Part shown: positions 1 through 64,000 of the stretch, in pieces | Numbering within the stretch: position 1 is the stretch's first letter | Layout: every line of letters starts with the position of its first letter | Origin: a bacterium | GTDB taxonomy: Bacteria; Arandabacterota; Arandabacteria; Arandabacterales; Arandabacteraceae | DNA: 64,000 nucleotides | Direction: 5' to 3' | NCBI GenBank assembly: GCA_029933125.1 | Contig: JAOZOU010000009.1 | Location: 10,194-74,193 of the forward strand | Made by a program: the position numbers and the translations under genes | Notes under the pieces: generated by a model | Databases searched by the model: none | The model's input: the letters and a program-made list of their open reading frames with translations, nothing else | What the model was told of the DNA's origin: nothing

Positions 1-776
1 GGAAGGACAACTGGCTTAAGGGCATTTGCCAGCTCATTAACATTCAAAACCCTTATTCCATGAAGCTGAGCAACTTTGTTGAGATTGAAATCATTGGTTA
101 TAATCTTGGCATGTCGCTGACGTGCAAGGCGAACGAGTTTGGCATCGACTTCTGTCTCCCCGGGCGGATCATAGTCATCGATTATAACGACGAGATCCTT
201 GCGAAGCTGCATTCTTCTCAGCACATCAAGTCCCCGCCTACCCCGATTCCTCTTTATGGGATCTGCTGAGTCAGCAATTTGCTGAAGCTCATCAAGCACG
301 AACTTGGGAATGATTATCTTGCCCTCGATGAAGTGGCTCTCGCATATGTCTGCAATGCGTCCGTCAATGATGACACTGGTATCGAGTACCTTGGGAATCC
401 CGTCTTCCCCGTGGTGCCAGCTTGCAAGCCTGAGCTCACCACGCTTCCTTATTCCTACAACTGCTCCCATGTAGCCCAGGACCAAGGCTATTACTATGAT
501 GACGAAGTAACGATACTGATATTCGTTGACCGCCGGGATTTGAAGCAAGAACCATCCAAGGAGCATGGCAACTATGAGTCCCAGGATAAGACCGAGTACA
601 CCAGCCAAAATCTCCCTGCCTGAACGCCCCTGTAACTTGATTTCGCCGAGGATTATGGCTGATGCGATTCCGAAGCCAACTCCCAGGCCTACGACAGGAT
701 ACCAGCCCTGGGACCTAAAGAAATAATAGCCTGCAAGGCTAAAAAGTGCTAGCAAAACCATTCGGATTATTATCAC
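1..776 (-). CDS. PIN-domain membrane protein, YacL-like (PIN/TRAM family); 3' end lies outside the window
   Basis: Not in ORF track (no in-window stop). Reverse-strand frame reads MVLLALFSLAGYYFFRSQGWYPVVGLGVGFGIASAII (two hydrophobic helices) followed by PIN-like segment VLDTSVIIDGRIADICESHFIEGKIIIPKFVLDELQQIADS...RGRRGLDVL...VVIIDDYD...AKIITNDFNL. GGGAGG precedes candidate starts GTG 776 / ATG 761. Family call from motif memory only. Confidence 0.55.
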   Translation of the reverse strand, partial: MIIIRMVLLALFSLAGYYFFRSQGWYPVVGLGVGFGIASAIILGEIKLQGRSGREILAGVLGLILGLIVAMLLGWFLLQIPAVNEYQYRYFVIIVIALVLGYMGAVVGIRKRGELRLASWHHGEDGIPKVLDTSVIIDGRIADICESHFIEGKIIIPKFVLDELQQIADSADPIKRNRGRRGLDVLRRMQLRKDLVVIIDDYDPPGETEVDAKLVRLARQRHAKIITNDFNLNKVAQLHGIRVLNVNELANALKPVVL

Positions 777-812
777 CGCCGCTCCTACCTCCCGGACCAC
801 CCACAAGCCAGG

Positions 813-1694
813 CTAGAATATCTCAATGGTGACATAGCGCTCGGGGTGTTCCCTAATGTCTTCAATTAGTAAGTTAAGATTCTCAAGCGCTGAGTCCAGC
901 TCTTCATACAACTTTTTCTCTTTGATGAGCTTTCCCAGACTTCCCTCACCACGATCAATACCATCTGTTATCTCCTTCAATGTGATTGTGAGGGAATCCA
1001 GCCTGCTAGCTGCTCTCGAGAATCTCTCAATTCCCATCTTGATCTCATCTTTCCTGGTACCGACTATGTCATTGAGACCTTCAGACGCACTTCGCATGTT
1101 CTCAGCTGTCGCCCTTATGTCATCACGCGTCTCCCTAAGAAGCCTCACAGCCTCTCTTAACATTTCATCGAGATTGGCAAGACTCTCCCCAAGACCCCGA
1201 CTTTGCTCTTTACTCCCAAAGACATTCTGCAAGACAGCAACCAATTGCTTCACATCTTGCATCATCTCACCTGTGCCTGCAACAACCTCTGTAAGCCCTG
1301 GGCGATACTTTCCTTCAACAGCTGAGCCCGGTTTGAGGACCTCGCCGGTCTTGCCAGGAAGGATATGAATATATTTCTCCCCCATTAGCCCAATACTGCG
1401 TATCTCAACTGAGCAGTCCTTTCTGAGGACAACCCCCTGCTGGATAAGAAGATCAGCCCTTACCCTGCCATTCTCTAGTGTGATCTTGCCAACCTTGCCA
1501 AGCTCAAGGCCTGAGACATCGACAGGATCGCCAACCTCGAGCCCACCAACCTGGTCAAAATAGACCGAATAGGTTTCCCAACGACGATTCCATCTCACCT
1601 CACCAATCCACATTACCCCAACAACGAGAATTACAGCACCGAGGATCACGGCTATCCCGACCTGAATCTCAGTTCTGCGTGTAGTCGTAGCCAT
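813..1694 (-). CDS. mlaD: MCE-family lipid transport periplasmic protein MlaD
   Basis: 293 aa; N-terminal TM anchor then MCE domain (YFDQVGGLEVGDPVDVSGLELGKVGKI); directly downstream of permease and ATPase genes on same strand. Confidence 0.8.
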   Translation of the reverse strand: MATTTRRTEIQVGIAVILGAVILVVGVMWIGEVRWNRRWETYSVYFDQVGGLEVGDPVDVSGLELGKVGKITLENGRVRADLLIQQGVVLRKDCSVEIRSIGLMGEKYIHILPGKTGEVLKPGSAVEGKYRPGLTEVVAGTGEMMQDVKQLVAVLQNVFGSKEQSRGLGESLANLDEMLREAVRLLRETRDDIRATAENMRSASEGLNDIVGTRKDEIKMGIERFSRAASRLDSLTITLKEITDGIDRGEGSLGKLIKEKKLYEELDSALENLNLLIEDIREHPERYVTIEIF

Positions 1695-1698
1695 TTAT

Positions 1699-2466
1699 CT
1701 ACCCCTCGTAAATGGGAATTGGACCTTCAGCTCTGCCCTCGACAAACTGACGGACAACTGGATCTTGAGTCGCCTTGACTTCCTCTGGTGTGCCTTCGAA
1801 AACGATTCTGCCACCGTAGAGCATCGCCAGCCTGTCGCCTATCTTCATTGCACTATTCATATCATGAGTTACAGCAATTGAGGTGACTTGAAGGGTTGTC
1901 TGGAGTCGCCTTATGAGCTGGTTTATGACATCAGCCATAATTGGGTCAAGCCCCGTTGTGGGCTCATCGTAGAGAACAACAGGTGGATCCATTGCAATTG
2001 CTCTTGCAAGCCCCACCCTTTTCTTCATGCCACCGCTGAGCTCGGAAGGCCGAAGATCTTCAACCTGAGTAAGCCCAACAAGCTCGAGCTTCTCCCTTGC
2101 AATCCTTCGAACCTCGTTCTCGTCAAGATCGGTATGTTCAAGAAGCCCGAGTCCAACGTTTTCCCAAACAGAAAGTGAATCGAAAAGAGCCGAACTCTGG
2201 AAAAGCATTCCAAAGCGCTTCCTGAACTCTATGAGCTCCTCACCAGCCAGAGCTGTTACCTCTACCCCATCAACAACGATTCTGCCGCTATCAGGTTTCA
2301 TAAGCCCGATTATGTGCTTGAGCAAAACGCTCTTGCCACACCCACTTCTGCCGATGACGACGACTGTCTCGCCCCGGCGTACCCGAAGGTTAACACCTTT
2401 CAAGACAGCATTGTCTCCAAAACCTTTTTTAAGATCCGTAATCTCTATCATCACTTGATCCATCAT
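1699..2466 (-). CDS. mlaF: ABC transporter ATP-binding protein MlaF
   Basis: 255 aa; Walker A GRSGCGKS, ABC signature LSGGMKKR, Walker B VVLYDEPT; 4-bp overlap with upstream permease stop. Confidence 0.85.
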   Translation of the reverse strand: MMDQVMIEITDLKKGFGDNAVLKGVNLRVRRGETVVVIGRSGCGKSVLLKHIIGLMKPDSGRIVVDGVEVTALAGEELIEFRKRFGMLFQSSALFDSLSVWENVGLGLLEHTDLDENEVRRIAREKLELVGLTQVEDLRPSELSGGMKKRVGLARAIAMDPPVVLYDEPTTGLDPIMADVINQLIRRLQTTLQVTSIAVTHDMNSAMKIGDRLAMLYGGRIVFEGTPEEVKATQDPVVRQFVEGRAEGPIPIYEG

Positions 2467-3248
2467 CGGGAAAAGACCCCTCTGAAAAGCAGTGAGGCAA
2501 GCACATAGTCAGTTATGAGAACAAGAAGACAGGAGGAGACTACTGCACGCGTTGTTGCAAGTCCAACCCCTTCTGCTCCACCTTCGGTTCTGAGTCCATG
2601 ATGTGAGCCCATCATAGCGATGATTATTCCAAAAAAGATCGCCTTGATGAGGCCGCTAAAGACATCGAGGGTATCCAGGAAAAGCTTGAGACTTGAAAAA
2701 TAGACATGCGAGGTTATCCCCAACCCGATGAGGGCAACCACATAGCCTCCCATGATTGCAATGAAGTCAGAAAAAATCGTTATGACAGGGAGCATGATGA
2801 TCCCTGCAATAAGCCTTGGCGTGACAAGATAGCGAATGGGGTCAATTGCAAGAGTCTCGAGTGCATCTATCTGTTCAGTCACTTTCATTGTGCCAAGCTC
2901 GGCAGCAATCGAAGCACCGACTCTTCCCCCAACAACAAGTGCTGTGAGAACGGGACCAAGCTCGATTACAACAGACTTGCCTATGACACTACCAAGATAG
3001 CGAAGTGGCACATAGTTCTGAAACTGGTATGCAGCCTGTACAGCTGCGACACCACCCGTGAAGACTGAGGTTACAAGCACGAGAGGGATTGAACCTACAC
3101 CGATCCTGAGCATCTGCTCAACGACGAGGTGCTTCTGCTTGAGCGCTTTTGGAATCCGCCTGGCAGCTGAGCAGAGCAAGATGAAAACCGCACCCACCTC
3201 AGCGACAGAAAAACCAACGCTTCTTCCAACATACTGGGCTAAGTTCAT
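2463..3248 (-). CDS. mlaE: ABC transporter permease MlaE
   Basis: 261 aa multi-pass membrane protein immediately upstream of MlaF/MlaD homologues; MlaE-like length and hydrophobicity pattern. Confidence 0.8.
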   Translation of the reverse strand: MNLAQYVGRSVGFSVAEVGAVFILLCSAARRIPKALKQKHLVVEQMLRIGVGSIPLVLVTSVFTGGVAAVQAAYQFQNYVPLRYLGSVIGKSVVIELGPVLTALVVGGRVGASIAAELGTMKVTEQIDALETLAIDPIRYLVTPRLIAGIIMLPVITIFSDFIAIMGGYVVALIGLGITSHVYFSSLKLFLDTLDVFSGLIKAIFFGIIIAMMGSHHGLRTEGGAEGVGLATTRAVVSSCLLVLITDYVLASLLFRGVFSR

Positions 3249-3257
3249 GTCACCTGA

Positions 3258-4646
3258 TCACTCGGTTTCAATACGGGATTTATCCTCAAAGCGCGTATAT
3301 TCTTGGAAGAAAAGGAGCTCGACTTTGCCAGTTGGCCCATTGCGTTGCTTGCCAATGATGATTTCAGCAAGGCGCTTCTCCTCAAGCTGCTCGTGGTCAA
3401 TTGCATCGGGTGGAAGCTCATCGGTGTGCTTGTAAACCGCTGGACGATAGATGAAAAGTACAACATCAGCATCCTGCTCAATTGCACCAGATTCTCTCAG
3501 ATCCGAAAGAATGGGACGCTTCTCTTTGCGCTCACGCTGCTCGACAGCTCTTGAAAGCTGTGAGAGGGCAACAACCGGAATATTGAGCTCCTTTGCTAGT
3601 GCCTTGAGCGATCTTGAGATGTGGGATATCTCCTGCTGCCTGTTCTCAGCTCTGCCATGCCCCCTTATGAGCTGAAGATAATCAACAATCACAAGACCGA
3701 GATCCACCTCAGACTTAAGCCTGCGAGTCTTCGCTCTCATCTCAAGCACATTAAGATCGGGACTATCATCAATAAAGATCGGCGCATCGTGGAGGACTCC
3801 GGCTGCCGTTGTGAGTCTTCCCCAATCCTGCTTGCTTACGTATCCACGCCTCACACTCTCAGCCTTCACCCTTGCTTCCGAACACAGCATTCGAAGCATG
3901 AGCTGTTCCTTCGTCATCTCGAGACTGAAGATGGCAACGGGGATCTTATGACGCAGAGCCACATGACCGGCAATGTTTAGGGCGAAGGATGTCTTACCCA
4001 TCGAGGGTCTTCCAGCAATGACTATGAACTCACCTCGTTGCAAACCGCTTGTTTTGGTATCAAGATCCTTGAAACCTGTTTCAAGACCTGTGACATATCT
4101 TTTCTGCTGATAAAGCTGCTCAACTGTCTCAAAGCTGTCCTTAACGATGTCTTGCATCGCAACAAAGCCCTGCCTGAGCTTAGAATCCGATATGGCAAAG
4201 ATCTTGCGCTCAGCACGATCGATTATCTCACTGACATCAGCCTGGCCGTTGTAGGCTTCATGAATTATCTGGGTAGAAGCATCGATGAGCTTTCTCAAGG
4301 TTGCCTTCTCAAGTACAATCTTGGCATGATGTTCGATGTTTGCTGATGTCGCAACACTACTCAAAAGATTTTCAAGATAGACAGCTCCACCGAGGGATTC
4401 AAGCTCTCCGCGCTTTCTTAATTCCTCCGTGAGTGTGATGAGATCAACGGCTTCATTTCGATCATAAATCGAAAGAATACAACTGAAGATCTTAGCATGC
4501 TGATTCAAGTAGAAACATGATTCATCCAGTATCTCTATGGCTTTAGCGATTGCATCTCTGTCAAGCATCATTGCACCGAGAACTGCCATCTCAGCTTCAA
4601 TTGCCTGAGGGGGTATCTGATCAGCACTGGCTCTTACTTGCGCCAT
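3258..4646 (-). CDS. dnaB: replicative DNA helicase DnaB
   Basis: 462 aa; N-terminal IEAEMAVLGAMML motif, Walker A GRPSMGKTSFAL, Walker B LVIVDYLQL, C-terminal RecA-like fold motifs. Confidence 0.9.
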   Translation of the reverse strand: MAQVRASADQIPPQAIEAEMAVLGAMMLDRDAIAKAIEILDESCFYLNQHAKIFSCILSIYDRNEAVDLITLTEELRKRGELESLGGAVYLENLLSSVATSANIEHHAKIVLEKATLRKLIDASTQIIHEAYNGQADVSEIIDRAERKIFAISDSKLRQGFVAMQDIVKDSFETVEQLYQQKRYVTGLETGFKDLDTKTSGLQRGEFIVIAGRPSMGKTSFALNIAGHVALRHKIPVAIFSLEMTKEQLMLRMLCSEARVKAESVRRGYVSKQDWGRLTTAAGVLHDAPIFIDDSPDLNVLEMRAKTRRLKSEVDLGLVIVDYLQLIRGHGRAENRQQEISHISRSLKALAKELNIPVVALSQLSRAVEQRERKEKRPILSDLRESGAIEQDADVVLFIYRPAVYKHTDELPPDAIDHEQLEEKRLAEIIIGKQRNGPTGKVELLFFQEYTRFEDKSRIETE

Positions 4647-5334
4647 TGTGCATCACTCCTTGTATTGGCAAACCAAGAAATTTCATTACCTGTTTGATGT
4701 CTTCCCAGACAAGCTTCTTGATTGCTGGCTTGCGTAGGCAAGCAGCTGGGTGGAATGTAGGCATTACAGGGATTCCAAGATACTCATGGAATCTCCCACG
4801 CAGGGAAGTGATACCATTATGTCTTCCCGTTAGAGTCTGAGCTGCCACTGATCCCAGAGCACAAATTACCTTAGGTTTTACAAGCTCAATTTGCTTTTCA
4901 AGATAAGGGAGACATTCGGTTATCTCATCAAGCTGAGGATTGCGATTGCCTGGAGGACGACACTTGACAATATTGGCAATGTAAACATCCTCTCGCCTCA
5001 ATCCCATAGCTTTGATGATCTTTGTCAGAAGCATGCCTGCCCTGCCGACAAATGGACGTCCCTGGAGATCTTCATCTCTACCAGGTCCCTCACCGATAAA
5101 CATGAGATCGGCCCTGGGATTACCTTCTCCAAAAACAACATTCGTGCGCGTCTTGTGGAGATCACATCGCGTGCAACCTCTCACAAGGCGGCTAAGATCC
5201 TCAAGTGTAGGCTTGAAGACATCGTCGATTGGAAGATAGACTTCCTTTATACCACATGCATCAATAAGACCAAGTAGGTTGCAAATCTCATCTCTCAAGT
5301 TTGCTCTATGAGAAGGATTCAAGCCTCTGCTCAT
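4621..5334 (-). CDS. uracil-DNA glycosylase, family 4
   Basis: 237 aa; motifs GEGPGRDEDLQGRPFVGRAG and FHPAA typical of family 4 UDG, N-terminal Cys residues; stop overlaps dnaB start by 26 bp. Confidence 0.8.
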   Translation of the reverse strand: MSRGLNPSHRANLRDEICNLLGLIDACGIKEVYLPIDDVFKPTLEDLSRLVRGCTRCDLHKTRTNVVFGEGNPRADLMFIGEGPGRDEDLQGRPFVGRAGMLLTKIIKAMGLRREDVYIANIVKCRPPGNRNPQLDEITECLPYLEKQIELVKPKVICALGSVAAQTLTGRHNGITSLRGRFHEYLGIPVMPTFHPAACLRKPAIKKLVWEDIKQVMKFLGLPIQGVMHNGASKSQC

Positions 5335-5341
5335 TACTGAC

Positions 5342-6526
5342 TTAGCCTCTTGCCTTAAGATCAGAGGTTACAGCATCTATGATCTTGCGAGCAAGATCAC
5401 GTTTTGACATAAGCGGTATTTCTTCAACCTTGCCATGCTTGTCAATCAGGTAGCCGCAGTTGGTTTCACTTCCAAAGCCAGCTCCAGAGACAAGTGGATT
5501 GTTGACCATCACGTAGTCGAGGTTCTTTGAGAGAAGCTTCTGCTTGCCCCGCTCGACCTCGTCTTGAGTTTCAAGGGCAAATCCAACAACGATTCGCTCG
5601 CCTTTCTCAGAGGCAAGTTCGGCAAGAATATCAGTGGTCGCCTCAAGATCGAGTTTGAGTCCCGTATCTCGCTGTAGCTTGCCCTCGTGGGTCTTTCTCG
5701 GTCTGAAATCGCAAACAGCAGCAGCCATGATGAGGCAGTCAGCATCCTGCCACTCAGCCTGAAGCTCCTTACGCATCTCATCGGAGGTTTCAACCTCGAC
5801 TACCTTGACACCGTATGGATAGGCTATTGCGATAGGCCCAGTTACAAGAACAGTCTCGGCACTCCTCGAAGCTGCCTCTGCCGCAAGTGCAACTGCCATC
5901 TTGCCAGTCGATCTGTTAGAGATGAATCGCACATCATCGATTGGCTCAAGTGTTGGGCCACCACTCACAACAACCTTCCTACCCTCAAGGTCATGTGTTT
6001 TTCTTGCAGCCTCAAAGATAGCCTCAACAATCTTCTTAGGATCTGCAAGCCTCCCCTTTCCCTCTTTTCCGCATGCAAGCCATCCACTCTCCGGTTCGAC
6101 AATGTAGAAGCCTCGCCTGTTGAGTATTGCGAGATTCTCCTGCACTGCCGGATTGAAATACATAGCCTCATTCATTGCAGGAGCAATGACTACAGGAGCA
6201 GTTGTTGAAAGCACAATTGTCGAGAGGAGATCATCACAGATACCACCTGCCACCTTGCCAATAAAGTTTGCTGTTGCAGGTGCTATGGCTACCACATCCT
6301 GACTCGTCGCAAGATCAATGTGAACTGGTTGGCGTGTGCCTGGTTCGAAAAGATCCACTCGGACATCATTACCCGTTAGCCCTCGAAAGGTTGCCTCTCC
6401 AATCAAGCTGATAGCATGTTTCGTCATAACAACTAAGACCTCAGCCTGCGCCTTTACAAGCTGGCTCACTATCTCGGCTGCCTTATAAGCTGCTATTGAG
6501 GCTGTAACTCCAACGAGTACTTTCAT
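5342..6526 (-). CDS. coaBC: bifunctional phosphopantothenoylcysteine decarboxylase / phosphopantothenate-cysteine ligase
   Basis: 394 aa; N-terminal flavoprotein domain (MKVLVGVTASIAAYKA) and C-terminal CoaB ligase domain; conserved gmk-rpoZ-coaBC neighbourhood. Confidence 0.9.
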   Translation of the reverse strand: MKVLVGVTASIAAYKAAEIVSQLVKAQAEVLVVMTKHAISLIGEATFRGLTGNDVRVDLFEPGTRQPVHIDLATSQDVVAIAPATANFIGKVAGGICDDLLSTIVLSTTAPVVIAPAMNEAMYFNPAVQENLAILNRRGFYIVEPESGWLACGKEGKGRLADPKKIVEAIFEAARKTHDLEGRKVVVSGGPTLEPIDDVRFISNRSTGKMAVALAAEAASRSAETVLVTGPIAIAYPYGVKVVEVETSDEMRKELQAEWQDADCLIMAAAVCDFRPRKTHEGKLQRDTGLKLDLEATTDILAELASEKGERIVVGFALETQDEVERGKQKLLSKNLDYVMVNNPLVSGAGFGSETNCGYLIDKHGKVEEIPLMSKRDLARKIIDAVTSDLKARG

Positions 6527-6870
6527 GCGGTTTTCTTCCTGCGCCTTGTCCTGGGCCTTGCCTTAGGCTCCGTCTCTTCAATCTCGTATTCCACCTTGCC
6601 CTCAACAAAATTCTCCACAGCCTTTGGAACGGCTTTCTCGCCATCCTCGAGGAAAACTCCCGGAACAGCATTGAGTCGCCTGGCTTCCTTCGATATGGCT
6701 ACAACTGCTTCATAAAGACTCGAAGCGCGTTTGAGCAGCTGCTCTCTGTCGATTACTGGTTTCTCATTCTCCCCCACTGGTTTCGTCTTGCAAGTTGCAC
6801 ATCTACGCCCGTCAATCACTGCCTTCCCTTCATCGATCACAGGTTTTCCCACATCTTGAGTCTTGTTCAA
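6523..6870 (-). CDS. rpoZ: DNA-directed RNA polymerase subunit omega with N-terminal extension
   Basis: 115 aa; C-terminal part (LLKRASSLYEAVVAISKEARRL) resembles omega core; start codon overlaps gmk stop (coupling); conserved position between gmk and coaBC. Confidence 0.6.
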   Translation of the reverse strand: MNKTQDVGKPVIDEGKAVIDGRRCATCKTKPVGENEKPVIDREQLLKRASSLYEAVVAISKEARRLNAVPGVFLEDGEKAVPKAVENFVEGKVEYEIEETEPKARPRTRRRKKTA

Positions 6871-7535
6871 CTTTTCACCCCCCTCTCATCGAGACCGAGA
6901 AGCTGGCGCCAGGTTATACCTTCGAGGATACGATCCCGCCGCAATCTTTCAGCTCGAACGATGCTATGCATCTTCTCCACGGCTGCACCGACCGTATCAT
7001 TGACAACGACATAGGTGTACTTGGTGATGTAGTCCATCTCGCCAAGTGCATTTTCGAGGCGTAACCTCAAAACCTCCTCAGTCTCGCTACCACGGTTCCG
7101 TAGCCTTTCCTCAAGAATCTTGAAAGAAGGTGGGATGATAAAAATCGAAACACTTCCGGGATAAGCCCTCATTATCTGAGTCCCGCCCTGGACATCTATA
7201 TCCAGGAGAATACTTATCCCGCGATTAAGTTGCTCGTCCATCCACCTCTTGGGTGTACCATAGTAGTGCCCATGAACATAAGCCCATTCTGCAAGTTCCC
7301 CTTCCTTCTTCATGCGTTCAAACTCATCCTGACTTACAAAGAAATAATCCTTACCGTCCACCTCGGTTGCTCTTGGCGGACGGGTGGTCGCGGAGATTGA
7401 GAAAGCCAGTTGGTCATCTTTCTCGAGAAGGTGATGGCAAAGTGTTGTCTTGCCCACGCCTGATGGTCCTGAAACTACGATAGGAAAAGATACCAACCCT
7501 GTTCTACTCATCCTGGTCACCGCTGACTTTCTCAA
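6867..7535 (-). CDS. gmk: guanylate kinase
   Basis: P-loop GPSGVGKTT and guanylate-kinase motifs; probable true start at internal Met (7511), giving 8-bp overlap with remA. Confidence 0.9.
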   Translation of the reverse strand: MRKSAVTRMSRTGLVSFPIVVSGPSGVGKTTLCHHLLEKDDQLAFSISATTRPPRATEVDGKDYFFVSQDEFERMKKEGELAEWAYVHGHYYGTPKRWMDEQLNRGISILLDIDVQGGTQIMRAYPGSVSIFIIPPSFKILEERLRNRGSETEEVLRLRLENALGEMDYITKYTYVVVNDTVGAAVEKMHSIVRAERLRRDRILEGITWRQLLGLDERGVKS

Positions 7536-7764
7536 GGCGCTGCGTTATTGTTTCTGCACCTATTGCTGAGAGCACTATATGGTCACTGTCCATCACGATT
7601 ATCGAGCGGGTTCTCCGTCCCTGGGTAGCATCAACCAGCTTTCCCATCTTGCGAGCATGATCTTTGAGTCTGCGGATTGGTGACGATCCAGGGGTGATTA
7701 TAGCAACTATCCTGTGACTGGCGACAACGTTACCGAAGCCTATATTGATAAGATGACCTTTCAA
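7504..7764 (-). CDS. remA: DUF370 family regulator RemA/YlzA
   Basis: 86 aa; close match to DUF370 consensus (INIGFGNVV...IDATQGRRTRSIIVMDSDHIVLSAI); canonical position between yicC and gmk. Confidence 0.8.
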   Translation of the reverse strand: MKGHLINIGFGNVVASHRIVAIITPGSSPIRRLKDHARKMGKLVDATQGRRTRSIIVMDSDHIVLSAIGAETITQRLEKVSGDQDE

Positions 7765-7777
7765 AACGTCACCCCCG

Positions 7778-8656
7778 TTACTCGATGTTCTGAACTTGTT
7801 CCCTTATCTTCTCTAATTCTTCTTTTATCAACACAACATTTGTTGAGACGGTTGCGTCAGATGCTTTTGCCCCCATTGTGTTGACTTCTCTTGCCATCTC
7901 CTGAAGCAGGAAATTTAGCTTTCTTCCGACTGCACCTCCTTCGGAAAGATAACGCTTAAAGTTATTGAGGTGAACACGATAGCGAACGCACTCCTCAGTA
8001 AAATCTGTCCGTTCAGCAAAGAGAACCACTTCCTGAGCAAGCAGGGCATCATCATATTCGCCCTTTTCAGTCAACTCAGCAATCTTTGCCTTGAGACGCT
8101 GGCGAAGCTCTTCCACACGCCGAGGTAAGCGACTTTCTATTTTCTCAAGGTAGCTCAGGGTTTGGTCCACGCGATTCTCAATGTCTTTTGCGATTGCTTG
8201 TCCCTCTCTCGATTTCATCTCAAGAAGATCATCAAGCGCAATCGAGACTGCTTCCTTCACAAAGGGCAGAGCTCTTGCTGGTTCCCATTCTTCAGCCTCG
8301 CGCTTGAAAAGATCAGGCAGCAGGGCGAAGGTCTGGAGGTCAACCTTGCCTGGAAGATTGTAGCGCTGTCTGAGATTTTCAAAGAGGGCGTAATAACGAT
8401 CCGCAACTTCCTCATCGAGCTTTATTACCTCAGCAAGCCCCTCGGTATCGTCCCAGCTCACGTTTGCAAGAATTCGACCTCTCGAGATCTTTTCTTGAAT
8501 CATGCTCTTTATCTCTGGCTCAAGGGGAGTCAGAAACTTGGGAAGCTTCATTGTCATCTCAAGGAAGCGATTGTTGAAAGATCTGAGTTCTACTGTGACT
8601 CTCACCCCCTTCTCTTCAATTTCGCCCCGACCATAACCAGTCATGCTACGGATCAC
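7778..8656 (-). CDS. yicC: YicC-family stress-induced protein
   Basis: YicC N-terminal motif MTGYGRG; GTG 8656 preceded by GAGGAG at 7 nt spacing; ORF-track start 8764 is probably too long. Confidence 0.8.
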   Translation of the reverse strand: MIRSMTGYGRGEIEEKGVRVTVELRSFNNRFLEMTMKLPKFLTPLEPEIKSMIQEKISRGRILANVSWDDTEGLAEVIKLDEEVADRYYALFENLRQRYNLPGKVDLQTFALLPDLFKREAEEWEPARALPFVKEAVSIALDDLLEMKSREGQAIAKDIENRVDQTLSYLEKIESRLPRRVEELRQRLKAKIAELTEKGEYDDALLAQEVVLFAERTDFTEECVRYRVHLNNFKRYLSEGGAVGRKLNFLLQEMAREVNTMGAKASDATVSTNVVLIKEELEKIREQVQNIE

Positions 8657-8826
8657 TTCTGTACTCCTCACGCCTTCGTAGTTGTCTAAAGGAGGGACTA
8701 CTGAGCCCCCACCCCGCATCCCACTCAATTGAGAATAAACCCAAAAAGGGGTGGTGTCAATCAATTCGATCGAGAGCCGCTTATTCTCAGGGCTGTAGCG
8801 TGTTTGGCTCCCTTGGAATCAGCTGG

Positions 8827-8855
8827 TTGACACAGAAGTTGAGTGCGGGGATAAT
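8827..8855 (+). promoter_or_regulatory. candidate sigma70-type promoter (TTGACA-17 nt-GATAAT) in divergent intergenic region
   Basis: TTGACA at 8827-8832, 17-nt spacer, GATAAT at 8850-8855, read directly; about 200 nt upstream of the aldo/keto reductase start. Confidence 0.25.
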
Positions 8856-9055
8856 GACTGTGGAACGCGAATTGTAGTACATCAGGCTCAGACCACTTTG
8901 CTATCCAGCGCTACCTCTTGCAATTGGATTGATATCTCGAGGTCGGTTGAGAGAAAAGCCTTGTAGAGCGACGAAATCTGACTTTCTTCTGTGGATTAAC
9001 GATCCAAGGTGTGGTTCAAGACCATCTTGCTTCTGAGAGTTTGAGGAGGGTAGCT

Positions 9056-10237
9056 GTGGAGTATCGCAGGCACAAGGACTTGAGGATCTCGGAGGTTGGA
9101 GTTGGTTGCTATGCTCTGAGTGGAGCTTACGGGAAAAAAGATGTTGATGAGTTCAAGCGAATGCTAAGGCGTGCGTATGAGCTTGGCGTCAACTTTTTCG
9201 ATACAGCTGAAGCATACGGCAATGCAGAAAAGATTCTGGGGGATGCCATCAAACCCTTTCGATCAGAAGTGCACGTTGCCACCAAGGTGGGTATTCGTAA
9301 GGGAGTCGAGCCCAATCTTTCGAAATCGTATGTAACTGCGGCATGTGAGGAAAGTCTCAGGCGGCTTGATACCGACTATATCGACCTCTACCAGGTTCAC
9401 TTTGACGATCCCAAGACACCCGTTGAGGAAACCGTCGAGGCTCTTGAAGGGCTGAAGGCTGCAGGCAAGATACGTCACTACGGGCTTGGACATCTGCCTG
9501 CCGAGAAGGTCAAGCAGTACATGTCAGTTGGAGAAGTCTTCTCTGTGCTTGTCGAGCTCAGTGCCGTTGCAACTGACGCTCGCAACAAGATGCTACCACT
9601 ATGCAGGAGCAAGCAGGTTGGTGTCATTGCCTTCAGCGTAACAGGAAGAGGATTGCTTACGGGTAGATTCAAGCAGCACCCCGAGTTTGAACCCCAGGAC
9701 ATCCGTAACGTCGATCCCTTGTTCAGGCGAGAGCGTTTTGAATCCGGGCTGCGCGTAGCAAGCGAGCTCACCAACATTGGCAAACGGTATGGCAAGACCC
9801 CAGCTCAGGTGGCGATTGCCTGGGTGCTTGCTCAGGCGGGCATCATCTGTGCACTTTGTGGTCCTTCGACTGTTGCTCATCTTGAAGAGAACGTTGGCGG
9901 GAGCGGCTGGCAACTGACCGATGAGGATCTTGCCAGGCTTGAAGACTTACTTGAGCACGAAGCAGCCTTTGTCACAGAACAGCAGAGGGTTGGGATTAAG
10001 GAGATTCTTTCGGGTCGGCTACCAGACGAACCACACCAGGCCTTTAGCGATCTTATCTATGCAATTGAGACAGCAGTCTCGCTTGACCTGACAACCGAGG
10101 CGGAGGTGCTGCCTACCTTCAAAGAACTCTACGCGCTCCGGGGTAAGCTCGATGAGAGCAGCCGTTCCAAACTTGAAGAAGTTCAGGACAGGTTGCGCAG
10201 TCTCATTGGCTTTGTTGACGGAGACACCAATCCGTGA
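9056..10237 (+). CDS. aldo/keto reductase family oxidoreductase with C-terminal extension
   Basis: N-terminal AKR signature (EYRRHKDLRISEVGVGCYALSG, FFDTAEAYGN); GTG 9056 preceded by GAGGAGG; about 80 aa beyond typical AKR length. Confidence 0.8.
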   Translation: MEYRRHKDLRISEVGVGCYALSGAYGKKDVDEFKRMLRRAYELGVNFFDTAEAYGNAEKILGDAIKPFRSEVHVATKVGIRKGVEPNLSKSYVTAACEESLRRLDTDYIDLYQVHFDDPKTPVEETVEALEGLKAAGKIRHYGLGHLPAEKVKQYMSVGEVFSVLVELSAVATDARNKMLPLCRSKQVGVIAFSVTGRGLLTGRFKQHPEFEPQDIRNVDPLFRRERFESGLRVASELTNIGKRYGKTPAQVAIAWVLAQAGIICALCGPSTVAHLEENVGGSGWQLTDEDLARLEDLLEHEAAFVTEQQRVGIKEILSGRLPDEPHQAFSDLIYAIETAVSLDLTTEAEVLPTFKELYALRGKLDESSRSKLEEVQDRLRSLIGFVDGDTNP

Positions 10238-10243
10238 GCCCTC

Positions 10244-10383
10244 GGGGTCGGAGCTAAAAATCGGCAAATCCCCCCAATTGGGGTCGGAGCTAAAAATCTG
10301 CATTCCAGCTTCTTTGGCACGGTCTGTGCAATTGCAAGTTAGGTGCCAGCCACGCCTTCGTGCACGTTTTTAGCTCCGACCCC
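10244..10383. repeat. repeat element locus 1: two direct copies of GGGGTCGGAGCTAAAAA core plus one inverted copy
   Basis: Core at 10244-10260 and 10280-10297 (direct), inverted copy 10365-10383; same core recurs at 43543-43732 and 53976-54066. Confidence 0.8.
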
Positions 10384-10410
10384 GGAGGCCGGGTGTGGTA
10401 TGATGGAGGT

Positions 10411-12111
10411 ATGGCGATTGGGCTGGATTCGTTTGGCGTAACCTTTCTCGCAAGAGACCTTAAGCAAGCAATAGTCGACCTTGAAATTGGCGGCGTTCTG
10501 CTTGCTGGCGATAGGCTGCTGACACTAAACCTCAGTGGACGATCCCGACTCGACCTACGCATCCTTCTCGATCCAACCTTACCACTGGCTTGTGCTGGTC
10601 CAGCCTCCAAGCGCAACACCAAACACGAAGACCCCCCTCATGTGCAGAGGTTTGAAGAGCACCTCTTGGGAACAACCATCGTCGATGTCTCCCAGATAGA
10701 CCTTGATCGCATTCTGCTACTTACAGTTGAAACCGAAAGGGCGAGACTGCGGCTCTATGTCGAGCTCATTCCTCCATTCCCCAACGTGTTCTTGACCGAC
10801 ACTAACGATATACTCATAGAGCCTTTGTTTAAGACTGGAATGCGGACGCGGAGGCGAGCGCTTTCAAGAGGTAAGCCCTATGTCGTCCCTGAGCCCACCG
10901 CCAAGATTCATCCGAGTGACGCTGACGACACCTTGCTCGAAAAGATTGGCTCAAACGCTGACCCCGAGATTCTGAGCAAGCAAATAGTCGGCATAAGCCC
11001 CTTTGTGTCTCGTGAGATAGTTACTCGCAGCAAGGCATCGAGTCTCGGTCGGGCTTTGAAGGAGTTGCTTTCATCCTATAGGTCTGCCTCGATTGAGCCG
11101 TGTATCTTCGAGACTGTACCTGAGCTCAGTCCCAACCCACCGCATCTTGGGATAGCCTGGTTTAGACCAAGGCTTGATGGCGTAAGCAACGTAAGACGAG
11201 TCGGCTCAATGAATGAAGCCACGTGCCGGCTGCTCGAGCACTACCTCGAAACTACCCAGCTTGAACGCCAGCGAGCACATCTTGCAAGGCTTATAGGTCG
11301 AGAGATCAAAAGGCTCGAACACAAACTCAGAGAGATCCCACCGAGAGAGGCTGAGCTGGCAAAGGCTGATTCATATCGCAAGCTCGGAGAACTCCTCGTC
11401 GCTAACCTCAATAGGGTCAAGAAGGGTGACGCCAAGATAAGTGTGATTGACCTCTATGATCCGGATCAGAAGGCAGTTGACATTCCGCTTGAGCCAGCCT
11501 TGAGCCCCCAGGAAAATGTCGAACTCTATTTCAAGAAGGCGAGAAAGGCAAGGCGACGGGCTGAGATGGCTGACATGAGGCGAACCGAGATAACCAAGCG
11601 CATCACCCAACTTGGCCACCTGCTCGATGCGCTCAAGCAAGCCAGTATTTCAGAGCAACATCTCCAGGGTATCGCCTCCAGGGTCGAGCGCAAAAAGCAC
11701 GGAGTGAAGCAGGAAGCAAAGGATATCGATGCCAGAGCCTTGAGCCTTGGGATTCGCCCTCGCCGCTATGTCGTAAGTGGCAGCTGGACGGTACTTGTCG
11801 GAAGATCTGCCAAGGAAAATGACATCCTCACCCATAAGTATGCTCGGCCCTCAGACCTTTTCTTCCATGCTCGCCAGGCTCAAGGCTCACATGTGATTCT
11901 TAAAAAGGGTAAGACCAAGACCGAGGTCTCAAAAGAGGCAATCCTTGAGGCTGCTGCAATCGCTGCCTACTACAGCAAGGCTCGCACCTCAAAGCATGTG
12001 CCGGTCTCCTATACTGAGAAACGCTATGTCAAGAAGGTGAGAAAAGGTCCACCCGGACTCGTCACCCTCCTCAGAGAAAAGGTCGTCTTCGTCGATCCCA
12101 CCCTCCCCTGA
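10411..12111 (+). CDS. rqcH: NFACT-family ribosome quality control protein RqcH (FbpA-like)
   Basis: 567 aa; NFACT-N region, central coiled coil, C-terminal NFACT-R/DUF814 motif (ARPSDLFFHARQAQGSHVILKK); ATG 10411 chosen over track GTG 10360, which lies inside the repeat element. Confidence 0.8.
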   Translation: MAIGLDSFGVTFLARDLKQAIVDLEIGGVLLAGDRLLTLNLSGRSRLDLRILLDPTLPLACAGPASKRNTKHEDPPHVQRFEEHLLGTTIVDVSQIDLDRILLLTVETERARLRLYVELIPPFPNVFLTDTNDILIEPLFKTGMRTRRRALSRGKPYVVPEPTAKIHPSDADDTLLEKIGSNADPEILSKQIVGISPFVSREIVTRSKASSLGRALKELLSSYRSASIEPCIFETVPELSPNPPHLGIAWFRPRLDGVSNVRRVGSMNEATCRLLEHYLETTQLERQRAHLARLIGREIKRLEHKLREIPPREAELAKADSYRKLGELLVANLNRVKKGDAKISVIDLYDPDQKAVDIPLEPALSPQENVELYFKKARKARRRAEMADMRRTEITKRITQLGHLLDALKQASISEQHLQGIASRVERKKHGVKQEAKDIDARALSLGIRPRRYVVSGSWTVLVGRSAKENDILTHKYARPSDLFFHARQAQGSHVILKKGKTKTEVSKEAILEAAAIAAYYSKARTSKHVPVSYTEKRYVKKVRKGPPGLVTLLREKVVFVDPTLP

Positions 12112-12121
12112 GCCAACTGCA

Positions 12122-15100
12122 TCAGCGCATAAGAACCACCTTAGCAGTCGCCGACTGCCTGCCAGATGAGATTCTTACAAAATAGATACCAGCCGAGACG
12201 GCTCTCTCATTCCTTGACATACCGCTCCAGACCAAGGAGTGCATACCAGGTGATAGATGCCCTGCCTCGCTCTCCCACACCAGCCTACCTGCAACGTCAT
12301 AAACAGAGACCCGTACATCACCAAAGGTCGGAATTGTAAAAGATATCTGGAAATTCTCGTGGCTCGGGTTGGGTACAATTTTGGCGATGCCAAAGGCGAG
12401 GTGCTGGCCCCCACCTTGAGAAACACCCGCTATGTCAACATCTCCCTCCCACCGCCGTGCATATATCTCAGGATTACCATCCCTCTCATCCCGCCACACA
12501 ACGGCTATCTTGCCTAAGGCATCGGCAGCCACAGAAGGCAAAGCACAAGAGCCGCTCTCGGATGACAGCCTCGCCTCCCTTGACCAAATCGAAGTGTACG
12601 ACTTGTAGTAGATTGCCTCAGCCTCGTCATAGGTGTCCTCCCAGACCAAATGAAAGCGGCCCCTTCCATCACCACAGATATTGGGCGTCGTGCCAGTACC
12701 AAAAATTTCACCCAGGTCAGTCCACGACCCGCCTTCGTAAAGCATCCCCCGTATGGATGTATCACTCCCATCTTGCTCCTCCCACACCACCATTACCCTG
12801 CCACCGTCGTCGCAGCCAACCGATGGACGCGTCGAGAGACCCGGAGTCGCTACCAGCCTAGTAGAACTGCTCCACACCGAACCATCCCAGACCTTGTAGT
12901 AAATCTCACTATTGCCATCACGTGTATCTTCCCAGACCACGTAGACATTGCCAAGGCTGTCAGCTGCCCCAGCCGGATAGCGTGACACTGCCCCATCGCT
13001 GGTGAGCCTTTCTTCAGTCCACCCTAAACCATCCCATCTAACGCAGTATATCTCCCAGTTGCCATCACGACTGTCCTGGAAGAATATGAATGGCTCATCA
13101 CCCGCACTCACTGCCAACGAAGGATAGTCTGACACACCACTATTGCTGGTCAGTCTTCGATTTGCCTCCCAGATTAAGCCATCATAGTGCTTATAGTATA
13201 TCTCCCAGTTGCCATCACGACTGTCCTTCCAGCACAAGTGGAGCTCGTCACCCACCCCACCACAAATTGAAGGGAGCTGGGATGAAGCCGCATCATAAGT
13301 CAGCCGCGTCTCCGGTAGCCAGCTCACTCCATTCCACTTGCGGTAGTAAATCTCATAATTGCCATCACGATTGTCATACCAGACAACATGCACGTGACCA
13401 CTTGCCTCCCTTACAACACACTTACTGTTGTTCCACGAAGTTGTCGATGAGTAAGTATCGAAGCTTACGCGCTCTTCTTCACCCCAAGGTGTGTCAATGA
13501 TGAGAATGGCGTCAGCGAGGAACGCCTCCTGCAGGTCAGAATCGGAATTCTTAAGCCAGACCTGCCAGTAGCCCGGCTCTGCCCCGCAGAGATCAAAATC
13601 ACATTTGATGTAAGAGTCCGAAAGCCTTGTCACATTCTGTGCAAAAATCGGTTCCTCACCCACCCGCTCGAGCCAGACTGAGGGATTGCCAGCAAAACCG
13701 GTCCCTGTTAGAACGGCATTTACAGGGAAGACGTTGCCAGCTTCCGTTGGGGAAAACCTCGCTATAGCTGCACGTGTCTCACTAGCTGACCAATGCTTAT
13801 AGTATATCTCACTGTTGCCGCCGCCTTGATCATGGCACCAGACGACGTGCACATTCCCGACCGCATCAGTATCCAGGCGACCGGCTTCATCGCGGGTCGA
13901 ATTATATGTCAACCGCTCATCCGGCCACCATCTCACGCCGTCGTACCGCTTGTAATATATCTCATAGTTACCATCACGGCCATCTTGCCACACCACATGC
14001 ACATTACCACTTCCATCAGTCGCTACTGACGGAGCCTCAGAACTGCCTGAAGCATTCGTCAGTCGCTCATCTGGCCCCCAACTCACACCGTCATACCGCT
14101 TGTAATAAATCTCATAGTTACCATCACGGCCATCTTGCCACACCACATGCACATTACCACTTCCATCAGTCGCTACTGATGGATGCCAGGAGTCGCCTGA
14201 AGCATCAGTCAAACGCTCATCTGCTCCCCAACTCACACCATCATAAATTTTATGGTATATCTCCCAGTTACCGTCACGATAATCTTGCCACACAACATGG
14301 ATGTTCCCACTAGTGTCCACGGTCACCTCAGGCATTCGAGATTCGCCTGAAGCAACAGTCAATCGCTCATCCGGCCCCCAACTTGCACCATCATAAACTT
14401 TGTGGTATATCTCCCAGTTACCATCACGGCTCTCTTCCCATACAACGTGCTGATTGCCATCGCTATCCACGGCAACCGCAGCCCACTCAGAATTGCCAGG
14501 ATCGTTCGTCAACCGCTCATCCGGCCCCCAACTTACACCATCATAAACTTTGTGGTATATCTCCCAGTTGCCGTCGCGATAATCCTTCCAGAAAACGTGT
14601 AAGTTTCCGCCGAGGTCTCTTAGTAGCCGTGGATGGAACGAGCTCCCCGAAGCATTAGTTAAGCGTTCATCTGGCCCCCAGGTCACGCCATCATAGCGCT
14701 TATAGTATATCTCTCCATTCCCATCTCGCTCATCCCACCACACAACATGGAGACAGACCCCATCGACGAGTACCCGAGGAGATTGGGAACTGTCATTAGC
14801 ATAGGTAAGCTGCTCTTCAGGTAGCCACTCCCCAGCTGGCATAACATAGAAACCGAAGGGGAGCGTGTCTGGCTGTCCATCTGGATTCTTGACAATAACA
14901 TCCCAGTAGCCAGGGGCAGCGTTCTCGAGATCTGCGGTACAGGTTAGCCTGTCAGAACTCTCAACGCGGATGTTATGACACACGATCCGGGGTTCACCAG
15001 GCTTTTCAAGCCAGACAGAATCAGGAAAGAAAAAGCCAGAACCCGATAGATTTGTGATGCGCACTAATTCATGGCTGTAGCCTTCATCGGGTTCAATCGA

Positions 15101-16279
15101 GTTAATCTGCGGCTTCTCAAGTGTGCCGTTATACCATTCCTTCCAGTATAGCTCCCAGCCGCCATCACGGTTGTCATACCACGCAACATGCACGTTCCCA
15201 CTTTCATCCGTCACTACTGATGGATACCAGGAGTCGCCCGAAGCAACAGTCAAACGCTCATCCGGTCCCCAACTCGCCCCATCATACCGCTTATAATAAA
15301 TCTCATAGTTACCATCACGATTGTCATACCACACCACATGCACGTTACCGCCGGTGTCCGTTCCTACAGAAGGGCTATATGAGTCTCCTGAGGCATTTGT
15401 CAACCGCTCATCTGGTCCCCAGCTCATACCATCATACCGCTTGTAGTATATCTCATAGTTGCCATCACGATTGTCATGCCACACAACATGCACATTACCA
15501 CTTCCATCAGTCGCCACTGATGGATACCGAGAGTAGCCCGAAGCAACTGTCAATCGCTCATCAGAACCCCAACTCATACCATCATACCGCTTGTAATAAA
15601 TCTCATAGTCGCCATCACGATTGTCATGCCACACAACATGCACATTACCACTTCCATCAGTCGCTACTGATGGATACCGAGAGTAGCCCGAAGCAACTGT
15701 CAATCGCTCATCAGAACCCCAACTCACACCATCATACCGCTTATAGTATATCTCTGAGTCGCCATCCCGATGATCCCACCACACCACATGTACATTCCCG
15801 CTCATATCGACTGCGACCGAGGGATCCTGGGAGAGCCCAGCTGAGTTCGTCAACCGCTCATCTGCCCCCCAACTAACACCGTCATATCGCTTATAGTAAA
15901 TCTCCCAGTCGCCATCACGATAGTCCTCCCACACGATATGAACATTACCACTTACGTCCGCAGCCATCCACGCACCCCTAGACTGTCCACCTGCATTCGT
16001 CAAGCGTTCAACAGGGCTCCAACCCGTCCCATCGTAACGCTTGTAGTAAATCTCATCGCTGCCATCGCGAGTGTCCTCCCACACCACATGCACGTTACCA
16101 AACAAGTCCGTGGTCACACACCTACCCATTTCAGCCGAAACCTGGGAAGTGGGTGGATCAGTCAGACGCCAGTCAAAGAACCAGCCAGCAGCTGCCCGAC
16201 TTGCAAAGCACAGACCCAGTGCTATCAAGATCGCAAAAGACCAACCGAACGCTTCGCTTGTGGGTCTATCACGACGCAT
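12122..16279 (-). CDS. giant secreted repeat protein (about 28 x ~50-aa propeller-like repeats, two Ig-like inserts) with T9SS/FlgD-like C-terminal sorting domain
   Basis: Signal peptide MRRDRPTSEAFGWSFAILIALGLCFASRAAAG; repeat unit GNVHVVWxDxRDGNxEIYYKRYDGxSWGxDERLT; C-terminal 85 aa match the T9SS CTD pattern (VPNPSHENFQISF...VYDVAGRLV...GIYFVRI). Start 16279 chosen for signal peptide and SD spacing. Confidence 0.8.
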   Translation of the reverse strand: MRRDRPTSEAFGWSFAILIALGLCFASRAAAGWFFDWRLTDPPTSQVSAEMGRCVTTDLFGNVHVVWEDTRDGSDEIYYKRYDGTGWSPVERLTNAGGQSRGAWMAADVSGNVHIVWEDYRDGDWEIYYKRYDGVSWGADERLTNSAGLSQDPSVAVDMSGNVHVVWWDHRDGDSEIYYKRYDGVSWGSDERLTVASGYSRYPSVATDGSGNVHVVWHDNRDGDYEIYYKRYDGMSWGSDERLTVASGYSRYPSVATDGSGNVHVVWHDNRDGNYEIYYKRYDGMSWGPDERLTNASGDSYSPSVGTDTGGNVHVVWYDNRDGNYEIYYKRYDGASWGPDERLTVASGDSWYPSVVTDESGNVHVAWYDNRDGGWELYWKEWYNGTLEKPQINSIEPDEGYSHELVRITNLSGSGFFFPDSVWLEKPGEPRIVCHNIRVESSDRLTCTADLENAAPGYWDVIVKNPDGQPDTLPFGFYVMPAGEWLPEEQLTYANDSSQSPRVLVDGVCLHVVWWDERDGNGEIYYKRYDGVTWGPDERLTNASGSSFHPRLLRDLGGNLHVFWKDYRDGNWEIYHKVYDGVSWGPDERLTNDPGNSEWAAVAVDSDGNQHVVWEESRDGNWEIYHKVYDGASWGPDERLTVASGESRMPEVTVDTSGNIHVVWQDYRDGNWEIYHKIYDGVSWGADERLTDASGDSWHPSVATDGSGNVHVVWQDGRDGNYEIYYKRYDGVSWGPDERLTNASGSSEAPSVATDGSGNVHVVWQDGRDGNYEIYYKRYDGVRWWPDERLTYNSTRDEAGRLDTDAVGNVHVVWCHDQGGGNSEIYYKHWSASETRAAIARFSPTEAGNVFPVNAVLTGTGFAGNPSVWLERVGEEPIFAQNVTRLSDSYIKCDFDLCGAEPGYWQVWLKNSDSDLQEAFLADAILIIDTPWGEEERVSFDTYSSTTSWNNSKCVVREASGHVHVVWYDNRDGNYEIYYRKWNGVSWLPETRLTYDAASSQLPSICGGVGDELHLCWKDSRDGNWEIYYKHYDGLIWEANRRLTSNSGVSDYPSLAVSAGDEPFIFFQDSRDGNWEIYCVRWDGLGWTEERLTSDGAVSRYPAGAADSLGNVYVVWEDTRDGNSEIYYKVWDGSVWSSSTRLVATPGLSTRPSVGCDDGGRVMVVWEEQDGSDTSIRGMLYEGGSWTDLGEIFGTGTTPNICGDGRGRFHLVWEDTYDEAEAIYYKSYTSIWSREARLSSESGSCALPSVAADALGKIAVVWRDERDGNPEIYARRWEGDVDIAGVSQGGGQHLAFGIAKIVPNPSHENFQISFTIPTFGDVRVSVYDVAGRLVWESEAGHLSPGMHSLVWSGMSRNERAVSAGIYFVRISSGRQSATAKVVLMR

Positions 16280-16690
16280 AGCCATTCCCCCTTTTGAAAG
16301 CCTTTGAAGCATTCTACTCAAAAACATAGCGGCCAACCCGCAGCCACGAACAAAAACCCGGAGAGACGCTCACAATGTCACAGCAGCCCAGCCTGCGCCA
16401 ACATTGGAACCAATTAGCCATTATAGCACACAAGATGCGCTATTTCAACACCTTCTCGTACTTTTGCGGGGAATGGGTGGGGAGAACCCGCTTTCGATGA
16501 AACTGTTTTACATCCTCCACTTCGTTTGATAAAATGGGCGGCCGGCAAGAGAATCTTAACCAAAGGCTGCTGATTGTTCTGCGGGTCTGTCCGAGAGTGC
16601 AGGAAGGGCTAGGGATAGCAGCTACCCAAATCCCTTCCTCACGGTTGATGGGAAATATCGCTTCTGCCTTTCAATTGGGGGTGATTTTCC

Positions 16691-19153
16691 ATGGCGCGCC
16701 TTGACTGTCCCCGGTTGGTGCTGCCACTTGCGGTTCTTATTTTCACATTGGTGTCCCCTCCAACGCCTGTGCTGGGTGATTGGCTCTTTAGCACGAGACA
16801 GGATTTTGCGGTGGGTAGCAGACCTTCACAAGCTGCCCTCCATGACTTCAATAATGATTTCATACTCGACGCTGTCGTCGCCAACAGTGAGAGTGACAAC
16901 GTATCCATCCTCATTGGAAGAGGTGATGGGACATTTACCAGAGCGGAGGACGTAGACGTGGGGGATTACCCTGCCTCCATTTTGGCAACCGATGTTGACC
17001 TTGATCAGGATTGCGACCTTGTCGTAGCCAACACGTGGAGTAATACCATCTCGGTCCTCCTTGGTCATGGCGACGGAACATTCACCCCATCAGCGGAGAT
17101 TCTTGTTGGTGGAGGACCTTGTTTCGTCATCGGTGGCGACTTTAACTGCGACTGGATCCCTGACTTTGCTGTTGCCAACATGTACAGTGATGATATCTCC
17201 GTCGTGTTAGGCAATGGGGATGGAACATTTGATGCCCCGATACGCTTTCCTGTTGGCGGGTACCCGAACTCAATGGTTTCGGGCATGCTGAATGCAGACG
17301 GGTTTTCCGACATCGCTGTAACATGCTATTACGACAACAAAGTCTCAATCCTCTTCGGAAACGGTGATGGCACATTCACAAAGGCAGCCGACCATCCTGT
17401 TGACCACCCAAACGAAGTCTCAACTGGAGACTTTGATTCGGACGGCGATCTTGATCTTGTAGTGGTCAGAGTGTCTTCGACAAACCAATCGGTCCTCGTC
17501 TTCCTAAATGACGGCAATGGAACATTTCAGCCACCGGTTGCATATGAGGCTTACAACTACGGGATCTCAGTTGCTGTATCAGATGTTAATCTTGACGGAC
17601 ATCAGGACTTGGCAGTCGGTGATTTCAACGAGTCATTCTACATTCTCCTGGGAAACGGGGATGGCACTTTCCAGTCGTCGATTTACCACGATGCTGGGAA
17701 CTCCGTCGTCTGCATCCGAGTGGGAGACCTGGACAGAGACGGGCTACCGGATATCCTCGCTGTCAATAGGTATGAGGATACGGTCTCAAGCATCATAGGA
17801 AACGGAGACGGCACGTTCAAAGTCGCACCGTGGTACATGTGTGATTCCGGACTCTGCTCCGTGGCACTAGGCTATCTCAACGCCGATTCATTTCTCGACA
17901 TCGTTACTGGTAATGCTGACGCCCGCAATGTTTCAGTGCTCATTGCAAACGGTGATGCCACCTTTATGCCTGCTGTCAGCTACTTGATTGGGCTCGGTCT
18001 GAGCTGGGTAGTCATCGACGATTTTGGCGGCGACGCAGTTATGGATCTGGCTGTCTCCAGTGATATGCGCTATGTCGCTGTACTTATGGGAAACGGTGAT
18101 GGCACCTTCCAGGATCCAGTGACCTACTGGGTAAAGGGAGGTGCTGCGCATCTCGCCTCCGGCGATGTGGATGGCGACGGCGATGCAGATCTAGCTGTCG
18201 CAATCAAAGACAGTGGCGAGGTAGCGCTCCTACTTAACAACGGTGATGGCACCTTCGCTCCGGCAGTTGGCTACGCGGCTGATGGTGGCACCAATTGTGT
18301 CTGCCTCGATGACTTTGATTGTGACGGTGATCTAGATATCGCTACGGCCAATTGCTATGGGGATAATGTCTCTATCCTGCTGGGCAATGGGGACGGGACC
18401 TTCGCTGCAGCCGTGAACTACCCTGCATCCTTTGGTCCTTGCAGCGTGGTCTCAAACTATCTCGATGGAGATTCTCTTCCAGACCTTGCGGTCGTAAACG
18501 AATATAGCGACAATGTCTCAATACTACTCGGCAACGGTGACGGGACGTTTGACCTGGCCCGAAACTACCCTGTAGCCAACTCTCCTCTCTCACTTGCTAC
18601 AGGAGACTTCAATCGTGACTGCGTACCAGATCTTCTGGTCGTGCATCAGTTCCACTACTTTGTCTCTGTCCTTCTCGGAAACAGAGACGGTACTCTCAGG
18701 GAGCCAGTACTGTATGGCGCTCATATTTTCCCGCGGGCTGCAGCAGTCGGTGACCTAAACGCCGATGGGTCGGATGATGCTGTTGTTGCCAATCAGGGCT
18801 GCCTCAGCGTTTCGGTCCTTCTGGGGGAAATTTGCGCTGGTGTACCTATCGATGGAGACAGGAAACAAGCAGACTCAATTTGCCAGCTGAGGGTCGCGCC
18901 AAATCCATGCACTGGCAGTGCCGCGATTTGGTTCGACATTCCGTCAGAGCAATCTCTAAGAAGTGTCGCTGTCTATGATGTTTCAGGTGCTCTGGTCCGG
19001 CAATGGGTGTTGGAAGCGACGATAAGTAATGGAAACTGTGTTATCTGGGACTGCAGAGACAATTACGGAAGGCGTGTCGCACCGGGCGTTTACTTCGCAA
19101 GTATCCAAAGCGAAGGCGTGTTGGCCACACGCAAGCTCATAGTACTTCGCTAG
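16691..19153 (+). CDS. FG-GAP/VCBS repeat protein with T9SS/FlgD-like C-terminal sorting domain
   Basis: 820 aa; signal peptide; about 13 repeats with D-x-N-x-D-G-x-x-D and GNGDGTF motifs; C-terminal APNPCTGSAAIWFDIP...VYDVSGALV...GVYFASI sorting domain. Confidence 0.8.
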   Translation: MARLDCPRLVLPLAVLIFTLVSPPTPVLGDWLFSTRQDFAVGSRPSQAALHDFNNDFILDAVVANSESDNVSILIGRGDGTFTRAEDVDVGDYPASILATDVDLDQDCDLVVANTWSNTISVLLGHGDGTFTPSAEILVGGGPCFVIGGDFNCDWIPDFAVANMYSDDISVVLGNGDGTFDAPIRFPVGGYPNSMVSGMLNADGFSDIAVTCYYDNKVSILFGNGDGTFTKAADHPVDHPNEVSTGDFDSDGDLDLVVVRVSSTNQSVLVFLNDGNGTFQPPVAYEAYNYGISVAVSDVNLDGHQDLAVGDFNESFYILLGNGDGTFQSSIYHDAGNSVVCIRVGDLDRDGLPDILAVNRYEDTVSSIIGNGDGTFKVAPWYMCDSGLCSVALGYLNADSFLDIVTGNADARNVSVLIANGDATFMPAVSYLIGLGLSWVVIDDFGGDAVMDLAVSSDMRYVAVLMGNGDGTFQDPVTYWVKGGAAHLASGDVDGDGDADLAVAIKDSGEVALLLNNGDGTFAPAVGYAADGGTNCVCLDDFDCDGDLDIATANCYGDNVSILLGNGDGTFAAAVNYPASFGPCSVVSNYLDGDSLPDLAVVNEYSDNVSILLGNGDGTFDLARNYPVANSPLSLATGDFNRDCVPDLLVVHQFHYFVSVLLGNRDGTLREPVLYGAHIFPRAAAVGDLNADGSDDAVVANQGCLSVSVLLGEICAGVPIDGDRKQADSICQLRVAPNPCTGSAAIWFDIPSEQSLRSVAVYDVSGALVRQWVLEATISNGNCVIWDCRDNYGRRVAPGVYFASIQSEGVLATRKLIVLR

Positions 19154-19404
19154 GGTCCTAAATCCAGAAGCAGAGCCCGACAAGTAGCCCGCTGTGATGG
19201 TGTCAATTCCACCCCGCAGATGTGGCCTAAGCATTACTCGAAGGTGAGGGCACTTTCACATTCCCCTTAAGTGCAACTAGGCCGGTAACAGCCGGCATCA
19301 CAAGAATAGGGTCGGTCCTGCAATCACGCGGTACTGATGGCATCTCCCTTTAACATGCCTTGCTTGCTGTGTTCCATCGACAGTGCCCCAAGCTGCGATA
19401 CAAG

Positions 19405-20646
19405 CTAGTCCGCCGGGTTCACGAGGCGCCCCATGAAGAGGATGGTGCCGGTTGTGTTCTCCTTTATAAGGAAAATGAAAGGATGATCGGCTCGAAATGT
19501 CTTGGCTGGCGTAGGTGCCATCGCGAGCGCCATGGTAACCCCTGTTGCCGCAGCTGCCTCTGTCCCACGCTCATTCACATCGACATATGCTTTGTGCACA
19601 ACAGCTGAGATGAAAAGATCACGCTTGCCTGTCATACCTGAGAAATCCGCTCTTGTTGGCTCGAATGCATCCTTCATGCCAAGTTCTTCAAGAGCTCCAT
19701 CAACCCGAAACTTAGTCTCGAGCTTAAAACGCGGAAGGCTTATGTCCACCCGCTCAGGCGCAAGACGCCCAAGCCAGGCGGAAAGGGAATCAGGGGCAAG
19801 CCCCGCCTCGAGCCCTTTGAGCCCCTCAACCTTCCTTGGAAGCAGAATCACCATTGAAAGATCTCCACCCTTGTAGGGGAGCTCAAGTGCCTGAAAGTCA
19901 TCTCTCTCAAAATAGTGAAAGTGTCCTTCCTGATGCATCATGGGAATGGTGACCGTCGTTGTGTCATCTACATGGAAGGGCTCATCCGAGGTGCGCTTCT
20001 CCTTGAAAGGATGCTCCCAGTTGCCCAGAAAATAGATGGCGTTGGTAAGCACAAGCCTTACGTCGGGGGTAAGAAGCCCCCTGCCTATGAGCTCCTGTAT
20101 CTTGCCCTCAGTCTTCTCAGACACCCACTCATTTATGCGCTCCCTTGCACCAGCGGCATCATTGGCAAAATCAACCTGAAAAAGGCCTGCCCCATAGTAT
20201 TTTTTGGTTAAACCTATGAACTCAGCCTCAAACTCATAGCCCTCCTGTGCCCAAAGTGCATTCGCCACACTGAGCTTGAAGTTGCCTTTCCTACCAAGGG
20301 CATTGAGTGAATCTGTAAGCTCCCCAAATGCCTTGTGGATACCCTCACCACCTACCCCACCAAGCCCACCAAAATGCAATGCCCGAGCCATCTCCTCAGC
20401 AGTCTTACCCCGCGCTCCTGCATATGTCATCGCAAGCGCACTTGAGATGCTGTATGGGGAAAAGAATAGATTTCCTTCCCCAAGTTGCTGGTAAAGATCA
20501 AGCGCAAAAGCATTGTTTCTTGCCGCAAGTGTGTCCATCGTAACCTCTTGTGTTGGCTTTGCCTGGTCGCTTCCACAGCTAGATGCTCCCATCAGCGACA
20601 TTCCGATAAGCATTACCGCTATGAATCGCCAATCTCGCAGTCCCAT
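19405..20646 (-). CDS. serpin (serine protease inhibitor) with signal peptide
   Basis: Serpin hinge and reactive-centre-loop signature GTEAAAATGVTMALAMAP...HPFIFLI...ILFMGRLVNP plus N-terminal FSPYSISSALAMTYAGARG; ATG 20646 preceded by AGGAGG; track start 20790 likely too long. Confidence 0.85.
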   Translation of the reverse strand: MGLRDWRFIAVMLIGMSLMGASSCGSDQAKPTQEVTMDTLAARNNAFALDLYQQLGEGNLFFSPYSISSALAMTYAGARGKTAEEMARALHFGGLGGVGGEGIHKAFGELTDSLNALGRKGNFKLSVANALWAQEGYEFEAEFIGLTKKYYGAGLFQVDFANDAAGARERINEWVSEKTEGKIQELIGRGLLTPDVRLVLTNAIYFLGNWEHPFKEKRTSDEPFHVDDTTTVTIPMMHQEGHFHYFERDDFQALELPYKGGDLSMVILLPRKVEGLKGLEAGLAPDSLSAWLGRLAPERVDISLPRFKLETKFRVDGALEELGMKDAFEPTRADFSGMTGKRDLFISAVVHKAYVDVNERGTEAAAATGVTMALAMAPTPAKTFRADHPFIFLIKENTTGTILFMGRLVNPAD

Positions 20647-20865
20647 CCTTCTCCTCCTTCCTATGTACCCAACCCCCATATTATGATAACCACTCTCCAA
20701 GGTCAAAACCAAACCTTCGGGGGAGATTCCCTCGAAGACCACATACCAGACGCGTGAAATGCATCGCTCGAGGGTATGCTGAGATCTCATGTGTGGTTCC
20801 TTCAGCCCAGATGGAACCTTCTACGCCAATTTGAGAATTTTAGAGTGGAGAGAAGGAGGGTGAGA

Positions 20866-22065
20866 ATGAAACACAAGAATCCTGATCGCTATACCAAAAT
20901 TGCATTCTGCCTGACAGTCACTCTTGTTGCAGGGCTCGTCGGGGCTTTGAGTTTTCTCGGTGACCATGCTGTCGCCTATGCACTTGAGAATTCGAAAGCC
21001 TCATTTGGTACCAGCTACACTACTACCTGCCTTTTTGAAGGCTTCGAAGATGGTTGCCGCCTCAACCCCCCAATCACCACTGCCCGAGATATCAATCTCC
21101 TTGGCACATCCCATAGTCACATTCGTTCACACGAGCTGGTTGGGTTGGTGTCTTCCTCTTCATATGCGGCAGGCTCAGAAGGCTTTGTCCCCCAGCTGGA
21201 ATCGGGTTCCACCGCTTCCTCTGCTGCTCAACTAAGGCTAGCCTCTGCCGAACAATCCTCAATTTCGCCTGCGAATCTGCGTGCCGCCAAAGCCACCTAC
21301 ATCGTGTGGCCAACTCACCTGGATTTTGGGACCATAAGCACTTACAGCTACGCCGATAGGACATTCATGATAAAGAACAAGGGATCGACGAAACTCAGCG
21401 GTACAGTTCAGGCATCGCTACCATTTGTGGTTATAGAAGATAATCACTTCGATCTGGATCCAGGGCAGTGGAAGCATTTCACAATCAGGTTTCTCCCTAT
21501 CCTGCCTGGGAGTTCCACCTGCATGGTGACGCTTGGAGATAGCGTAGATACTAAAGTAATCTGCACCGGCAAGGGGAAACCTCGACCGTTCTCTGGCATA
21601 CTCTACCTCGAGTTCTTAGCATCCCTTCTCGCTGCTCACGATGGGGCTCTTATCTTCTCCAGTAATGCTTTTGTGCAGGCTGATTCTTGCAAAATAGAGG
21701 AAAGGCTTGCCAGATACGCAAAGGCTTGCGACGCCGCCAAGTGGATCTATGACGCCAGATCCATGTATAGAGATGATCATCATACACCGACTACTCCCAC
21801 ATGGCACAGCGACTTCCCAACATGGCACAACGACTTCCCAACATGGGGTGGACATTCAACCCATCAGAGTGGCTCAAATACCTCTCACATCAGCATTGGA
21901 GAGATGAACTGGACACATCATGTGCCCTCAGCGATAGTTGCGCCACTCCCTGTCGCAACCCCACCTTCCTGGCATGCCACGATACCAACCGCTGGTATTT
22001 CCTCCTCGATGTCCCATACATCGGATAGACGTCACCATATATCGCACCCACGTGTCCACCACTAG
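20866..22065 (+). CDS. secreted protein with Ig-like (ASH / choice-of-anchor-D-like) domain and His/Trp-rich C-terminal tail
   Basis: Signal anchor MKHKNPDRYTKIAFCLTVTLVAGLVGALSFLG; central motif YIVWPTHLDFGTISTYSYADRTFMIKNKGSTKLSG; C-terminal low-complexity tail with about 15 His and repeated TWH/PTWH. ATG 20866 preceded by AGGAGGG. Confidence 0.45.
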   Translation: MKHKNPDRYTKIAFCLTVTLVAGLVGALSFLGDHAVAYALENSKASFGTSYTTTCLFEGFEDGCRLNPPITTARDINLLGTSHSHIRSHELVGLVSSSSYAAGSEGFVPQLESGSTASSAAQLRLASAEQSSISPANLRAAKATYIVWPTHLDFGTISTYSYADRTFMIKNKGSTKLSGTVQASLPFVVIEDNHFDLDPGQWKHFTIRFLPILPGSSTCMVTLGDSVDTKVICTGKGKPRPFSGILYLEFLASLLAAHDGALIFSSNAFVQADSCKIEERLARYAKACDAAKWIYDARSMYRDDHHTPTTPTWHSDFPTWHNDFPTWGGHSTHQSGSNTSHISIGEMNWTHHVPSAIVAPLPVATPPSWHATIPTAGISSSMSHTSDRRHHISHPRVHH

Positions 22066-22154
22066 CCATGCCAAACAGGAATTGTAAGTCTGCAGGTGAG
22101 CTGATCTCTTGACCGTAACTTCCCCTAGTGGTATGAGTTCAAATCAAAGGTGCC

Positions 22155-23360
22155 ATGAGGAAAAGATCGCTTCTTTCGACAATTCTCTTGATCACGATAG
22201 GTGGCTCTGGGCTATTGTTAGCCCCCCTTGCCCGAGCTGCCGCTGGCTGGACTCCTGCAATCCGGCTGACTAATAGCGATGGCTCCCTAACGCTTTCGGG
22301 TCCCCCCGGACTTAAGCAGATAGCTGCAGGCCCTGACGGGAGGATACATGTAGTTTGGGCTGATAACCGAGATGGGATGTATCACATCTATTACAAGTGC
22401 TTTGATGGAAAAGCTTGGAGCAAAGACGAATGCATAAGCCAGGGCTATGGCTTAGACCCCAGTATCTCGCTCCTTCCTCACGGTCGGATACTGGTAGCGT
22501 GGTACTGGTTCGGCTACGACACCTTTGCTCGGATCTTCGACGGGTCAAGATGGCAGAACGAGACCAAGCTCAGCGATTGCACACCGATCAATAGCACCTG
22601 GCCTTCTACGGTGACCGACGCTGCAGGACGTGCCCACGCATTCTGGCCAGTCTCAAGCTTCTGTGAGGCGTTCCTAATGCATCGTGTCTATGATGGCCAA
22701 AGGTGGCTTCCCTGTGACACGATACCAGGCACCACAGGTAACCCCATGCTGACGGCTGCTGCGTGTGATAGCAAGGGAAATCTTCATCTCGTGTGGACGG
22801 ATGGAAGAGATGGCAACTTTGAAATCTACTACACGACGTATGATGGCTCGCGGTGGGGTGCTTTTCAAAGACTCACGAGTGACCCAGCAGCATCAGAGCT
22901 TCCGGATGTTGCAATCTCCTCAAAGGATGTCATCTATGTGGTTTGGCAGGACTCTCGTACAGGAGTCCCTGAGGTCTATCTTAAGACATTCAACGGCAAA
23001 TGGTCTCCTGATCAGAGACTTTCAGCAGACGACGGCAGACTATCGGGCAATCCCAAGATAGCTATAGATTCAATGGACAGGGTACACATCGTTTGGGGAG
23101 AGCAAAGGCATGAGAAGATCAAGTTCCATGACATCTATTACCGCAGGTCGCGTCCCAGGGGTAAGCTATGGTCGCCCCCTGTAAGACTGACAAGTGATGC
23201 AGCAATCCCGAAATACTACTCCCTCTGTGTTGACTCTGCTGGTAACGCCTATGTGGTTTGGATGGATTTCCGCAATTTCAGGTGGGATATCTATTTCAAA
23301 ACTCAGTGTAAATCCAACGACCCTGCCTTCTGGACAAGGGGGCTCACCCAGGCCAATTAA
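22155..23360 (+). CDS. secreted propeller-repeat protein, paralogous to the repeats of the 12122-16279 protein, no sorting domain
   Basis: 401 aa; signal peptide; repeats RIHVVWADNRDGMYHIYYKCFDGKAWS, LHLVWTDGRDGNFEIYYTTYDGSRWG, IYVVWQDSRTGVPEVYLKTFNGKWS share the giant protein's repeat motif. Confidence 0.7.
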   Translation: MRKRSLLSTILLITIGGSGLLLAPLARAAAGWTPAIRLTNSDGSLTLSGPPGLKQIAAGPDGRIHVVWADNRDGMYHIYYKCFDGKAWSKDECISQGYGLDPSISLLPHGRILVAWYWFGYDTFARIFDGSRWQNETKLSDCTPINSTWPSTVTDAAGRAHAFWPVSSFCEAFLMHRVYDGQRWLPCDTIPGTTGNPMLTAAACDSKGNLHLVWTDGRDGNFEIYYTTYDGSRWGAFQRLTSDPAASELPDVAISSKDVIYVVWQDSRTGVPEVYLKTFNGKWSPDQRLSADDGRLSGNPKIAIDSMDRVHIVWGEQRHEKIKFHDIYYRRSRPRGKLWSPPVRLTSDAAIPKYYSLCVDSAGNAYVVWMDFRNFRWDIYFKTQCKSNDPAFWTRGLTQAN

Positions 23361-23387
23361 TCTTCAACTGCGAAGGATATGGGTCAC

Positions 23388-26300
23388 CTACCTCCAGTCA
23401 CCAGAGGAAACAAAAGCAGCCCATCGTACCGGATGATCTATCATTCCATGCGAGCGCAGTTCTTTGAGCACTTTGAGCTCAACCGCGTTAAGGGTGAATG
23501 CAATATTCTCTGGGGGCGTGCTGTAGATGGCACTACAAACTTCGGCAGCAAGTCTGTCAGACACTGGCCACATTGCACCGATTATTGTGCGCGCCCCAGC
23601 CAGCCGAAAGGCACGCACGGGGCCATAAACGCCTTCGGCATCTTCAAGCTCGCCAGTTGCGGTTTCGCACCCCGAAAGCACCACGAGATCGGTTCCTCTG
23701 AGATCAAGGGCAAGGATCTCCTCAGAGGTAAGTGTGCCATCATCAATCATTGGGTTCTCAAAGCCTCTACCATGGAGATTTGCTCGAGCCAGAAAAAGCC
23801 CTGATAAGACCAGGGGATTGAGACTATCAGGGTTGATACTTACCCTATCTGCTGAAGGGTAGATCTTCCCCGGCGAGCAAGATGCCAGGTGATAACCATG
23901 GGTTGCAAGGTGAAGCACGCGCTTCCCAGGAGCATCAGCTTTTACCCTTTCCTCAGTTGCGTCTTTGCCGACATAGATATACGCGGGCTCACCTGTGACC
24001 TCGCGCCACCTATGAGCTACAGCTTCTACCTCACGGCGGCTCTCAGGGAGAGGTGGAACAACAATGTTGAACCGTTCCTTGCAGGGAATCGATGTCTGAC
24101 CATGCTCAAGTAAGTCAAGCTCAGGCTTGAGGGCACCCCTCTCAGGTAAGGCATCGTAGTCGGGGGCACCAATTGCCAGAAGCCCCTTACCCCGCTTAGG
24201 ATTTTTCCCAAGCGCAAGGAGGTCGCGAGCAGCTGCGATGTAGTGTACGGGATAATGTTCGATAAGATACTTGCCATCACCTGCTATCAAGCCTGCAAAG
24301 GAAATGCGCGAAATCTCAGCATCAGAGCAAATGATCACAAGATCCGAACCCTCGAGGTGACCTTCAATCGGCTCAACAAGGATCTCATAGAGCCTTCTTC
24401 CAAGCCTTGTGTAGTATTCCATATCCTCAAGTGTGGGACCTGACCTGGAATCAGCTAACTTCCTCATGTGGTGGCAATAAAGGCGGACAGCAAAGTCGAT
24501 GTCAGCAGCATCGCCCAGCTGTACAATACGCACCTCGGAATCACTGGTTAGCACGAGCGCAAGGTATCTGAAAAAGTAGCCGTTAGGCTCAACCCAGTAC
24601 TGATACTTGAAATACTCAACAACTGTAGTTCTCATAGGAAATCTTCTCAGGGCACTGAGCACCTTGGCTACACTGGTGTCAAGTACCTGCGCTGCGTCGG
24701 CATGATCAGCTATCAAACTGGCAAGTCTTCGCTCAAGGCGCTCCTTTCGCTTTCTGAGATTTTTGAGCATTGTCTCTAAGTCTTTGCTGCTGGGGATCTC
24801 AGAAGTGTAGAGCACCGAGATTTGCTGGTGAATGAGGCTAAGGGAATCCACAACCGCAGTTGCATAATCTGTCGTTCCACGTAAGGCGTGTCTTTGAGCA
24901 AGGAGATCAGTGACACCGCCTTTGGACTGCAATACGGCATCTGCAACCTCGAGCGTGGCATGCTCTTCCCTTTCGGGGAGATCGAAGTAAGTAGTAAGTA
25001 GCCTATCCACACAGGCGAGCTGAACCTCTCGATACTTAAGAGCCTCTCTTTCCGGCATTAGCAGAATCTGATCCGCTACGGTTTGCCATCCGAGCTCGAG
25101 TGTCTCCAGGGCAGCGTCCCAGGCCGCCCGGACGTCACCTCTCATCCTATGAAATCTGCTGAGATCCAGGAGATTCATGGTTGCATCTGGACCAAGCGAA
25201 CCGAGTGCTTTCTGCATAGCAATTGCCTTCTCATACATTGGCATTGCTTCACCATAGCGCCGCTCATCTCGATAGCAATTTGCGAGGGTCATCAAAATGG
25301 AAACAATTGCCGGGCTCGCCGTCTCAGCCTCCGTCTCGCAGGAAGCTATTGCTGAAGCACACAGGCTTTCAGCCCTGCTATAGTCATGGATGTAGCGGTA
25401 GACAGTTGCAAGGGCTGCGATTGCCCGTAGGAGAGCGGGATGCTGAGGACTAAAGGGCTTATTTAAAATTGCAATAGCACGTTCCAGGTTGTCTATAGCC
25501 ATTCTAATGTACTTTGTGTGGTTATTGCTACGCAGCTCGTAGTTCAGGGATCCGAGCTCGGCAAGTACCATACCAATGCCTGGATGATTCGGTCCAAGAC
25601 CTACCTCACCTCTCCCGAGAGCATCCTTGAGCACAACATGTGCCTGATCAAACCGCTGGGATGCAACGAGCACTCTTGCAAAACCGAGCATTGCCTCAAG
25701 ACGGTGGGTATTCATAGCAGGTGACGTGCGATCAAAAATGGCAAGAGCCTCTTCATAAAGCCTTTCAGCCTCGACAAGGTTGGCTTGACAATATCTGAGG
25801 CGTGCCATATTGGTGATTGTTGAGGCAACGAAAGGGTGCCAGTAACCAAGGCTGATGCCGAGCAATCTTCTGGCCTCAAGCAAGTGGTATTCTGCCGAAA
25901 GATAATCCAGTTTGTAAGTATCTATCAACCCTTGCAGGTTCAGGGTATGCGCTAATGTAACACTGTCGGCCCTGTCCGATATCTCAAGAAGGAAGCGTGA
26001 CTCATCAAGCCAATCTTGAGCCCTGGTATAGTAACCCTGGGCAACCGCGAGATGAGCAAGAGCGAGATCGATGTGTGCTTCCCAGCAAGGGTCGGGGTAG
26101 TTCTGAGAAAGATAGCGAGCCTGAGATAGATAGCCTTGCGCTTCAGCATAGTGTCCCAGCTCAGTTCCTATCTCACCAAGGTAGGTAAGAAGTGGCAGGG
26201 CCTGCTCGCGCAATTCCGAAGGGGGAGTTCGGGTGATTAATCGCTCCAGCTTCCCGTACAGGCTTGAAAGTTCTTCGTGACCACCATACTGGAGATAGAA

Positions 26301-26594
26301 CGCAGCCAAGACTGCAATCTGTGAAGGGAGGGATTGAAATTCCCTTCCCTCACCAATCGACCTCAATGTCCTTGCTAGCTTGGCCTGGGCATCACGGTAA
26401 CTTTCATACTTTAAGAGTCGAGTCGATCCGCATTGGGAATCTACAACAACAATCGGCAGGTAGCCCCCACCAACACTTGACGGAGACCCTCCAGCAAGCC
26501 TAATTAACCCAAGAGTGCACACTGCTGCGAGGAGGACCTGATTGACTTTCGATGAATCCATTCCTCCCTGCCTTTGCTTTTCGAGAAAACGCAT
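23388..26594 (-). CDS. TPR-repeat protein with C-terminal CHAT (caspase-like) peptidase domain, predicted secreted
   Basis: CHAT catalytic dyad context VLHLATHGYH (His) and LVVLSGCETATGE (Cys) at C-terminus; multiple TPR-like helical repeats centrally; signal-peptide-like MRFLEKQRQGGMDSSKVNQVLLAAVCTLGL. The first 140-150 aa of the track ORF would overlap the divergent sigma-factor region and are rejected; alternative start ATG 26561. Confidence 0.75.
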   Translation of the reverse strand: MRFLEKQRQGGMDSSKVNQVLLAAVCTLGLIRLAGGSPSSVGGGYLPIVVVDSQCGSTRLLKYESYRDAQAKLARTLRSIGEGREFQSLPSQIAVLAAFYLQYGGHEELSSLYGKLERLITRTPPSELREQALPLLTYLGEIGTELGHYAEAQGYLSQARYLSQNYPDPCWEAHIDLALAHLAVAQGYYTRAQDWLDESRFLLEISDRADSVTLAHTLNLQGLIDTYKLDYLSAEYHLLEARRLLGISLGYWHPFVASTITNMARLRYCQANLVEAERLYEEALAIFDRTSPAMNTHRLEAMLGFARVLVASQRFDQAHVVLKDALGRGEVGLGPNHPGIGMVLAELGSLNYELRSNNHTKYIRMAIDNLERAIAILNKPFSPQHPALLRAIAALATVYRYIHDYSRAESLCASAIASCETEAETASPAIVSILMTLANCYRDERRYGEAMPMYEKAIAMQKALGSLGPDATMNLLDLSRFHRMRGDVRAAWDAALETLELGWQTVADQILLMPEREALKYREVQLACVDRLLTTYFDLPEREEHATLEVADAVLQSKGGVTDLLAQRHALRGTTDYATAVVDSLSLIHQQISVLYTSEIPSSKDLETMLKNLRKRKERLERRLASLIADHADAAQVLDTSVAKVLSALRRFPMRTTVVEYFKYQYWVEPNGYFFRYLALVLTSDSEVRIVQLGDAADIDFAVRLYCHHMRKLADSRSGPTLEDMEYYTRLGRRLYEILVEPIEGHLEGSDLVIICSDAEISRISFAGLIAGDGKYLIEHYPVHYIAAARDLLALGKNPKRGKGLLAIGAPDYDALPERGALKPELDLLEHGQTSIPCKERFNIVVPPLPESRREVEAVAHRWREVTGEPAYIYVGKDATEERVKADAPGKRVLHLATHGYHLASCSPGKIYPSADRVSINPDSLNPLVLSGLFLARANLHGRGFENPMIDDGTLTSEEILALDLRGTDLVVLSGCETATGELEDAEGVYGPVRAFRLAGARTIIGAMWPVSDRLAAEVCSAIYSTPPENIAFTLNAVELKVLKELRSHGMIDHPVRWAAFVSSGDWR

Positions 26595-26834
26595 ACCATG
26601 CACTATTTGGGATGTCAAGCCTGCCAACTCGGATGTGCCCGTCCCAACGCCATAAACAATATTGCACTCCATGCGATTAAGCTTGAAGATATGGCGTTCG
26701 TGAGGTAACATTTGCAGTAGCACACGGTTCCTGCTCGGATCTGCTACGAAAGAGAGCTGGCGGAGGGCAGACTCATCGACTTCTCGCTCGAAGATAAGGA
26801 CACCCGGGAAACCGTCAGGCAATGGATTCAGCCT

Positions 26835-27317
26835 GTGGTAAGAAGTCCAAGGTGGTATCAGCGCATCAAGCACGAAGAGCAGGATATTTACAATGAAGTT
26901 ATGTTGAGATTCCTGATTGCATGTCAGAAAGGCCGCGTCGATACTGCAAGAGATCCCAGGCCTTATGTTCAGAAAATTGCCTTTCACGTCTGCGTTGACT
27001 GGATCAGGCGTAACCATCGAGAGGTCCCTTTCGACGACATCACCGAAGAGATTAGCAGGAAGCTTTTCAGGCGTGAGCCCAGTATTCTCGAAAAGCTCAC
27101 ACGTGATGAAACGGTTGAGGTTCTAGTGGAGCTGATTGGAACCTTGCCTGAGAAATGCCGAAATATATTACGGATGACATTTTATGAAGAAAAATCAGAG
27201 AAGGCGATTGCAGATGCTCTTGGTGTACCCGTTGGAACCGTAAAATCTAGAAAGTCGAGATGCCTCGACAAGCTCAGGCATCTCTTGAAAGGAAAAGACA
27301 ATCAAGCTATGGATTAG
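26835..27317 (+). CDS. ECF-type RNA polymerase sigma factor (sigma-24 family), N-terminally short
   Basis: Region 2 (EQDIYNEVMLRFL...IAFHVCVDWIRRN) and region 4 (AIADALGVPVGTVKSRKSRCLDKLR) motifs; first canonical start is GTG 26835 after in-frame stop at 26718. Confidence 0.75.
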   Translation: MVRSPRWYQRIKHEEQDIYNEVMLRFLIACQKGRVDTARDPRPYVQKIAFHVCVDWIRRNHREVPFDDITEEISRKLFRREPSILEKLTRDETVEVLVELIGTLPEKCRNILRMTFYEEKSEKAIADALGVPVGTVKSRKSRCLDKLRHLLKGKDNQAMD

Positions 27318-27393
27318 AAAACGATCGGAATTGAGGATCGATGCTTTGTAGAAGGAGCATTCATGGCGTGAGAATCTGAAGTGAGGTTGGGAT

Positions 27394-28476
27394 GTGTATG
27401 CGCAGGGTAGCAGGCATGTAGCAGATTTACTTGACGATTACATCAATAGAAAACTCAATGATTCTCAATCCAAAGTGGTCGAGGCCCATGTAGCTACCTG
27501 TAAGGCCTGTGCCGTTGAGCTTGCCTTCAGGCTGGCAGTAGCCAAAGCCACGAAAAGGTACTATGCGAGGCAATCTCTCGACCACGTGGATACCGCCATT
27601 CTGGCAGATCTTGCCCTGGGAGGGCATAATCTCAGCCCCGAATCGAAGAACAAAGCTCTCGAGCATATCGCCTCATGCCCCCAGTGCCGGAAACACTATG
27701 AGACAGCAAAGGGTGTTGCCGATGATCTTAATCTGGAGCCGATCCCGTCTCCCAGTGAGTCCCATCCCGGGCCTGACCTTGCGAAGGAATCTGAGATGCG
27801 GCGTGGCCTCATGGTAAGAAACTTCTTTTTGTTTCTATTCGGAAGATGGCGTTATGCTGCCGTAGCCTTTGCCGCTGCTTTCTTAACCTTTGCAATCATC
27901 GAACTAAGCAAGCCATCGTATCCTCCAGGGATAACATCCAGCCCTTCCCTTGGGGAAGGCTCCTCACAGCCCTTTGCAACATCACAGGTCCGAGGAGTAA
28001 AGTCCCCGCCTGAGAAGGCTCTCTCTGAGACAGGTGCGGCTACTTCTCCTACCTCAACGATCGGAGCCACCTTGCCCCCAAGAGTGCTATACTTTGATGC
28101 GGGAACAAAGGTGGGACCCGACGAAGAACTTGACTTAGCCAGACTGGAGGTAACAGCTCGGGTGGTTACACTCGCAAGGCAAGAGAATCTGCTTCTTATA
28201 ATCGAACGCCCACGAGAGCTTGTAGGCAAGACCATCGGCTGTGTTCAGATCTACAAAGTCGAAGGCTCGGCAGCCATCTTAGAAACTGAGTGGAGTAAGT
28301 TTGCGATTCCAAGGGAAGGGAAAATCCCCCTGATGATACCCTCAGAAATTCTTCAACCCGGCACTTACGCAATCTCAGTCCAGCCTACCGAACCAGACCA
28401 GACTGCAACCTTCTTCCCTGTCAAGGTGAACCTGGAGTCGGCATATTCTTCCGAACAGAAGGAATCCTCAAAGTAA
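27394..28476 (+). CDS. anti-sigma factor, zf-HC2 type, single-pass membrane protein
   Basis: N-terminal H-x3-C-x2-C motif (EAHVATCKAC) plus second Cys pair (CPQCRKH); one TM helix (AVAFAAAFLTFAIIEL); periplasmic C-terminal domain; GTG start 76 bp downstream of the ECF sigma gene. Confidence 0.6.
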   Translation: MYAQGSRHVADLLDDYINRKLNDSQSKVVEAHVATCKACAVELAFRLAVAKATKRYYARQSLDHVDTAILADLALGGHNLSPESKNKALEHIASCPQCRKHYETAKGVADDLNLEPIPSPSESHPGPDLAKESEMRRGLMVRNFFLFLFGRWRYAAVAFAAAFLTFAIIELSKPSYPPGITSSPSLGEGSSQPFATSQVRGVKSPPEKALSETGAATSPTSTIGATLPPRVLYFDAGTKVGPDEELDLARLEVTARVVTLARQENLLLIIERPRELVGKTIGCVQIYKVEGSAAILETEWSKFAIPREGKIPLMIPSEILQPGTYAISVQPTEPDQTATFFPVKVNLESAYSSEQKESSK

Positions 28477-29107
28477 GTTCAATTGTCTCAGGTTTCTCAA
28501 TCCGCTTTAGAGTGGTAACGAAGCCTGTGATGACACCAGTTAGTGACTTTTGCACAAAGTCATTCATAGCCACTGGCTTCCCATTGACGATAAGATTTAT
28601 ATGGCCCCCTTTGGGCTTAAGGATTCCCCGCTTGAGAAGAAATTCCCCGAGTGCGTCAATTTCGTCAAAACCGAAACTTTCGTGCTCCCCTTGCTGCTTA
28701 GACTCAGTGACAACGGCAACAATCTGACTGAGGCCCTCGGGAGCGCTTTGACCACTCTTTACGAGAATCTTGGGCATCTCCTCCTGCTTGAAGCCCTCAA
28801 TTATCACGAGATCATATATGCCAAGAAACCTCGAGACAGCTTCCTGCCAGTCAAGCGATTCGGGTATGAAGACGAGAGAAACATTTTCGGATACCACAAT
28901 AGAAGCGCGAGCTCCAGCAGCGAGATGCCTTTCTGAATCTGTTGAGCGATTGAGCTTAAGATCTTCAGTCGTGTGTTTTAGCGTCCCCACCCTGAGCCCC
29001 TTCCTGTTAAAGAACCCAACCAGTCCCTCGACTACCCTGGTCTTGCCACTGTCCTTCCAGCCAACTACTCCTATCACTCTTCCCTCAAGCGTGGATAGCA
29101 TCTTCAC
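28421..29107 (-). CDS. MobB-like P-loop protein (molybdopterin-guanine dinucleotide biosynthesis protein B family) with C-terminal extension
   Basis: P-loop VIGVVGWKDSGKT and MobB-like N-terminal 160 aa; extra C-terminal about 70 aa; 3' end overlaps the convergent anti-sigma gene by 56 bp. Confidence 0.55.
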   Translation of the reverse strand: MKMLSTLEGRVIGVVGWKDSGKTRVVEGLVGFFNRKGLRVGTLKHTTEDLKLNRSTDSERHLAAGARASIVVSENVSLVFIPESLDWQEAVSRFLGIYDLVIIEGFKQEEMPKILVKSGQSAPEGLSQIVAVVTESKQQGEHESFGFDEIDALGEFLLKRGILKPKGGHINLIVNGKPVAMNDFVQKSLTGVITGFVTTLKRIEKPETIELTLRIPSVRKNMPTPGSP

Positions 29108-30201
29108 CGTCTCCTCGGCTTGCCCCTCCGTTTGACAACCTGCTTCATCTCTTTGAGCAATGCATCAACAGCCTTAGATGGTGTTACCTTCTTTATGATC
29201 TCACCTTTTCTAAAGATTAGAGCTGTGCCCTTGCCAGCTGCAATCCCGACATCGGCTTCACGAGCCTCACCAGGCCCGTTTACCACGCACCCCATGATTG
29301 CAACAACCGTTGGCTCCTTGACTTTGGCAAGTTTCTTCTCAACCTGCCTCACAATTCTCATAAGATCTATTTCGCATCTGCCGCATGTTGGGCATGAGAT
29401 TATGATTGGACCTTTCTGGCGAAGCATTAGTGCTTTGAGTATCTCATGGCCAACCTTGACCTCTTCCTCTGGTGGAGCTGTGAGACTCACCCTGATAGTG
29501 TCCCCAATCCCCTCGGCAAGCAGCGTTCCAATTCCAACAGCTGATCTTATGATGCCCGATGGCGGAGGACCAGCCTCGGTAACACCAACATGAAGAGGAT
29601 AGCGGAAGCGGTTGGCTATCATCCGATAGGTTTCAATTGTGACCTGAACACGCGATGACTTGGCCGATAGGATGATTTCAGTAAAACCAATATCCTCAAG
29701 TAGGCTCACTGTTCGTGAGATACTTTCAACAAGAGCTTCCGGGATTGGAGTACCATATTTCTGTAAGAGCGGCTTCTCAAGCGAGCCTGCATTGACACCG
29801 ACCCTTACAGGGACCCCATGGCGTCTTGCAGCTTCAACAGTTCTTATGATGTGTTCACGGCCACCAATGTTGCCAGGGTTTATTCTTATGCAGTCGACAC
29901 CCGCCTCAAGTGCCATAAGCGCAAGCTTATAGTTGAAATGGATGTCAGCAATTATCGGAATCTTCACCTTCTGCTTTATCGCAGCAAGCGCCTCGGCTGC
30001 TTCATAGTCAGGTACAGCTATACGCACCATATCACAGCCTACTTTCTCAAGACTCTTTATCTGCCTTAGCGTCGCCTTGACATCGCGTGTATCAGTCTTG
30101 GTCATCGTTTCAACGGCGATAGGCGAACCACCACCAATTGGTACATCACCAACGTAAACCGTCCTTGTCATTCTTCTCACATATGATTCTCTCAGATGCA
30201 A
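29104..30201 (-). CDS. ispG: 4-hydroxy-3-methylbut-2-en-1-yl diphosphate synthase (flavodoxin)
   Basis: 365 aa; GcpE motifs (VGDVPIGGGSPIAVETM, ISCPTCGRC, MGCVVNGPGE). Confidence 0.9.
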   Translation of the reverse strand: MHLRESYVRRMTRTVYVGDVPIGGGSPIAVETMTKTDTRDVKATLRQIKSLEKVGCDMVRIAVPDYEAAEALAAIKQKVKIPIIADIHFNYKLALMALEAGVDCIRINPGNIGGREHIIRTVEAARRHGVPVRVGVNAGSLEKPLLQKYGTPIPEALVESISRTVSLLEDIGFTEIILSAKSSRVQVTIETYRMIANRFRYPLHVGVTEAGPPPSGIIRSAVGIGTLLAEGIGDTIRVSLTAPPEEEVKVGHEILKALMLRQKGPIIISCPTCGRCEIDLMRIVRQVEKKLAKVKEPTVVAIMGCVVNGPGEAREADVGIAAGKGTALIFRKGEIIKKVTPSKAVDALLKEMKQVVKRRGKPRRR

Positions 30202-30217
30202 TTTGCTACCTCCTTAG

Positions 30218-31222
30218 TCAGGCTCGCTTGAAGTGATCAAATCCCTTAGGCTCGAGCAGCTGCGCTCCGCCTTTTGAGCTGAGTTTTACGCCTTCGCCCT
30301 TGACGGTCACCGTTCCAATTGGAGTCACCGCCAGATTGAGCTCATCGGCTAAACGGTCAATCTTTGCCTCTGAAGCTTTGGGCAGTGTAAAGAGAAGCTC
30401 GTATTCCTCACCGCTTGATAGGGCATGAGAAAGAGCCTCATCACGCTTGCCGAAATATTCCATCACACCTTCACCAACGGGTATGGCTTCGGCATCAAGC
30501 ACGGCTCCAACTCCACTCGCATCGAGAATATGCCAGAGATCGGAGAGTAAACCGTCGCTTATATCTATCATCGAGGAAGGATTGAGTTCGGCAATTATCT
30601 TGCGAGCCTCAGTGAGGCGCGGTCTGGGTCTACGAAAATGCTCAATTGCTTTTCTGGCAGCATCGCTTTCAACCTGTGCGTTCTCCTCAAGATAGTGCAG
30701 CCCAAGCCAAGCATCACCAAGCGTACCTGTCACTACAATAAGATCCCCATGGCGAGCTCCTGACCGCAGAACAATCTCATCACGTTCACATGTGCCTGAG
30801 AGTGTTACCGAGATGGCAAATGGACCGATAGTATGCACAATGTCACCGCCAACGATAGTTACCTCATAGGCGCTGGAAAGTTCATCCATGCCATCATAGA
30901 TTTCATCCACCTGCTTTGCTGTAAAGTCATCGGGCAGAAACAAGGTTACAAGAGCATGCCTTGGAAGAGCACCCGTTGCAGCTATGTCACTTACATTTAC
31001 GGCGAGCACCTTCCAACCGACATCCCTCATAGTCAACCAGCCTGACTTAAAGTGGGTTCCTTCTACAAGGCAGTCGGTTGTAAGAACCTCGAGAATCTCA
31101 CCACGCCTTATGACGGCGCAGTCATCACCAATGCCTACGATAACATCCTCATCAGGATGTGTCTGCCTCGCCTTGATACGATCGATAAGCCCAAATTCGC
31201 CAATCTCGCTTATCTTGCCCAT
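30218..31222 (-). CDS. thiL: thiamine-monophosphate kinase
   Basis: 334 aa; AIR-synthase-related fold, ThiL N-terminal motif (GEFGLIDRI, IGDDCAVI). Confidence 0.85.
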   Translation of the reverse strand: MGKISEIGEFGLIDRIKARQTHPDEDVIVGIGDDCAVIRRGEILEVLTTDCLVEGTHFKSGWLTMRDVGWKVLAVNVSDIAATGALPRHALVTLFLPDDFTAKQVDEIYDGMDELSSAYEVTIVGGDIVHTIGPFAISVTLSGTCERDEIVLRSGARHGDLIVVTGTLGDAWLGLHYLEENAQVESDAARKAIEHFRRPRPRLTEARKIIAELNPSSMIDISDGLLSDLWHILDASGVGAVLDAEAIPVGEGVMEYFGKRDEALSHALSSGEEYELLFTLPKASEAKIDRLADELNLAVTPIGTVTVKGEGVKLSSKGGAQLLEPKGFDHFKRA

Positions 31223-31343
31223 TTTAGCCTCTTGTTCCCATTTGACCGGGCTCTTTGCAAGCCGGAAGCCGCCACGATTGCATTTCCTATCGACTTAACT
31301 TCAGACCTCATGCGGCGAACTCCATCCCTTTCACAAGCAAGCC

Positions 31344-32555
31344 TCAAGACGAAGATTCGAGCCATCTATAGGCAGAGTAAGCCAGGGCAGTCACCCCAAC
31401 CCTTAAGGCACTTTCATCAATGTCAAACCTGGGATGGTGGAGCTCGAAAACTTTCCCTTTGCGCCGGTTCATGATGCCAACAAAGAGCACTGTCCCTGGC
31501 ACCTTCCGAGCATAGTAGGCAAAATCCTCTCCACCCATTTCAAATTCAGTCGTTTGCTTGACATTTGCCTTCCCCAAAAGATCGCGACATGCCTGCTCGG
31601 AAAGTTGAGTTAGTGCGTCGTCGCAGACAACCGCTGGATAACCACAGATGTAGTCGAGCTTGGCCTTGGCACCAAAACTTGCACATGTTGCATCGAGAAT
31701 CTGTGAAAGCATGCGTCGAACCTTCCTACGCATCCTCTCACTTCGCGTACGGACAGTTCCCTCGAGGTGTACAGTGTCTGCAATGATGTTGTCACGATAG
31801 CCGCCCGCAATCTTTCCGATCGATACGACAACACTTTCAAGGGCTGAGACCCTTCGCGAGACGATTGTCTGCACATGGGTCATGAAATAAGCTGCAACAA
31901 CGATGGCATCAATTCCTGAATGAGGCGAAGAGCCATGCCCGCCCTTTCCTTTGATGGTTATCTTGAAGTCATCAGCCGCAGCTGAGATCGCTCCGCGATT
32001 GAATCCAACCTTGCCCGATGGGATTGATGCACTCACGTGGGTACCGATTATCGCATGCACCACGGGTTTCTCGAGTACACCTCTTCTTATGAGTTCGAGA
32101 GCGCCACCAGGTGGACTCTCCTCGGCTGGCTGGAAGATGAGCTTTATCCTACCTGGAAGATCCTTTCCCAATTGTTTAAGCAGCCAGCCAGCACCCCATA
32201 CCATCGTCATGTGAGCATCATGACCACAGGCGTGCATGTAGCCCTTGTTGCGAGACTTAAAAGGTAGATCAGTTTGCTCATCCATACTCAAGGCATCCAT
32301 GTCAGCACGAAGAGCTATAGTTTTTCTCCCACTGCCTTCGACAATGCCAACGACGCCTGTCGTTCCAGCAATACGCTCGTGCGGTATGCGCACCTGTTTG
32401 AGCAAGGAGCAGATCTTTGCCTGGGTCTTGTGCTCCTCAAATGAAGGCTCGGGTATTTGGTGTAGAGCTCTTCTTGTTGCAATGAACTTTGCCTCAAGGT
32501 TCTTGCTAAGGCTTAGTAGCCTCTCCTTCACATCATCTTTACCGGCTTTTCTCAT
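31344..32555 (-). CDS. M20-family amidohydrolase (peptidase M20D, N-acyl-amino acid amidohydrolase-like)
   Basis: 403 aa; metal-binding motifs MHACGHDAH and typical M20D architecture. Confidence 0.8.
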   Translation of the reverse strand: MRKAGKDDVKERLLSLSKNLEAKFIATRRALHQIPEPSFEEHKTQAKICSLLKQVRIPHERIAGTTGVVGIVEGSGRKTIALRADMDALSMDEQTDLPFKSRNKGYMHACGHDAHMTMVWGAGWLLKQLGKDLPGRIKLIFQPAEESPPGGALELIRRGVLEKPVVHAIIGTHVSASIPSGKVGFNRGAISAAADDFKITIKGKGGHGSSPHSGIDAIVVAAYFMTHVQTIVSRRVSALESVVVSIGKIAGGYRDNIIADTVHLEGTVRTRSERMRRKVRRMLSQILDATCASFGAKAKLDYICGYPAVVCDDALTQLSEQACRDLLGKANVKQTTEFEMGGEDFAYYARKVPGTVLFVGIMNRRKGKVFELHHPRFDIDESALRVGVTALAYSAYRWLESSS

Positions 32556-32557
32556 TC

Positions 32558-34111
32558 TTAACTCTCCGGTGAAAGAATCGATGCTATCGCATTGGGAATG
32601 CGCTCGGCAAGCTCTCCTGCCAGGAAACCATAGTAGCCCTTCTCATCCAGCAGCATGTCTCCAAGGAGACCATGGATGAAAACACCTGCGCAGGCAGCTT
32701 CAAGTGGAACGGTCCCCTGCGCAAGCAATCCAGCGATAATTCCTGTAAGTACATCGCCTGAACCCGCTGTTGCAAGTCCCTGATTACCGGTTGGATTTAT
32801 GAAGACGTAGCCATCGGGTGAGGCTATGAAACTCGGTGCACCTTTGAGAACAAGAATCAAGCCAAGTTCCTCGGCAACTTTGCGTGAGAACTCAATCGGG
32901 CCAGCCAGAATTTCGCTCTTTTCTTTGCCGAGAAGCCTGGCTGCTTCACCTGCATGGGGCGTGAGCACAAGAGGAAAATCAAGGCCTTTGAGAAGCTCGC
33001 TTTGTCCAGCAAATGCATTGATCCCATCCGCATCCAGCACACATGGCTTACCTAGAGTGGGAACGATTTCTCTTATGAGCTCAGCCGTCTCAGCATTCTG
33101 CGACAGCCCAGGACCGATTGCTACCGCATCTGCTCTTGCAACAAAATCGAGAAGCTTGGACTTGGCTCTCTCCGCAAGCGTACCCTCGTGTGTTTCCTCA
33201 ACAGGTAAGGTCATCACCTCAGTTAGTTTGACCTCAAGAATTGTATTGAGACTTTTGGGCACAGCGAGTGTAACAAGACCTGCACCAGCCTTGAGCGCCG
33301 ATATAGAGGTCAGGGTTGCGGCGCCTGTAAAACCAGTTGAGCCGCAAATTGCCGCGACGAATCCACATGTCCACTTGTGAGCCTGAGGAGATCGATCGGG
33401 CAGAGCGGTAACAACATCTGAGCGCGTGAGGATAAAAGTCTTAAGCCCCGCCTTCACGATGACCTCGGGAGGAACACCGATGTCATGAACAATTACTTCA
33501 CCAGTAAGAGACCTTCCAGGGAAGAGCAGGTGTCCTCGTTTGGGTAGCGCCATTGTAACAGTGAGATCTGCTCCAACTGCAAGTGACGCCTCCCCGGTTG
33601 AAGAGTTGACTCCTGATGGAACATCGATGGCAACCTTTATCCCTGGCGCCGCGTTTATCATCTCTATAGCCTGCCTTGCAAGCCCTCGCGGCTCCCCCTC
33701 GAAGCCGGTGCCGAAGATGGCATCCACAACAAGAGCAGCTTTCTGGAGGGAGGCTTCGAGATCGCTCAGATTGTCCTTATCCACTTCCCTGACTTTCACA
33801 CCTGAATTCTGGCATTTCTTCAAATGGAAAGCAGCATCACCTTTAACATCCTTTATCTTCCCAAGAAGATAGGTCTTTACAGCATAGCCCTTACGCTTAA
33901 GAAGGCGCGAGACAACGAAGCCGTCACCACCATTGTTGCCCTTGCCGCACACAACGACAATAGATAATCGCTTCTTTGGCTTGAAACTTCGGATTATCTC
34001 CTCAGCCACACCTCGGCCCGCATTGTCCATGAGTTTGGAACCTGGCACGAAGTCCCGAATTGTCTCTTCATCGATCCTTCGCATCTCTTGAGCAGTTACA
34101 ACAGGGATCAA
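32558..34111 (-). CDS. nnr: bifunctional NAD(P)H-hydrate epimerase / ADP-dependent NAD(P)H-hydrate dehydratase
   Basis: 517 aa; N-terminal YjeF-N domain (VVCGKGNNGGDGFV) and C-terminal carbohydrate-kinase-like dehydratase domain (GSGDVLTGIIAGLLAQG). Confidence 0.85.
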   Translation of the reverse strand: MIPVVTAQEMRRIDEETIRDFVPGSKLMDNAGRGVAEEIIRSFKPKKRLSIVVVCGKGNNGGDGFVVSRLLKRKGYAVKTYLLGKIKDVKGDAAFHLKKCQNSGVKVREVDKDNLSDLEASLQKAALVVDAIFGTGFEGEPRGLARQAIEMINAAPGIKVAIDVPSGVNSSTGEASLAVGADLTVTMALPKRGHLLFPGRSLTGEVIVHDIGVPPEVIVKAGLKTFILTRSDVVTALPDRSPQAHKWTCGFVAAICGSTGFTGAATLTSISALKAGAGLVTLAVPKSLNTILEVKLTEVMTLPVEETHEGTLAERAKSKLLDFVARADAVAIGPGLSQNAETAELIREIVPTLGKPCVLDADGINAFAGQSELLKGLDFPLVLTPHAGEAARLLGKEKSEILAGPIEFSRKVAEELGLILVLKGAPSFIASPDGYVFINPTGNQGLATAGSGDVLTGIIAGLLAQGTVPLEAACAGVFIHGLLGDMLLDEKGYYGFLAGELAERIPNAIASILSPES

Positions 34112-34497
34112 CTTTGCACCTCCGGAAGAAGCAAGACCATCGCCACTGCATAGTCACCATCATGGGAAATACTCAGCAATGCTTGCCTGTCACCGAGAGC
34201 ATCTTTGGCTGCACCTCGAAGATGAAGTACGGGCAAGCCCTTCTCGGTGAGCACAACTTCTATTGTGCGATGAGTGATTTTAGGAGTCTGGTGAGTTGCA
34301 AGAGCTTTGAAAAAAGCCTCTTTTGCTGCGAATCTTGCAGCCAGAGCCTCAGCAGGCACAGGGCGGGCAAGGCTGTAAGCTATTTCGCTCTGGGTGTAGA
34401 TGCGTTCGAGAAAGCGTCTTCCCCAACGATCGAGGAGGCGCCTGATGCGAGGCACTGCAACAAAGTCGATTCCTATGCCCACATGTGCATACGGCAT
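34108..34497 (-). CDS. acpS: holo-[acyl-carrier-protein] synthase
   Basis: AcpS N-terminal motif VGIGIDFVAVPRI and FAAKEAFFKA; start taken at internal Met (track start 34515 also possible). Confidence 0.85.
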   Translation of the reverse strand: MPYAHVGIGIDFVAVPRIRRLLDRWGRRFLERIYTQSEIAYSLARPVPAEALAARFAAKEAFFKALATHQTPKITHRTIEVVLTEKGLPVLHLRGAAKDALGDRQALLSISHDGDYAVAMVLLLPEVQS

Positions 34498-34678
34498 GGC
34501 ATCCTCCGCACGCAATCATATGCAAGTGGGCTTGAGGATTCAAGAAGGATATACGTTGTGATTGACCGTCTCGAAGACGCTCAGGCTGCACCCTGGCAAA
34601 ATACGGTCCTGCTTGCTTAGTTGGGTTGCTTTAGCAAACTTTCTCTCGCAACTCCTTTCACAGGGGCTAGTCTTGGAC

Positions 34679-34870
34679 CTACTTCATGGACTGGCCAATC
34701 GTCCGCCCAACGCTTATCTCACCATTGTCTATCCTGAGATTGAACCCACACTCAGGATTGGAGCATACCCAGGCCTTGTAAGTAATTGGTGCCCCTTCAC
34801 GACCGTAGTCGGAAAGAGGAATAAGGACACCATCATGACACTTCCTACATTTAGGGAATGATCCTTCCAT
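34679..34870 (-). CDS. small zinc-ribbon protein (hypothetical)
   Basis: 63-aa product from internal Met with CxxC...CxxxxC (CRKC ... CSNPEC) arrangement; weak evidence, could be longer (track 34969). Confidence 0.35.
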   Translation of the reverse strand: MEGSFPKCRKCHDGVLIPLSDYGREGAPITYKAWVCSNPECGFNLRIDNGEISVGRTIGQSMK

Positions 34871-35263
34871 TACGCTAACCTCCCATCCCTTCGCATTCAC
34901 AATACAAACCCTCCGCGGTGAAAGCCCACACAACTTTGCCGGGCCAGTCCTTGTCTTACAATATAGCACTCGCTGAGGAAGTTAGTCAAGCCATCCCATA
35001 GACTCATGAATCAATCTCGCCACCTGTTGGGATCATAAACAATTGTATTGTAGTGAACAATTGCTTCTTGGGGTGAGCTCTGTCATCCTCTTCTTCCCGA
35101 ATCCACTACACATGCATCCAAGAGTCACATTATCAACGAATGTTACGTGTGCAATAAGCAGAGCGCGCCACTTTCGCAGTGCGGAGCCTTAGTCTGGAAC
35201 TTCATAGCCACAGCGAACCACATCTCAGGTTGAGCTTAGTCTGCCAGAATCACGCTGCCGCTA

Positions 35264-35920
35264 TCATCTTTCCCTTACATTTAGACGGCACCACTCTCGT
35301 TCCCAAGCTCTCACCCTCATCCCGGCTCCCCGCAGAGGAGCAGGCAAGCGCGCATCCTTAGCCAGTGCTTTGACTATATTCTGAGCATCTTTGAAAGTCA
35401 CAAGATTACCTGCAACAACTGCAATTGGAGTGCGATGGCCTGCTATCTTGACTGGACCAGAAATCTTGATTCCATCATGCCCCTTCCTGCCCTTGAATCC
35501 TGAGCCCCTTTCACTCACACCTATTGTTGGCTTCCCAGCTATAACTCCAACATAAGCTGCAAGAGGGATCTCATCCCTTAACGATAACTCTTTCACAAGA
35601 ATCACATCAGGATTGCGTTTGAGCATCTTGAGAACATTCATTATGAGTGGGACAAAAATGGGGTTGCCAACATCCGCGTAGAGCACTCTATCGATCTCAT
35701 CTGTGGCAATTGCTTCTTCAAGCACTTGCATCTTGGGGAAGGATACCAGACAGGCAGCAGCATGAGCCTTGCCAGCCTGGAGAGTTGTCACAACATCGAC
35801 TCCCACAACTCTCCTCATGCGTTTGGGGGCTGGCTTAAACTTTAGGCGCTTTAGCACGCGCTCCCTTAACTGGCTGAATTCTGTGAGTCTTAGCTTTCGC
35901 AGTGCTTCAATCTCAACCAT
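35264..35920 (-). CDS. endonuclease V (Nfi) family homologue with divergent active-site motifs
   Basis: Aligns by eye to EndoV over full length (GVDV, PTIGV, AGHR, RLPAP blocks) but lacks the Y-I-P-G/F-R-E block; start at internal Met 35920 gives 8-bp overlap with upstream radical SAM gene. Confidence 0.5.
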   Translation of the reverse strand: MVEIEALRKLRLTEFSQLRERVLKRLKFKPAPKRMRRVVGVDVVTTLQAGKAHAAACLVSFPKMQVLEEAIATDEIDRVLYADVGNPIFVPLIMNVLKMLKRNPDVILVKELSLRDEIPLAAYVGVIAGKPTIGVSERGSGFKGRKGHDGIKISGPVKIAGHRTPIAVVAGNLVTFKDAQNIVKALAKDARLPAPLRGAGMRVRAWEREWCRLNVRER

Positions 35921-37061
35921 TGCCTTCCTCCAGCTCACGCGACCAACGGCGATAATCTCTAAGATAGAAATCCATTCTCCCACCCCTGCCCATCGCTAAA
36001 TCCTGTATGCCACAGCGCGCATCAGTGCACCTGAGACAAGCACCATCACATGATGCCGCTGGCTCAAACTTCTCCCCTCTCTTCACATAAACCGGTACAT
36101 CAATTCCTTCACAGTTTACAGAGCTCATAAATTCCCTGTTCAACCCAACCGCGACACCATCGACGAGCTCGTATTCCATACAAAGAGCGAAAGTCACACC
36201 AAGCCTGTCACAAATGTTGCGCATCTTATCGAAGATGCGTTTGCGGTAGTCGATCCCTGCATGGAGATAACCATCTATACGCTCGACGTACAAGCGCTCG
36301 AGGTCGTAAACGAATCCTACACCAAAGCGCCGAAATTTTGCAAACACTTCCGTTGCGATCTTCATCGGAATGTCCATAACGCTTCCTATGATGTGCCTCG
36401 CTCCGCAATCAATGCCCCTTGTAATCATCGCCCGAAGTTCATCGTCTGAATCGGTAAGGAAGGGAATAACGGGATCAACTCTTAAGACGACAGGAATGCC
36501 ACTGGAAGCGCAAGCACTCATTGAGCTAAACAGCTCATCGAGAGTTGCTCCACGCGCCATGAGTCGCTTGCGAACCTCCTCCCTCGATGTAGAAACGGAG
36601 AATTGCCCGAAGGAGTGCTTCTGCTTCTTAAGCAATCCTATGACATCCCCCGGAACTTCACACTTGGTTATGAATTCTATTGGGATATTTCGCTCGATGA
36701 ACTCACGAATTACCTTCTCTGAAAGTTGGTAGCGCCTGTTCACCTCCTGAAATGGATCACAAACGGGGGAAAGATAACCGCATGATGCAACTCTGATGGA
36801 ATCGAGCTGATGGGCGACCACTTTGTCAAAATCTTTAAAGACTGTGACTATGCCTTTCTCATTGAAGAGTCTGAAATAGTGTGCTGGAAGAGCTCGTGCA
36901 TAGCAGAAGATGCAAGCCACGGAACAGCCATTGTAAGGATTTATGAGCATCCTCTCGCCCGTGCATTCACGCTTTCCCTTCCACCAGCCGTGGAGCTCCT
37001 TTTTTGAAGAGACGATTATGTGAGGATAGGGTTCTCTGATTACTTCCTGCGCTTCCACCAC
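35913..37061 (-). CDS. radical SAM protein, SplB/DNA-repair-photolyase-like (COG1533-type)
   Basis: 382 aa; CxxxCxxC radical SAM motif in NPYNGCSVACIFCYA, characteristic of spore-photoproduct-lyase-like family. Confidence 0.65.
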   Translation of the reverse strand: MVEAQEVIREPYPHIIVSSKKELHGWWKGKRECTGERMLINPYNGCSVACIFCYARALPAHYFRLFNEKGIVTVFKDFDKVVAHQLDSIRVASCGYLSPVCDPFQEVNRRYQLSEKVIREFIERNIPIEFITKCEVPGDVIGLLKKQKHSFGQFSVSTSREEVRKRLMARGATLDELFSSMSACASSGIPVVLRVDPVIPFLTDSDDELRAMITRGIDCGARHIIGSVMDIPMKIATEVFAKFRRFGVGFVYDLERLYVERIDGYLHAGIDYRKRIFDKMRNICDRLGVTFALCMEYELVDGVAVGLNREFMSSVNCEGIDVPVYVKRGEKFEPAASCDGACLRCTDARCGIQDLAMGRGGRMDFYLRDYRRWSRELEEGNG

Positions 37062-38611
37062 TATCTCCCGAAGACGCTTAGAATCCTTGCACCATCGACT
37101 CTGATTGTGTAGAGCTCTTTACCTCGAGGCTTACCACGTTCCCATCTGAAGTTGGTTATATAGTATTGAGCCGCATTGGGGTTGGCAACAAAGATAAGCC
37201 GTCTGCGGTCGGGAGCTTTGAGAATGTAAGCATTGTATCTACCAGGAGCCGTTGCAGCATGAATGAGGATCTGGTCGGCGCTATCGTTTGCTGCAATCCA
37301 TTCAAGTCCCTGTCTGTATGAAAGTCCCCAGTAGTCAAGTTCAAACTTGCCCTGAGCTCCTCTGACACCATGAGTGAGTGCATTAAAGTAAACATTCTCA
37401 TGGGGATGATTGCGAATTACAAAGAATGTGATTGCTGTGAGATTGATTATTAGCGCTGAAGCTAATAGCCCAATGAGGCTCGTTCGCAACAGGCGCTTCC
37501 CCGATGGTATCCATGTGACAATCCTTTCTATGGTGAAAACCGAAGCAAGTACCATCGCCGGATAGATAAAAAAGGCATGACGCCACGCATCATAGAGCAC
37601 AACTCTCGCAAACATGAGATAGCTTAAGGGAACCCAGAACCATAAGAGGATAACAAGAGCGCTTATCCGGATAAGCCCTGGCTCCTGCCTGCTTGCAATC
37701 TTCCAGGCAAGCAATATGAAGCCAATGGTGCCAAGTGCGATTACGATAGGCGGTGAAGATACCCCTATCCAGACTGGAAGATAATACCAGGGTAGATTTG
37801 TTGACCAGACCTCGCGCCCGAGGAAAAGAACCGGGGCCTCCCAGGGAAAGCTTCGCATTACCTCAAAGCTATGAACAAAATTGCTTAAAGGGTGCCGCCA
37901 AAGAGTGGGCCACATAATAATTGTAAGACCGATCAAAGAACCGAGGTATGTTCCAAGGGATGAAATTGCGCGGCCGAGTGACTGTGACCGATAGTCGCTG
38001 AGTAAGGCGAGAAGCGTTGCGATGAGCGTAATTACCACAATCAAGATTCCAATGATACGGATGTCAAGGAGAAGAGCGCAGATAAAGCCATGCAAAATCG
38101 CTGACCTCAGGCTTCTTTTCTCAAGAAAATGCACAAGGCTGTAGATGCCAACAACAAAGACAACCATGAAGGGAATATCTTTTGTGTTGTAGAAACCATG
38201 AGCAAGGATGCGTGGACTCATGAAAAGCAGAATTGGTGAGAGGAGGGCAATTCGCCAGTCAGCGATGAGGCGCTTTGTAAGTTTATAGAGAAAGATAAGG
38301 CCAATCCACGATATGAGAAAGGTGGCAAGGTGACGCATGAGGTAAACTTTTCTTATATCTCTAAGTGACAGAATCTGCTCAAGCCAGTAGAGAAAGCTCT
38401 CGACCACTGGTCCGTAGTAGCGATGACGATCCCTGAAGAGCTCTTCATCATGGCTTGTCAGGAAGTTGTATACCTTAGCTCCGTACTCACGCTGAACAGG
38501 TTCGTCCCAGGAGATACCATAATCGTCATAGGCAAAAAGACCAATAACAAGTAGTGCCACAAAAAAGATAGGGACAACAGCAGAGGTTTTGGTGACTTGC
38601 ATTGCCGCCAT
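37061..38611 (-). CDS. GT-C fold membrane glycosyltransferase (GT39/ArnT/PMT-like)
   Basis: Multi-pass membrane protein with DE motif in first periplasmic loop (ISWDEPV); start chosen at internal Met to avoid overlap with upstream gene (track 38668). Confidence 0.6.
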   Translation of the reverse strand: MAAMQVTKTSAVVPIFFVALLVIGLFAYDDYGISWDEPVQREYGAKVYNFLTSHDEELFRDRHRYYGPVVESFLYWLEQILSLRDIRKVYLMRHLATFLISWIGLIFLYKLTKRLIADWRIALLSPILLFMSPRILAHGFYNTKDIPFMVVFVVGIYSLVHFLEKRSLRSAILHGFICALLLDIRIIGILIVVITLIATLLALLSDYRSQSLGRAISSLGTYLGSLIGLTIIMWPTLWRHPLSNFVHSFEVMRSFPWEAPVLFLGREVWSTNLPWYYLPVWIGVSSPPIVIALGTIGFILLAWKIASRQEPGLIRISALVILLWFWVPLSYLMFARVVLYDAWRHAFFIYPAMVLASVFTIERIVTWIPSGKRLLRTSLIGLLASALIINLTAITFFVIRNHPHENVYFNALTHGVRGAQGKFELDYWGLSYRQGLEWIAANDSADQILIHAATAPGRYNAYILKAPDRRRLIFVANPNAAQYYITNFRWERGKPRGKELYTIRVDGARILSVFGR

Positions 38612-38621
38612 CCGATTCTTG

Positions 38622-40055
38622 TCAGCTTCCTTGAATGGTATGGCCCTGTCTAAGGAGCGGCTCAACAACTTCAGGAGATAGCCTGATCATGCGATAAATC
38701 TGGACTCGGTGCATACGCTGCTTCCTCGGATTGATCCACTCCCAAACTATTTCACCGTCCGGAGTAACCTCAAATGCACGGCCTCGATCGCCCTCACAGA
38801 TGAGGGTGTTGCCATTGGCGAGGCGCTGGGCAGAGCCTTTCTCATAGGAGTAGAAACTCTCAGGTGGATCCCCAACATACTGCCATACGATCTCATAGGT
38901 GACCGGATCAAGCTCGATGACTCTTGAATAGCCTCTAACTGGTCCATTGTCAAAGATGAGGATGTGCCCATTGGCTAGCATTGTCGGATGGTGTGGCCAC
39001 TGGAGCTCGCCTTCTCCCCAAACCCAAAGAATCTCACGTGTATCCTTATCAAGAATTGCAATTTGATTTACATTTCGAAAGCATATGAGAAGATTCCCTG
39101 GCTTGAATCTTCTATCCTTAGCCAGAGCATTCTCTGGAAGCACCGTGACCGTATTCATGTGAAAATAATCGTAGATGTTCTTACCACTGCGTTTATAGAC
39201 CTCGAGTTTGCCAGGGACCGTTGCCTTGAAGGAATCAATACCCCCACGTCCTGATAGACTATCAATCAGATTGTCAAGGAAGGATCGTGTATCGAAGGCT
39301 TGCTTTATCTCATCAAGATGGTCATATGTTGACCAGCGACCAATCTCCTTACCATCGAGGGTGAGGTGAAGAATAGCTGCAAATCTGACCTGAAGTCCTC
39401 GATAGTTCTTGATGTCGCGTACAATTGTGTAAATTGTGCTATCCGGAGCAAGTGATGCCTCATGATGGGCAATGGCATCGACCTTCCAGATAAGATTTGA
39501 ATTCCAATCGAGACGCTTGATGTCCCTCATTCTGCTTACAACAATGACATCGCCATTGGGTAGCATGAGCGCAGGTGCCCATACCCAGTGACGCTTACGC
39601 TTCTCAGGGTAGTACCACCTGTGAACCATTTTCCCATACATGTCCATAAGATAGACCTCTGGCGAGATGGCTGAGCAAAAAATCTGATAACCGCGCCATG
39701 AGCGGAGGCTGTCATAGACAGTAACTCCCGAAGGGCCGCTCACTTTCTGGGGAGTCATCGTTGTATAAGGGATTGAGCGAAGACGTTCGAGCTTTCGCTT
39801 CAGATTCTGATCATTGTTAGTCTCACGAGGTGTGTTGCGGGCTAGGGATAGGATAATCACAGCTGCCAGACCCGATGCAACTGCAAGTGAGCCTATGAGC
39901 AGTCGTCTTCTCATTCTGCCTGGAGCCTCTCCTTTCAGGCGAATCTCGCTGAGATTTTCACTGATAACTTCGACAACTTCATAGCCAACTTCATCAAGAA
40001 GTTTCTGGCGAACTTTACCAAAATCATACCATTTGGAGCTAGCTGGTTTAAACAT
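38622..40055 (-). CDS. arylsulfotransferase (ASST)-like beta-propeller protein with N-terminal membrane anchor
   Basis: 477 aa; TM anchor RRRLLIGSLAVASGLAAVIILSLA; His-containing motifs HHPTMLANGHILIFDNG and AQRLANGNTLICEG reminiscent of ASST family; call is tentative. Confidence 0.45.
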   Translation of the reverse strand: MFKPASSKWYDFGKVRQKLLDEVGYEVVEVISENLSEIRLKGEAPGRMRRRLLIGSLAVASGLAAVIILSLARNTPRETNNDQNLKRKLERLRSIPYTTMTPQKVSGPSGVTVYDSLRSWRGYQIFCSAISPEVYLMDMYGKMVHRWYYPEKRKRHWVWAPALMLPNGDVIVVSRMRDIKRLDWNSNLIWKVDAIAHHEASLAPDSTIYTIVRDIKNYRGLQVRFAAILHLTLDGKEIGRWSTYDHLDEIKQAFDTRSFLDNLIDSLSGRGGIDSFKATVPGKLEVYKRSGKNIYDYFHMNTVTVLPENALAKDRRFKPGNLLICFRNVNQIAILDKDTREILWVWGEGELQWPHHPTMLANGHILIFDNGPVRGYSRVIELDPVTYEIVWQYVGDPPESFYSYEKGSAQRLANGNTLICEGDRGRAFEVTPDGEIVWEWINPRKQRMHRVQIYRMIRLSPEVVEPLLRQGHTIQGS

Positions 40056-40218
40056 TTCATTAGCACGGGGCTGTGAAGCAGCCGAATGCTTAGGATCTTA
40101 GTTCTTGTGAGCCAATTGCTATGGTCGGGATCTTTATAACATCTGAGGTGGTAAGTAAATAGGTGGTTACGAGTGCGAGGGGTTATGGGATGGCTTCGGT
40201 TAAGGGTACCAAGGGGGC

Positions 40219-40252
40219 GCAGGATGCCAAGGAGCGCAGGATGCCAAGGAGC
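40219..40252. repeat. perfect 17-bp tandem duplication GCAGGATGCCAAGGAGC x2
   Basis: Read directly at 40219-40235 and 40236-40252 in intergenic region between two reverse-strand genes. Confidence 0.6.
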
Positions 40253-40275
40253 ATGCGACCTCTAGGGTGGTGGGG

Positions 40276-42027
40276 TTATGGAGTGTGAGGGTATGAGGTG
40301 CCTGAGCAGTCTCTTGTGTCCTTGATATCGTCACGAGGTTTAAGTTCGAAGATCACATAGGAATATCCTATGTGATCCACGGGTTCATAGTTCTCTCTAA
40401 GCCACTTGTAGCGGTCGGGATCAAAGATACCAACAAGGTTGTTTACACTAACGACTATCTTGCCCGAATCAGGAAACTCAGGATGTAAGTACTTCTCGCT
40501 GAAGCGCCTGCGGACGCGTTTCATCCACCATTCTCCCTTCTCATAGTATGCATCTGGATGTTCTCGCAGATAGCGTTGGAGAGCATTTCTGTCCTGCCCC
40601 CAATCTATATTCGAATCAGCAAGCACTTTGTATGCCTTCTTGCGGTCCCAGACGAGTTCATTGAAGTAAGGGATGTAGTGAGGGAAATAGGAAAGAACCG
40701 AAACTGTCTGATAACAAATAAGAACGCCAAGCGCTGCAGTAAGCTTTGCTTGCCTCGGCAAGCCCTGCTTGAGCAAGCTTCCGCAGAAGACGTGCAGCAG
40801 GGGCAAAACGATCAGGAAGTGCCGAATGCCTATCTGGAGTTTGAAGAAGAAATTGAAATAGATGGCGAAGAAGACCATGGGAGCGACGAGGAAGAGCTCA
40901 TCTTCGAGAAAGCGATAGCGTTTTCGCCTTTTTGTATAGGCGACCATGGCGATTATGGCGATGGCCTGGGTAGCAAGGGGAACCTTAAAGAGATACGCAA
41001 AGAAATAGTAACCCTTGAAGCCACCAATTTCTTTGAGTCGCCCGAGAAGATACATCTTACCGAAGCCTTTGCCGGTTTCGGTCCGATAGATTCCCCAATC
41101 TATTCCTTCGAGATAGGGATATGGCAAAGGGAGAGGAAGTCTTGCAAGTTCTCCGAGGCGAGAGCGTAGGCTTTTGAAGGCGTCACTTCGCAGGGCATAG
41201 TCGTCGAGAGAGCTAAACGTACGGTTGAAGAGAAAAGCTGCATTTATGATAAGGATGCTTACAGCAATGAAAACAACTGTATAGAGCAAGGTGCGAAGCA
41301 AACCCTTTCGCATGGCTTTAAGATCTGCCTGCCTTGCCTGTCTCAGAATCTCAGGACTGTAGCGAATCGCAAGGATGATAGCCTCAAGGGGATAGAGAAG
41401 GATGCAAACATATTTAGAGATCTGACCCATCCCCAGAGCAACTGCTGCAAGGATGCCCCTTCGTGGTGAAGGATGTTTGGTGAATCTCCAGAGTGTCCAT
41501 AGGGAAACAAGTACCATACCTGCTGCATAGACATCTGTAGTTATGAGGCGTGCATGGGCAATCATATTGGGGCTTAAGGCAAAGAGTGTGAGTGAGAGGA
41601 TTGCTCCCTTTGTTCCGTAAAGTTCTCTACTCCAGGTGAAAACAACGAGAGCCACGATGACGCTAAGGATAATTGTTACATATCTGCCCGTGGGAACGGA
41701 TTTTAGAAACGCCTGGTATCTTGCTGCCGCCTTGAGCTCACCTATTTCGGCCGGCAATGCGTTTAGGGCTGTTATGGGCATCGTTCCATCAACGAAACGA
41801 GAGGAATTGCCCGATAGGATGCTGGCGCCATAGCGAAAGTGCCAGGGTTCATCCTGGGTAAGGGACTTATGGCGTATGCTAAGAACCTCAAGAGCAACCA
41901 TAAAGGATAAGAGACCAATTACGACCAGGATTGTTGATGTGGGAATGCGGTCTGCGAACTTTGCGTCGGAGAGGTCGCTGTTGTTCATAACAATATGAAG
42001 GTAAGCCAAAGCAAGGACATCTTTCAA
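40276..42027 (-). CDS. GT-C fold membrane glycosyltransferase (GT39/ArnT/PMT-like), second copy
   Basis: 583 aa multi-pass membrane protein; DE motif in first loop (LTQDEPWHF); start may be at a downstream Met. Confidence 0.6.
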   Translation of the reverse strand: MKDVLALAYLHIVMNNSDLSDAKFADRIPTSTILVVIGLLSFMVALEVLSIRHKSLTQDEPWHFRYGASILSGNSSRFVDGTMPITALNALPAEIGELKAAARYQAFLKSVPTGRYVTIILSVIVALVVFTWSRELYGTKGAILSLTLFALSPNMIAHARLITTDVYAAGMVLVSLWTLWRFTKHPSPRRGILAAVALGMGQISKYVCILLYPLEAIILAIRYSPEILRQARQADLKAMRKGLLRTLLYTVVFIAVSILIINAAFLFNRTFSSLDDYALRSDAFKSLRSRLGELARLPLPLPYPYLEGIDWGIYRTETGKGFGKMYLLGRLKEIGGFKGYYFFAYLFKVPLATQAIAIIAMVAYTKRRKRYRFLEDELFLVAPMVFFAIYFNFFFKLQIGIRHFLIVLPLLHVFCGSLLKQGLPRQAKLTAALGVLICYQTVSVLSYFPHYIPYFNELVWDRKKAYKVLADSNIDWGQDRNALQRYLREHPDAYYEKGEWWMKRVRRRFSEKYLHPEFPDSGKIVVSVNNLVGIFDPDRYKWLRENYEPVDHIGYSYVIFELKPRDDIKDTRDCSGTSYPHTP

Positions 42028-42179
42028 TCGCTTCCTTATACGGTCTCTACGAAAATCCCCCTCTCCGCTCTTCCCTTTGCTTCATCTCTGGCCCCCTACT
42101 GGCAGGATTGACCCATCCCAAGAGCTATGTTAGATTGGGAATTGGAGAGGATCAGTGTTTATACTCGAAGGGGGAAGTT

Positions 42180-43541
42180 TTGCGCAGATGGTTCTGGATT
42201 CTCGTTGTACTGGCGATTCTAACCTGCGCACGTGAGCCCAAGCCCAATGTGGTCATCGTTACGATCGATACACTTCGTGCCGATCATCTGAGCTGCTATG
42301 GTTATTCCAAGCCTACGAGCCCACGCATAGATGACTTCGCAGGCAGGGCTATCCTCTTTGAGAAAGCATTCTCACAGGCACCCCAAACGCTTCCATCGCA
42401 TGCGTCCATCTTTACAGGCCTGCATCCCCGCCACCACAAATCAATCACGCATGAAAGTCCTCTTGCCGATGATGTAACGACCCTCGCTGAGATTCTCAAA
42501 CATAAGGATTACGAGACTGCTGCCTTCATTAGCAGTCATGCCCTCGACAGCAAGTACAATCTGACTCAGGGATTCAATACCTATTGGGAGATTCAAAGGG
42601 AATACAGTGTCCCGGAACGCCAGAATGCACACCACTGGGGCAAGGATCTTACCACCGATGCTGTTCTTCGCTGGCTCAAGGAGCACCACAGCGACCGCTT
42701 CTTCCTCTGGGTACACTGGTTTCATCCTCATCGGCCTTACAATCCCCCAGAAGATTATCGAACGAGATTTGCTGGTCCCTATGAGGGCGATGCTAACAGT
42801 TCGCCCGATTTTATTATCACTGTGTGGCAAAACAAGATTGAACTCGCTGATGAAGATGTGGCTTACCTGAGAGGATGTTATGATGGGGAGGTAGCCTTCA
42901 CTGATTATCAGGTAGGAAGATTACTTGATGAGCTCACCTCACTCGGGCTCATGAACAATACAATAATCATTCTAACATCCGATCATGGTGAGATCCTTTA
43001 TGAGCATGAATATTACTTCGGACACGATATCGGACTTTATGATGAGTGTCTTTGGGTTCCTCTCATCTTCTATGGACCCGGCATTCTGGATGAGCATAAA
43101 CGTATAGATAAGCCTGTTGAGACAATCGACATCATGCCAACTGTGCTGGATCTCCTTGAGATAGCAAAGCCGCAAGGCATGGATGGTAAGAGCTTGCTTC
43201 CCCTCATTGCAGGTGGAAAGTTTGAGGGGTGCACCTATTTCTTCTCAGAGACATTTCCCTTCCCCGAGAAATCCTTGCCACGTCATGCAGTAAGAACGAG
43301 AACCGCTAAACTGATCTGGCGCGAGACAGCGACCGGTGGAATTGAGAAGCATTTCTTTGATCTTGTAAAGGATCCAGAGGAAACTGAGAACGTCTATGAC
43401 GTGAGCAATCCTGCCTGTGCACGCCTCGATTCAGTGCTTGGTGAATGGATCAAACCGGAGGGTCTTCATCCCGCACGCATCCCGAGTGCCCGCGAGTCGG
43501 GAAGGTGGCGCATCCTCAAAAGCCTCGGCTACGTCAACTAA
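42180..43541 (+). CDS. sulfatase-fold (alkaline phosphatase superfamily) enzyme with Thr at nucleophile position
   Basis: N-terminal metal-binding motif VTIDTLRADHLSCYGY; nucleophile motif reads T-L-P-S-H instead of C-x-P-x-R; TTG 42180 (MRRWFWILVVLAILTCA anchor) preferred over track TTG 42108. Confidence 0.65.
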   Translation: MRRWFWILVVLAILTCAREPKPNVVIVTIDTLRADHLSCYGYSKPTSPRIDDFAGRAILFEKAFSQAPQTLPSHASIFTGLHPRHHKSITHESPLADDVTTLAEILKHKDYETAAFISSHALDSKYNLTQGFNTYWEIQREYSVPERQNAHHWGKDLTTDAVLRWLKEHHSDRFFLWVHWFHPHRPYNPPEDYRTRFAGPYEGDANSSPDFIITVWQNKIELADEDVAYLRGCYDGEVAFTDYQVGRLLDELTSLGLMNNTIIILTSDHGEILYEHEYYFGHDIGLYDECLWVPLIFYGPGILDEHKRIDKPVETIDIMPTVLDLLEIAKPQGMDGKSLLPLIAGGKFEGCTYFFSETFPFPEKSLPRHAVRTRTAKLIWRETATGGIEKHFFDLVKDPEETENVYDVSNPACARLDSVLGEWIKPEGLHPARIPSARESGRWRILKSLGYVN

Positions 43542-43542
43542 C

Positions 43543-43732
43543 GGGGTCGGAGCTAAAAACCTCCAAATCACCCATTTTGGGGTCGGAGCTAAAAAAACGC
43601 AAATCACCCAAAATGGGGTCGGAGCTAAAAAAATGCAAATTGGCTGGAATTGCCTCTTCCACAAGGCCCATGGCTCCTTAACTCATTTACACACAAAGGG
43701 ATACGCGTGTGCAGATTTTTAGCTCCGACCCC
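43543..43732. repeat. repeat element locus 2: three direct 36-bp-unit copies plus inverted terminal copy (MITE-like arrangement)
   Basis: Core GGGGTCGGAGCTAAAAA at 43543-43559, 43579-43597, 43615-43633; inverted copy 43716-43732; the inverted copy overlaps the last codons of the DUF89 gene. Confidence 0.8.
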
Positions 43733-44591
43733 GGGTGAGGAGGTTGGAGGCGGTGGGGACGCCAAGACGTTCAGCAACTATGGGGCATTTGGCTTTGAGG
43801 ATAAAGAAGATTTGGCGCTCAGCGTCATCGAGAGTCTCATAATTTGCCTGCCCCTTGGATATCACCACACCAGCCTTAAAGAAAACATCCTTAAACTGGT
43901 CACTACATTCGCCGAGGATAATGCCGAGACTATCTGAGCCTGTCTCAATTATCTTTATCGGCTCACCAATTCCTGCTCTGATTGCATCTTCGTAAGTTGC
44001 GTCATTGAGAATGCCTCGGCTTTTCACACTCACATAGACATCCTTTCCACGACGCACGAACTCATCGAGCAGAAATCGGTCGAAGACGATCTCACCGGCA
44101 TTGTCACTTATGAGCAATATGTTCCTGGAGGCGATAACAGCTTCTAAGAGCTCCTCAGATTCATCAACCACAAGCTCCCCACTTATTGTTTCCCTGAGAG
44201 TTTTCTCAAGATCAAATTCGCTGCCGACACCAAAATCTATAATGTTACCCGCCGCAGCAAGCTTAACACAGAGCTTTATTCTGCCTACCTCATCAAGTTG
44301 CAAGAATCTCTTTTGAATTTCAGGCTTGATATGCTCGTACATCGCAAGAGCTTCGACAGTGGTTTCCCACTTTAGCTTCTCAAATGGATCAACATTGCTG
44401 AGCAAGTGATCACCTGAGCGAATTGCCCTTGTCGCAAGAATCGCCGGGGGCACACCGTGGTCGAGATCCATTAAGGCTTCCATCGCCTTACGAGCAATCT
44501 CAACCTGGCTATTCTCATCAAGTCCAGCAATCCTTGCTGTCCGTATAGCCTGTCTGACTGAACACGGAATGCACTCAGGGGAAGATTTCAC
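43719..44591 (-). CDS. DUF89/ARMT1-like damage-control phosphatase family protein
   Basis: 290 aa; signature ISKGQANYE and N-terminal Cys pair (PECIPCS). Confidence 0.7.
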   Translation of the reverse strand: MKSSPECIPCSVRQAIRTARIAGLDENSQVEIARKAMEALMDLDHGVPPAILATRAIRSGDHLLSNVDPFEKLKWETTVEALAMYEHIKPEIQKRFLQLDEVGRIKLCVKLAAAGNIIDFGVGSEFDLEKTLRETISGELVVDESEELLEAVIASRNILLISDNAGEIVFDRFLLDEFVRRGKDVYVSVKSRGILNDATYEDAIRAGIGEPIKIIETGSDSLGIILGECSDQFKDVFFKAGVVISKGQANYETLDDAERQIFFILKAKCPIVAERLGVPTASNLLTRGRS

Positions 44592-44601
44592 TTCTTGCTC
44601 C

Positions 44602-45885
44602 TCACGTTTTTTGTTGCTTCTTACGAGCCGCAGGGAAGAGAACGTTGTTTAGAATCAGCCGATAGCCAGGGGAATTCTTATGAAGTGCAAGATCCGTCGG
44701 TGGATCTCCAATCATATGCTGATAATCCTCGGGGTCATGGCCCCCATAAAATGTGAAGGTGCCACGTCCATAGGTTCCATGAAGATACTTGACCTCATCT
44801 TGCCCTTCGGTCTCAGCCAGAATCGTGACTGTTTTCTTTATCAGGTGCTTCTCGTATCCAGTTGTCTGCCCCATGAAACCCTTTATGACCGAGACATGAT
44901 TCTGCGTCAGCATAGTTGGAATGGGATCGTGTTTGGCTGAGAATTCAAAAAGTGTGAAGTAATCATTTGCCTGACCTCGCCTTGCCGCACGCGGGCTGGT
45001 ATCAATATCGGAATATTCGTAGACAAACGGATTGGGTATAACTTTAAAACCCGTGAAGCAAAGTGTTTTGGAATAGTCGAGTTTCTCCTGATAGTTGGGA
45101 TCTGGTGGATCACCATCAAAAACACTATCAACGATATCGTCATTTTCTGCAGCGAGAGCGATATCATAGGAATCGGTTGCTGAACACATCGCAAAAAGGA
45201 AGCCGCCCCTCGCCACATAATCTTTTATCCTCCTTGCAACAGCCTTCTTGAGTTCTGAAACTTTGCTAAAGCCCAGCTTATGGGCAAGCGCCTCAGATGT
45301 AGCCACCCGTTTCTTATACCAATCTGCATTACGATAGCTCGCATAGAATTTCCCATATTGACCCGTGAAATCCTCATGATGAAGGTGCAGCCAATCATAT
45401 TCGTCTAGTTTGCCAGCAAGTACTTCTTCATCATAGACGATGTCATAAGGTATCTCAGCATAGTCGAGTGCAAGTCTTACAGCATCATCCCATGGCTCAC
45501 GATCTGGTGGGACATAGACGGCAATAGCAGGAGCTTTCTCAAGAAGCACGACTTCCATATTCTCCTCTTCAATTGTTCTATATATCTTGGCAGCGTCACC
45601 TTCTGATATCACACTGTAACTAACGCCCATTAGGGTTGCCTTCCTCGCCATTACATCCCTTGCATCCACCATGAAGGATCCACCGCGATAGTTGAGCAAC
45701 CACTCAACGTTGAAGCCTTGCTCGAGACACCAATAGGCAAGCCCATAGGCTTTGAGGTGATCTGTCTGATTGAGATCCATATAGATAAGGATACGATCGG
45801 CTACCGCTGTCGCTGCAAGACCGAGGACAATGAAACAGACAAGAAGGACTTTAAGAATCTGATGATTGACTTGATCTAAGGCCAT
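44602..45885 (-). CDS. hypothetical exported protein (possible GATase1-like fold)
   Basis: 427 aa; N-terminal hydrophobic segment; no firm family; motif GGFLFAMCSATDSYD; start overlaps upstream TPR gene by 35 bp. Confidence 0.5.
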   Translation of the reverse strand: MALDQVNHQILKVLLVCFIVLGLAATAVADRILIYMDLNQTDHLKAYGLAYWCLEQGFNVEWLLNYRGGSFMVDARDVMARKATLMGVSYSVISEGDAAKIYRTIEEENMEVVLLEKAPAIAVYVPPDREPWDDAVRLALDYAEIPYDIVYDEEVLAGKLDEYDWLHLHHEDFTGQYGKFYASYRNADWYKKRVATSEALAHKLGFSKVSELKKAVARRIKDYVARGGFLFAMCSATDSYDIALAAENDDIVDSVFDGDPPDPNYQEKLDYSKTLCFTGFKVIPNPFVYEYSDIDTSPRAARRGQANDYFTLFEFSAKHDPIPTMLTQNHVSVIKGFMGQTTGYEKHLIKKTVTILAETEGQDEVKYLHGTYGRGTFTFYGGHDPEDYQHMIGDPPTDLALHKNSPGYRLILNNVLFPAARKKQQKT

Positions 45886-47674
45886 CTATCTTCCTCCTCG
45901 CCTCACCTGCCGCAACACTTTCGGGAAAGCGCAGAATAAGATCCTCATATGTCTCCTTCGCCTTTTCAATCTCATCAAGCTCAACATAGATGTCAGCAAT
46001 TGCCTCAAGTGCAGCTGGTGCTATATGACTTGCGAGGCTGTCAGCTATTACTCTGTAGATCGCGATCGCCAGGTTGGGGTTACCAGCCCTACGATAGATC
46101 TCAGCTAGTCTTCTCAGACTTTCAACCTTGATAGGTTTCAATTGAATCTTGCTAAGACTAAGATATCTATCCTTTGCCTCCTCGATGCGTCCCCGCCTCT
46201 CGAGAAGATAAGCCTGCGCGAGTTGTCCAAGCTCCTGGGGGTACTTCTCGCCAGCCTTGCTTGCCCTTATCAGCATCAGCCTTTCAATGCAGTCGTTGGC
46301 AAGATCCTCCTGGGGATATTGCCTCAAAGCGACATTGTAATAGGATACTGCTTCATCAAACTTTCCCTCATACAAACTTATCTCGCCAAGATTGTAGAAT
46401 GCCTCCTGAGCAAGTGCGCCTTGCCATTCAATCTCAACAAGATCATATGTCTCGAAAGCTTTCTCAAGATCACCAAGTTTTACAAGGCAGTCCCCTTTGA
46501 TATTGACAGCCCTCGCAAGCAACTCAGGTGATCTGGTATTGCTTATAACCTTATCAGCCTCCTTAACTGCATTTTGAAAATTGTCACTGTTGTAATAGAT
46601 ATCAGCGCGAGCAAGCACAGCATCCCATGCCCACTTGGTTCCCACAAAACGGTCTACCAGATCTTGATACGTCTTCAAGGCGTCCTCAACATCATTGCCA
46701 AGGTACTCACATTGCGCTTTCTTGAGAAGAACATCAGCCAGATTTAGGCCGGATTGCTTAAGCTTTGCAACCAGTTCATATGCCTTAGCACACTCCTCAA
46801 AACAGCCTCTCCTCGTTGCCTCTCGAGCAAACAGGGGCAGACTGCGCGCTAACTCGCGTTCGTTGCCAGCGCCGGCTTGGATCTCCTCAAGCGCAGCCTT
46901 GCAGTTGCCATCCAGAAGATAAAGTTGCCAGAGTACTCGACTGACGACGTCTGCAAATTCCTTGCGAGATTTTTCAGCAACAAGAGCACTTATGACCTCA
47001 GCCCTGGCTTCATCATCACTGGCAAGATCAAGAATCTTCTGAGCAAACCTTTGAGGTACCCCCTTCTCACCTCCTCGGTTCTCGCTTGCAAATCGCAGCA
47101 GATACTCATGGACTGCATCACCAACCCTGCCTGCGTCGATATAAAGACGAATAGCTTCAGGCCCGAAAAGGGTGGAATCCCCGGTCGCCTTCCGAGCTCT
47201 TGTGATAATATCTATCACACCTTCCCTATCCCCGATCTCCGCAAGCACATTCATTGCAAGGGTGTAAGTCCATTCCTCATCGGGTGCAGTCGAGATTATT
47301 TTCTCAAGAATCTCCATCCCCCTTTTCGTGTTACCCTTGAGGAAGCTTACAAGTGCAAGTTTTGCTTTCAGCGCATTCTCATTGGGGTGATTCTTAAGAA
47401 AAGAGGAGAGTATCTTTTCAGCCTTTGAATAGTTGTGTGTCTCTATCAGAACATCTGCGTAGACTCTGACAACCGTAGCATCATCACTTGCTTTCCTGTA
47501 AAGTGCGTCCAGCTCGGCGAGAGCCTTATCAATCTTGCCCTCAGAAAGGTACCTTCGCGCAGTTGCTAAGCTGCGATCCCTTGTCTGCGGTGTAACATCA
47601 GCCGCCAGGCAAGTCCCAACAGCAAGCAAGACAAAAGCAAATGTAAGAGTGGCACAAAACAATTTCTTCATCAC
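45851..47674 (-). CDS. TPR-repeat protein with signal peptide
   Basis: 607 aa; signal peptide MMKKLFCATLTFAFVLLAVGTCLA; multiple TPR-like helical repeats; 4-bp overlap with upstream gene. Confidence 0.7.
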   Translation of the reverse strand: MMKKLFCATLTFAFVLLAVGTCLAADVTPQTRDRSLATARRYLSEGKIDKALAELDALYRKASDDATVVRVYADVLIETHNYSKAEKILSSFLKNHPNENALKAKLALVSFLKGNTKRGMEILEKIISTAPDEEWTYTLAMNVLAEIGDREGVIDIITRARKATGDSTLFGPEAIRLYIDAGRVGDAVHEYLLRFASENRGGEKGVPQRFAQKILDLASDDEARAEVISALVAEKSRKEFADVVSRVLWQLYLLDGNCKAALEEIQAGAGNERELARSLPLFAREATRRGCFEECAKAYELVAKLKQSGLNLADVLLKKAQCEYLGNDVEDALKTYQDLVDRFVGTKWAWDAVLARADIYYNSDNFQNAVKEADKVISNTRSPELLARAVNIKGDCLVKLGDLEKAFETYDLVEIEWQGALAQEAFYNLGEISLYEGKFDEAVSYYNVALRQYPQEDLANDCIERLMLIRASKAGEKYPQELGQLAQAYLLERRGRIEEAKDRYLSLSKIQLKPIKVESLRRLAEIYRRAGNPNLAIAIYRVIADSLASHIAPAALEAIADIYVELDEIEKAKETYEDLILRFPESVAAGEARRKIDGLRSSQSSDS

Positions 47675-50600
47675 TTCGCCTCTTTCCCCGCCGCAATTGC
47701 CTCAAGGTAGGCTCTTATGAGATTCTCATATTCAGGTGGATAGTAGCCCTTCTTGCGATAGAGCATGTCCTGAAGAAACCTTTCTCTTTCCTCAAGCGAA
47801 AGCTCTGGCGGCGGTTTAATCTCATATTCTCCACCAGGTCTCGATTGACGCCTCCTCGAATAGTCTCTTCGCCTCAATGATTTTTGTGCATTGAGCAATC
47901 GGGTGAGAATCTTCTCCTGACGGCGTATTGTTTCCTCATCCACATGTTGATTCTTAAGATCATCAACAACTTTACGAGCTTCCTCTGCAAGATCGTCCAA
48001 TCTGCCAAGGATCTCACTTCGACCCCTAAGCTCCCGAGCAATATCTTCGATCCCTTTTCTCACAGTCTCCTGCTCCGCTGCAAGCCGAGCCATCTGAGCA
48101 CGCTGCTCCATAGAGAGCCCTCCCTGACTCAGATCCTGCAACTGCTGTGTCCCCATGTTGATTCCCATCTGCATGCAACACATGCTCTCAAGATTCTTGA
48201 AGGTTTCGCACAATCCACTCGGCGATGAGCAACTACTTGCCTGATCCATTGCATCCATGAGTGCTGTAACAAGCTGATTCATCTTACCCAGAGCAGCTCT
48301 ACCTTGCTGCCTGGCAAGTCCGGGCTTCTGCTGAGCAATGATTTCAGATGTACTCTCAAGATCTTTTGCTATCTGAAGAACAGCTCCGCCAAGGCGTGGA
48401 CCGATAAAGAGACTCTTGCGGGCTGCCTTGAAAATGTGATCGGCAACACGATCAAGCGCTTCCTTGTAGATAACCTCACGTCTGGCAAGATCCGAAAGCC
48501 TCTTCCCACGAGTTGTATCAATCTCAGCAAGGACCTCTTCATGGCGTTGCGATACATCTCTAAGTACATCGATGGCATTTCTGAGAGCTTCCATGAGGGC
48601 CCTCTTATCCTCACCCATAAGAGCATCGCGTGTGGTTTGAAGCATCATGGCGAGTTTAGCCATATCGACTTCAGCCTGCTTACCTTGTGCACTCGCTTCA
48701 GCCTGATTGCCAGCCTGCATCGCGGACATAGCCATTGACATCGAGCCCGAAATGTTTTGGGCCTTCAGGAATTCGCCCGCCTTGCGGATCTCTCCCTCGA
48801 GAGGATTACCCTGCTCCTTGAGAAGTTCGGCGAGCTGGTTCATCATCTCCTCAAGCGCATTTGTCTTATCAATTAGAGCCTTCTCCTTTGAAGCCGCCTC
48901 CTTAAGATCGCCACCCTCTTCAATCTTCTTGTTGAGCCCGCTCTGCTCATCTGCTATCTGCTTTGCAAGATTGGTGACGGCCTCCATCCTTTGTTGTAAT
49001 TTCATCTTCTTCAGGAGCTCAATTGTCCTATCGAGACGCCGCAGAAGATCCTCCTGAGATATGTTGAAGTTCTCCATCGCCTGTCTTATTTCCTCAGGTG
49101 AGAGCTGCTGGAGGGCTTGCTGCATCTTCTCAATAGCCTTGAGTAATTCCTCAGACGCAACCTCATTTATGAGCTGCCTCACCTCTTCCATCTTCTCAAT
49201 TATTTCAAAAGTGATGAGATTATTTTCGTTCATGCGGTTGAGTGTTTCATCGAGAGATGCTGAAATATCCTCGAGGCGATCAAGAAGTTCCTTGTGCTTC
49301 TCAAGATTCTGCTCGAGGGCTTGTTGCTCCTCCCATCCAACTTCTGACTTGCGCTTCATGTTTTCGATGAGATTGTCGATTTCCTCCTTAAGCTCGGAAG
49401 CTTCATCAGCAACCTCTTCCAGCTCACCGATATCCTGCTCCTGCTCATTCTCAATAGCCTGGTAAATCTCATGGATGGCCGGAACCTTGAATGTATGGAC
49501 ATCGCTCTTTGCATACTTGGGACCTTTGAGAGCATCGTTGTCAGCCACAGCAACCCAATAGGTCACAACGTCTCCAGGGAAAAGATTCAGTTCACTCACA
49601 TTCCAATCAAGATCTGCTCTTGCATGAGTGGTGCCTTTGAAATCGAGGGCTATGGATGAAGTCTCTGAAGGCGCAGCATAGTGAAGTCGCATCTGCGATA
49701 TGCCATAGTCATCAACAGCCACAACTGAAAGGGGGACAAGCATGTCAGCCTCAAGCATCATCTCTTCCTGCGGGCTTTCGATGCGAACGTAGGGTGGATC
49801 ATCAGGGACAACATTGATCGTGTGAGGCCCGTGGGGCTCGGAACTAAGCCCACCGGCTGCAAGGTTAATGGTGTATGATAGGTTCTCATGTATGGTCACC
49901 GAGATTGCCAGGGAGTCTTTGCGCTCGACGAGCTTCAGACGGTGCTGCTTCGGCTTGTTATCTTCTATTGTGAGCCAAGCGCTGTCAGGTTCACAATTGG
50001 CTTCAAGCAGGAATTGGACACGTGTACCATAGGGAGCAGTTATATCCCAGATTCCTTTGGGGAGGATCTGTTCATCTCTACCTGTGTAGGCTGGATAAGT
50101 GAGTTTAACTATGCCTCCGACTATTCTGGGTTTCTCATAGACTGAGATTGCATAGGTCGTACTCCTCTCATCTCCGTAAGTGACAAAGTAAGCTATGTCC
50201 CTGTCAACGCTTGGCAAGATGGTTGCGAAAACTCGCTTAGCCTTGCCCTCGGATTCAGCGAGATTCATTTCAAAGGCTGTCTCTGCACCATCTTGAAGCA
50301 TGTGAAGCGTGGCTCTTCCTGGGGTGAAGCCTGTAATCTCAGCCGAAACTGTGAGGCTATCGCCGGCAAGCATCTTGTGGTTACCAGGGCTTACCCGGAG
50401 TTCAATTCCACTTGAAGGCGTAAGAGCAAGGAAATATCCGAATCGCTCAAGGGAGTAGGAAAGAGTTGGGGAATCGTAGCTTCTCCAGGCAGCTGCAAAT
50501 GCAACTGTGGCGAGCAAGGGAATAGCCCAGAGAAGCAATCTCTTCTGACTTGCTATTACATCAATGCGCACACTTTCTATCTTCTGGTTTATATCCTCAA

Positions 50601-50991
50601 GCACTCGCTTGATGAGGATATTGGAATAGCCAAGGCGCTCACTATCAACCTCACTGAGCTCAAGAGCGGTTAAGACATCGTGCCCGATCTCTCGGAGCTC
50701 AGAAGCTATGCGAGCAGCATAGGCTTTTAGGGAATGGGAAACGGAAAAAACCCTTACCATCCCATAGACAAGCCCCGCAAATGCGCTGACTGCCGAGACA
50801 AGGGCAAGCAATCTCAACCACATCCTCGCAATTCCAAAGCCTAAGTCAAGAAAACTTGTCACAAGCCACCCGAAGCCCAAGATGGTGCAAGCGATGACAA
50901 TCGCAGTTGCAACTGCAATGAGAATGCTTTTAAGCCTGACCCTCTCAAGTCTGGAAACTATTTTCTCGATCGGTCCGTAGCGGGTTGGCAT
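47671..50991 (-). CDS. large membrane-anchored coiled-coil protein (DUF4175-like)
   Basis: 1106 aa; N-terminal TM helices, long E/K/L/Q-rich coiled-coil region, C-terminal YPPEYENLIRAYLEAIA motif; family call from memory, tentative. Confidence 0.5.
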   Translation of the reverse strand: MPTRYGPIEKIVSRLERVRLKSILIAVATAIVIACTILGFGWLVTSFLDLGFGIARMWLRLLALVSAVSAFAGLVYGMVRVFSVSHSLKAYAARIASELREIGHDVLTALELSEVDSERLGYSNILIKRVLEDINQKIESVRIDVIASQKRLLLWAIPLLATVAFAAAWRSYDSPTLSYSLERFGYFLALTPSSGIELRVSPGNHKMLAGDSLTVSAEITGFTPGRATLHMLQDGAETAFEMNLAESEGKAKRVFATILPSVDRDIAYFVTYGDERSTTYAISVYEKPRIVGGIVKLTYPAYTGRDEQILPKGIWDITAPYGTRVQFLLEANCEPDSAWLTIEDNKPKQHRLKLVERKDSLAISVTIHENLSYTINLAAGGLSSEPHGPHTINVVPDDPPYVRIESPQEEMMLEADMLVPLSVVAVDDYGISQMRLHYAAPSETSSIALDFKGTTHARADLDWNVSELNLFPGDVVTYWVAVADNDALKGPKYAKSDVHTFKVPAIHEIYQAIENEQEQDIGELEEVADEASELKEEIDNLIENMKRKSEVGWEEQQALEQNLEKHKELLDRLEDISASLDETLNRMNENNLITFEIIEKMEEVRQLINEVASEELLKAIEKMQQALQQLSPEEIRQAMENFNISQEDLLRRLDRTIELLKKMKLQQRMEAVTNLAKQIADEQSGLNKKIEEGGDLKEAASKEKALIDKTNALEEMMNQLAELLKEQGNPLEGEIRKAGEFLKAQNISGSMSMAMSAMQAGNQAEASAQGKQAEVDMAKLAMMLQTTRDALMGEDKRALMEALRNAIDVLRDVSQRHEEVLAEIDTTRGKRLSDLARREVIYKEALDRVADHIFKAARKSLFIGPRLGGAVLQIAKDLESTSEIIAQQKPGLARQQGRAALGKMNQLVTALMDAMDQASSCSSPSGLCETFKNLESMCCMQMGINMGTQQLQDLSQGGLSMEQRAQMARLAAEQETVRKGIEDIARELRGRSEILGRLDDLAEEARKVVDDLKNQHVDEETIRRQEKILTRLLNAQKSLRRRDYSRRRQSRPGGEYEIKPPPELSLEERERFLQDMLYRKKGYYPPEYENLIRAYLEAIAAGKEAK

Positions 50992-51203
50992 CGGCTACCT
51001 CTGTTGTTATATCTGGCTGCTACCGCTGTTGGCCAGCCCCTTGGGCGTGTCTATTACCAGGCCTTATAGATACCTCTCTAGCATATGTCCATTGGTCATT
51101 GAGTGCTTCATCGGTGCCACACAGGCGCACCTTAAAATTAGTGGTCTCGCATGAAATCTGTGCCCGTGCTTCACCAAACTCCTCTAAGATGCACCTAACC
51201 TAT

Positions 51204-51872
51204 CTAATGAGTGAGTGCATAGGCGACTATGTTGATTGCCATCTTCATCGCAGCTTCACGCTTCTCAGGTGGATCGTGGTGAACCTCAGCATCCTCGAGC
51301 CCACAGCCTATGTCAGTATTATACGAGTAGAAAACGACAAGCCTGCCGTTGTGGATGATACCATAACCATGCGGTGGACCGCCATGGTGCTCATGTATTT
51401 TAGGAAGTCCTGAGTTGAAGTCGTAGACCATGTGATAGATTTCATGGTCAAAAGGCAATTCAACGAGCTCGTCATCTGGGAAGACCTTGCGGATCTCACG
51501 CCGGAAATACTCATCCATACCATAGCAATCATCCGCCCACAGGAACCCTCCTGATTCAAGATAAAGCCTGAGTTTGGCAGCTTCCTCACCCGAAAATTTC
51601 ACCTTACCATGACCAGTCATGTAGATGAAGGGATAAGCGAAAAGGTGTTCGTCGAGAAGGGTTACTCGAGCCTCTTCACCAGTCGGTATTCCTAGGACCT
51701 TTTCAACCTGAGTAAGGAGATTGGGAAGCGATGTGGGATCGGTATACCAATCGCCACCACCCCGGTACTTGACCCTCGCAATTGTGAACTCGCCGGGACG
51801 GGCCTCTGCCATGGCAGCTTGAGATGTGGTGAGCAAGAGCAAGATGGCCGCTACAACGAATTTTCTTAGCAT
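51204..51872 (-). CDS. DUF4159-like exported protein
   Basis: 222 aa; signal peptide; motifs RVKYRGGGDWYTDP, FIYMTGHGKVKFSGEEAAKLRLYLESGGFLWADDCYG, HDPPEKREAAMK; tentative family assignment from memory. Confidence 0.5.
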   Translation of the reverse strand: MLRKFVVAAILLLLTTSQAAMAEARPGEFTIARVKYRGGGDWYTDPTSLPNLLTQVEKVLGIPTGEEARVTLLDEHLFAYPFIYMTGHGKVKFSGEEAAKLRLYLESGGFLWADDCYGMDEYFRREIRKVFPDDELVELPFDHEIYHMVYDFNSGLPKIHEHHGGPPHGYGIIHNGRLVVFYSYNTDIGCGLEDAEVHHDPPEKREAAMKMAINIVAYALTH

Positions 51873-51906
51873 CTGCTACAGTTAAACCCCTTAAATAGCC
51901 TACCTC

Positions 51907-51936
51907 AATATAATTTGATGTTTGGAACTAAGTCAA
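51907..51936 (-). promoter_or_regulatory. candidate sigma70-type promoter for the DUF4159 operon (TTGACT-18 nt-TATATT on reverse strand)
   Basis: Reverse-strand TTGACT (51936-51931), 18-nt spacer, TATATT (51912-51907), about 35 nt upstream of ATG 51872. Confidence 0.3.
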
Positions 51937-52865
51937 CCAGCGTGAATCCACATTGTGTCTTCCCGAATTATGAAACCCCTGAAGGAGAACAAGCGTTCCC
52001 GTGGTTGGCGTTTCGGTCCTTTCGGTGAGATTCGCTGGCTGGGGTGCGGCTGGGTGAATCAGACTTGCCGGAGGCTAGCTGGAGACCTGGGGCTTGCGGA
52101 CTGGGTGGATCAGGCTTGCTGGAGCTGCCCGGGATAAGCGGCTGAGTTACGAGGGATGCGCCTCCTATACCATTGCCGTACTGTCTTGGCTCGTCCAATT
52201 CTCCCCTTTTCGTATCTCATCCATTTTGCTGTCTCATCTCTTCCTTCCGCCTCATCTTCTCCATTCCACCCTCCCCAATATATCACCTTTTGCCTCTCGT
52301 CCTTTCTCGTGTCATCTTGCCATCCTTTATCATCTTGCCTCTCTCTGTTGTGCAAGCCAATTGTCATCCTGGCAAACTCAACTCATGGCTCCTTTCGGCC
52401 TCGTCCTTTTGCAATTGTCCTCTTGCCACGCGCCCTCCCCAGCGCCCTCCCCCCGACCTCCACGCTCTCATCCTCTTGCCCTCGTCCGACTGAGCAGTAC
52501 CAGCCTGGCTCTAATGCTTAACACCCTGGTTTGAATGGCTTAGCCAGCAATCATGAGCCAGTGCTCGCGCAATCACCATCCAGCAATTGCCACCTATGCC
52601 ATCCAAATGTAGCGAATTGGCTCCACCGCATGAATGCACCTCGCACCCCATCCGTCTTGAGAAAGCAAGAATGAGACCTGTGACAGGTTAGCGGTTAGCC
52701 AGGGTCTTGGACAGTAATCAGATTCGCAGGTGGATAACCCTTGGAAAAGCCTTAATGTCGAGCAAAAGCCATCGAATGCAATCTAAAAATTCATAACACG
52801 ATCCGGGTGGCACGGAAGGGGGGCAAGAACATGCCCTCAGCCACAGCCTAAAGCCTCCAGATAGC

Positions 52866-53177
52866 CTAAAACAGGCCCTGATCATCCTCAGTATCGAGGA
52901 GATCCATCAACTCCATGTCGATGTAATCTTCTGATTCTAAGTCCTTCTCGCTTTCCTCCAATTGATCCCTTTCATTGTAGCAATCTTCACAATAAATCTC
53001 TCCAGCCTCCTCGATCTGACAAAGTTTGCACAGTGGCACTCCACAAACACAACAGATAGAGTCGGCATCTGCTTTCGGATGAAAGTGACACTTCACGTTG
53101 CCCACCCCCTCAGGCGGTGCCACCTCGGCACCTGGTTTTCTCGCAATCCCATTAATACCAACCCCATCGCTTGTCAA
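52866..53177 (-). CDS. small B-box-type zinc-finger protein with acidic C-terminal tail
   Basis: 103 aa; CHFHP...CCVCGVPLCKLC...YCEDC cysteine/histidine arrangement; C-terminus rich in D/E. Confidence 0.5.
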   Translation of the reverse strand: MTSDGVGINGIARKPGAEVAPPEGVGNVKCHFHPKADADSICCVCGVPLCKLCQIEEAGEIYCEDCYNERDQLEESEKDLESEDYIDMELMDLLDTEDDQGLF

Positions 53178-53269
53178 GAGGAATATTTTGCTCGGTTTTG
53201 GGCTGCTTAGCGAGGCTTAGCAATCACATGGGGCGATGGGAAGGAGTCTGCGGGATTCAAAGCTCGGCC

Positions 53270-53839
53270 TCAGGCTTTTCCTGCGATGACAAGATAGTGG
53301 TAGGAGCTAATCTCGAGGTTTTTCTCTACCGAAAAGGAGGCTGCTTCTAGATATGCTGTCAGCTCATCTGGCGAGATTCTCACCCCGAGTGGTGGACCAG
53401 GGGGCCCCTCTATCTTCTTAAACTCGACTATCATGAATCTCCCAGATGGCTTGAGAATTCTCGAAACCTCTCTCACCGTTGAGATGCGATCTCCATCTTG
53501 GAGAATGTCATGGAGCACTGTGAAAGCAAGAGCAACATCGATGCTTCCGTCACTCAGGGGAATTCGCGATCTTATATCAGCGACAATTGGTATCACATTC
53601 TCAACACAATTGCGAGCCATCTTCTCCTTCAACATCCTAATTCCTTCCTCCCAGAGATCGATGGCAAATACAAGGGCACGTCCCGATAGGTTTCGAGCAA
53701 CAGCGAGTGCGTATTCTCCAACGCCGCACCCAAGATCTGCAACCTTAAGATCCTTGCCGATGGCGAGCTCGGCGAGCAAGCGCTCGGAGTCGATCAGACC
53801 AAAACTGCTTCTCCCTGCCCCTCTTGGCTTATCTTGCAT
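53270..53839 (-). CDS. class I SAM-dependent methyltransferase
   Basis: SAM-binding motif VADLGCGVGEY, motif II/III region (VDVALAFTVLHD, ILKPSGRFMIVEF); start at internal Met preferred (track 53947). Confidence 0.75.
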   Translation of the reverse strand: MQDKPRGAGRSSFGLIDSERLLAELAIGKDLKVADLGCGVGEYALAVARNLSGRALVFAIDLWEEGIRMLKEKMARNCVENVIPIVADIRSRIPLSDGSIDVALAFTVLHDILQDGDRISTVREVSRILKPSGRFMIVEFKKIEGPPGPPLGVRISPDELTAYLEAASFSVEKNLEISSYHYLVIAGKA

Positions 53840-53975
53840 GATCCGTAACCTCGGGACAATCTCACGAGGTGGTTGCCATCGCGAGATTATCTTTGTGACG
53901 CTAACGTAAACTTTTGCTTGGTGCGCGTCAATCGTTTGGAGGTACAAGGCTCAAAGCCAGAGGAGCGAGATTGCA

Positions 53976-54066
53976 GATTTTTAGCTCCGACCCCAAAATC
54001 AGCAATTTGAAGATTTTTAGCTCCGACCCCAAAATCAGCAGTTTGAAGATTTTTAGCTCCGACCCC
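53976..54066. repeat. repeat element locus 3: three tandem 36-bp units containing the same 17-19 bp core, reverse orientation
   Basis: GATTTTTAGCTCCGACCCC at 53976-53994, 54012-54030, 54048-54066 with near-identical 17-bp spacers; lies between divergent genes. Confidence 0.8.
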
Positions 54067-54111
54067 GAGGGGGGTTGACAGGGTGGGGCGTGGCTCTTAG
54101 CATAGGGTTGT

Positions 54112-55188
54112 ATGGGAAGAAGGTGGCTTTCATCGATTGCAGTAGCTTTGGTGCTCATTGGCACGGTGGTCTCCACCCACACAGCTGAGACCAATACTCC
54201 CCTAACCCGCGCTCCCGATTTCATCTTGCGAGAATGTGTCCTTGCCGATAGTATCCACCTTGCAGATTTCAGCGATCACCCTGTCTTGCTCTTCTTCTTT
54301 GACGCTGGCGACGCAGCCATGCGCCCAGCCTATCCCTACCTCAACGAATGGCAACGCCGCTACAAGAATGACGGCCTTAAGGTGATCGGAATTCACTGTC
54401 CTCAATATGAACCGCTCAAGAAGATGGAAAACGCCTCAACCGCAATTGGACGTGCTGGCCTTAAGTTCCCGGTTGGTATGGATTGGGATTGGAAAGTTTT
54501 CAATTCTTTTCATCTTGAGCAACTCCCAACCTTTGTCTTGCTAGGTCCAGGACTTAAACCTTCCTATTCAGTTTCGCGGCTGAGAGCATATACTGAGGTT
54601 GAACAGGCTATCCAGAATCTCCTCAAGCAACTCAAACCAGGCATAATCCTCCCGTTTCTCGTAAAGCACATAAGACCTGAGGACAATCCTCAGCTTAGGC
54701 TGCTTGAGACCACGCCTAAAATCGAATTGGGCTATACCTCGGGGAGCATTGCCAACTGTGATTCCTCAGATTTTGGGAAGTTTGCCGTTTACACAGATCC
54801 AGGTGATAGGAAAAAGGGAGTTGTCTATCTCGATGGACGATGGCGGGTCGATGAGAAAGGCATTACATGCAAGCTGGACTCATCCTACACCAGAGCACGT
54901 CTGCGTGTGCTCTATAGCGGCAAAGCGGTTTGGCTACTCGCAGATTTTCCCCCAGGCAAACCACCCAGGATCTACGTGAAACAGGATAGATCATATCTTC
55001 CTTCCGAGCTCTGGGGCAATGACATAAGATTTGACGAGATGGTTCACCCATTTGTCCTCATACGCTATGCAGTCCCTCTGCACATTGTTGAGAACAAAAC
55101 CCATGGAGCTCACCAGCTCGAACTCATTATCGAGGACGGCGCTGCGACTTTCTATTATCTGTTTTTCGAGAGCGCCGTTGAGCGTTAG
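54112..55188 (+). CDS. exported thioredoxin-like fold protein lacking CxxC, with C-terminal domain of unknown function
   Basis: Signal peptide; TlpA/redoxin-like pattern (PVLLFFFDAGDAAMRPAYPYL...GLKVIGIH...FPVGMDWDWKVF...LPTFVLLG) with FDAGDAAM in place of W-C-x-x-C. Confidence 0.55.
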   Translation: MGRRWLSSIAVALVLIGTVVSTHTAETNTPLTRAPDFILRECVLADSIHLADFSDHPVLLFFFDAGDAAMRPAYPYLNEWQRRYKNDGLKVIGIHCPQYEPLKKMENASTAIGRAGLKFPVGMDWDWKVFNSFHLEQLPTFVLLGPGLKPSYSVSRLRAYTEVEQAIQNLLKQLKPGIILPFLVKHIRPEDNPQLRLLETTPKIELGYTSGSIANCDSSDFGKFAVYTDPGDRKKGVVYLDGRWRVDEKGITCKLDSSYTRARLRVLYSGKAVWLLADFPPGKPPRIYVKQDRSYLPSELWGNDIRFDEMVHPFVLIRYAVPLHIVENKTHGAHQLELIIEDGAATFYYLFFESAVER

Positions 55189-58100
55189 GTCGTTCAGGTA
55201 GTGGTAGTCTGACCCTCACCGTCGTTCCTTCTCCAGGTGTGCTCTCAATAACGATCTCCCCGGCATAGCCATCAACGATGTTCTTGCAAATAGCAAGTCC
55301 TAGCCCAGAGCCTTGCGTTTTGGTCGAGAAATTAGGCTCAAAGAGATATTCGGAATTCTCGGGATCAATTCCTACACCGGTATCTGCAAAGCTTATCTCT
55401 ATGTATCCCCGCAGAGGCTCAGCGCCAGGAGGTCGAGTGCTTACCCTGAAAGCCTTGGTGGTCGAAGTCCGACCCCAGGAGCGTGCAGTCCTTACAGTTA
55501 AAGTGCCTCCATTCGGCATAGCCTGGACAGCATTTTCTATGAGATTGAGAAAGACTCTCTTTAACTCGTCTCTATCGAGTCTGAGCTTGGGAATTGCCTC
55601 ATCGAGCATCTTCCTTATCTCAATACCCTCACCTGGCGCTTGCTCATATTGTTTGATGCATTCCTCAAGTACGGCATTCACATCGGTCATTTCAAGGCGA
55701 CGCTCAGGCATTCTCGCAAATTGAGAAAATTCAACTGCGATTCGGCGAAGTGATTCAATCTGCTCAACTATTGTTGCAACACTATCCTCGAGGATACGAT
55801 CAAAATCACCAACTCCATCGCGATGACACTGCAGAAGATGTTGAATCGAGAGTTTCATAGGTGTAAGTGGATTTTTTATCTCATGGGCAACCTGCCTTGC
55901 CATCTCACTCCAGGCAATAAGCTGCTTCGACCTTATAAGCTCGGTGACATCCTCGAAAACCATGACCCGCCCCATGGGTTTCCCACGAGGACCCTTAACT
56001 ATGGACGCAACTGCTCTAAGCGTCGCGATCCTACCATCCTTACGAGCGATGGTTACTTCCTTTGCAACAATGTCGCGCCTCGCATTGACTTCCCTCATAA
56101 CAGCCGCCAAGCCCGAGGCACCGATCTTGGTAAGCAAGCGAGTTGCATCCCCTCCCCTTGCATTCCTCCCTTTGACACCGAGGATCCTCTCAGCAGTTGG
56201 ATTAAAGGTGTCAATGCGCCCCCTACTATCTGTGGATATTATGCCTGCGCCGACATTGCTTATTATTGTCTCTATGTAGCGCTTCCTCTCACTCAACGCC
56301 TTCCGACTACGAGCCAGAGCCTGAGTCATCCTGTTGAAGGAATCCACTAGATCCCCAATCTCATCGTCTCCTGAACGTGGAATGGTGAATCGCAAATCCC
56401 CTGAACCGATCCTTAAGGTTCCCTGAATCAATTCCCTTATGGGTTGCGATATTCTTCTAGCAAGAAGAAGCCCAAGGATAAATATTGCACCTATTACAAC
56501 GACGATGAGGTAGGATATCGCTGCTGAGGTCCATTCCATGCGTCTGCCGATTTCATCTTTCCTGAAAACAACCGGAACTGATATGGCACCTATCACATTA
56601 CCCCTGAAGTCCCTCAAGGGGCTGTAGCCCATGACGACATCTGCCTTGCCGATCTTCTCCCAGGCGAAATCGCGCTCACGACCCTCAAGAAAACAATTGG
56701 CATAGGCTTCCGGGGAGACGCGATCGCTCACAAGTTCTGAGACAAAGACCTCGCGAGAGCTTGAAGCGGCAAGTTTGCCGAGACTGAAGAAATTGATGTC
56801 TCTGCCCAGCTCTATTGCGAGCTGGCGAGCCAGCCTATCGTCTATTGGACGTGAAACAAAAGCGCATCCGGTTATTATGCTCGGCGTTATCTCATCCTTT
56901 ATGGGAAATGCCGACTTGGCGACAAGTCCACCTTCAACTGAGAAAAAGCTTAAGGCTTCCCCTCGCTTAAGAGTCCTGTCAAGAACCTCATTAGGCACAA
57001 CAGGATTGCCATACCTGGCAACGACGTTACCGTCTGCATCGAAGACTTCGGCGGTGCTGCCTGGCTTCACGAGATTAGCAATAAGTGATGGTTCATCCTC
57101 AAGAGCAGCCATGAGAATTGGATTCTCAACAAATCTTTCTGCATCGTCACGAACAAGCCTTTCAAGAGCAAGCCGTGCAAGTTTGAGCCCTTCCTCAGCT
57201 CGGGATTCCATAACTTCCCTAAATCTCACTCCAAGAAAGCCCCTGCTGGCTGTCCCGAGAATGAGGGTTGGCACTATGGCAATGAGCACAAAGCCAAGGG
57301 CGAGCTTGTGTGCAAAACTCCAGCGCAGCCTCAATCTTGATGCTCCGCGCATCCTGCGGATGCTATAGCTTAGAGCTTGAATGAGCCCTGATATCACAAG
57401 GAGGCAGAAACCGAGGATGGCATAGCCAACTAAAACAGCCATGTAATAGACAGCGAGATCACTCACGCCGGGTATGGGAAAACTGAAAAGGATTCCCTCG
57501 AAACGGCCCTCAGGTCTGATCACGTAGCAACGGTAACGAGTCCCACCAATCCTATGTTCAAACCAGAAGGGCTTGGTTATATCTCTGCCCTCAAGTGCTT
57601 TTATCCTTTTGCCAACCTCAAACACGCTTGATGTTGTGCCCACCACCCTGCCTGATTTCACAACACTCGCATCGAGGTCATAGGTGAGCTCAGCGCCACC
57701 GGCACCCCTTCCACCGACAACGTCAAAAAGGCCCGGGGAAGATGCAACGAGTGATTCAACATCGCTATAGCCATGCGGAATAGCAATCACTATACAACCC
57801 AGATACCTTTCCCCTTCGAAGAACGGAATGAGGCCAAGATGGACAGGAAGCGTTCGAGGTCCGATTGTTGCAGTGGTGACTTCTATTATCTTCTGCATTG
57901 AAAGGCGTGCACGCCTTATCACGCTTTCTATTCCAGAGATATCCCCAACTTCACCAGGAGCAAATCTTCCAACTATGTTGTCATGAGGGCCAAGAATATA
58001 GATGCCACCATTTAAGCCTGCGCGACTTATGATCGAATTTGCCCAGAGCCTGAGGGCAAAAGCATCAAGCCCACCTTTCGCATCCTTCAAAGCCTCAAGC

Positions 58101-59950
58101 ACATCTGGCGATTCCTCAATCTCACCTGCTGTCTTCTCGAGCACGAGGAGCTTCCACTCATCAGTCTGATAAGCCACCTGTGAAGCGAGGACTTCAACTG
58201 CAGCCTCCTTCTTGGCAATGTGATCACGGAAGGCTATAGGAAACTCGACAATTGAGGCAGCTGCCACAAGAAGTAGCACTGCTGCTATGAGGCTAAATTC
58301 TACCTGGCGAGCAAGAAGATGATCGAGAAGAAATGCAAATGCCACAGCCAATGCGCCTACCAAAACGGCAAGCGGATTGACACCGGCAATGCTAAATATC
58401 GCAAGCAAACCAAGGTGAACAATCCCTATGAGAACGAAGGCCATCCATCTCGTTCGGAATGACTTCGAGATGCGTCTCAGCAGGTTCACCTGCCACTGAA
58501 GGATTGCCCCGCTGGCAAGGATCGTCCCCAGTATGACAGAAAGCATACCCAAACGCAGAAGCAGTGTGGTTGGGTGAAAATCAAAGGGTGAAACCATAAG
58601 AATATCTTCCGATGCATCACTGTGGAAGCGCTCGAGGGCAAGCGTGAAGATGATGACAACAGCGGCAGCAACAATAGCACAAATCACAGCGAGAAGAGCC
58701 ATCGGCAAAGCCTCACTTGACTTAGTCTGAGGCTTAAAGCGGGAAGCGGGACGTCTTGCCTTGGCAACCAAAACTATGACAATTGCAATGACGATGATGA
58801 GAGCTGAAAGTGCAAGGTCGAATGGCGAACGCAAGATTCCCAGAGGTGCCTGGGTTGCATAATCAACGGATGAGAAAGCCCGGAAACGATCGAGGAAGAG
58901 GTGATCGCGAACAAGCGCGAATCCCAGGCGCACGCCAAGCAAGGCGAGCACAAGGAGAAAGAGGTTCAGGTTAGATGCATACTCGAACCTATATCCAAGG
59001 AGTATCCTCACAGCAATGCTCAAGGTGATGCCGATGAGAAGTAGACTCAGGATGGATGCTATGAAAAGACCTCGCTCTTTTACTCTGGCGATCTCATCAT
59101 CGACAGGAGGCATGCGCACGCTAAGATAGCCAAGCAGACTACCATCTGGCAGCCTCACTTCCTGTGTAACCACATCAGGCGCTTGTGCGATCCCCTTAGT
59201 CTCGCTTGCAAGATCAAAATGAACATCGTAGCCAGTAAGTGAGACAAGGTAGGCCCCAATGTCAGCCTCATTTCGTCCATGAATAAGGTTGGGGAAGAGG
59301 GGTCTAATCTTCCTATAAGCGACCACAAAGCCAGATTCCTTATCACCTGCCTTGATGGGCTGACGAGCTTCAAGCCACTCACATGTAGTGCTTATGGTAA
59401 CCCTCAAGCCCGTTGGGGGACCATCCACACGGATTCCAATGCTATCGGGTAGGTTCCCCTGCCAGGCAAGTATCTTGCCCTCTCGATCTGCAATGACGAG
59501 TCCTGAGATCTTATTAGCTTTCCTCCACTCGCTCCTGAGCTCGGCAAGAGCATCAAAAAGAGCTTTAGCAGATCCGGCTCGAAATGCCTCACTGATCGCT
59601 TCATCCTTAGCTACTTCGGCTGCCGTGGAGGAAACCCCGCCGACGATACCTTCGATAGCTTGTTGGGAATCCGAAAGAATATCTGCTGCATGTGCCCTTG
59701 ATATCTGCTGCCAGTTGTTCTCAATATGGTGAAGATAGGCTATTGTGCCAGCATGGAGGGCAAAGCAAAGGGTTGCAATCAGCGCTATTATGCGCCTAGC
59801 CGAGCGCTTCTCGATTGCTGCCGCACCAATTCCCACCCCTACACCAAGCAATGGAAACCAAAGTTGGCTCAGCCTCCAGCCTGTAAAAACATCGAATAGT
59901 GCAAACCCAACAATGATCGGGATGGCAAAATTGGCAAATCTTCTTAGCAT
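55127..59950 (-). CDS. giant multi-domain sensor histidine kinase (many TM segments, HAMP, PAS, HisKA, HATPase_c)
   Basis: 1607 aa; H-box AHEIKNPLTPM, HATPase motifs (FLNLIENAVQAM, DTGVGIDPE, GSGLGLAICK), HAMP-like and PAS-like segments; numerous hydrophobic helices in N-terminal 1000 aa. Confidence 0.85.
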   Translation of the reverse strand: MLRRFANFAIPIIVGFALFDVFTGWRLSQLWFPLLGVGVGIGAAAIEKRSARRIIALIATLCFALHAGTIAYLHHIENNWQQISRAHAADILSDSQQAIEGIVGGVSSTAAEVAKDEAISEAFRAGSAKALFDALAELRSEWRKANKISGLVIADREGKILAWQGNLPDSIGIRVDGPPTGLRVTISTTCEWLEARQPIKAGDKESGFVVAYRKIRPLFPNLIHGRNEADIGAYLVSLTGYDVHFDLASETKGIAQAPDVVTQEVRLPDGSLLGYLSVRMPPVDDEIARVKERGLFIASILSLLLIGITLSIAVRILLGYRFEYASNLNLFLLVLALLGVRLGFALVRDHLFLDRFRAFSSVDYATQAPLGILRSPFDLALSALIIVIAIVIVLVAKARRPASRFKPQTKSSEALPMALLAVICAIVAAAVVIIFTLALERFHSDASEDILMVSPFDFHPTTLLLRLGMLSVILGTILASGAILQWQVNLLRRISKSFRTRWMAFVLIGIVHLGLLAIFSIAGVNPLAVLVGALAVAFAFLLDHLLARQVEFSLIAAVLLLVAAASIVEFPIAFRDHIAKKEAAVEVLASQVAYQTDEWKLLVLEKTAGEIEESPDVLEALKDAKGGLDAFALRLWANSIISRAGLNGGIYILGPHDNIVGRFAPGEVGDISGIESVIRRARLSMQKIIEVTTATIGPRTLPVHLGLIPFFEGERYLGCIVIAIPHGYSDVESLVASSPGLFDVVGGRGAGGAELTYDLDASVVKSGRVVGTTSSVFEVGKRIKALEGRDITKPFWFEHRIGGTRYRCYVIRPEGRFEGILFSFPIPGVSDLAVYYMAVLVGYAILGFCLLVISGLIQALSYSIRRMRGASRLRLRWSFAHKLALGFVLIAIVPTLILGTASRGFLGVRFREVMESRAEEGLKLARLALERLVRDDAERFVENPILMAALEDEPSLIANLVKPGSTAEVFDADGNVVARYGNPVVPNEVLDRTLKRGEALSFFSVEGGLVAKSAFPIKDEITPSIITGCAFVSRPIDDRLARQLAIELGRDINFFSLGKLAASSSREVFVSELVSDRVSPEAYANCFLEGRERDFAWEKIGKADVVMGYSPLRDFRGNVIGAISVPVVFRKDEIGRRMEWTSAAISYLIVVVIGAIFILGLLLARRISQPIRELIQGTLRIGSGDLRFTIPRSGDDEIGDLVDSFNRMTQALARSRKALSERKRYIETIISNVGAGIISTDSRGRIDTFNPTAERILGVKGRNARGGDATRLLTKIGASGLAAVMREVNARRDIVAKEVTIARKDGRIATLRAVASIVKGPRGKPMGRVMVFEDVTELIRSKQLIAWSEMARQVAHEIKNPLTPMKLSIQHLLQCHRDGVGDFDRILEDSVATIVEQIESLRRIAVEFSQFARMPERRLEMTDVNAVLEECIKQYEQAPGEGIEIRKMLDEAIPKLRLDRDELKRVFLNLIENAVQAMPNGGTLTVRTARSWGRTSTTKAFRVSTRPPGAEPLRGYIEISFADTGVGIDPENSEYLFEPNFSTKTQGSGLGLAICKNIVDGYAGEIVIESTPGEGTTVRVRLPLPERPNAQRRSRKTDNRKSQRRPR

Positions 59951-59981
59951 ATTCGCTTGAGCAGCTGATGGTGAGTGGAGA

Positions 59982-60548
59982 CTACCTGGCGGGCACTATT
60001 CTCATCTCTGATATGACCCAGCGGTTGTCTTCAAGAGACAGGGAAACGAAGACAAATTGCTTGGTGACAGCTCCGTTTCTGTACCTGCACACTCTCTCAA
60101 GAAGGGCGGAAGGATGTCCACGTTTGATTTTCGTCCCAGCAGTTTTGACAAAATTCATGCTCGTAGTCTGGGCTCGCCTCAGGTACTGTGAGAGCAGATA
60201 GTAAGCTTGACTCCTGGTAAACAACCCGCCGCGCGGTCCCCCCTCACCAAAATCTAGCCGCACTCTCCCTTTCCCAAAATACCCTACAAATGCCTCGGGC
60301 CTACTCGAGTGGAAACCCCTTGCTACCGCCTTAAAGATATCATGGGGTTCTATCTCTGCTCGAGCCCTACCGTGACGCTTTGGAGCAACTTCGTCTCCTG
60401 CTTGGGTGGTTCCGACCCTCGCCTCGCTTGGACCCAAGATCTCCCGAGCAGTGTTCCCTTTGCTTCGGGCTTCACTCCAACCTAAATTCACAGTCAGTAG
60501 CCCCAAGACCAGAAGGAAGACCGCGCTGACACGAGCTATTCTTACCAT
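59982..60548 (-). CDS. hypothetical exported protein
   Basis: Signal peptide MVRIARVSAVFLLVLGLLTV from internal Met; no recognised family; co-directional between secF and the histidine kinase. Confidence 0.45.
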   Translation of the reverse strand: MVRIARVSAVFLLVLGLLTVNLGWSEARSKGNTAREILGPSEARVGTTQAGDEVAPKRHGRARAEIEPHDIFKAVARGFHSSRPEAFVGYFGKGRVRLDFGEGGPRGGLFTRSQAYYLLSQYLRRAQTTSMNFVKTAGTKIKRGHPSALLERVCRYRNGAVTKQFVFVSLSLEDNRWVISEMRIVPAR

Positions 60549-60709
60549 TCTGCGTCCTCCGAGAGTCTTCGATTGCAATAGTCGTGCCAGCAATCTCAGC
60601 CATCTCCCTTCTCTAAGGGGCTATCAAACATAGACTTACCCATAGGTATGATTCGACACCCATAATAAATGTCTTAAATGAAAGCCAAGATGTCCACCAA
60701 AAGGTACAT

Positions 60710-61606
60710 TTAGCGCCTGCGCACTGGCGACTTGTTGTACCATTCGATAAGAATTGGGCTCGCAACGAAAATGGAAGAATATGTACCAACTATGACACCG
60801 ACGAGCAGCGCAAAGGAGAAATCACGCAAGACCTCGCCGCCCATTGTGAAAAGGAACAGGACCACGATCAAGGTCGTGAGTGACGTCATTATGGTTCTGC
60901 CAAGTGTCTCATTTATGCTTGAATTCACGACACCGCTATAAGTCTCCTTGTGATATTTCCTGAGGTTCTCCCTTATACGATCAAAAACCACAATGGTATC
61001 GTTGAGCGAGTAACCCACTATCGTGAGGAAGGCAGCAATGACTGCAAGCGATATCTCCCTTCCCGTAAGTGAGAAAAGGCCAAGGGTAACAAGGACATCA
61101 TGGAAAAGAGCTGCAACTGCAGCAATTGCAAACCTGAACTGAAAACGAAAGGCAATATATCCGAGGATGGCTATGAGTGAGCTTATGATTGCCCAGATCG
61201 CCTTCCTTCCGAGCTCGCCCCCAATCTTAGGACCGACCAATTCCTCACGCCTCACCTCGAATTGATTGTTGGGCAAGGTTTCGGCAAGCGATTTCTTAAT
61301 GGCTTCAGCTACATCGACCTCCTCGCTGTAAGGTGCTCTGATGAGAAATTCATTGCCAGTGGCAAAAGCCTGGATTTCAGACTTACCGTATCCGCTTTGA
61401 TCCAATGCCTGCCGAATCTGCTCGGTTTCAACAGGCCCATTGAAACGGACTTGAAGAAGAACACCACCTTCAAAATCGATGCTTAAATCTGGACCGCCTT
61501 TTGCTATGAGTGAGACAAGCCCTGCTCCAATGACAAGACCTGAAAGAAGGAATGCACGCCGCCTTGCGCCAATAAAGTTGATATGCGTCTTACCGAAAAA
61601 GCGCAT
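60710..61606 (-). CDS. secF: protein translocase subunit SecF
   Basis: 298 aa; six-TM SecF architecture, conserved motifs (GPDLSIDFEGG, YSLNDTIVVFDRIRE). Confidence 0.9.
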   Translation of the reverse strand: MRFFGKTHINFIGARRRAFLLSGLVIGAGLVSLIAKGGPDLSIDFEGGVLLQVRFNGPVETEQIRQALDQSGYGKSEIQAFATGNEFLIRAPYSEEVDVAEAIKKSLAETLPNNQFEVRREELVGPKIGGELGRKAIWAIISSLIAILGYIAFRFQFRFAIAAVAALFHDVLVTLGLFSLTGREISLAVIAAFLTIVGYSLNDTIVVFDRIRENLRKYHKETYSGVVNSSINETLGRTIMTSLTTLIVVLFLFTMGGEVLRDFSFALLVGVIVGTYSSIFVASPILIEWYNKSPVRRR

Positions 61607-61617
61607 CTCTTACCTCG

Positions 61618-63276
61618 CTATATGCTAAGTTTAGTCAATCTCCGAGCACTTGTGATAGCATCAAAGATTGCTCGTGTGACAACAATCGCTGTAAACATGC
61701 TTGCAAGGATACCGATTGAAAGTGTCACAGCAAAACCCTTAATGGGTCCAGTGCCGAATTGATAGAGCACAGCAGCTGTTATCAAAGTTGTAACGTTTGC
61801 ATCGAGAATAGTTACGAATGCACGTGAATATCCATCCTTTATGGCACGCCTTACGGTTTTGCCAGCACCTAGCTCCTCCCTGATCCTTTCAAAAATCAAA
61901 ACGTTTGCATCGACCGCCATTCCAATTGTAAGAATTATACCTGCGATTCCTGGAAGAGTAAGTGTACCCCTGAAACCGGCGAGAGCAGCCATAAGAATAA
62001 AGAGATTAAGCGCAAGAGCGAGAACTGCCAGCAGGCCAGAAAGGTTGTAGTACATAATCATAAAGATAGCAACTGCTATGCCACCTGCAATTGCCGCCCT
62101 CACCCCACGCCTGATTGAATCATTGCCAAGTGAAGGACCAACCGTACGTTCTTCAACAACCTTAAGTGGTGCAGGAAGAGCTCCAGCTTCGAGAACAATC
62201 TGGAGGTCTTTCGCCTGTTCAGCAGTGAACTTTCCAGTTATGGAAGCAGCACCTCTTATCTTCTCCCTTATCCTTGGAGCAGAATGAACCTTCCCATCGA
62301 GTACAATCGCAAGTCTGCTGCCAACATTCTCACCGGTCACCCGCGAGAAAATTGCTCTTCCAGTTCTGTTGAACTGGAGCGAGACTCCGGGAGCATTGGG
62401 ATACTGAGGATCAAGGCCCCACCTTACTGTTGCAGACTTAAGATACTGCCCTGTTATGGCTGCCTTCCTTTTTACAAGATATACACGCTGGAACTTGCCT
62501 TCTCTTCCCTGCTCAACATCGCGATTCCAGAGAATCTCAACATCAGGCGGAATCAAACCCCGCTTCTCAGCGAGCTCAAAAATCCGCTCAACGATTGGAA
62601 TATCCTGTTCGGAGACTATGGCATCCTCATGGGTACCAACACGCACAAACTGTATCATTGAGCTCAGCGTTCTGCCCTCTCCAGCCTCTGCTTCCATCTC
62701 AGCTCGCAAACCAGTTGTGTCCATCTCGCTTGCGAGCTCCTTAAGCTGAGCTTCAACATCAACCTCTTCCTTGCCTGCTGTCAGTGCTGTAATCTCATCC
62801 TTAAGTTCTTCGTCTATCTTGGTAATGAGTTTCCTAAAGTCATCGCCTTCTTTTACGAGCTTAAACTCAAGTAGAGCAGTCTGTCCTATGAGTTGCTTGG
62901 CTCGCTTCTCATCAGTTATGCCGGCAAGCTGAACAACTATGCGGTCGTTACCCTGCTTCTGGATGACAGGCTCGGAAACGCCGAACTTATCAACTCTATT
63001 GCGAATGATGAGCTCGGCTCTGTCAACAACAGATCGCAAATCCGTGCCCTGCTCGAGACCCGACTTATCAACCTCAAGCACGAGATGCATCCCACCTCGC
63101 AGATCAAGCCCGAGGTGAATCGCCCTCTTTTCAAGTTCCCGAAGCTGAGCCTCTTCCAGAGCGGCCCTCTCCTCCTCGCTCATCGTGGCGAGTTTGAGCG
63201 TTGGGTAGAGGTAATAGATGGCAACAGCCAAGATGGCAAGAATAAGAAGTGCTCTCCATTTGAGGGTTCTATCCAT
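61618..63276 (-). CDS. secD: protein translocase subunit SecD
   Basis: 552 aa; SecD motifs (LGLDLRGGMHLVLEVD, GPSLGNDSIRRG), C-terminal six TM helices; immediately upstream of secF. Confidence 0.9.
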   Translation of the reverse strand: MDRTLKWRALLILAILAVAIYYLYPTLKLATMSEEERAALEEAQLRELEKRAIHLGLDLRGGMHLVLEVDKSGLEQGTDLRSVVDRAELIIRNRVDKFGVSEPVIQKQGNDRIVVQLAGITDEKRAKQLIGQTALLEFKLVKEGDDFRKLITKIDEELKDEITALTAGKEEVDVEAQLKELASEMDTTGLRAEMEAEAGEGRTLSSMIQFVRVGTHEDAIVSEQDIPIVERIFELAEKRGLIPPDVEILWNRDVEQGREGKFQRVYLVKRKAAITGQYLKSATVRWGLDPQYPNAPGVSLQFNRTGRAIFSRVTGENVGSRLAIVLDGKVHSAPRIREKIRGAASITGKFTAEQAKDLQIVLEAGALPAPLKVVEERTVGPSLGNDSIRRGVRAAIAGGIAVAIFMIMYYNLSGLLAVLALALNLFILMAALAGFRGTLTLPGIAGIILTIGMAVDANVLIFERIREELGAGKTVRRAIKDGYSRAFVTILDANVTTLITAAVLYQFGTGPIKGFAVTLSIGILASMFTAIVVTRAIFDAITSARRLTKLSI

Positions 63277-63435
63277 CCTCTAACCTTCCACTGGACGTTA
63301 TAACCAATTAAACTTAGTGCCTGGCTTAAGTCTATGTGATTAAAGATACAAGCCGCTACAGCGGCTGCTAACCAGCAAATTCTAACGTGTTAGTTTAAGT
63401 GACGCTCAAAAGCGTGTCAACCGATAATTGCGGTA

Positions 63436-64000
63436 ATGCCGTTGACAATACCAGCTTCGGAGATTACAATCAAACTGGAGCTAGCCTTCAAGAAGCAGGA
63501 GCTGTTGACAGGATTCCGCGGACGTATACCCACAATGCCGAGTCATTTCGGAGCAATCGGATTGCCAATGGAAAGCGCCGAGGAAATGGAGGAGCTGCTC
63601 GATAGGGTGATCGACAAGTGTGAAAGCCTCAACGTCGAGGGTGGACGCTATCTTTACTGGGCGGCTCCGAGTGGCGCTGAGTTGTGGATCCAGGTTGATA
63701 CCAATGGTGACTACATTGGCATAAATCCCCACTTCTGGGGTAAATCTCGCTTTCGGGCACGTATCGAGAGGTCGCTGGTTCGATCGGACTTCACCGAGCT
63801 CGACGGTTCATATCTCATTCGCCTGGTCAGCGATGAAGTTGGCGTAGATGGTTTGCCCATCGTCTTCGACGTACCAGACTTCAAACTTCACCACCGTAGC
63901 CTTCCTGAGATTGTCACCTTCCAGCTCACCGCCTTTGCGCATGATGAGTTGGAGATCTTCGAATCCGAAGAGGCTTTCAATGAAGCCGAGGAGGAGGAAT
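63436..64000 (+). CDS. hypothetical protein, 3' end outside window
   Basis: Open frame from ATG 63436 (alternative ATG 63535) to the window end, not in track because no stop is present; acidic C-terminal region; no family recognised. Confidence 0.35.
   Translation, partial: MPLTIPASEITIKLELAFKKQELLTGFRGRIPTMPSHFGAIGLPMESAEEMEELLDRVIDKCESLNVEGGRYLYWAAPSGAELWIQVDTNGDYIGINPHFWGKSRFRARIERSLVRSDFTELDGSYLIRLVSDEVGVDGLPIVFDVPDFKLHHRSLPEIVTFQLTAFAHDELEIFESEEAFNEAEEEE

Follow-up and report, generated by a model that had tools for sequence, protein, structure and literature searches.

The window analysed here is a stretch of 64,000 nucleotides, whose positions are used throughout. Its gene content is that of an ordinary core chromosome (DnaB, CoaBC, Gmk, YicC, an aldo/keto reductase, RqcH, GcpE, SecDF, a sulfatase and others). 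One of the encoded proteins has a type-IX-secretion sorting domain, which suggests that the host belongs to the FCB group. Genes for transposases, integrases, Cas proteins, RpoN or sigma-54 activators are absent from it. Locus 1, the focus of this analysis, lies between two tandem genes, the aldo/keto reductase gene (9011-10237) and rqcH. It contains a repeat element separated from the TGA stop of the former by 6 nt and from the start of the latter by 27 nt.

The element opens with a 17-nt core, GGGGTCGGAGCTAAAAA (10244-10260, + strand). This is followed by a 19-nt inter-core spacer, tcggCAAATccccccaatt (10261-10279, + strand), which is the tail of a tandem-type unit, and by a second core. The latter, together with TCTGCA, forms the left arm of a 23-nt inverted repeat (10280-10302, + strand), and the right arm is an inverted copy composed of the core and CGTGCA (10361-10383, - strand, core at 10367). 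Both arms, GGGGTCGGAGCTAAAAATCTGCA and TGCACGTTTTTAGCTCCGACCCC, thus follow the pattern core + NNTGCA. The initial annotation had described two direct copies in a unit of about 36 bp and one inverted copy some 67 nt downstream. We retrieved the 36-bp spacing, with CAAAT in the spacer, as well as the inverted copy, which begins 70 nt past the end of the second direct copy. The arms enclose two sigma-54-type -24/-12 motifs placed head-to-head, each exactly 18 nt from its own core. The motif TGGCACGGTCTGTGCA (10315-10330, + strand) follows core copy 2 and is directed toward rqcH, with a transcription start predicted around 10341-10343. The motif TGGCACCTAACTTGCA (10333-10348, - strand) matches the consensus perfectly, follows the inverted core and points back across the tandem copies at the 3' end of the reductase gene. 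Both motifs overlap in a palindrome, TGGCAC-N6-TGCAATTGCA-N6-GTGCCA.

Outside the element, the region 10399-10413 (+ strand) contains a TATGAT that resembles a -10 box by eye, a GGAGG (10405-10409) and the ATG of rqcH (10411-10413). All RqcH homologues start with MAIGLDSFG, and the real start of the gene is hence ATG 10411, preceded by the GGAGG. The GTG start previously placed inside the element does exist, as the first GTG of the frame (10360), in the extended inverted copy, but it is an annotation artefact. The gene rqcH is free of overlap with the element, which ends at 10383.

A search of the whole window allowing up to three mismatches revealed 10 matches to GGGGTCGGAGCTAAAAA, every one of them exact, at three intergenic loci. 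The chance expectation is 0.15 matches per window, with a maximum of one among shuffled sequences. Besides the three cores of locus 1, there are four at locus 2 (43543, 43579 and 43615 on the + strand, 43716 on the - strand) and three at locus 3 (53978, 54014 and 54050, all on the - strand). The initial annotation had reported the core at two further intergenic loci. Direct copies have a period of 36 bp throughout the window. No degenerate copy was found in it: a profile made from related copies retrieved the same ten cores, and its next match had E > 1, so the window contains no decayed relics. Locus 3 is also reproduced in an independent short-read assembly (Logan SRR21545388, contig L069), and the repeat is therefore not an artefact of a single assembly. 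The shuffles, the profile search and this second assembly together exclude chance and assembly error as origins of the pattern. Contig L069 breaks inside the tandem array, which is the behaviour expected from a true multi-copy repeat.

The two other loci have different gene contexts. Locus 2 lies between the convergent genes of the sulfatase and of an ARMT1-like protein. Its three tandem cores (43543-43637, + strand) start 1 nt after the sulfatase stop, and its inverted copy occupies 43710-43732 (- strand). The inverted core also supplies the stop codon (TAA, 43719-43721) of the ARMT1-like gene, whose product ends in ...GRS*. No sigma-54 motif is present at this locus. Locus 3 has three tandem cores between divergent genes (53971-54066, - strand), without an inverted partner. 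A degenerate sigma-54-like motif, TGGCTTTGAGCCTTGT (53944-53959, - strand), can be read from the sequence at the +18 offset and faces a methyltransferase gene (ATG 53839). On the opposite side, a sigma-70-like promoter, TTGACA-17-TAGCAT (54075-54103, + strand), begins 8 nt outside the outermost core and ends 8 nt before ATG 54112, the start of a thioredoxin/AhpC-like gene.

The family extends well beyond the window. Two MAGs contain the exact 17-mer repeatedly, the related Meg22_1214_Bin_137 in 10 contigs and one of the Acidobacteriota in 3. An extended 23-nt pattern (core + NNTGCA) was found in Meg22_1214_Bin_137 as well and in 33 metagenome contigs from a few samples. The repeat is thus a multi-locus family, as the initial annotation proposed, and is not confined to the three sites of the window. 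The 17 other genome matches to the 17-mer are single and lack common flanks. We estimate that about 70 matches are expected by chance in 596 Gb, and we discarded these 17 as probable chance occurrences. No family member was found in viral contigs, plasmids or phages, the single phage match being an unrelated double sigma-54 palindrome. We assembled a collection of 91 copies (87 distinct) from related DNA. Since these were gathered by exact matching, the sample favours intact cores, a bias from which the search for degenerate copies in the window is free. Taken together, this is almost certainly a real, undescribed and lineage-specific family of interspersed repeats.

Copies occur alone, in inverted pairs or in tandem arrays with periods of 27-47 bp, mostly 36-37 bp, with 27-29 and 47 bp also represented. 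The general architecture includes at least one direct core, a variable interior and at least one inverted core, and the GGGG end always points outward while the TGCA points inward. In the lineage of the window, interiors range from 10 to 550 nt, are mutually unrelated and are mostly non-coding. Two types of unit can be distinguished. Type A consists of the core and CGTGCA. Type B consists of the core, often with T12C, followed by GCTGCAAATCCCCCCnnTTT, and builds the 36-37-bp tandem arrays. A typical element is asymmetric, with one end of each type. Downstream of the core there are A/T tracts about 10 bp apart. The Acidobacteriota MAG presents a different picture, i.e. a classical MITE-like family of 227-373 bp, with copies 84-87% identical, the same 17-mer at the ends and no target-site duplication. 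In terms of the features that define MITEs, terminal inverted repeats (arms of 17-23 nt, GGGG outward) are present in the lineage of the window, but homology over the whole length is restricted to the Acidobacteriota family.

All copies are strictly intergenic or limited to the extreme 3' ends of genes. In our own count from the table of gene contexts, the GGGG end faces a gene tail in ~33 cases vs a gene head in ~15, and about a third of the units adjoin gene starts. A TAA stop codon lies inside the core in 12 cases, always in the same frame (C-terminus ...GRS*), and about nine further cores begin 0-8 nt past a stop codon. Outward sigma-70-like promoters with a G-rich spacer were found 0-14 nt outside the core in 8 of the 68 outermost units, vs 2.2% of background windows. 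They occur where the GGGG end faces a gene head, the promoter next to locus 3 being one of them.

The sigma-54 motif stands in fixed register with the core. TGGCAY-N5-TTGCW was found exactly 18 nt past it in 15 of the 86 distinct copies (~17%), with a score of at least 6 of 7 and the variants TGGCA(C/T)-N5-(T/C/A/G)TGC(A/T/C). There are 40 motifs of equal quality in the 425,840 positions scanned, which corresponds to a chance expectation of only about 0.005-0.01 for a given offset. The 15 copies have the features that define sigma-54 promoters, GG at -24 and GC at -12 separated by 10 nt within YTGGCACGr-N3-TTGCW, and score 6-7 of 7. A pyrimidine precedes TGG in 13 of them, matching the extended consensus YTGGCACGr, and a G often follows TGGCAC. 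The N12 and N5 spacers vary between copies while the TGGCAY and TTGC blocks are intact. The invariant bases include third-codon positions of the sole possible reading frame, which indicates constraint on the DNA and not on a peptide. For this reason, and because ORF lengths vary, we rejected a small conserved ORF or peptide, whether encoded in the interior or initiated at the GTG within CGTGCA. The sigma-54 units have no preferred orientation relative to genes: by our reading of the table of contexts, about six are in sense toward a downstream gene vs about six in antisense into a convergent gene. Sigma-54 activators are encoded in the lineage. An enhancer-binding protein (Sigma54_activat, 4.5e-65, with HTH_8) is encoded on the repeat-bearing contig L051, and one of the GSFTGA type on the repeat-bearing contigs L036 and L063. 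Given what is established for these proteins, the lineage probably uses sigma-54; rpoN itself was not seen in the window or in the collected genome fragments.

We then analysed the conservation of the elements at orthologous sites. The genomes compared are 72-78% identical, and the cores are retained and perfectly conserved between them. For example, in the pair L020/L040 the core and CGTGCAT are 100% identical, vs 41% for the adjacent spacer and 85% for the coding sequence. In L015/L064 the core is 100% identical and the downstream region 60%, and in L016/L045 the element is 94% identical and the flank 70%. The arrangement is less stable than the position. At the 3' end of the sulfatase gene, both the window and L049 (72% identical) have the element, but the tandem array is on opposite sides. 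An inversion was considered, but the sequences show that the sigma-54 remnant of the window has kept its side with respect to the sulfatase gene, which makes differential tandem duplication the likelier cause. Stable loci, fluid arrangements and invariant cores point to selection on the core, continual homogenisation, or both.

The initial annotation had suggested a comparison of orthologous sites for signs of mobility. Mobility of the classical sort is not supported by this comparison, given the retention described above and the lack of target-site duplications: in all 23 pairs, any direct repeat next to the element is at most 2 nt long. Close relatives offered no example of an empty orthologous site. 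The rqcH orthologue of L066, distant at 53% identity, has no upstream element, which is uninformative on recent mobility. Pfam scans of ~70 neighbouring ORFs retrieved ordinary genes only, with no transposase, recombinase or RAYT; the scans covered the window, the 10 MAG loci, the 33 metagenome contigs and the 4 Acidobacteriota loci, i.e. ~330 kb of sequence. Several known types of element could be set aside. A classical DDE-type MITE is excluded by the lack of target-site duplication in 23 of 23 pairs and by interiors that are not homologous. Integron attC sites or cassette arrays do not fit termini of the form GGGGTC ... GACCCC, the lack of attC core sites and of an integrase, and the dispersed flanking housekeeping genes. 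A CRISPR array is discarded because there are at most three units, the 19-20 nt spacers are mutually similar and there are no cas genes.

The initial annotation also suggested that the direct and inverted copies could form a hairpin with a long loop. These copies can indeed pair (RNA fold z-scores -6.1 and -5.0), but this is an automatic result of inverted repeats. The hairpin does not account for the solo copies, for locus 3 or for the sigma-54 motif beside single cores. Both the -24/-12 motifs and the placement of the cores at stop codons had been overlooked in the initial annotation. None of the three loci of the window has an intrinsic (Rho-independent) terminator. Beside a tRNA gene in related contigs, a core and an 11-nt partial inverted copy make up a derivative with a terminator-like hairpin and TTTT behind it. 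Rfam 15 gave nothing at gathering score in the window, and relaxed E-values gave only matches at chance level.

These results are best explained, in our tentative view and with slightly less than even confidence, by a mosaic repeat of the BIME/MITE kind, in which the core is a recognition site for a protein and one subfamily is a portable sigma-54 promoter cassette. The building block is the invariant 17-nt core followed by NNTGCA, used alone, in tandem or as an inverted pair, and we infer that a sequence-specific protein may bind the core. In the subfamily with core + CGTGCA + 12 nt + TGGCAY-N5-TTGCW, the core is joined at a fixed distance to a predicted sigma-54 promoter. Placed head-to-head at locus 1, two of these cassettes would yield overlapping promoters firing divergently. 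The rightward one would transcribe rqcH through a leader of ~70 nt, with the two tandem cores at about -45/-61 and -81/-97, and the leftward one may produce a transcript that is antisense to the reductase gene or overlaps its 3' end. The family persists at gene ends, against stop codons, with the identity of its cores kept by selection and/or homogenisation, and would spread by a mechanism that leaves no target-site duplication. Several observations sit uneasily with a portable promoter. Only ~17% of the copies have the motif, which is lacking at locus 2 and degenerate at locus 3, and the equal numbers of sense and antisense units are unlike a host regulon. Identity at 17 of 17 positions across ~90 sites is far stricter than in transcription-factor sites and resembles copy-paste or homogenisation. 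The core, at -45 to -61, is nearer to the promoter than classical sigma-54 enhancer sites, and the Acidobacteriota MITE-like elements with the same 17-nt ends favour a recognition sequence of the transposase type. One may go further and propose a self-propagating sigma-54 enhancer-promoter cassette, whose core, in fixed register with the -24/-12 promoter, binds a dedicated protein (activator, architectural factor or mobilising enzyme). A mechanism specific for the 17 bp, without target-site duplication and common to the Acidobacteriota MITE family, would copy it to gene ends, and rqcH, other unrelated genes and antisense transcripts would be wired into one sigma-54-dependent programme. We regard this broader scenario as improbable.

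Several of the same observations would be expected of a selfish, non-autonomous element of the REPIN or MITE kind, in which the core is the end recognised by an enzyme encoded elsewhere that leaves no target-site duplication (for example Y1/RAYT-type or site-specific), and in which the sigma-54 motif is a relic of the parent promoter with incidental effects on the host. Such an element would explain terminal inverted repeats that always have GGGG outward, cores that are nearly perfectly identical, sigma-54 units without orientation preference for downstream genes, the break of the short-read assembly at the repeat and the different arrangements in the window and L049. The 17-mer that also ends the Acidobacteriota family of 227-373 bp is the best argument for a transferable enzyme recognising the core across phyla. 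Yet the 23 pairs show no target-site duplication, many copies are solo, the interiors (10-550 nt) are unrelated, no transposase or recombinase was found among the neighbours in the ~330 kb, and the window has no decayed copies. Moreover, conservation of the sigma-54 blocks amid diverged spacers implies selection on the blocks, and the elements are retained at orthologous sites across genomes ~72% identical. On balance, we consider a purely selfish element rather unlikely, if still a serious contender. The placement at gene ends could instead reflect a function in RNA, with the core co-transcribed with the upstream gene as a stabilising hairpin, terminator or processing site, like REP sequences in E. 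coli. The outer end of the core does abut stop codons in sense (12 TAA inside the core, ~9 cores 0-8 nt past a stop), inverted pairs fold into long stems, and the derivative beside the tRNA gene resembles a terminator. However, a lone core forms no hairpin, the three loci of the window lack intrinsic terminators, and in the pairs the A and T runs face the loop of the stem, whereas a terminator would have them on the other side. About a third of the units are found at gene starts, there is no Rfam match, and the sigma-54 motif is left unexplained by a 3'-UTR element, to which we give only a small probability.

Two further possibilities concern the DNA itself. The perfect inverted repeats of 17-23 nt around a short segment containing a promoter recall fimS or the invertible promoters of Bacteroides, in which case a site-specific invertase would flip the segment between inverted cores and redirect the internal sigma-54 promoter. 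Many copies are nevertheless solo or tandem-only, as in locus 3, no invertase gene lies nearby, and overlapping or orthologous contigs (L033/L057, L036/L063, L055/L062, L016/L045) present a single orientation. Locus 1 is also nearly palindromic, and its inversion would thus change little. An inverton is accordingly very unlikely. An exact, conserved oligomer common to related species, with inverted pairs at gene ends and A/T tracts ~10 bp apart, might also be a DNA uptake signal (DUS/USS-like) or another genome-wide signal accumulated by biased uptake. We give this hardly any credence: three loci in 64 kb is far too low a density, the copies are restricted to intergenic regions or extreme 3' gene ends, tandem arrays and a fixed-register sigma-54 motif are atypical of such signals, and the oligomer is present in an unrelated phylum.

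The closest known systems share some of these traits. A RAYT transposase mobilises REP units, which are imperfect palindromes whose 5' end carries a conserved GTAG, and some BIMEs embed a protein-binding site (IHF). Like the REP/BIME sequences of enterobacteria and the REPINs of Pseudomonas, the present family is short, extragenic and of high copy number, occurs as singlets, inverted doublets and mosaics just past stop codons, and lacks target-site duplications. In contrast to REP, its core GGGGTCGGAGCTAAAAA, with or without CGTGCA, shows neither internal dyad symmetry nor GTAG as read from the sequence, and we found no RAYT in the sequence analysed. To our knowledge, no REP family has a sigma-54 promoter in fixed register. 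Long persistence at orthologous sites is another point in common, and a study on REPINs describes their long-term persistence (PMC8049555). In Porphyromonas gingivalis, BrickBuilt elements are exclusively intergenic and MITE-like, with small terminal inverted repeats, a tandem minisatellite, bidirectional promoter activity and no transposase (PMC4596501). They consist of contiguous 23-nt repeats between a conserved leader and tail, have inverted repeats that match known IS and lie 49-591 nt from coding sequences (PMC4596501). The present family resembles them in its intergenic location, terminal inverted repeats, tandem units and lack of a transposase, in a host that also appears to belong to the FCB group. 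It differs from them, as they are described, by its units of 36-37 bp, variable spacers, unconserved interiors, abutment or overlap with stop codons and sigma-54-type promoter.

Tn3-family inverted repeats are ~38 bp long, begin with GGGGTC, have an A-rich middle, end in TAAG and are associated with 5-bp target-site duplications. The GGGGTC termini and the A-rich middle are shared with Tn3-family and Tn3-derived miniature elements, but the present family has no target-site duplication. Classical sigma-54 enhancer sites are dyad-symmetric, degenerate and usually located at -80 to -150. The locus is similar to sigma-54 promoters with upstream activator sites (glnA, pspA type) in its GG-N10-GC consensus YTGGCACGr-N3-TTGCW, in its repeated upstream sites and in the presence of activator genes in the lineage. 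In contrast to these promoters, the module is scattered in the form of a repeat, and its nearest site, at about -45 to -61, is asymmetric and invariant. Putative mobile promoters are described as short promoter-bearing sequences upstream of unrelated genes within a genome and shared between related genomes (PMC3488235). They were defined by overall upstream similarity, whereas our family has an invariant core and a motif in fixed register with the rest diverged. About half of its copies also face away from any gene, unlike mobile promoters. Our literature search did not retrieve the motif in a relevant context, nor a paper combining sigma-54 with MITEs, and we found no earlier account of repeats that hold a sigma-54 promoter in fixed register.

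Bacteria commonly contain short interspersed repeats, but for most of these it is poorly understood what they do and how they spread. The fixed distance of 18 nt between core and promoter, kept while the spacers vary and seen in several genomes of an uncultured lineage, gives an unusually clear handle on this family. Sigma-54 promoters are silent unless a dedicated activator fires them. If those of the family are active, their dependence on an activator would provide a ready route to building or rewiring a regulon under tight control and to antisense transcription at the ends of genes, and the family would be a documented case of a repeat element distributing sigma-54 promoters around a genome. 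The repeats also matter for annotation, as they mislead gene callers, for example on the start of rqcH, and break short-read assemblies. Finally, a head-to-head double sigma-54 palindrome of the same geometry as that of locus 1 is present in PaP1-like phages of Pseudomonas, independently of this family, and speaks for the promoter reading.

Across the whole window, the sigma-54 consensus is matched seven times, against about two matches expected from shuffled sequences. Three matches on the minus strand are not accompanied by the 17-nt core of the repeat family (60589-60574, 62083-62068 and 63567-63552), and one of these is situated upstream of secD, at a distance of about 290 nt. Genes encoding sigma-54 enhancer-binding proteins are present on two database contigs that carry the repeat (L051, 373-1479, plus strand; L036, 412-1227, minus strand). 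Both proteins lack an N-terminal sensor domain, and the loop that usually reads GAFTGA is GAFTDA in the L051 protein. The L036 gene seems to be disrupted, perhaps through a frameshift or a sequencing error. The double sigma-54 consensus between the reductase gene and rqcH (10315-10348) has a counterpart in Pseudomonas phage PaP1, where the intergenic palindrome TGGCACagtctTTGCAATTGCAAttagcGTGCCA (NC_019913.1, 78907-78943; L068, 601-637) has the same head-to-head arrangement and is kept in 69 records of PaP1-like phages.

A family of classical MITE-like elements, 227-373 bp long, occurs in the Acidobacteriota MAG MFD01721.bin.2.2 (GC about 61%). Its copies (L022, 6702-6976; L023, 1365-1591 and 3792-4117; L031, 793-1165) are 84-87% identical to each other and are not flanked by target-site duplications. 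At their ends, these copies carry exactly the 17 nt that form the core of the window's family, despite the different host phylum. Elsewhere, the core begins 10 nt past a tRNA gene (L015, 2415-2560) and pairs with a partial inverted copy of 11 nt to give an 11-bp hairpin followed by TTTT. This terminator-like derivative of the repeat is kept at orthologous positions among genomes of 72-96% identity (L015, L037, L041 and L064).

A short-read Logan contig from the same organism (SRR21545388; L069, 12202-12257) terminates within the tandem array of locus 3, the three cores between divergent genes. The repeats thus break up assemblies of this genome. The hexamers TATGAT and TAGCAT, which resemble -10 elements, are separated by no more than 6-8 nt from the ATG codons of rqcH (10399-10413) and of the thioredoxin/AhpC-like gene beside locus 3 (54098-54114), respectively, which follow them. 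This short distance suggests that sigma-70-type promoters produce leaderless or near-leaderless transcripts at both genes.

A coding sequence holds the window's largest repeat family: about 16 tandem repeats of 150 nt (50 aa) of the BNR/SBBP beta-propeller type, in a gene (12122-16336, minus strand) for a 1404-aa protein with a C-terminal type-IX-secretion sorting domain. The same neighbourhood encodes a bacterial serpin (19405-20790, minus strand), matched by Pfam Serpin at 6.5e-130, as well as a TPR-CHAT protein of 1209 aa (23388-27017, minus strand). A perfect 17-nt tandem duplication of 2.1 copies, GCGCAGGATGCCAAGGA (40217-40252), separates two minus-strand ORFs, 38622-40055 and 40276-42027. 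The second ORF, which is a PMT_2 glycosyltransferase-like gene, ends just upstream of the duplication.

Follow-up and report, generated by a model that had tools for sequence, protein, structure and literature searches.

Sequence matches place a T9SS-tagged, three-propeller protein in the Asp-box/SBBP-like group of beta-propellers

Beta-propellers that are highly repetitive and of recent amplification are reported from several lineages, the Asp-box supercluster among them (Pereira & Lupas 2022; PMC9218822). The BNR_4 family contains PL25 ulvan lyases and PL42 enzymes such as the lyase FoRham1 (PMC13193363, PMC8377490), and a cluster overlapping BNR_4 was picked up by a screen for fibrillar adhesins (PMC9210967). 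CylK forms its active site between its propeller and a Ca-binding beta-roll domain at the N-terminus, and Ca sites bridge the blades (PMC8916777). We analysed a gene lying in a 64-kb window (the whole stretch of DNA under study) from an uncultivated bacterium, and show that its product is modular: a Sec signal peptide leads into three seven-bladed propellers, the first two of which are each followed by an Ig-like beta-sandwich, and the chain ends in a disordered linker and, after it, a T9SS type A C-terminal sorting domain (CTD). This corrects its annotation to a three-propeller, T9SS-tagged putative surface protein of the Asp-box/SBBP-like group, and not a new repeat class.

The gene is an unbroken minus-strand ORF from an ATG at 16279 to 12122, stop included (stop codon at 12122-12124, minus strand), and encodes 1,385 aa, in line with the preliminary description of this locus, which had reported a 1,385-aa protein at 12122-16279. 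Starting from a TTG at 16336 would give the longest ORF, but a Shine-Dalgarno-like AAGGGGGA is found 7 nt 5' of the ATG at 16279. A sigma-70-like promoter candidate (TTGAAA, 17 nt, TG-TATAAT; 16420..16448, minus strand) is located about 140 nt 5' of the start codon and has 11/12 matches in a consensus scan; it is a pattern match only, and the count of promoter-like sites across the region was not above shuffle expectation.

The 50-aa repeat stands far above chance. An HMM built from 18 units recovers the units in their own protein with E 1e-22 to 1e-33, and TRF reports a 150-bp period with 75-81% DNA identity and scores of 464-1060. The number of copies, previously put at about 28, had to be revised to exactly 21, seven in each of three blocks (aa 46-395, 493-842 and 946-1279), with units 19 and 20 degenerate. 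AF2 models with pLDDT of 91.3 and 89.0 gave seven four-stranded blades per block, propeller 2 and spacer 2 being assigned from sequence, so that the description of the repeat as a propeller blade was upheld, as was that of three repeat blocks split by two Ig-like inserts, here about 92-96 aa long. Propeller 1 (aa 32-388; 15116..16186, minus strand) consists of seven blades of about 50 aa, and its N-terminal strand DWRLT appears to complete blade 7 as its outer strand, a velcro closure. Propeller 2 (aa 481-835; 13775..14839, minus strand) has seven blades corresponding to self-HMM units 8-14. Propeller 3 (aa 932-1280; 12440..13486, minus strand) is also seven-bladed and includes a degenerate pair, blades 5 and 6, which orthologues keep in the same degenerate form.

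Blades inside propellers 1 and 2 share 50-94% mutual identity, and each blade of propeller 2 has 48-88% identity with its counterpart at the same position in propeller 1. Adjacent units reach 92% identity at the DNA level (85-92% for blades 4/5 and 12/13), and the propellers exemplify ongoing blade amplification. Within the 50-aa unit the scaffold residues W22, D24, R26, G28, E31-I32-Y33, G39, W42 and R47-L48-T49 are invariant. Conservation over 1,551 blades sets this scaffold against high-entropy loop positions rich in Y/W/H/F. The hypervariable ones are 4, 6 and 7, within the loop between blades, and 23, 25 and 30, which flank the RDGN hairpin. Going by the general topology of propellers and the order of strands predicted here, we assigned the variable positions to one putative 'top' face.

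Spacer 1 (aa 389-480; 14840..15115, minus strand) is predicted by AF2 to be an Ig-like (IPT/TIG-like) beta-sandwich, with strands at model residues 361-450 and pLDDT of about 90. Spacer 2 (aa 836-931; 13487..13774, minus strand) aligns with it at equal length and shares the pattern ..SP..G......L.G.GF.....VWL...GE........V........C.F.L....GYW.V...N.D..., and from this similarity we infer that it is also a beta-sandwich. Neither spacer had a significant Pfam match. TIG (PF01833) is found between the propellers of some homologues (P0007, 29.8 bits; P0019, 23 bits), and the spacer region (profile positions 354-448) recurs in giant proteins, where it is arrayed in tandem up to 59 times.

Several named models match the repeat above their cut-offs. 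PF15892 (BNR_4) scored 69.4 bits (cut-off 27.3) over four stretches, the best of which covers profile positions 220-265 of 272, or about one blade; PF06739 (SBBP) scored 43.3 bits (cut-off 20.5); TIGR04275 (beta_prop_Msarc) scored 132.1 bits (cut-off 85) over 12 stretches on the VVWxDxRDGNxEIY core; and NF053835 scored 101.7 bits (cut-off 90) over six stretches, the best at profile positions 28-230 of 458. BNR_2 is also present in homologues. The preliminary description had found no named repeat family for this unit and had suggested a candidate novel class. Neither suggestion survives, since the repeat is clearly assigned to known families and its relatives are very numerous. Its BNR/Asp-box-like turn was correctly recognised, as [YF]DGxxW falls at the strand C-D hairpin, which is the Asp-box location, and BNR_4 is above threshold. 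The canonical Asp-box S-x-D-x-G-x-T-W is absent from the strand 3/4 hairpin; in its place, at unit positions 37-42, the consensus reads [YF]-D-G-x-x-W, which lacks the leading Ser and is one residue shorter, and PF02012 (BNR) gave no match even at E<=1. These profile matches show that the blades are propeller repeats of the Asp-box/SBBP-like group.

Other identities were considered and rejected. NF053835 is an equivalog model for a PDIAV motif-containing lipoprotein, and the match is to the repeat only, in a protein of 1,385 aa as against a 458-position model; the protein's signal peptide carries AxA and no lipobox Cys. For a PD40/TolB-type propeller, PD40 (PF07676) reached E = 0.71 and 10.3 bits, and TIGR02800 62.4 bits against a cut-off of 343. 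A likeness of RDGxxEIY to PD40/TolB propellers exists at the motif level only. A VCBS/integrin-type propeller was dismissed as the DxDxDG loop is absent, the consensus being W-x-D-x-R-D-G-N, in which Arg replaces the second Asp; FG-GAP models match the neighbouring gene and not this one.

One search returned 539 homologues at E<=1e-5. In cluster representatives, an exhaustive profile search gave 101,427 at E<=1e-3 and a propeller plus spacer profile about 11,000 at E<=1e-30, part of the latter matching chiefly through the Ig-like spacer. The relatives come from Bacteroidota, Ignavibacteriota, WOR-3, Cloacimonadota and other phyla, with a concentration in uncultivated bacteria (e.g. Candidatus Eisenbacteria) and in phyla such as Ignavibacteriota, WOR-3 and Cloacimonadota. 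Unit counts in 120 homologues are almost always in sevens, (7,7) in 59 and (7) in 17. Many relatives have numerous paralogues per genome or contig, e.g. several matches on one contig, and their domain partners are the adhesin-type modules TIG, PKD, fn3, FG-GAP and Big. NCBI names for orthologues and relatives are 'T9SS type A sorting domain-containing protein' and 'FlgD Ig-like domain containing'. The gene neighbourhood is not conserved between this gene and its orthologue at the P0002 locus, which is adjoined by three FlgD_ig proteins. The protein is an ordinary, well-formed member of a very large, already catalogued propeller family.

The predicted Sec signal peptide (aa 1-31; 16187..16279, minus strand), read from the translation as MRRDRPTSEAF / GWSFAILIALGLCFA / SRAAA↓GW, shows a basic n-region before a hydrophobic core of 15 residues, with an A-A-A↓G site at aa 29-32. 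Five orthologues (P0001-P0005) have equivalent N-termini, which end right before a conserved W-x-x-x-x-R-L-T. At the other end, a flexible linker (aa 1281-1296, VDIAGVSQGGGQHLAF; 12392..12439, minus strand) is the only segment with pLDDT <50 (AF2 model residues 352-364), and is weakly conserved, with 20-40% identity among orthologues. The CTD follows (aa 1297-1385; 12125..12391, minus strand), and AF2 folds it into a beta-sandwich of about eight strands (model residues 368-454, pLDDT about 88-95). PF18962 (31.4 bits, cut-off 27), TIGR04183 (37.5, cut-off 23) and FlgD_ig (31.1, cut-off 27) all match above cut-off, which bears out the earlier proposal of a Por/T9SS-like sorting domain; the TIGR04183/PF18962 matches span aa 1301-1382 of 1385, reaching the extreme C-terminus. 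The motifs PNP...I.F, V.VYDV.GRLV, G.H...W.G and GIYFVR are kept in orthologues. These profile scores identify the tail as a T9SS type A CTD. The divergently transcribed neighbour gene at 16691-19153 carries the same CTD, and 6 kb from the gene there is a paralogue with a single propeller. The window also contains Mla and SecDF genes, which by gene content indicate a diderm envelope. The nearest named relatives of the window SecD are from Eiseniibacteriota (54%) and Latescibacteria (51%). None of the T9SS core genes SprA/Sov, PorU, PorV and PorK/L/M/N was found within the scanned 64-kb window, and we found no literature on T9SS in Eisenbacteria.

We consider it somewhat probable (roughly 55%) that the protein is exported via Sec and T9SS, is surface-attached or released, and is a non-catalytic, multivalent binding or adhesion protein. 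Sec would carry it across the inner membrane, and the outer-membrane type IX secretion translocon would recognise the CTD, which may be cleaved off within the flexible linker to leave the protein attached to the cell surface or released. The mature form would consist of three rigid discs kept apart by the Ig-like spacers, each disc exposing seven blade surfaces that are nearly equivalent. The fold would be built by the invariant scaffold residues, and the hypervariable, aromatic-rich positions on one face would contact a ligand, most likely a glycan or other polymer. Among the fold neighbours are symmetric seven-bladed lectins (BP39L, PLL and CV39L) and the integrin alpha heads, and by this analogy an adhesin or binding role is plausible. 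The split between invariant scaffold and variable loops, the adhesin-type partner domains of relatives, the tandem spacer arrays of giant proteins and the BNR_4-overlapping cluster from the adhesin screen also speak for binding. Set against the fibrillar-adhesin plan of repeated stalk domains, a distinct adhesive domain and a surface anchor, the protein has an anchor-like CTD, only two Ig-like spacers, and propellers as candidate adhesive domains; some relatives have 9-59 spacer copies. No binding-site motif for a ligand was detected, and the binding reading rests on analogy.

PL25, PL42 and GH145-type enzymes are also strong fold neighbours, and the protein could instead be a secreted sialidase-clan enzyme, or a tandem of three (GH145 rhamnosidase-, PL25 ulvan lyase- or PL42 rhamnose-glucuronate lyase-like), degrading extracellular polysaccharide. 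The BNR_4 score above the gathering threshold agrees with this, the conserved asymmetry of propeller 3 blades 5-6 could house a specialised site, and a sulfatase and an arylsulfotransferase are encoded about 25 kb from the gene. Nevertheless, the best BNR_4 stretch is about one blade, which leaves full-domain coverage unproven, identity to the enzymes is 12-16%, and no PDB match was obtained by sequence or profile. Propeller enzymes need differentiated blades; near-identical ones are atypical, and the 50-94% identity within propellers 1 and 2 leaves no asymmetric active-site signature. Nearly every column that is invariant among orthologues holds a scaffold Trp, Gly or Asp, and neither the gene nor its orthologue P0002 is surrounded by a carbohydrate-utilisation operon. 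We therefore regard an enzyme as rather unlikely.

A structural, S-layer-like or matrix-forming coat, delivered by T9SS and self-assembling or shielding with no external ligand, would suit rigid repeated modules, the many paralogues per genome or contig in relatives and the single-propeller paralogue 6 kb away; Tannerella S-layer proteins are among T9SS cargo (PMC8869499). Loops that are hypervariable between blades and paralogues are a better fit to diversified recognition than to a lattice, and we consider a coat unlikely. The same variability could be read further: six aromatic-rich hypervariable positions per blade on a rigid, consensus-like seven-blade frame, intragenic exchange between blades (as between 4/5 and 12/13) and many paralogues per genome might together make a variable-surface scaffold, i.e. 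a T9SS-displayed receptor repertoire for particles, polymers or prey, a speculative proposal to which we give little weight.

It was also considered that the 150-bp tandem repeats had been collapsed or expanded during assembly, distorting the count and architecture. An independent short-read assembly (Logan SRR21545388) with identical neighbouring genes breaks inside this gene, and adjacent units are up to 92% identical in DNA. Against this, the frame is intact over 4.2 kb, 7+7+7 is exactly what the fold requires, and five orthologues of 1,384-1,421 aa have the same blocks and align over 99% of the query, making an artefact very unlikely. A CylK/BrtB-like small-molecule alkylating or other catalytic propeller for natural-product chemistry is disfavoured to the point of being extremely improbable despite its related fold, as the N-terminal beta-roll is absent and the propeller begins straight after the signal peptide, HMMER detects no sequence similarity, no biosynthetic genes lie near the gene, and the protein bears an export and surface-sorting tag.

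Since the family is very large and its members are uncharacterised, finding the ligand or solving the structure of a single member would allow thousands of proteins to be annotated. For repeat-protein engineering, too, the propellers are attractive material owing to their near-symmetric blades.

Comparison with known systems places the binding protein proposed here as follows. Its closest counterparts, the uncharacterised P0001-P0005 of Candidatus Eisenbacteria and other uncultivated bacteria, have the same architecture, align over 99% of the query at lengths of 1,384-1,421 aa and share the degenerate blades 5-6 of propeller 3, but are only 41-43% identical. The CylK C-terminal beta-propeller (PDB 7RON/7ROO) is the closest solved fold and is an enzyme, at 12-16% identity; an acidic inter-blade loop, like the CylK beta-roll, is absent here. 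The BNR_4 model, whose PL25 and PL42 members have the same fold as GH145, is matched at blade level only, and compared with the BNR_4 enzymes there are three tandem propellers, near-identical rather than differentiated blades, and catalytic residues that cannot be aligned. The seven-bladed lectins (Photorhabdus PLL/PLL3, Burkholderia BP39L, Chromobacterium CV39L), compared by fold at 8-16% identity and with no shared family, are single-domain proteins and not T9SS cargo, unlike this three-propeller protein. Bacteroidota T9SS type A cargo is alike in a C-terminal beta-sandwich of about 85 aa scoring above cut-offs, a flexible linker before it and an N-terminal Sec signal, whereas the host here is an uncultivated bacterium, in whose 64-kb window no T9SS core gene was found. 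SBBP and TIGR04275 are alike in above-cut-off scores and in units arranged in sevens, as the SBBP name implies, although these models are generic, carry no functional assignment and cover 38-40 aa and only the B-C hairpin, and the unit here is 50 aa. Finally, the protein resembles the highly repetitive amplified propellers (PMC9218822), with blades up to 94% identical in protein and 92% in DNA; its blades have median identities of about 55-60% (propellers 1 and 2) and about 28% (propeller 3), which puts it at or below the 60% cut-off of that study.

The gene for the propeller protein is an uninterrupted minus-strand ORF, whose longest form runs from 16336 to 12122 and opens with a TTG codon (1,404 aa). 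The 1,385-aa product adopted in the preliminary description starts from the ATG at 16279. The sequence AAGGGGGA sits 7 nt upstream of this ATG, and a promoter-like TTGAAA-17-TATAAT is found at 16448-16420, ~140 nt upstream of it. Two plus-strand genes flank the ORF. It is convergent, across a gap of 10 bp, with one encoding an NFACT/RqcH-like ribosome quality-control protein (10360-12111; NFACT_N 196 bits, NFACT-R_1 56 bits), and divergent from one encoding an 820-aa FG-GAP/VCBS repeat protein (16691-19153; FG-GAP_3 243 bits over 14 stretches).

The exact protein, with either start codon, is not on record, and the records of its neighbours come only from Logan contigs, 12-19 kb in length. On one of these (L023, 19 kb, from SRR21545388) the neighbouring genes are identical to those of the window, and the contig ends within the repeat gene, leaving a 194-aa fragment at positions 2-583. 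Since the 150-bp repeats evidently break short-read assemblies, metagenomes probably yield too few members of this family, or truncated ones. For the gene studied here the intact reading frame, the exact 7+7+7 organisation of its repeat units and the collinearity with five orthologues together make a mis-assembly unlikely.

In the DNA, Tandem Repeats Finder detects a period of 150 bp at 75-81% identity. In the protein, an HMM of the 50-aa unit trained on 18 obvious copies finds exactly 21 units, 18 of them at E values of 1e-22 to 1e-33 and three weaker, rather than the ~28 copies estimated earlier. These fall into three blocks of seven, at aa 46-395, 493-842 and 946-1279, so that the three-block layout proposed from the sequence is borne out. 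A Sec signal peptide can be read at the N-terminus, where MRRDRPTSEAF and a hydrophobic core precede SRAAA|GW.

Structure prediction agrees with the earlier view of the repeat as a propeller blade, giving seven four-stranded blades in each block that was modelled. The first AlphaFold2 model, of aa 31-500, was computed from an alignment of 22 equivalent segments from homologues (A1); it has a mean pLDDT of 91.3 and a pTM of 0.86, and the seven blades are followed by a beta-sandwich of ~90 residues. The second, of aa 930-1385, was computed from another alignment (A2) and has a mean pLDDT of 89.0; it retains seven blades despite the degenerate sequences of blades 5 and 6, and after propeller 3 come 13 residues with pLDDT below 50 and a beta-sandwich of about eight strands. 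According to the DSSP pattern of the model, strands A to D of a unit correspond to PSVAVD, NVHVVW, EIYYKRY and ERLT, with RDGN forming the B-C hairpin and [YF]DGxxW the C-D hairpin. Each propeller opens with a W-x-x-x-x-R-L-T strand, and its seventh unit ends after the third strand. Together with the predicted strand order, this points to the usual velcro closure: the last blade would be completed by the N-terminal strand. The two Ig-like inserts between the propellers gave no significant Pfam match; in some homologues IPT/TIG is scored in the inter-propeller regions, and the profile positions equivalent to the inserts recur in giant proteins, where up to 59 copies stand in tandem. This architecture of the protein can be regarded as close to certain.

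The repeat had been put forward as a possibly novel class, a claim that does not survive comparison with the databases, as four Pfam and NCBIfam models score above their curated cut-offs: BNR_4 (69.4 bits, cut-off 27.3), SBBP, the 'seven-bladed beta-propeller' repeat (43.3, cut-off 20.5), TIGR04275, 'beta-propeller repeat protein' (132.1 over 12 stretches, cut-off 85), and NF053835 (101.7, cut-off 90). All of these matches are at the level of the blade, and the best BNR_4 stretch covers only positions 220-265 of the 272 in the profile. The 'equivalog' identity attached to NF053835 was rejected, as the match is plainly one to the repeat. A PD40/TolB-like reading, prompted by the RDGxxEIY motif, was ruled out by HMM scores below threshold, and the blade consensus rules out both a Ca-binding DxDxDG loop of the VCBS/integrin type and a blade-bridging Ca site of the CylK type. 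The canonical Asp-box SxDxGxTW is likewise absent from the blades, whose C-D hairpin, [YF]DGxxW, is one residue shorter. The protein is a new member of a family of T9SS-tagged multi-propeller proteins that is very large, recognised by the databases and uncharacterised; its nearest relatives share ~43% identity with it.

A single homology search returned 539 homologues at E≤1e-5. Five of these, P0001-P0005, are 1,384-1,421 aa long, show 41-43% identity in alignments that span 99% of the protein, and share both its three-propeller layout and its degenerate blades in propeller 3. Two propellers are the commonest form, the (7,7) arrangement occurring in 59 of 120 homologues, and a single propeller is found in 17 of the 120. 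Named homologues from Candidatus Eisenbacteria are annotated as 'T9SS type A sorting domain-containing protein' or 'FlgD immunoglobulin-like domain containing protein'. An exhaustive scan of 1.84 billion cluster representatives with a profile matched 101,427 of them at E≤1e-3, and stricter limits of 1e-10 and 1e-30 leave 50,915 and 11,365; these counts are partly owed to the Ig-like module. Among GTDB species genomes, relatives with 39-53% identity over the best-matching segment were observed in Bacteroidota, Ignavibacteriota, Lentimicrobiaceae, Aegiribacteria, WOR-3, Cloacimonadota and Stahlbacteria, and weaker ones in Dehalococcoidia, Planctomycetota and one cyanobacterium. Comparison of the window with the locus of the orthologue P0002 revealed no conserved gene neighbourhood. 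Adjoining P0002 (GCA_043810925.1, JBDRNT010000036.1, 378-4344) are three tandem genes of ~400 aa, each with an FlgD_ig/CTD-type domain, which shows a local expansion of CTD-tagged proteins in this Eisenbacteria MAG.

The window also holds a paralogue (22155-23360, plus strand), a 401-aa protein with a signal peptide and the same 50-aa repeat, which lacks a CTD. The unit HMM finds six units in it at E≤0.01, BNR_4 scores 26.7 bits, just below the cut-off, and TIGR04275 45.8 bits; on the pattern of its family, we take it to be one seven-bladed propeller. Between the two propeller-repeat genes lies a full-length bacterial serpin (19405-20790, minus strand; PF00079 434 bits) whose N-terminus is extended by ~90 aa. 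The region 23388-28476 encodes a CHAT-domain and TPR protein (1,144-1,209 aa according to the start codon chosen), adjoined by genes for an ECF sigma factor (26835-27317) and for an anti-sigma factor of the zf-HC2 type (27394-28476). At 37061-43541 an arylsulfotransferase (ASST) and a sulfatase cluster with two glycosyltransferases of the PMT_2 type; this cluster may act in envelope or glycan modification. In a minus-strand run at 44602-51872, ORFs of 1,106 aa (47671-50991) and 427 aa (44602-45885) have no Pfam or NCBIfam match; a multi-TPR protein (45851-47674) and a DUF4159 protein (51204-51872) flank them.

The C-terminal domain (aa 1297-1385) of the propeller protein scores above cut-off with three models of T9SS type A sorting domains: TIGR04183 (37.5 bits, cut-off 23), PF18962 (31.4, cut-off 27) and FlgD_ig (31.1, cut-off 27). 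The motifs PNP, YDxxGRxV and GxYFxR are present and are kept in the orthologues. The 820-aa FG-GAP/VCBS protein also bears a type A CTD (TIGR04183 25.8 bits, cut-off 23), making it a candidate for a second CTD-tagged cargo in the window. The presence of Mla and SecDF genes in the window indicates a diderm envelope. Close relatives of the SecD stand at 77%, and the nearest from named phyla at 54% (Eiseniibacteriota) and 51% (Latescibacteria). No T9SS core genes occur within the 64 kb, and we found no paper on T9SS or type IX secretion in Eisenbacteria; those that name Eisenbacteria alongside secretion systems proved to have no bearing on the question. The protein is probably exported by the T9SS.

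The blades are highly symmetric, and within propellers 1 and 2 most of them share 50-94% of their protein sequence. Blades 4 and 5 share 94% of their protein and 92% of their DNA sequence, blades 12 and 13 share 88% and 87%, and the two pairs are 80-85% identical to each other in DNA, which indicates recent duplication or exchange. Conservation across 1,551 blades from 120 homologues separates a near-invariant scaffold (W22 97%, T49 97%, W42 94%, G39, D24, Y33 and L48) from a small set of high-entropy positions in which Y, W, H and F abound: 4, 6 and 7 belong to the D-to-A loop, and 23, 25 and 30 flank the B-C hairpin. On standard propeller topology both sets of variable loops would share the 'top' face of the propeller. 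The partner domains of the relatives are of the adhesin type (TIG, PKD, fn3, FG-GAP and Big). In propeller enzymes differentiated blades are the norm. The symmetry of the blades, the variable aromatic loops, the adhesin-type partners and the Ig-like spacers fit a multivalent binder better than an enzyme, and set against all its rivals combined a binding role is, by our analysis, roughly an even bet. In a screen for fibrillar adhesins a cluster overlapping BNR_4 came up and was deemed ambiguous in function (PMC9210967). We propose that the protein would first be exported by Sec and then directed by its CTD through the T9SS, that a cut within the flexible linker (aa 1281-1296) would leave it attached to the surface or released, and that its propellers would bind a polymer through avidity. 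For this mechanism as a whole we put the probability slightly above one half, at about 0.55.

Searching the PDB by sequence, both with the protein and with a profile of 22 sequences, yielded no true match, only chance-level antibody VH regions. The repeat profile (e.g. aa 113-145) aligns with heavy-chain FR3-CDR3-FR4 (..EDTxIYYC...WGQGTxxT..) at E ~0.1; these matches stem from the EIYY...WG..ERLT pattern, and reflect coincidence and not homology. Neighbours in fold include the lectins BP39L, PLL and CV39L, integrin alpha heads, PL42 FoRham1, GH145, virginiamycin B lyase and PL25. Foldseek ranks sialidases at the top, a Micromonospora enzyme among them, followed by GH145, PLL3 and CylK. The active site of CylK requires an N-terminal Ca-binding beta-roll, and Ca sites bridge its blades (PMC8916777); both features set CylK apart from the propeller protein, which has neither. 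The main value of the protein lies in the large size of a family in which no member has a known ligand, and its near-symmetric blades exemplify ongoing blade amplification, as in PMC9218822.

Follow-up and report, generated by a model that had tools for sequence, protein, structure and literature searches.

Blade repeats in a bacterial gene for a three-propeller protein, probably homogenised by gene conversion without net change in blade number

The window, which is the whole 64-kb stretch of DNA that was analysed, contains a gene with direct repeats of 150 nt, parts of which are nearly identical. The first-pass annotation described them as near-identical tandem units inside a giant gene. It suggested recent duplication or gene conversion as their source, and it pointed to possible variation in repeat number and to the risk of misassembly. 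The questions raised by this locus are what the repeats encode, how they became so alike, and whether units have been gained or lost. At 1404 codons, the gene is large and not giant.

The coordinates of the gene, its domains and its repeat tracts are collected in Table 1. The probable start, judged from the sequence, is the ATG at 16285, which has GGGGGA upstream and would give a product of ~1387 aa. A promoter-like site lies further upstream. It matches the consensus at 11 of 12 positions in a consensus scan, and it is to be read as a consensus match only. Translated from the inferred start codon, the N-terminus has a basic stretch and then a hydrophobic stretch ending AAAG. The C-terminal region matched the T9SS sorting-domain models TIGR04183 (37.5 bits, cut-off 23) and Pfam Por_Secre_tail (PF18962; 31.4 bits, cut-off 27; aa 1320-1401), and it also matched FlgD_ig (31.0 bits, cut-off 27). 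Between the propellers are two Ig-like domains. A TIG domain was found by Pfam in the homologue P0007. Ig-like domain 2 is paralogous to Ig-like domain 1, yet the two have not been homogenised. The product is thus predicted to be a secreted or surface protein that consists of a signal peptide, three seven-bladed beta-propellers, two Ig-like linkers and a T9SS sorting domain. None of the T9SS machinery (PorK/L/M/N, SprA, PorU/V) was found among the scanned ORFs of the window. Rfam and tRNA scans of the window gave 0 matches each.

Table 1. Positions in the window of the propeller gene, its domains and its repeat tracts
Feature	Position	Strand	Basis or description
Whole ORF	12122..16336	(-)	1404 codons counted from first TTG; ORF list, translation
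Promoter-like site TTGAAA-17-TATAAT, extended -10 TG	16420..16448	(-)	~135 nt upstream of probable start
Putative N-terminal signal peptide or signal anchor (MAMRRDRPTSEAFGWSFAILIALGLCFASRAAAG)	16184..16285	(-)	Read from translation
Propeller A, seven blades of 50 aa (150 nt)	15107..16183	(-)	Blade register, AlphaFold2, Foldseek, TIGR04275
Ig-like (IPT/TIG-like) beta-sandwich domain 1	14822..15106	(-)	Model, residues ~359-448 of modelled segment
Propeller B, seven blades	13751..14821	(-)	Blade register, blade identity comparisons
Ig-like domain 2	13463..13750	(-)	Local alignment to Ig-like domain 1; orthologue alignment
Propeller C, seven more divergent blades	12413..13462	(-)	Blade register, orthologue alignment
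T9SS type A C-terminal sorting domain	12125..12379	(-)	TIGR04183, Por_Secre_tail and FlgD_ig profile matches
Tract T1	13959..14179	(-)	13959-14029 = 14109-14179, 71 nt exact; crosses B6/B5 and B5/B4 borders
Tract T2	15461..15726	(-)	15461-15576 vs 15611-15726, 116 nt, 1 mismatch; crosses A5/A4 and A4/A3 borders
Inter-array tract	14145..14184	(-)	Propeller B 14145-14184 = propeller A 15636-15675, 40 nt
Shorter B3/B2 tract	14386..14569	(-)	14386-14419 = 14536-14569, 34 nt; alone not significant

Each repeat encodes a 50-aa unit with matches to known blade families. These are TIGR04275 (131.1 bits, cut-off 85, in 12 stretches), NF053835, which describes a PDIAV-motif lipoprotein (101.5 bits, cut-off 90), and Pfam BNR_4 (PF15892; 69.1 bits, cut-off 27). 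Unlike the NF053835 lipoproteins, the propeller protein has no lipoprotein signal. It also differs from the TIGR04275, NF053835 and BNR_4 types in combining three propellers with T9SS sorting, an architecture met mainly in Candidatus Eisenbacteria-like MAGs. The unit and the TolB-type PD40 repeats have in common the pattern RDG-x-x-E/D-I-Y ... R-L-T. However, the TolB model gives 62.5 bits here, far under its cut-off of 343 bits, and the protein is not a TolB orthologue. Membership in the Asp-box (BNR/sialidase) repeats was rejected, since neither S.D.G.[TS]W nor [ST].D.G..W occurs anywhere in the protein and phmmer found no detectable match to it among PDB sequences.

An AlphaFold2 model of aa 52-525 (pLDDT 86, pTM 0.81) contains seven 4-stranded repeats and a beta-sandwich, and propeller A is predicted to be a ring of seven four-stranded blades. 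The best Foldseek TM-scores were obtained with 5mvh, 5mum, 4irt, 7esn, 5uam and 7roo, and the scores against solved propellers were 0.52-0.61 on the query and up to 0.66 on the target. We take these six entries, together with 5muk, to be seven-bladed propellers. The modelled fold is common to GH145 (5mvh, 5mum, 5muk, and 4irt), the PL42 rhamnose-glucuronate lyase (7esn), the PL25 ulvan lyase (5uam) and the CylK propeller (7roo), which have only 12-17% sequence identity to the query. By E-value, the top Foldseek matches were six-bladed sialidases. No catalytic residues could be mapped from solved propellers onto the protein.

The repeats themselves have the period that was first described. TRF reported a period of 150 at 13908-14589 and at 15160-16100, with 76-81% matches, and the repeat search gave 12-16 copies in the 150-nt register. 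Near-identity, however, does not extend beyond two local tracts, T1 and T2. Compared as whole units in the protein register, neighbouring repeats are 57-89% identical in DNA, so "almost identical" fits these tracts only. The first pair of segments put forward as identical, 13961-14029 and 14111-14179, is indeed exactly so, and the exact tract is slightly longer. In the second pair, 15483-15600 and 15633-15750, 5 mismatches were counted in 118 nt where about 2 had been reported. The interval 13941-15760 is also not a single array. It takes in most of arrays B and A plus ~0.3 kb of non-repeat sequence (~14822-15106), the spacer formed by Ig-like domain 1, where lag-150 identity falls to 15-30%. 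In addition to repeats within each array, exact tracts of 35-40 nt connect the two arrays over 1.3-1.6 kb; a 35-nt one (13995-14029 = 15636-15670) is related to the inter-array tract of Table 1. The one other gene in the window with blades of this type, at 22155-23360, was considered as a donor copy and rejected, because it is only 72-74% identical over ~60 nt.

The history of the blades can be followed by comparison with related proteins. Relatives were searched for in a 5.8-billion-protein database, in GTDB representative genomes and in JGI metagenome contigs, with tblastn and blastn over the fetched loci. Five full-length homologues, P0001-P0005 (1384-1421 aa), were treated as orthologues. 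They are from Candidatus Eisenbacteria-like MAGs and are 40-43% identical to the propeller protein. They align with it end to end, with the same 7+7+7 = 21 blades, the same domain borders and almost no indels. The gene has therefore kept the ancestral blade number, and a recent net duplication finds no support. All homologues found derive from MAGs or metagenomes, so the window too is probably from an uncultured organism. No relative in these databases was above ~43% identity over the full length, or 59% over a short segment. A value of 71% from the JGI metagenome search (L041) was not reproduced by tblastn. As for repeats comparable to those described here, TRF found none in the orthologue DNA of L022, and the longest exact direct repeats in the orthologue genes were at most 25 nt.

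The count of blades is shared with the orthologues, and the individuality of the blades is not. Blades A1-6 and B1-6 are on average 67% identical to one another here, compared with 34-40% in the orthologues. Each blade from A1 to B6 is 64-92% identical to its best paralogous blade, as against 28-58% to the orthologous blade. Every orthologue carries a strong blade-position signal (P<5e-5), which is absent here (residual 0.43, P=0.22), and these 12 blades have lost their positional similarity to the orthologues. A1-A6 are homogenised, and B1-B6 are homogenised toward the blade type of propeller A. The seventh blades, A7 and B7, are divergent, and A7 is still positionally similar to the orthologues. 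The blades of propeller C also still resemble the orthologous blades, most clearly in C1 and C3. Outside the homogenised blades, the protein is 41-45% identical to P0001-P0003, and these three are 41-43% identical to one another.

The most probable reading, in our judgement, is that the 150-nt repeats are blade units that were homogenised by copying of the gene-conversion type, with no net change in blade number. The possibility of gene conversion raised at the outset is supported by the exceptional identity tracts, by the short exact tracts between arrays, by the 12 blades in which the positional signal has been lost and by the mosaic nature of the units. The PHI test on the units gave P<0.0005, and the nearest neighbour of a unit differs among its thirds. 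For example, the first third of A4 matches A5 at 49/50 nt and its last third matches A3 at 49/50 nt, while the last third of B4 is nearest to A6 of the other propeller (44/50 nt). Part of the PHI signal could have another source, because duplications in a shifted register also make units look mosaic when they are compared in a fixed one. The 40-nt inter-array tract exceeds the 95% quantile of the family-wise null (35 nt) and stays below the 99% quantile (42 nt); its significance is thus borderline and it is suggestive only.

Under gene conversion, the 21-blade architecture would be old and common to the distant orthologues, in which every blade is distinct in sequence. Stretches would have been copied repeatedly from unit to unit by homologous recombination, with blade units that were misaligned or paralogous as partners. 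This copying would have been non-reciprocal, within each array and between both arrays. A1-A6 and B1-B6 would have lost their individuality, and the edge blades A7 and B7, the Ig-like domains and propeller C would have been left untouched. The 71-nt and 116-nt tracts would be the most recent events. Most of the homogenisation is probably old, as many blade pairs have reached saturation at synonymous sites. Median dS between blades is 1.35 and median dN is 0.24; pairwise dN/dS per blade was used only qualitatively, since it is too noisy and 22 of the 66 pairs are saturated. Blade number would have remained unchanged because the closed seven-bladed fold is presumably selected. The few near-identical stretches are best read as patches copied from unit to unit, which is an ordinary, previously described mode of repeat-protein evolution.

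A recent amplification is possible, and we consider it unlikely. One unit or a few would have been tandemly duplicated by unequal crossing-over or slippage and would have replaced older blades, with deletions restoring seven per propeller. A model of amplification and differentiation has been proposed for highly repetitive propellers, and the literature reads such propellers in this way (PMC9218822). They are also common among relatives with a 51-aa period. The stretch of ~96% lag-150 identity around T2 (15423-15604) is about one unit long or slightly more, and the blades at the array edges are the least homogenised, as unequal crossing-over predicts. However, matched gains and losses would be required in two propellers, each ending at exactly seven, with flanks and borders unchanged. 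T1 (71 nt, or ~116 nt at 94%) is shorter than one unit, different tracts sit at different phases of the unit, and exact tracts bridge both arrays over the Ig-domain spacer. Gene conversion and cycles of unequal crossing-over that come back to seven blades leave similar footprints, and one sequence separates them incompletely. This lineage may also have branched first, before the blades of the other lineages differentiated, and star-like distances are compatible with such an early branching.

From studies of tandem repeats in E. coli, exact direct repeats of this length (71-116 nt) and spacing (150 nt) are known to be sufficient for slippage or recombination. The variation in repeat number that had been suggested is thus mechanistically possible. 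The conserved blade count argues that variants in blade number would be selected against. The warning about collapse or expansion in assembly is a fair caveat, as such repeats are known to trouble short-read assemblers and the sequence is probably metagenome-assembled. It is nevertheless very unlikely that the tracts or the number of units come from short-read collapse, expansion or a strain chimaera. An unbroken 1404-codon frame and a blade count that agrees with the orthologues both speak against collapse or expansion. Every domain border also agrees with the five independent orthologues, with no indels. The exact tracts (up to 71 nt, or 116 nt with one mismatch) are under typical read length, and the units between tracts can be told apart at 57-89% identity. 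For quality control of assemblies, the orthologue comparison can serve as an independent check on unit count. For annotation, the repeats can be described as ordinary coding repeats of a propeller, and not as a mobile element, a CRISPR-like array or a contingency tract.

It is highly improbable that the likeness of the blades came about with no recombination, from a strongly selected peptide motif and codon bias only. In keeping with such an origin, all 12 homogenised blades have the same nucleotide at 49 of the 150 unit positions, synonymous sites are saturated in many blade pairs, and codon sharing at identical residues is overall only 1.41x expectation (1.06-1.25 in the orthologues). A null simulation (n=5000) preserved the overall identity of each comparison and the degree to which each site of the repeat is conserved. 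When all in-register comparisons were taken together, the longest exact run in these simulations averaged 26.5 nt and never exceeded 57 nt. The observed exact runs of 71 nt and 61 nt are longer than in all 5000 simulations, and another run of 54 nt adjoins the 61-nt run. In addition, synonymous positions are also identical within the tracts, and the blades of the orthologues, under the same fold constraint, are only 34-40% identical. The long exact tracts already refute selection and codon bias as the sole explanation. Least credible of all is programmed variation of a surface protein, as a contingency locus or the target of a diversity-generating retroelement, for which the secreted or surface product, the clustering of variable residues in two loops, probably on one face, and the fungal precedent for propeller repeats (PMC1805685, PMC2873952) might speak, but the orthologues all have the same blade number, the scanned ORFs of the window include no reverse transcriptase, and the mismatches between near-identical copies are mixed transitions and transversions, mostly synonymous and not adenine-specific.

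The propeller gene reveals no new kind of system. Highly repetitive beta-propellers have been described (Chaudhuri et al., 2008; Afanasieva et al., 2019, PMC6805158; Pereira and Lupas, 2022, PMC9218822), and here, as in them, the blades of one propeller resemble each other more than they do their counterparts in homologues. The median identity between blades is 62% in propeller A and 60% in propeller B, which only just reaches the ~60% used by Pereira and Lupas (2022); without the seventh blade the values are 72% and 66%. Unlike in those propellers, differentiated orthologues exist with the same blade number and borders. The uniform blades would therefore have arisen in a mature two-propeller context, with the count unchanged and with exchange between propellers, and this points to conversion rather than to a fresh amplification of a single blade. 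In the text of PMC9218822 the terms "gene conversion", "concerted" and "recombination" do not occur. For the study of protein-repeat evolution this is a clean case, in which differentiated orthologues fix the ancestral state as 21 distinct blades. With 12 blades homogenised, their number constant and two propellers exchanging, the pattern can be ascribed to concerted evolution within a closed fold. It bears on the current view that near-identical blades mean recent amplification from one blade.

A second parallel is found in Podospora anserina, where the WD40 repeats of the HNWD genes (het-d/het-e/het-r) are in concerted evolution (Paoletti et al., 2007, PMC1805685; Chevanne et al., 2010, PMC2873952). 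There too, recombination inside arrays and from one array to another homogenises the blade repeats, and the leftover variability lies at a few positions on one propeller face. However, the HNWD genes encode fungal intracellular receptors of the NLR type with 42-aa WD40 repeats, for which number polymorphism and positive selection have been demonstrated, whereas the protein described here is bacterial, secreted and of another blade family, and its blade number is fixed across orthologues.

It is rather doubtful, though it can be proposed, that the gene is a natural experiment in which highly repetitive propellers formed by in-place conversion across two mature propellers of one protein, and not by amplification of a single blade, and that the switch of this lineage to near-uniform blades, variable only in two loops on one face, could be adaptive. 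If so, the benefit could be a multivalent lectin-like surface, or recombination-driven variation of a surface protein displayed by T9SS, analogous to the fungal HNWD receptors. The near-uniform blades suggest a multivalent binding scaffold and not a single asymmetric active site. The residual variation among blades is gathered in two loops, at blade positions 9-16 and 36-43, which by strand topology only are probably on the same face of the propeller, a putative ligand-binding face. The variable positions within these loops are 9, 11, 16, 40, 42, and 43.

The 150-nt repeats are carried by a single minus-strand ORF, which is listed in the table with other features. Its translation has a basic and then hydrophobic N-terminus, three sets of seven 50-residue repeats, two linker domains of ~95 residues, and a C-terminal domain. 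The repeat consensus is GNVHVVWxDxRDGNxEIYYKRYDGxSWGPDERLTxASGxSxxPSVATDxS, and the repeat exceeds the thresholds set for TIGR04275, NF053835, and Pfam BNR_4. The C-terminal domain scores above the curated thresholds for TIGR04183 and for Pfam Por_Secre_tail/FlgD_ig, which identifies it as a type IX secretion sorting domain. Residues 52-525 were modelled with AlphaFold2 (pLDDT 86, pTM 0.81), and the model has seven four-stranded repeats with a beta-sandwich after them. In Foldseek searches of the PDB, the best E-values were with sialidases and the top TM-scores were with GH145, PL42, and PL25 enzymes and the CylK propeller, at identities of 12-17%. The GH145, PL42, PL25, and CylK matches are seven-bladed propellers. 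Phmmer detected no PDB sequence for the protein, and a motif search found no Asp-box in it. Given its sorting domain, repeat profiles, model, and fold matches, the product is predicted to be secreted or surface-located and to contain three seven-bladed propellers (A, B, and C). The repeats encoding blades A1-A7 and B1-B7 are referred to as arrays A and B.

Features in the window and on one orthologue contig
Feature	Position	Strand	Remarks
Triple-propeller ORF	12122-16336	-	1404 codons
Likely start ATG of this ORF	16285	-	GGGGGA motif just upstream
Candidate strong promoter-like site	16448-16420	-	consensus match
Arrays of 17-nt motif GGGGTCGGAGCTAAAAA	10244-10383, 43543-43732, 53978-54066		intergenic; 2-3 direct copies, 36-nt spacing
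Neighbour, divergently transcribed	16691-19153	+	820 aa; nine FG-GAP_3 (VCBS/integrin-type) repeats
Serpin gene	19405-20790	-	near triple-propeller gene
Serpin gene	L022 6447-7742		directly adjoins orthologue P0001; independent contig
Short tandem repeat	21795-21846		period 21, 2.5 copies; inside Pfam-less ORF 20776-22065
ORF with same 50-residue blade type	22155-23360	+	401 aa; weak Pfam BNR_4 match
TPR-CHAT protein	23388-27017	-	1209 aa
Two PMT_2-type glycosyltransferase genes and arylsulfotransferase-like gene	37061-42027	-
Short tandem repeat	40217-40252		period 17, 2.1 copies; just upstream of PMT_2 gene 40276-42027
Large ORF without Pfam match	47671-50991	-	1106 aa
HAMP/PAS histidine kinase	55127-59950	-	1607 aa

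The first-pass annotation described near-identical tandem repeats at 13941-15760. This observation holds in part: the repeats are real but ordinary, and the interval includes ~0.3 kb of non-repeat DNA separating the arrays. Tandem Repeats Finder reported two arrays with a period of 150 nt (13908-14589 and 15160-16100; 76-81% matches), and a repeat finder counted 12 to 16 in-register copies at 150-nt spacing, in two groups separated by a 591-nt step. Near-identity is found in two local tracts and does not extend to the arrays, where whole neighbouring units share 57-89% DNA identity. The first tract, already reported as identical, is slightly longer than claimed (13959-14029 and 14109-14179, 71 nt). 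The second pair, reported with about two mismatches, has five in 118 nt. Inside it, 15461-15576 and 15611-15726 differ at one position over 116 nt, and lag-150 identity is ~96% throughout 15423-15604. A 251-aa ORF on the plus strand (15121-15876) runs antisense across array A and is most likely a by-product of periodic, stop-poor sequence rather than a gene.

Every in-register comparison within and between the arrays was simulated 5000 times, with match probabilities set by site-specific repeat conservation and shifted to the overall identity of each comparison. In this null, the longest exact run anywhere averaged 26.5 nt; its 99% quantile was 42 nt, and it reached 57 nt at most. Exact tracts of 71 nt and 61 nt exceeded all simulations, and the latter continues for 54 nt past a single mismatch. 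A 40-nt tract shared between the arrays (14145-14184 and 15636-15675) exceeds the 95% quantile but not the 99% one and is no more than suggestive.

The database search gave five best matches, all full-length (1384-1421 aa, 40-43% identity) and all from MAGs or metagenomes; one carries the source name Candidatus Eisenbacteria. These proteins (P0001-P0005) are treated as orthologues because the alignment is full-length and colinear. They align end to end, almost without gaps, and none lacks any of the 21 blades, either linker domain, or the sorting domain. No comparable DNA repeats were found in their genes. Searches of GTDB representative genomes and JGI metagenomes gave nothing closer, and the source organism is therefore unsampled there. 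Outside A1-A6 and B1-B6, the protein is 41-45% identical to P0001-P0003, which are 41-43% identical among themselves; thus, it is not an obvious outgroup.

The mean identity among A1-A6 and B1-B6 is 67% (maximum 92%), compared with 34-40% in each orthologue. Positional signal was taken as the diagonal excess after double-centring the identity matrix, with P by permutation. Blades of the orthologues resemble those at the same position in other orthologues (diagonal excess 6.5-9.9 points, P<5e-5), whereas the excess here is 0.43 points (P=0.22). For each of these twelve blades, the closest match is the A2/A3 type of the orthologues. Positional similarity is retained in A7, B7, the linker domains, and propeller C. 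Judged from these comparisons, the ancestral gene encoded 21 distinct blades, twelve of which were apparently overwritten in this lineage with number and domain borders unchanged.

The best explanation, and a reasonably probable one, is non-reciprocal recombination (gene conversion) among blade-coding units. Copying would occur between units both within and between arrays A and B, and selection would maintain the seven-blade fold. The units are mosaics, with the first third of A4 matching A5 and its last third matching A3 (each at 49/50 nt), and with the last third of B4 nearest to A6 in the other propeller, although shifted-register duplications can look like mosaicism when units are compared in a fixed register. 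The PHI test for recombination gave P<0.0005. The first-pass annotation had proposed recent duplication or gene conversion, which is supported in part; the mosaic units and PHI result favor conversion, and the 21 blades shared with the orthologues speak against net duplication. Cycles of unit duplication and deletion returning to seven blades, which is the amplification model of the literature, are a possible but unlikely source of the pattern and would require matched events in two propellers. It is quite improbable that the repeats are an assembly artefact, as the frame is intact and the unit count equals that of the orthologues. The null simulation and the identity of synonymous sites inside the tracts show that selection on the peptide cannot be the sole cause, and scarcely any weight is left to it. 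A DGR or contingency mechanism found no support and is very improbable.

Synonymous sites are saturated in many blade pairs (median dS 1.35, dN 0.24), and overall codon sharing at identical residues is only 1.41 times expectation, compared with 1.06-1.25 in the orthologues. On this evidence, homogenisation is mostly old or patchy, with the long tracts as its youngest events. Inside these tracts, most differences are synonymous, and the tracts end at or near clustered non-synonymous differences in a loop at blade positions 40-43. Residue variability is concentrated at positions 9, 11, 16, 40, 42, and 43. From the four-stranded meander topology, the two variable loops would lie on the same propeller face.

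Exact direct repeats of 71-116 nt at a distance of 150 nt are adequate for replication slippage or RecA-dependent recombination, as known from tandem-repeat work in E. coli. Such an event would gain or lose exactly one blade, in frame. The proposal of repeat-number variation is therefore mechanistically sound. Constant blade number across deep divergence suggests that copy-number variants do not persist.

Propellers whose blades resemble one another more than they resemble those of homologues are a well-documented and widespread phenomenon, attributed to recent amplification of single blades (PMC9218822). That paper uses none of the terms "gene conversion", "concerted", and "recombination". 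Adjacent-blade identities of 0.6-0.82 are common in one subfamily of relatives, which has a 51-residue period. In its own 50-residue subfamily, the triple-propeller protein is the extreme (0.79, with the next highest at 0.57). Concerted evolution of propeller repeats has its classic example in the fungal HNWD WD40-repeat genes, with variable surface positions and repeat-number instability (PMC1805685, PMC2873952). The locus is of this known kind and is instructive in one respect: its differentiated orthologues establish the ancestral state.

Other repeats and propellers are present in the window. GGGGTCGGAGCTAAAAA occurs 10 times without mismatch (0 expected). At 10244-10383 and 43543-43732, one inverted copy lies ~85-100 nt beyond the direct copies. 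The arrays look like a REP/BIME-like or MITE-like interspersed element, for which Rfam had no match. The ORF at 22155-23360 had four tblastn hits from a single-blade query (40-54% identity) and is probably a single-propeller paralogue. It was ruled out as a tract donor, as its DNA is just 72-74% identical to the repeat over ~60 nt. The 820-aa neighbour is another propeller-type repeat protein. The two serpin genes suggest that linkage of serpin and triple-propeller genes is conserved. Orthologue P0004 is flanked on its own contig by a pair similar to the glycosyltransferase and arylsulfotransferase-like genes (L024 147-1421 and 6438-8036).

Follow-up and report, generated by a model that had tools for sequence, protein, structure and literature searches.

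Judged from its sequence, the gene at the centre of this analysis is a genuine, full-length serpin of the inhibitory type, whose product is predicted to be made as an exported lipoprotein. It is probably an envelope-anchored suicide inhibitor that protects the cell against secreted serine proteases and acts independently of the TPR-CHAT protein encoded nearby. The evidence for this reading comes from the profile and fold comparisons, the reactive-centre loop, the N-terminal signal and the position of the gene in related genomes.

The serpin gene and its product

The serpin gene lies on the minus strand of the window (the whole 64-kb stretch of DNA that was analysed), where the following features belong to it or stand directly before it:

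19405..20646, minus strand: serpin coding sequence, 413 amino acids including the signal, stop codon included (ORF, Pfam PF00079, PDB matches, AlphaFold, Foldseek)
20653..20657, minus strand: Shine-Dalgarno core GGAGG, which precedes the ATG at 20646 by 6 nt (direct sequence reading)
20678..20706, minus strand: candidate sigma-70-like promoter TTGACC-17-TAATAT upstream of the serpin (consensus scan, weak evidence)

The reading frame has its stop at 19405 and remains open as far as 20790. The ATG at 20646 corresponds to Met49 of this longer open frame (20790..19405). The 413-amino-acid reading is preferred to the 461-amino-acid database version (P0001), which looks over-extended, because the GGAGG core stands 6 nt upstream of the ATG and because the start at 20646 coincides with the start of the orthologues in loci L003 and L004. 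Scans for promoters and terminators around the gene returned site counts that were not above the expectation from shuffled sequence, and therefore no strong claim is made about the serpin transcription unit. A scan of the window for tRNA genes found none.

An earlier note, written from the letters of this DNA, had described a full-length serpin and had proposed a profile search for the fold and the P1 residue. That search bears out the description. The 413-amino-acid product matches the Pfam family Serpin PF00079 (MEROPS I4) with an E-value of 4.4e-130 and 434.6 bits, where the cutoff is 27 bits, and the match extends over profile positions 2-370 of 370. NCBIfam gave no serpin model match for the protein. 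At E<=0.001, 212 distinct PDB serpin sequences were matched, the best being chloropin (8GXV, 8.5e-97), followed by human SERPINB1 (4GA7, 1e-92). The AlphaFold model, for which 47 aligned homologues served as input, has a mean pLDDT of 86.9 and a pTM of 0.84, and its confidence is low only at residues 1-28 (signal and linker) and 362-376 (loop). In Foldseek, the model reaches a TM-score of 0.93 to 8GXV and 0.91 to 4GA7, with values of 0.89-0.94 to native serpins and a probability of 1.00. The model and these comparisons place the protein in the serpin fold, with its three beta-sheets, eight to nine helices and exposed loop between s5A and s1C. The classic conserved core positions of serpins are invariant across the 47 homologues. 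Both motifs to which the earlier note had pointed were found in the translation, namely the canonical hinge GTEAAAATG, as residues 361-369, and the C-terminal FMGRLVNP.

The same note had called such a protein relatively uncommon in bacteria, a view that does not hold. A search for serpin homologues returned at least 8000 clusters, all at E<=1e-30, with genome matches in Planctomycetota, Chloroflexota, Bacteroidota, archaea and others, and a published phylogeny is cited in PMC10090351 as covering about 6000 serpins from all kingdoms.

The reactive-centre loop

The inhibitory hinge consensus has Glu at P17, Glu, Lys or Arg at P16, Gly at P15, Thr or Ser at P14, and short side chains (Ala, Gly or Ser) at P12-P9. 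The corresponding segment of the window's serpin is located as follows:

19510..19572, minus strand: reactive-centre loop, P17 Glu359 to P4' Thr379 (alignment; low-confidence segment of the model)

From P17 to P8, the hinge reads ERGTEAAAAT (E359 to T368), with AAAA at P12-P9, and agrees with the consensus at every position. E359 and G361-T368 are invariant across the 47 homologues. A loop incompatible with inhibition had been named in the earlier note as a finding that would speak against its proposal; the fit of the hinge to the inhibitory consensus instead argues for a compatible loop.

The P1 residue follows from the alignment register. Ala375 (codon 19522-19524) shares its HMMER alignment column with Arg383 of chloropin and Cys344 of SERPINB1. 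The alignment from hinge to P1 is free of gaps with both proteins, and P1 lies 16 residues past the P17 Glu, which is the length of an inhibitory loop. In this register, P2 is Leu374, P1 is Ala375 and P1' is Met376, and the stretch from P4 to P4' reads M-A-L-A↓M-A-P-T, the arrow marking the P1-P1' bond. That Arg383 is the P1 residue of chloropin was verified on the released peptide by mass spectrometry (PMC10090351). The same stretch from P4 to P4' in the relatives is as follows:

L003: MALA↓MAPT
L004: MALS↓MAPM
P0002: MMLS↓SVPV
P0003: MMLT↓AVPD
P0004: MMLT↓AMPE
P0013: MKLT↓AVRD

Among the syntenic orthologues, Leu at P2 and Met at P4 are kept, and the residue at P1 is small (A, S or T). The bond that is used may differ from the one given by the register. 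Because miropin is cleaved at several bonds, including non-canonical ones (bioRxiv 10.1101/2025.09.05.674453), and because the P1 residue of the orthologues varies while the P2 Leu is kept, there is a hint that Leu374-Ala375 may serve as an alternative reactive bond.

From the hinge and the P1 column, which are read directly in the alignment, we infer that the protein is an active inhibitor. The residues around P1 suggest that its targets would be elastase-, alpha-lytic-, subtilisin- or chymotrypsin-like serine endopeptidases, and not trypsin-like enzymes or caspases.

A different role has to be weighed at this point, in which the protein would not inhibit at all but would act in the envelope as a binding protein or chaperone, like ovalbumin, maspin or Hsp47. 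Non-inhibitory serpins of this kind exist, and the 64-kb window, among whose ORFs of at least 180 amino acids no serine protease gene was found, offers no target protease. However, the hinge follows the inhibitory consensus in full (P15 Gly, P14 Thr, small residues at P12-P9) and is invariant in the 47 homologues, the loop is as long in the alignment as the loops of inhibitory serpins, and the closest solved bacterial relative, chloropin, is a proven inhibitor. A non-inhibitory function is therefore considered very unlikely.

Lipoprotein signal and envelope context

The signal peptide that the earlier note had assigned to the serpin is correct, and it can be described more precisely as a lipoprotein signal with a lipobox and Cys24:

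20575..20646, minus strand: predicted lipoprotein signal peptide, residues 1-24, lipobox GASS-C with Cys24 (PROSITE-type rule)

The N-terminus, MGLRDWRFIAVMLIGMSLMGASSC, satisfies the PROSITE PS51257-type lipobox rule, and IGMSLMGASSC makes up residues 14-24. At the same place, the closest orthologues known from genomic loci, those of L003 and L004, carry the sequence AVSSC. A strict lipobox is present in 26 of the 121 serpin homologues, and a further 55 have a hydrophobic N-terminus, so that export is the norm in this serpin family. No acidic surface-export motif was found after Cys24. While the lipobox itself can be read from the letters, lipid modification at Cys24 is predicted from it.

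The window also encodes MlaFED-type proteins and SecDF, and in two large proteins, an 820-amino-acid FG-GAP protein and a 1404-amino-acid repeat protein, T9SS type A sorting domains score above the NCBIfam cutoff and mark both as T9SS cargo. The Mla and SecDF genes, together with these sorting domains, point to a diderm host that possesses a type IX secretion system (T9SS). The named homologues nearest to the window's DnaB (78-83% identity) carry the label Candidatus Eisenbacteria, to which the host is tentatively assigned on these names.

Conserved position and insertions in the window

In related genomes, the serpin gene is found between two housekeeping genes, which served as synteny anchors and are located in the window as follows:

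28421..29107, minus strand: MobB gene (Pfam MobB), immediately upstream of the serpin in relatives
10360..12111, plus strand: NFACT/RqcH-type gene (Pfam NFACT_N and NFACT-R), convergent with the serpin in relatives

In sequence, the closest counterparts of the window's serpin are P0002 (58% identity), P0003 (58-60%), P0004 (56%), P0005/L003 (70%), L004 (73%) and P0013 (53%). MobB adjoins the serpin in L003, L004, L051 and L052, and NFACT adjoins it in L001, L003, L050, L051 and the P0013 contig. Six independent relatives, whose serpins are 53-73% identical to that of the window, have the gene directly beside whichever of the two anchors the contig shows. The gaps to MobB or NFACT, where visible, measure only about 20-230 nt, and MobB is encoded on the same strand at a distance of about 20-110 nt.

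The wider neighbourhood is the same in the relatives and in the window. One side is formed by YjeF-M20-AIRS-GcpE-MobB, and the other by NFACT, in convergent orientation, followed by YicC-RemA-Gmk-RpoZ-CoaBC-UDG-DnaB-MlaE-ABC-MlaD; in L003, an aldo-keto reductase gene lies within the stretch on the NFACT side. Between the window and L003 or L004, these housekeeping genes show identities of 58-96%. From its alignments and synteny, the serpin is a positionally conserved gene of this lineage with a predicted reactive loop that is variable (P1 A, S or T; P2 Leu).

In the window, the two anchors are separated from the serpin by additional DNA. The blastn breakpoints against L003 lie at 28491->20550 and 19415->12107 of the window, across L003 gaps of only about 220 nt. 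The extra DNA at these junctions amounts to 7.9 kb on the MobB side and 7.3 kb on the NFACT side, and comprises the following blocks and genes:

12122..19153, mixed strands: window-only block between NFACT and serpin, with the 1404-amino-acid repeat protein (minus) and the 820-amino-acid FG-GAP protein (plus); outside the serpin unit
20776..28476, mixed strands: window-only block between serpin and MobB, with Ig-like, repeat, TPR-CHAT, ECF sigma and anti-sigma genes; outside the serpin unit
23388..27017, minus strand: TPR-CHAT gene (Pfam CHAT)
26835..27317, plus strand: ECF sigma gene (Pfam)
27394..28476, plus strand: zf-HC2 anti-sigma gene (Pfam)

The block on the MobB side also holds the genes of a 429-amino-acid Ig-like membrane protein and a 401-amino-acid repeat protein. 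The divergent 429-amino-acid ORF has a hydrophobic N-terminal segment. The earlier note had seen two exported proteins next to the serpin, and this is plausible on the grounds of that N-terminus and of the T9SS sorting domains.

The proteins of the blocks have no relatives in 49 serpin loci, save for short stretches of similarity in the shared sorting domains and two weak hits to the sigma factor of the ECF type. At the borders of the blocks, neither terminal repeats nor signatures of mobile elements were found, only repeats within protein genes and one weak 27-nt inverted repeat, and the GC content shows no step there. Because the compact arrangement is found in both closer and more distant relatives, the parsimonious reading is that both blocks were inserted in the lineage of the window. 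Deletion in the relatives was considered as well and rejected on parsimony, since the six relatives share the compact form.

The TPR-CHAT gene and the question of pairing

The CHAT peptidase profile (Pfam PF12770) matches the neighbouring protein with 174.1 bits over positions 2-289 of 289. Its translation shows the His and Cys motifs HLATHG and LSGCET, which are assigned to a catalytic dyad by resemblance. From the end of this ORF (23388) to the start of the serpin, the distance is 2742 nt, in agreement with the 2.7 kb given in the earlier note. Most CHAT homologues have signal-like N-terminal segments, and the homology begins near the Met at 26561, giving MDSSKVNQVLLAAVCTLGLIRLAGG; secretion of the CHAT protein, as the note had assumed, is plausible in view of these homologues. 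An argument by which a cytoplasmic CHAT protein could never meet an exported serpin was dropped for the same reason.

The best CHAT homologue other than the protein itself is only 28% identical, so that it has no close relative. Four genomic contexts of CHAT homologues were examined. In L053, genes for a zf-HC2 anti-sigma factor and an ECF sigma factor are adjacent, and in L055, genes for an ECF sigma factor, a Ser/Thr kinase and the CHAT protein form a run of three; L054 and L056 lack the sigma gene as well as the anti-sigma gene. An ECF sigma gene is thus adjacent in two of the four contexts, and a serpin gene was found in none of them. The anti-sigma factor DdvA of M. xanthus has a periplasmic TPR-CHAT domain, which was proposed to be its own site-1 protease, and TPR-CHAT enzymes of craspase target putative anti-sigma factors (PMC11506125). 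By analogy, the ECF sigma, anti-sigma and TPR-CHAT trio of the window looks like a split version of a DdvA-type module. PADLOC matched neither the serpin nor any protein of this trio.

The serpin and the CHAT protein had been proposed as an extracellular pair of inhibitor and protease. In such a dedicated pair, the serpin would be a cross-class inhibitor that keeps the exported cysteine protease TPR-CHAT, encoded 2.7 kb away, under control. In favour of this, an extracytoplasmic location is plausible for both proteins, the motifs HLATHG and LSGCET are kept in the CHAT protein, and there is a precedent in miropin, which inhibits the clan CD gingipain Kgp (bioRxiv 10.1101/2025.09.05.674453). However, the genes belong to separate transcription units in a mosaic of strands, and the six relatives keep the serpin without a CHAT gene in their visible flanks (up to 10 kb). 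The test for conserved linkage likewise failed: an HMM of the CHAT domain, built from 64 homologues and run on all ORFs of 49 serpin loci (648 kb), recovered only the window's own gene and no CHAT protein in the 49 other loci, while the serpin itself sits between MobB and NFACT in the six relatives. The recurrent neighbour of the CHAT gene is instead an ECF sigma gene (in the window, L053 and L055), an arrangement for which DdvA/DdvS and craspase offer precedents. Because synteny indicates that DNA was inserted at either flank of the serpin, the short distance to the CHAT gene is no sign of a functional pairing, and a dedicated pair is very improbable.

A linkage to any other protease gene, which the earlier note would have accepted as well, did not emerge either. 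Protease families are missing from the 25 that recur most often in a Pfam census of 131 serpin-flanking genes, drawn from 44 more distant loci. The top entries, with three members each, are tRNA synthetases, MutS2, further serpins and TPR proteins. Crude regex scans of all loci for the catalytic motifs of S8 (subtilase) and S1 (chymotrypsin) proteases returned nothing, a result that carries little weight.

A more elaborate variant, confined to this genome, would have the lipid-anchored serpin hold the CHAT protein, as a protease of the site-1 type, in check, in the manner of securin and separase, until an external protease titrates the serpin away. This would couple foreign attack to the ECF-sigma-driven expression of T9SS cargo, but we regard it as barely credible.

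Proposed role

The reading that we favour remains that of an envelope-anchored suicide inhibitor with no part in the affairs of its TPR-CHAT neighbour. After export by the Sec pathway, the serpin would be lipid-modified at Cys24 and tethered to an envelope membrane. Its metastable native fold would display the flexible loop …T-M-A-L-A↓M-A-P-T…, and a serine endopeptidase that accepts Ala375, a small aliphatic residue, or the neighbouring Leu374 at P1 would cleave it. As the cleaved loop inserts into beta-sheet A, the attacking enzyme would be caught in the form of a covalent acyl-enzyme. The outcome is likely to be a general shielding of envelope and surface proteins from secreted proteases, either the cell's own or those of its neighbours; miropin, chloropin and the cellulosomal serpins have had such a role proposed for them. 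The earlier note had named defence against environmental proteases as its second option, and this is our best guess at the function.

It is very unlikely that the serpin has its role together with the genes beside which it is conserved, either the MobB gene string or, through NFACT/RqcH, ribosome quality control, instead of in extracytoplasmic protease control: its position between MobB and NFACT is strictly conserved in the six relatives, but it carries a signal for export and lipidation while MobB, GcpE and NFACT are cytoplasmic, the adjacent genes are functionally heterogeneous housekeeping genes, and in the window the link is broken by insertions of 7-8 kb on both sides with the serpin ORF intact.

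The finding, by which an uncultured candidate phylum gains a serpin of the inhibitory, lipoprotein type, is of little import beyond annotation, as prokaryotic serpins are already known by the thousands and several have been characterised. Its useful outcome is a negative one, namely that the closeness of the CHAT gene should not be taken as functional pairing. The inserted trio of ECF sigma, anti-sigma and TPR-CHAT genes is the more interesting by-product.

Comparison with known systems

Chloropin of Chlorobium limicola (8GXV) is the best solved relative and an experimentally proven suicide inhibitor from a bacterium of the FCB group (PMC10090351). It shares the hinge GTEAAAAT and the loop register with the window's serpin. 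The two differ at the reactive bond and beyond it: chloropin has Arg at P1, acts on thrombin- and KLK7-like targets, and is modulated by DNA and heparin, whereas the window's serpin has, by alignment, Ala at P1 and Leu at P2, a P' side that is one residue shorter, and a lipoprotein signal.

Human SERPINB1, the leukocyte elastase inhibitor (4GA7), offers a likeness in the loop, where its F-C↓M aligns with L-A↓M of the window's serpin; in both, P2 is hydrophobic, P1 is small and P1' is Met. In SERPINB1, Cys344 serves elastase-like proteases and Phe343 chymotrypsin-like ones. It is an intracellular eukaryotic protein of clade B without a signal peptide, unlike the window's serpin, and the likeness is one of superfamily and not of orthology.

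Going by its description, miropin of Tannerella forsythia resembles the window's serpin, a predicted lipoprotein, in being an envelope-anchored lipoprotein of a diderm with T9SS and in having a small residue, Thr, at the canonical P1. Its proposed function is to keep the proteases of the host and of bacteria away from surface proteins (bioRxiv 10.1101/2025.09.05.674453). For miropin, surface exposure, broad specificity and several reactive bonds were established by experiment, whereas the window's serpin is known from its sequence. The potempins of the KLIKK pairs, as outlined in PMC9890683, are outer-membrane lipoprotein inhibitors in a T9SS bacterium and thus of the type predicted for the window's serpin. 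There, the gene of each potempin is located immediately upstream of that of its protease, whereas the window's serpin has no conserved protease neighbour.

The cellulosomal serpins of Clostridium thermocellum (PinA) and Tk-serpin differ from the window's serpin, for which a lipid anchor is predicted, in being dockerin-anchored or free, and they come from different lineages. They are nevertheless thought to guard extracellular assemblies from subtilisin-like proteases, which is the same logic as the one proposed here for the serpin of the window.

Linkage of the serpin gene in relatives

In three loci from relatives, the serpin gene lies behind a MobB gene:

L003, 9266-10951, MobB-serpin pair, same strand
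L051, 374-2377, MobB-serpin pair, same strand
L004, 3821-5747, MobB-serpin pair, same strand

MobB comes first in each, the gap to the serpin gene is only about 20-110 nt, and the serpin closes a YjeF-M20-AIRS-GcpE-MobB string. With this arrangement, the exported inhibitor may be co-transcribed with housekeeping genes in these relatives. In the window, a 7.9-kb insertion breaks the link between MobB and the serpin.

The L003 orthologue (JGI contig, 10001-11226; 70% identical) has the same loop as the window serpin, MALA|MAPT. A frameshift divides this orthologue into a 316-aa and a 92-aa ORF, which makes it a pseudogene unless the assembly is in error here. L004 (serpin at 4575-5747) and L047 (8034-8270) are two contigs of one metagenome-assembled genome, Meg22_1214_Bin_137, and each runs out at residue 400 of the serpin. 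In L047 the serpin is present only as a C-terminal fragment (residues 322-400), which is preceded by unrelated sequence. Such a pattern points to a broken or chimeric assembly, or else to a partial second copy of the gene.

A 27-nt imperfect inverted repeat (arms at 19105-19131 and 21303-21329, 78% complementary) brackets the window's serpin gene. It probably arose by chance, because both arms lie inside ORFs neighbouring the serpin.

Other genes of the window

The serpin gene is accompanied by a divergent ORF and flanked by two proteins sharing one repeat type:

20776-22065, + strand, ORF divergent from the serpin gene
12122-16336, - strand, 1404-aa T9SS cargo protein with tandem 50-aa repeats
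22155-23360, + strand, 401-aa repeat protein, across the serpin gene from the cargo protein

The divergent ORF likely starts near 20866 (MKHKNPDRYTK…), downstream of an AGGAGG motif. Its product carries a hydrophobic anchor at the N-terminus, shows weak Ig-like similarity (HYDIN/VesB/TMEM131-like) and ends in a C-terminal tail rich in His, Thr, Pro and Trp, with a 21-nt tandem duplication at 21796-21837; no relative was found in any locus examined. The cargo protein comprises about two dozen tandem units (…NVHVVW.D.RDGN.EIYYKRYDG.SWG.DERLT…), seen in the DNA as a 150-nt periodicity. The sole matches of the two repeat proteins are BNR_4 and beta-propeller-like.

Two large ORFs, which adjoin a 607-aa TPR protein and a DUF4159 protein, gave no Pfam match at E<=1e-4:

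47671-50991, - strand, 1106-aa ORF
44602-45885, - strand, 427-aa ORF

The TPR-CHAT locus

23388-28476, trio of TPR-CHAT, ECF sigma and zf-HC2 anti-sigma genes
26835-27317, ECF sigma gene, divergent from the TPR-CHAT gene
27394-28476, zf-HC2 anti-sigma gene with a single-pass product, likewise divergent

Met 26561 is the probable start of the TPR-CHAT protein, whose N-terminus is signal-like. PADLOC returned no match for the trio. An ECF sigma gene adjoins the CHAT homologue in two of the four contexts examined (L053 and L055). The trio resembles DdvA of M. xanthus, an anti-sigma factor whose TPR-CHAT domain is periplasmic, but in split form.
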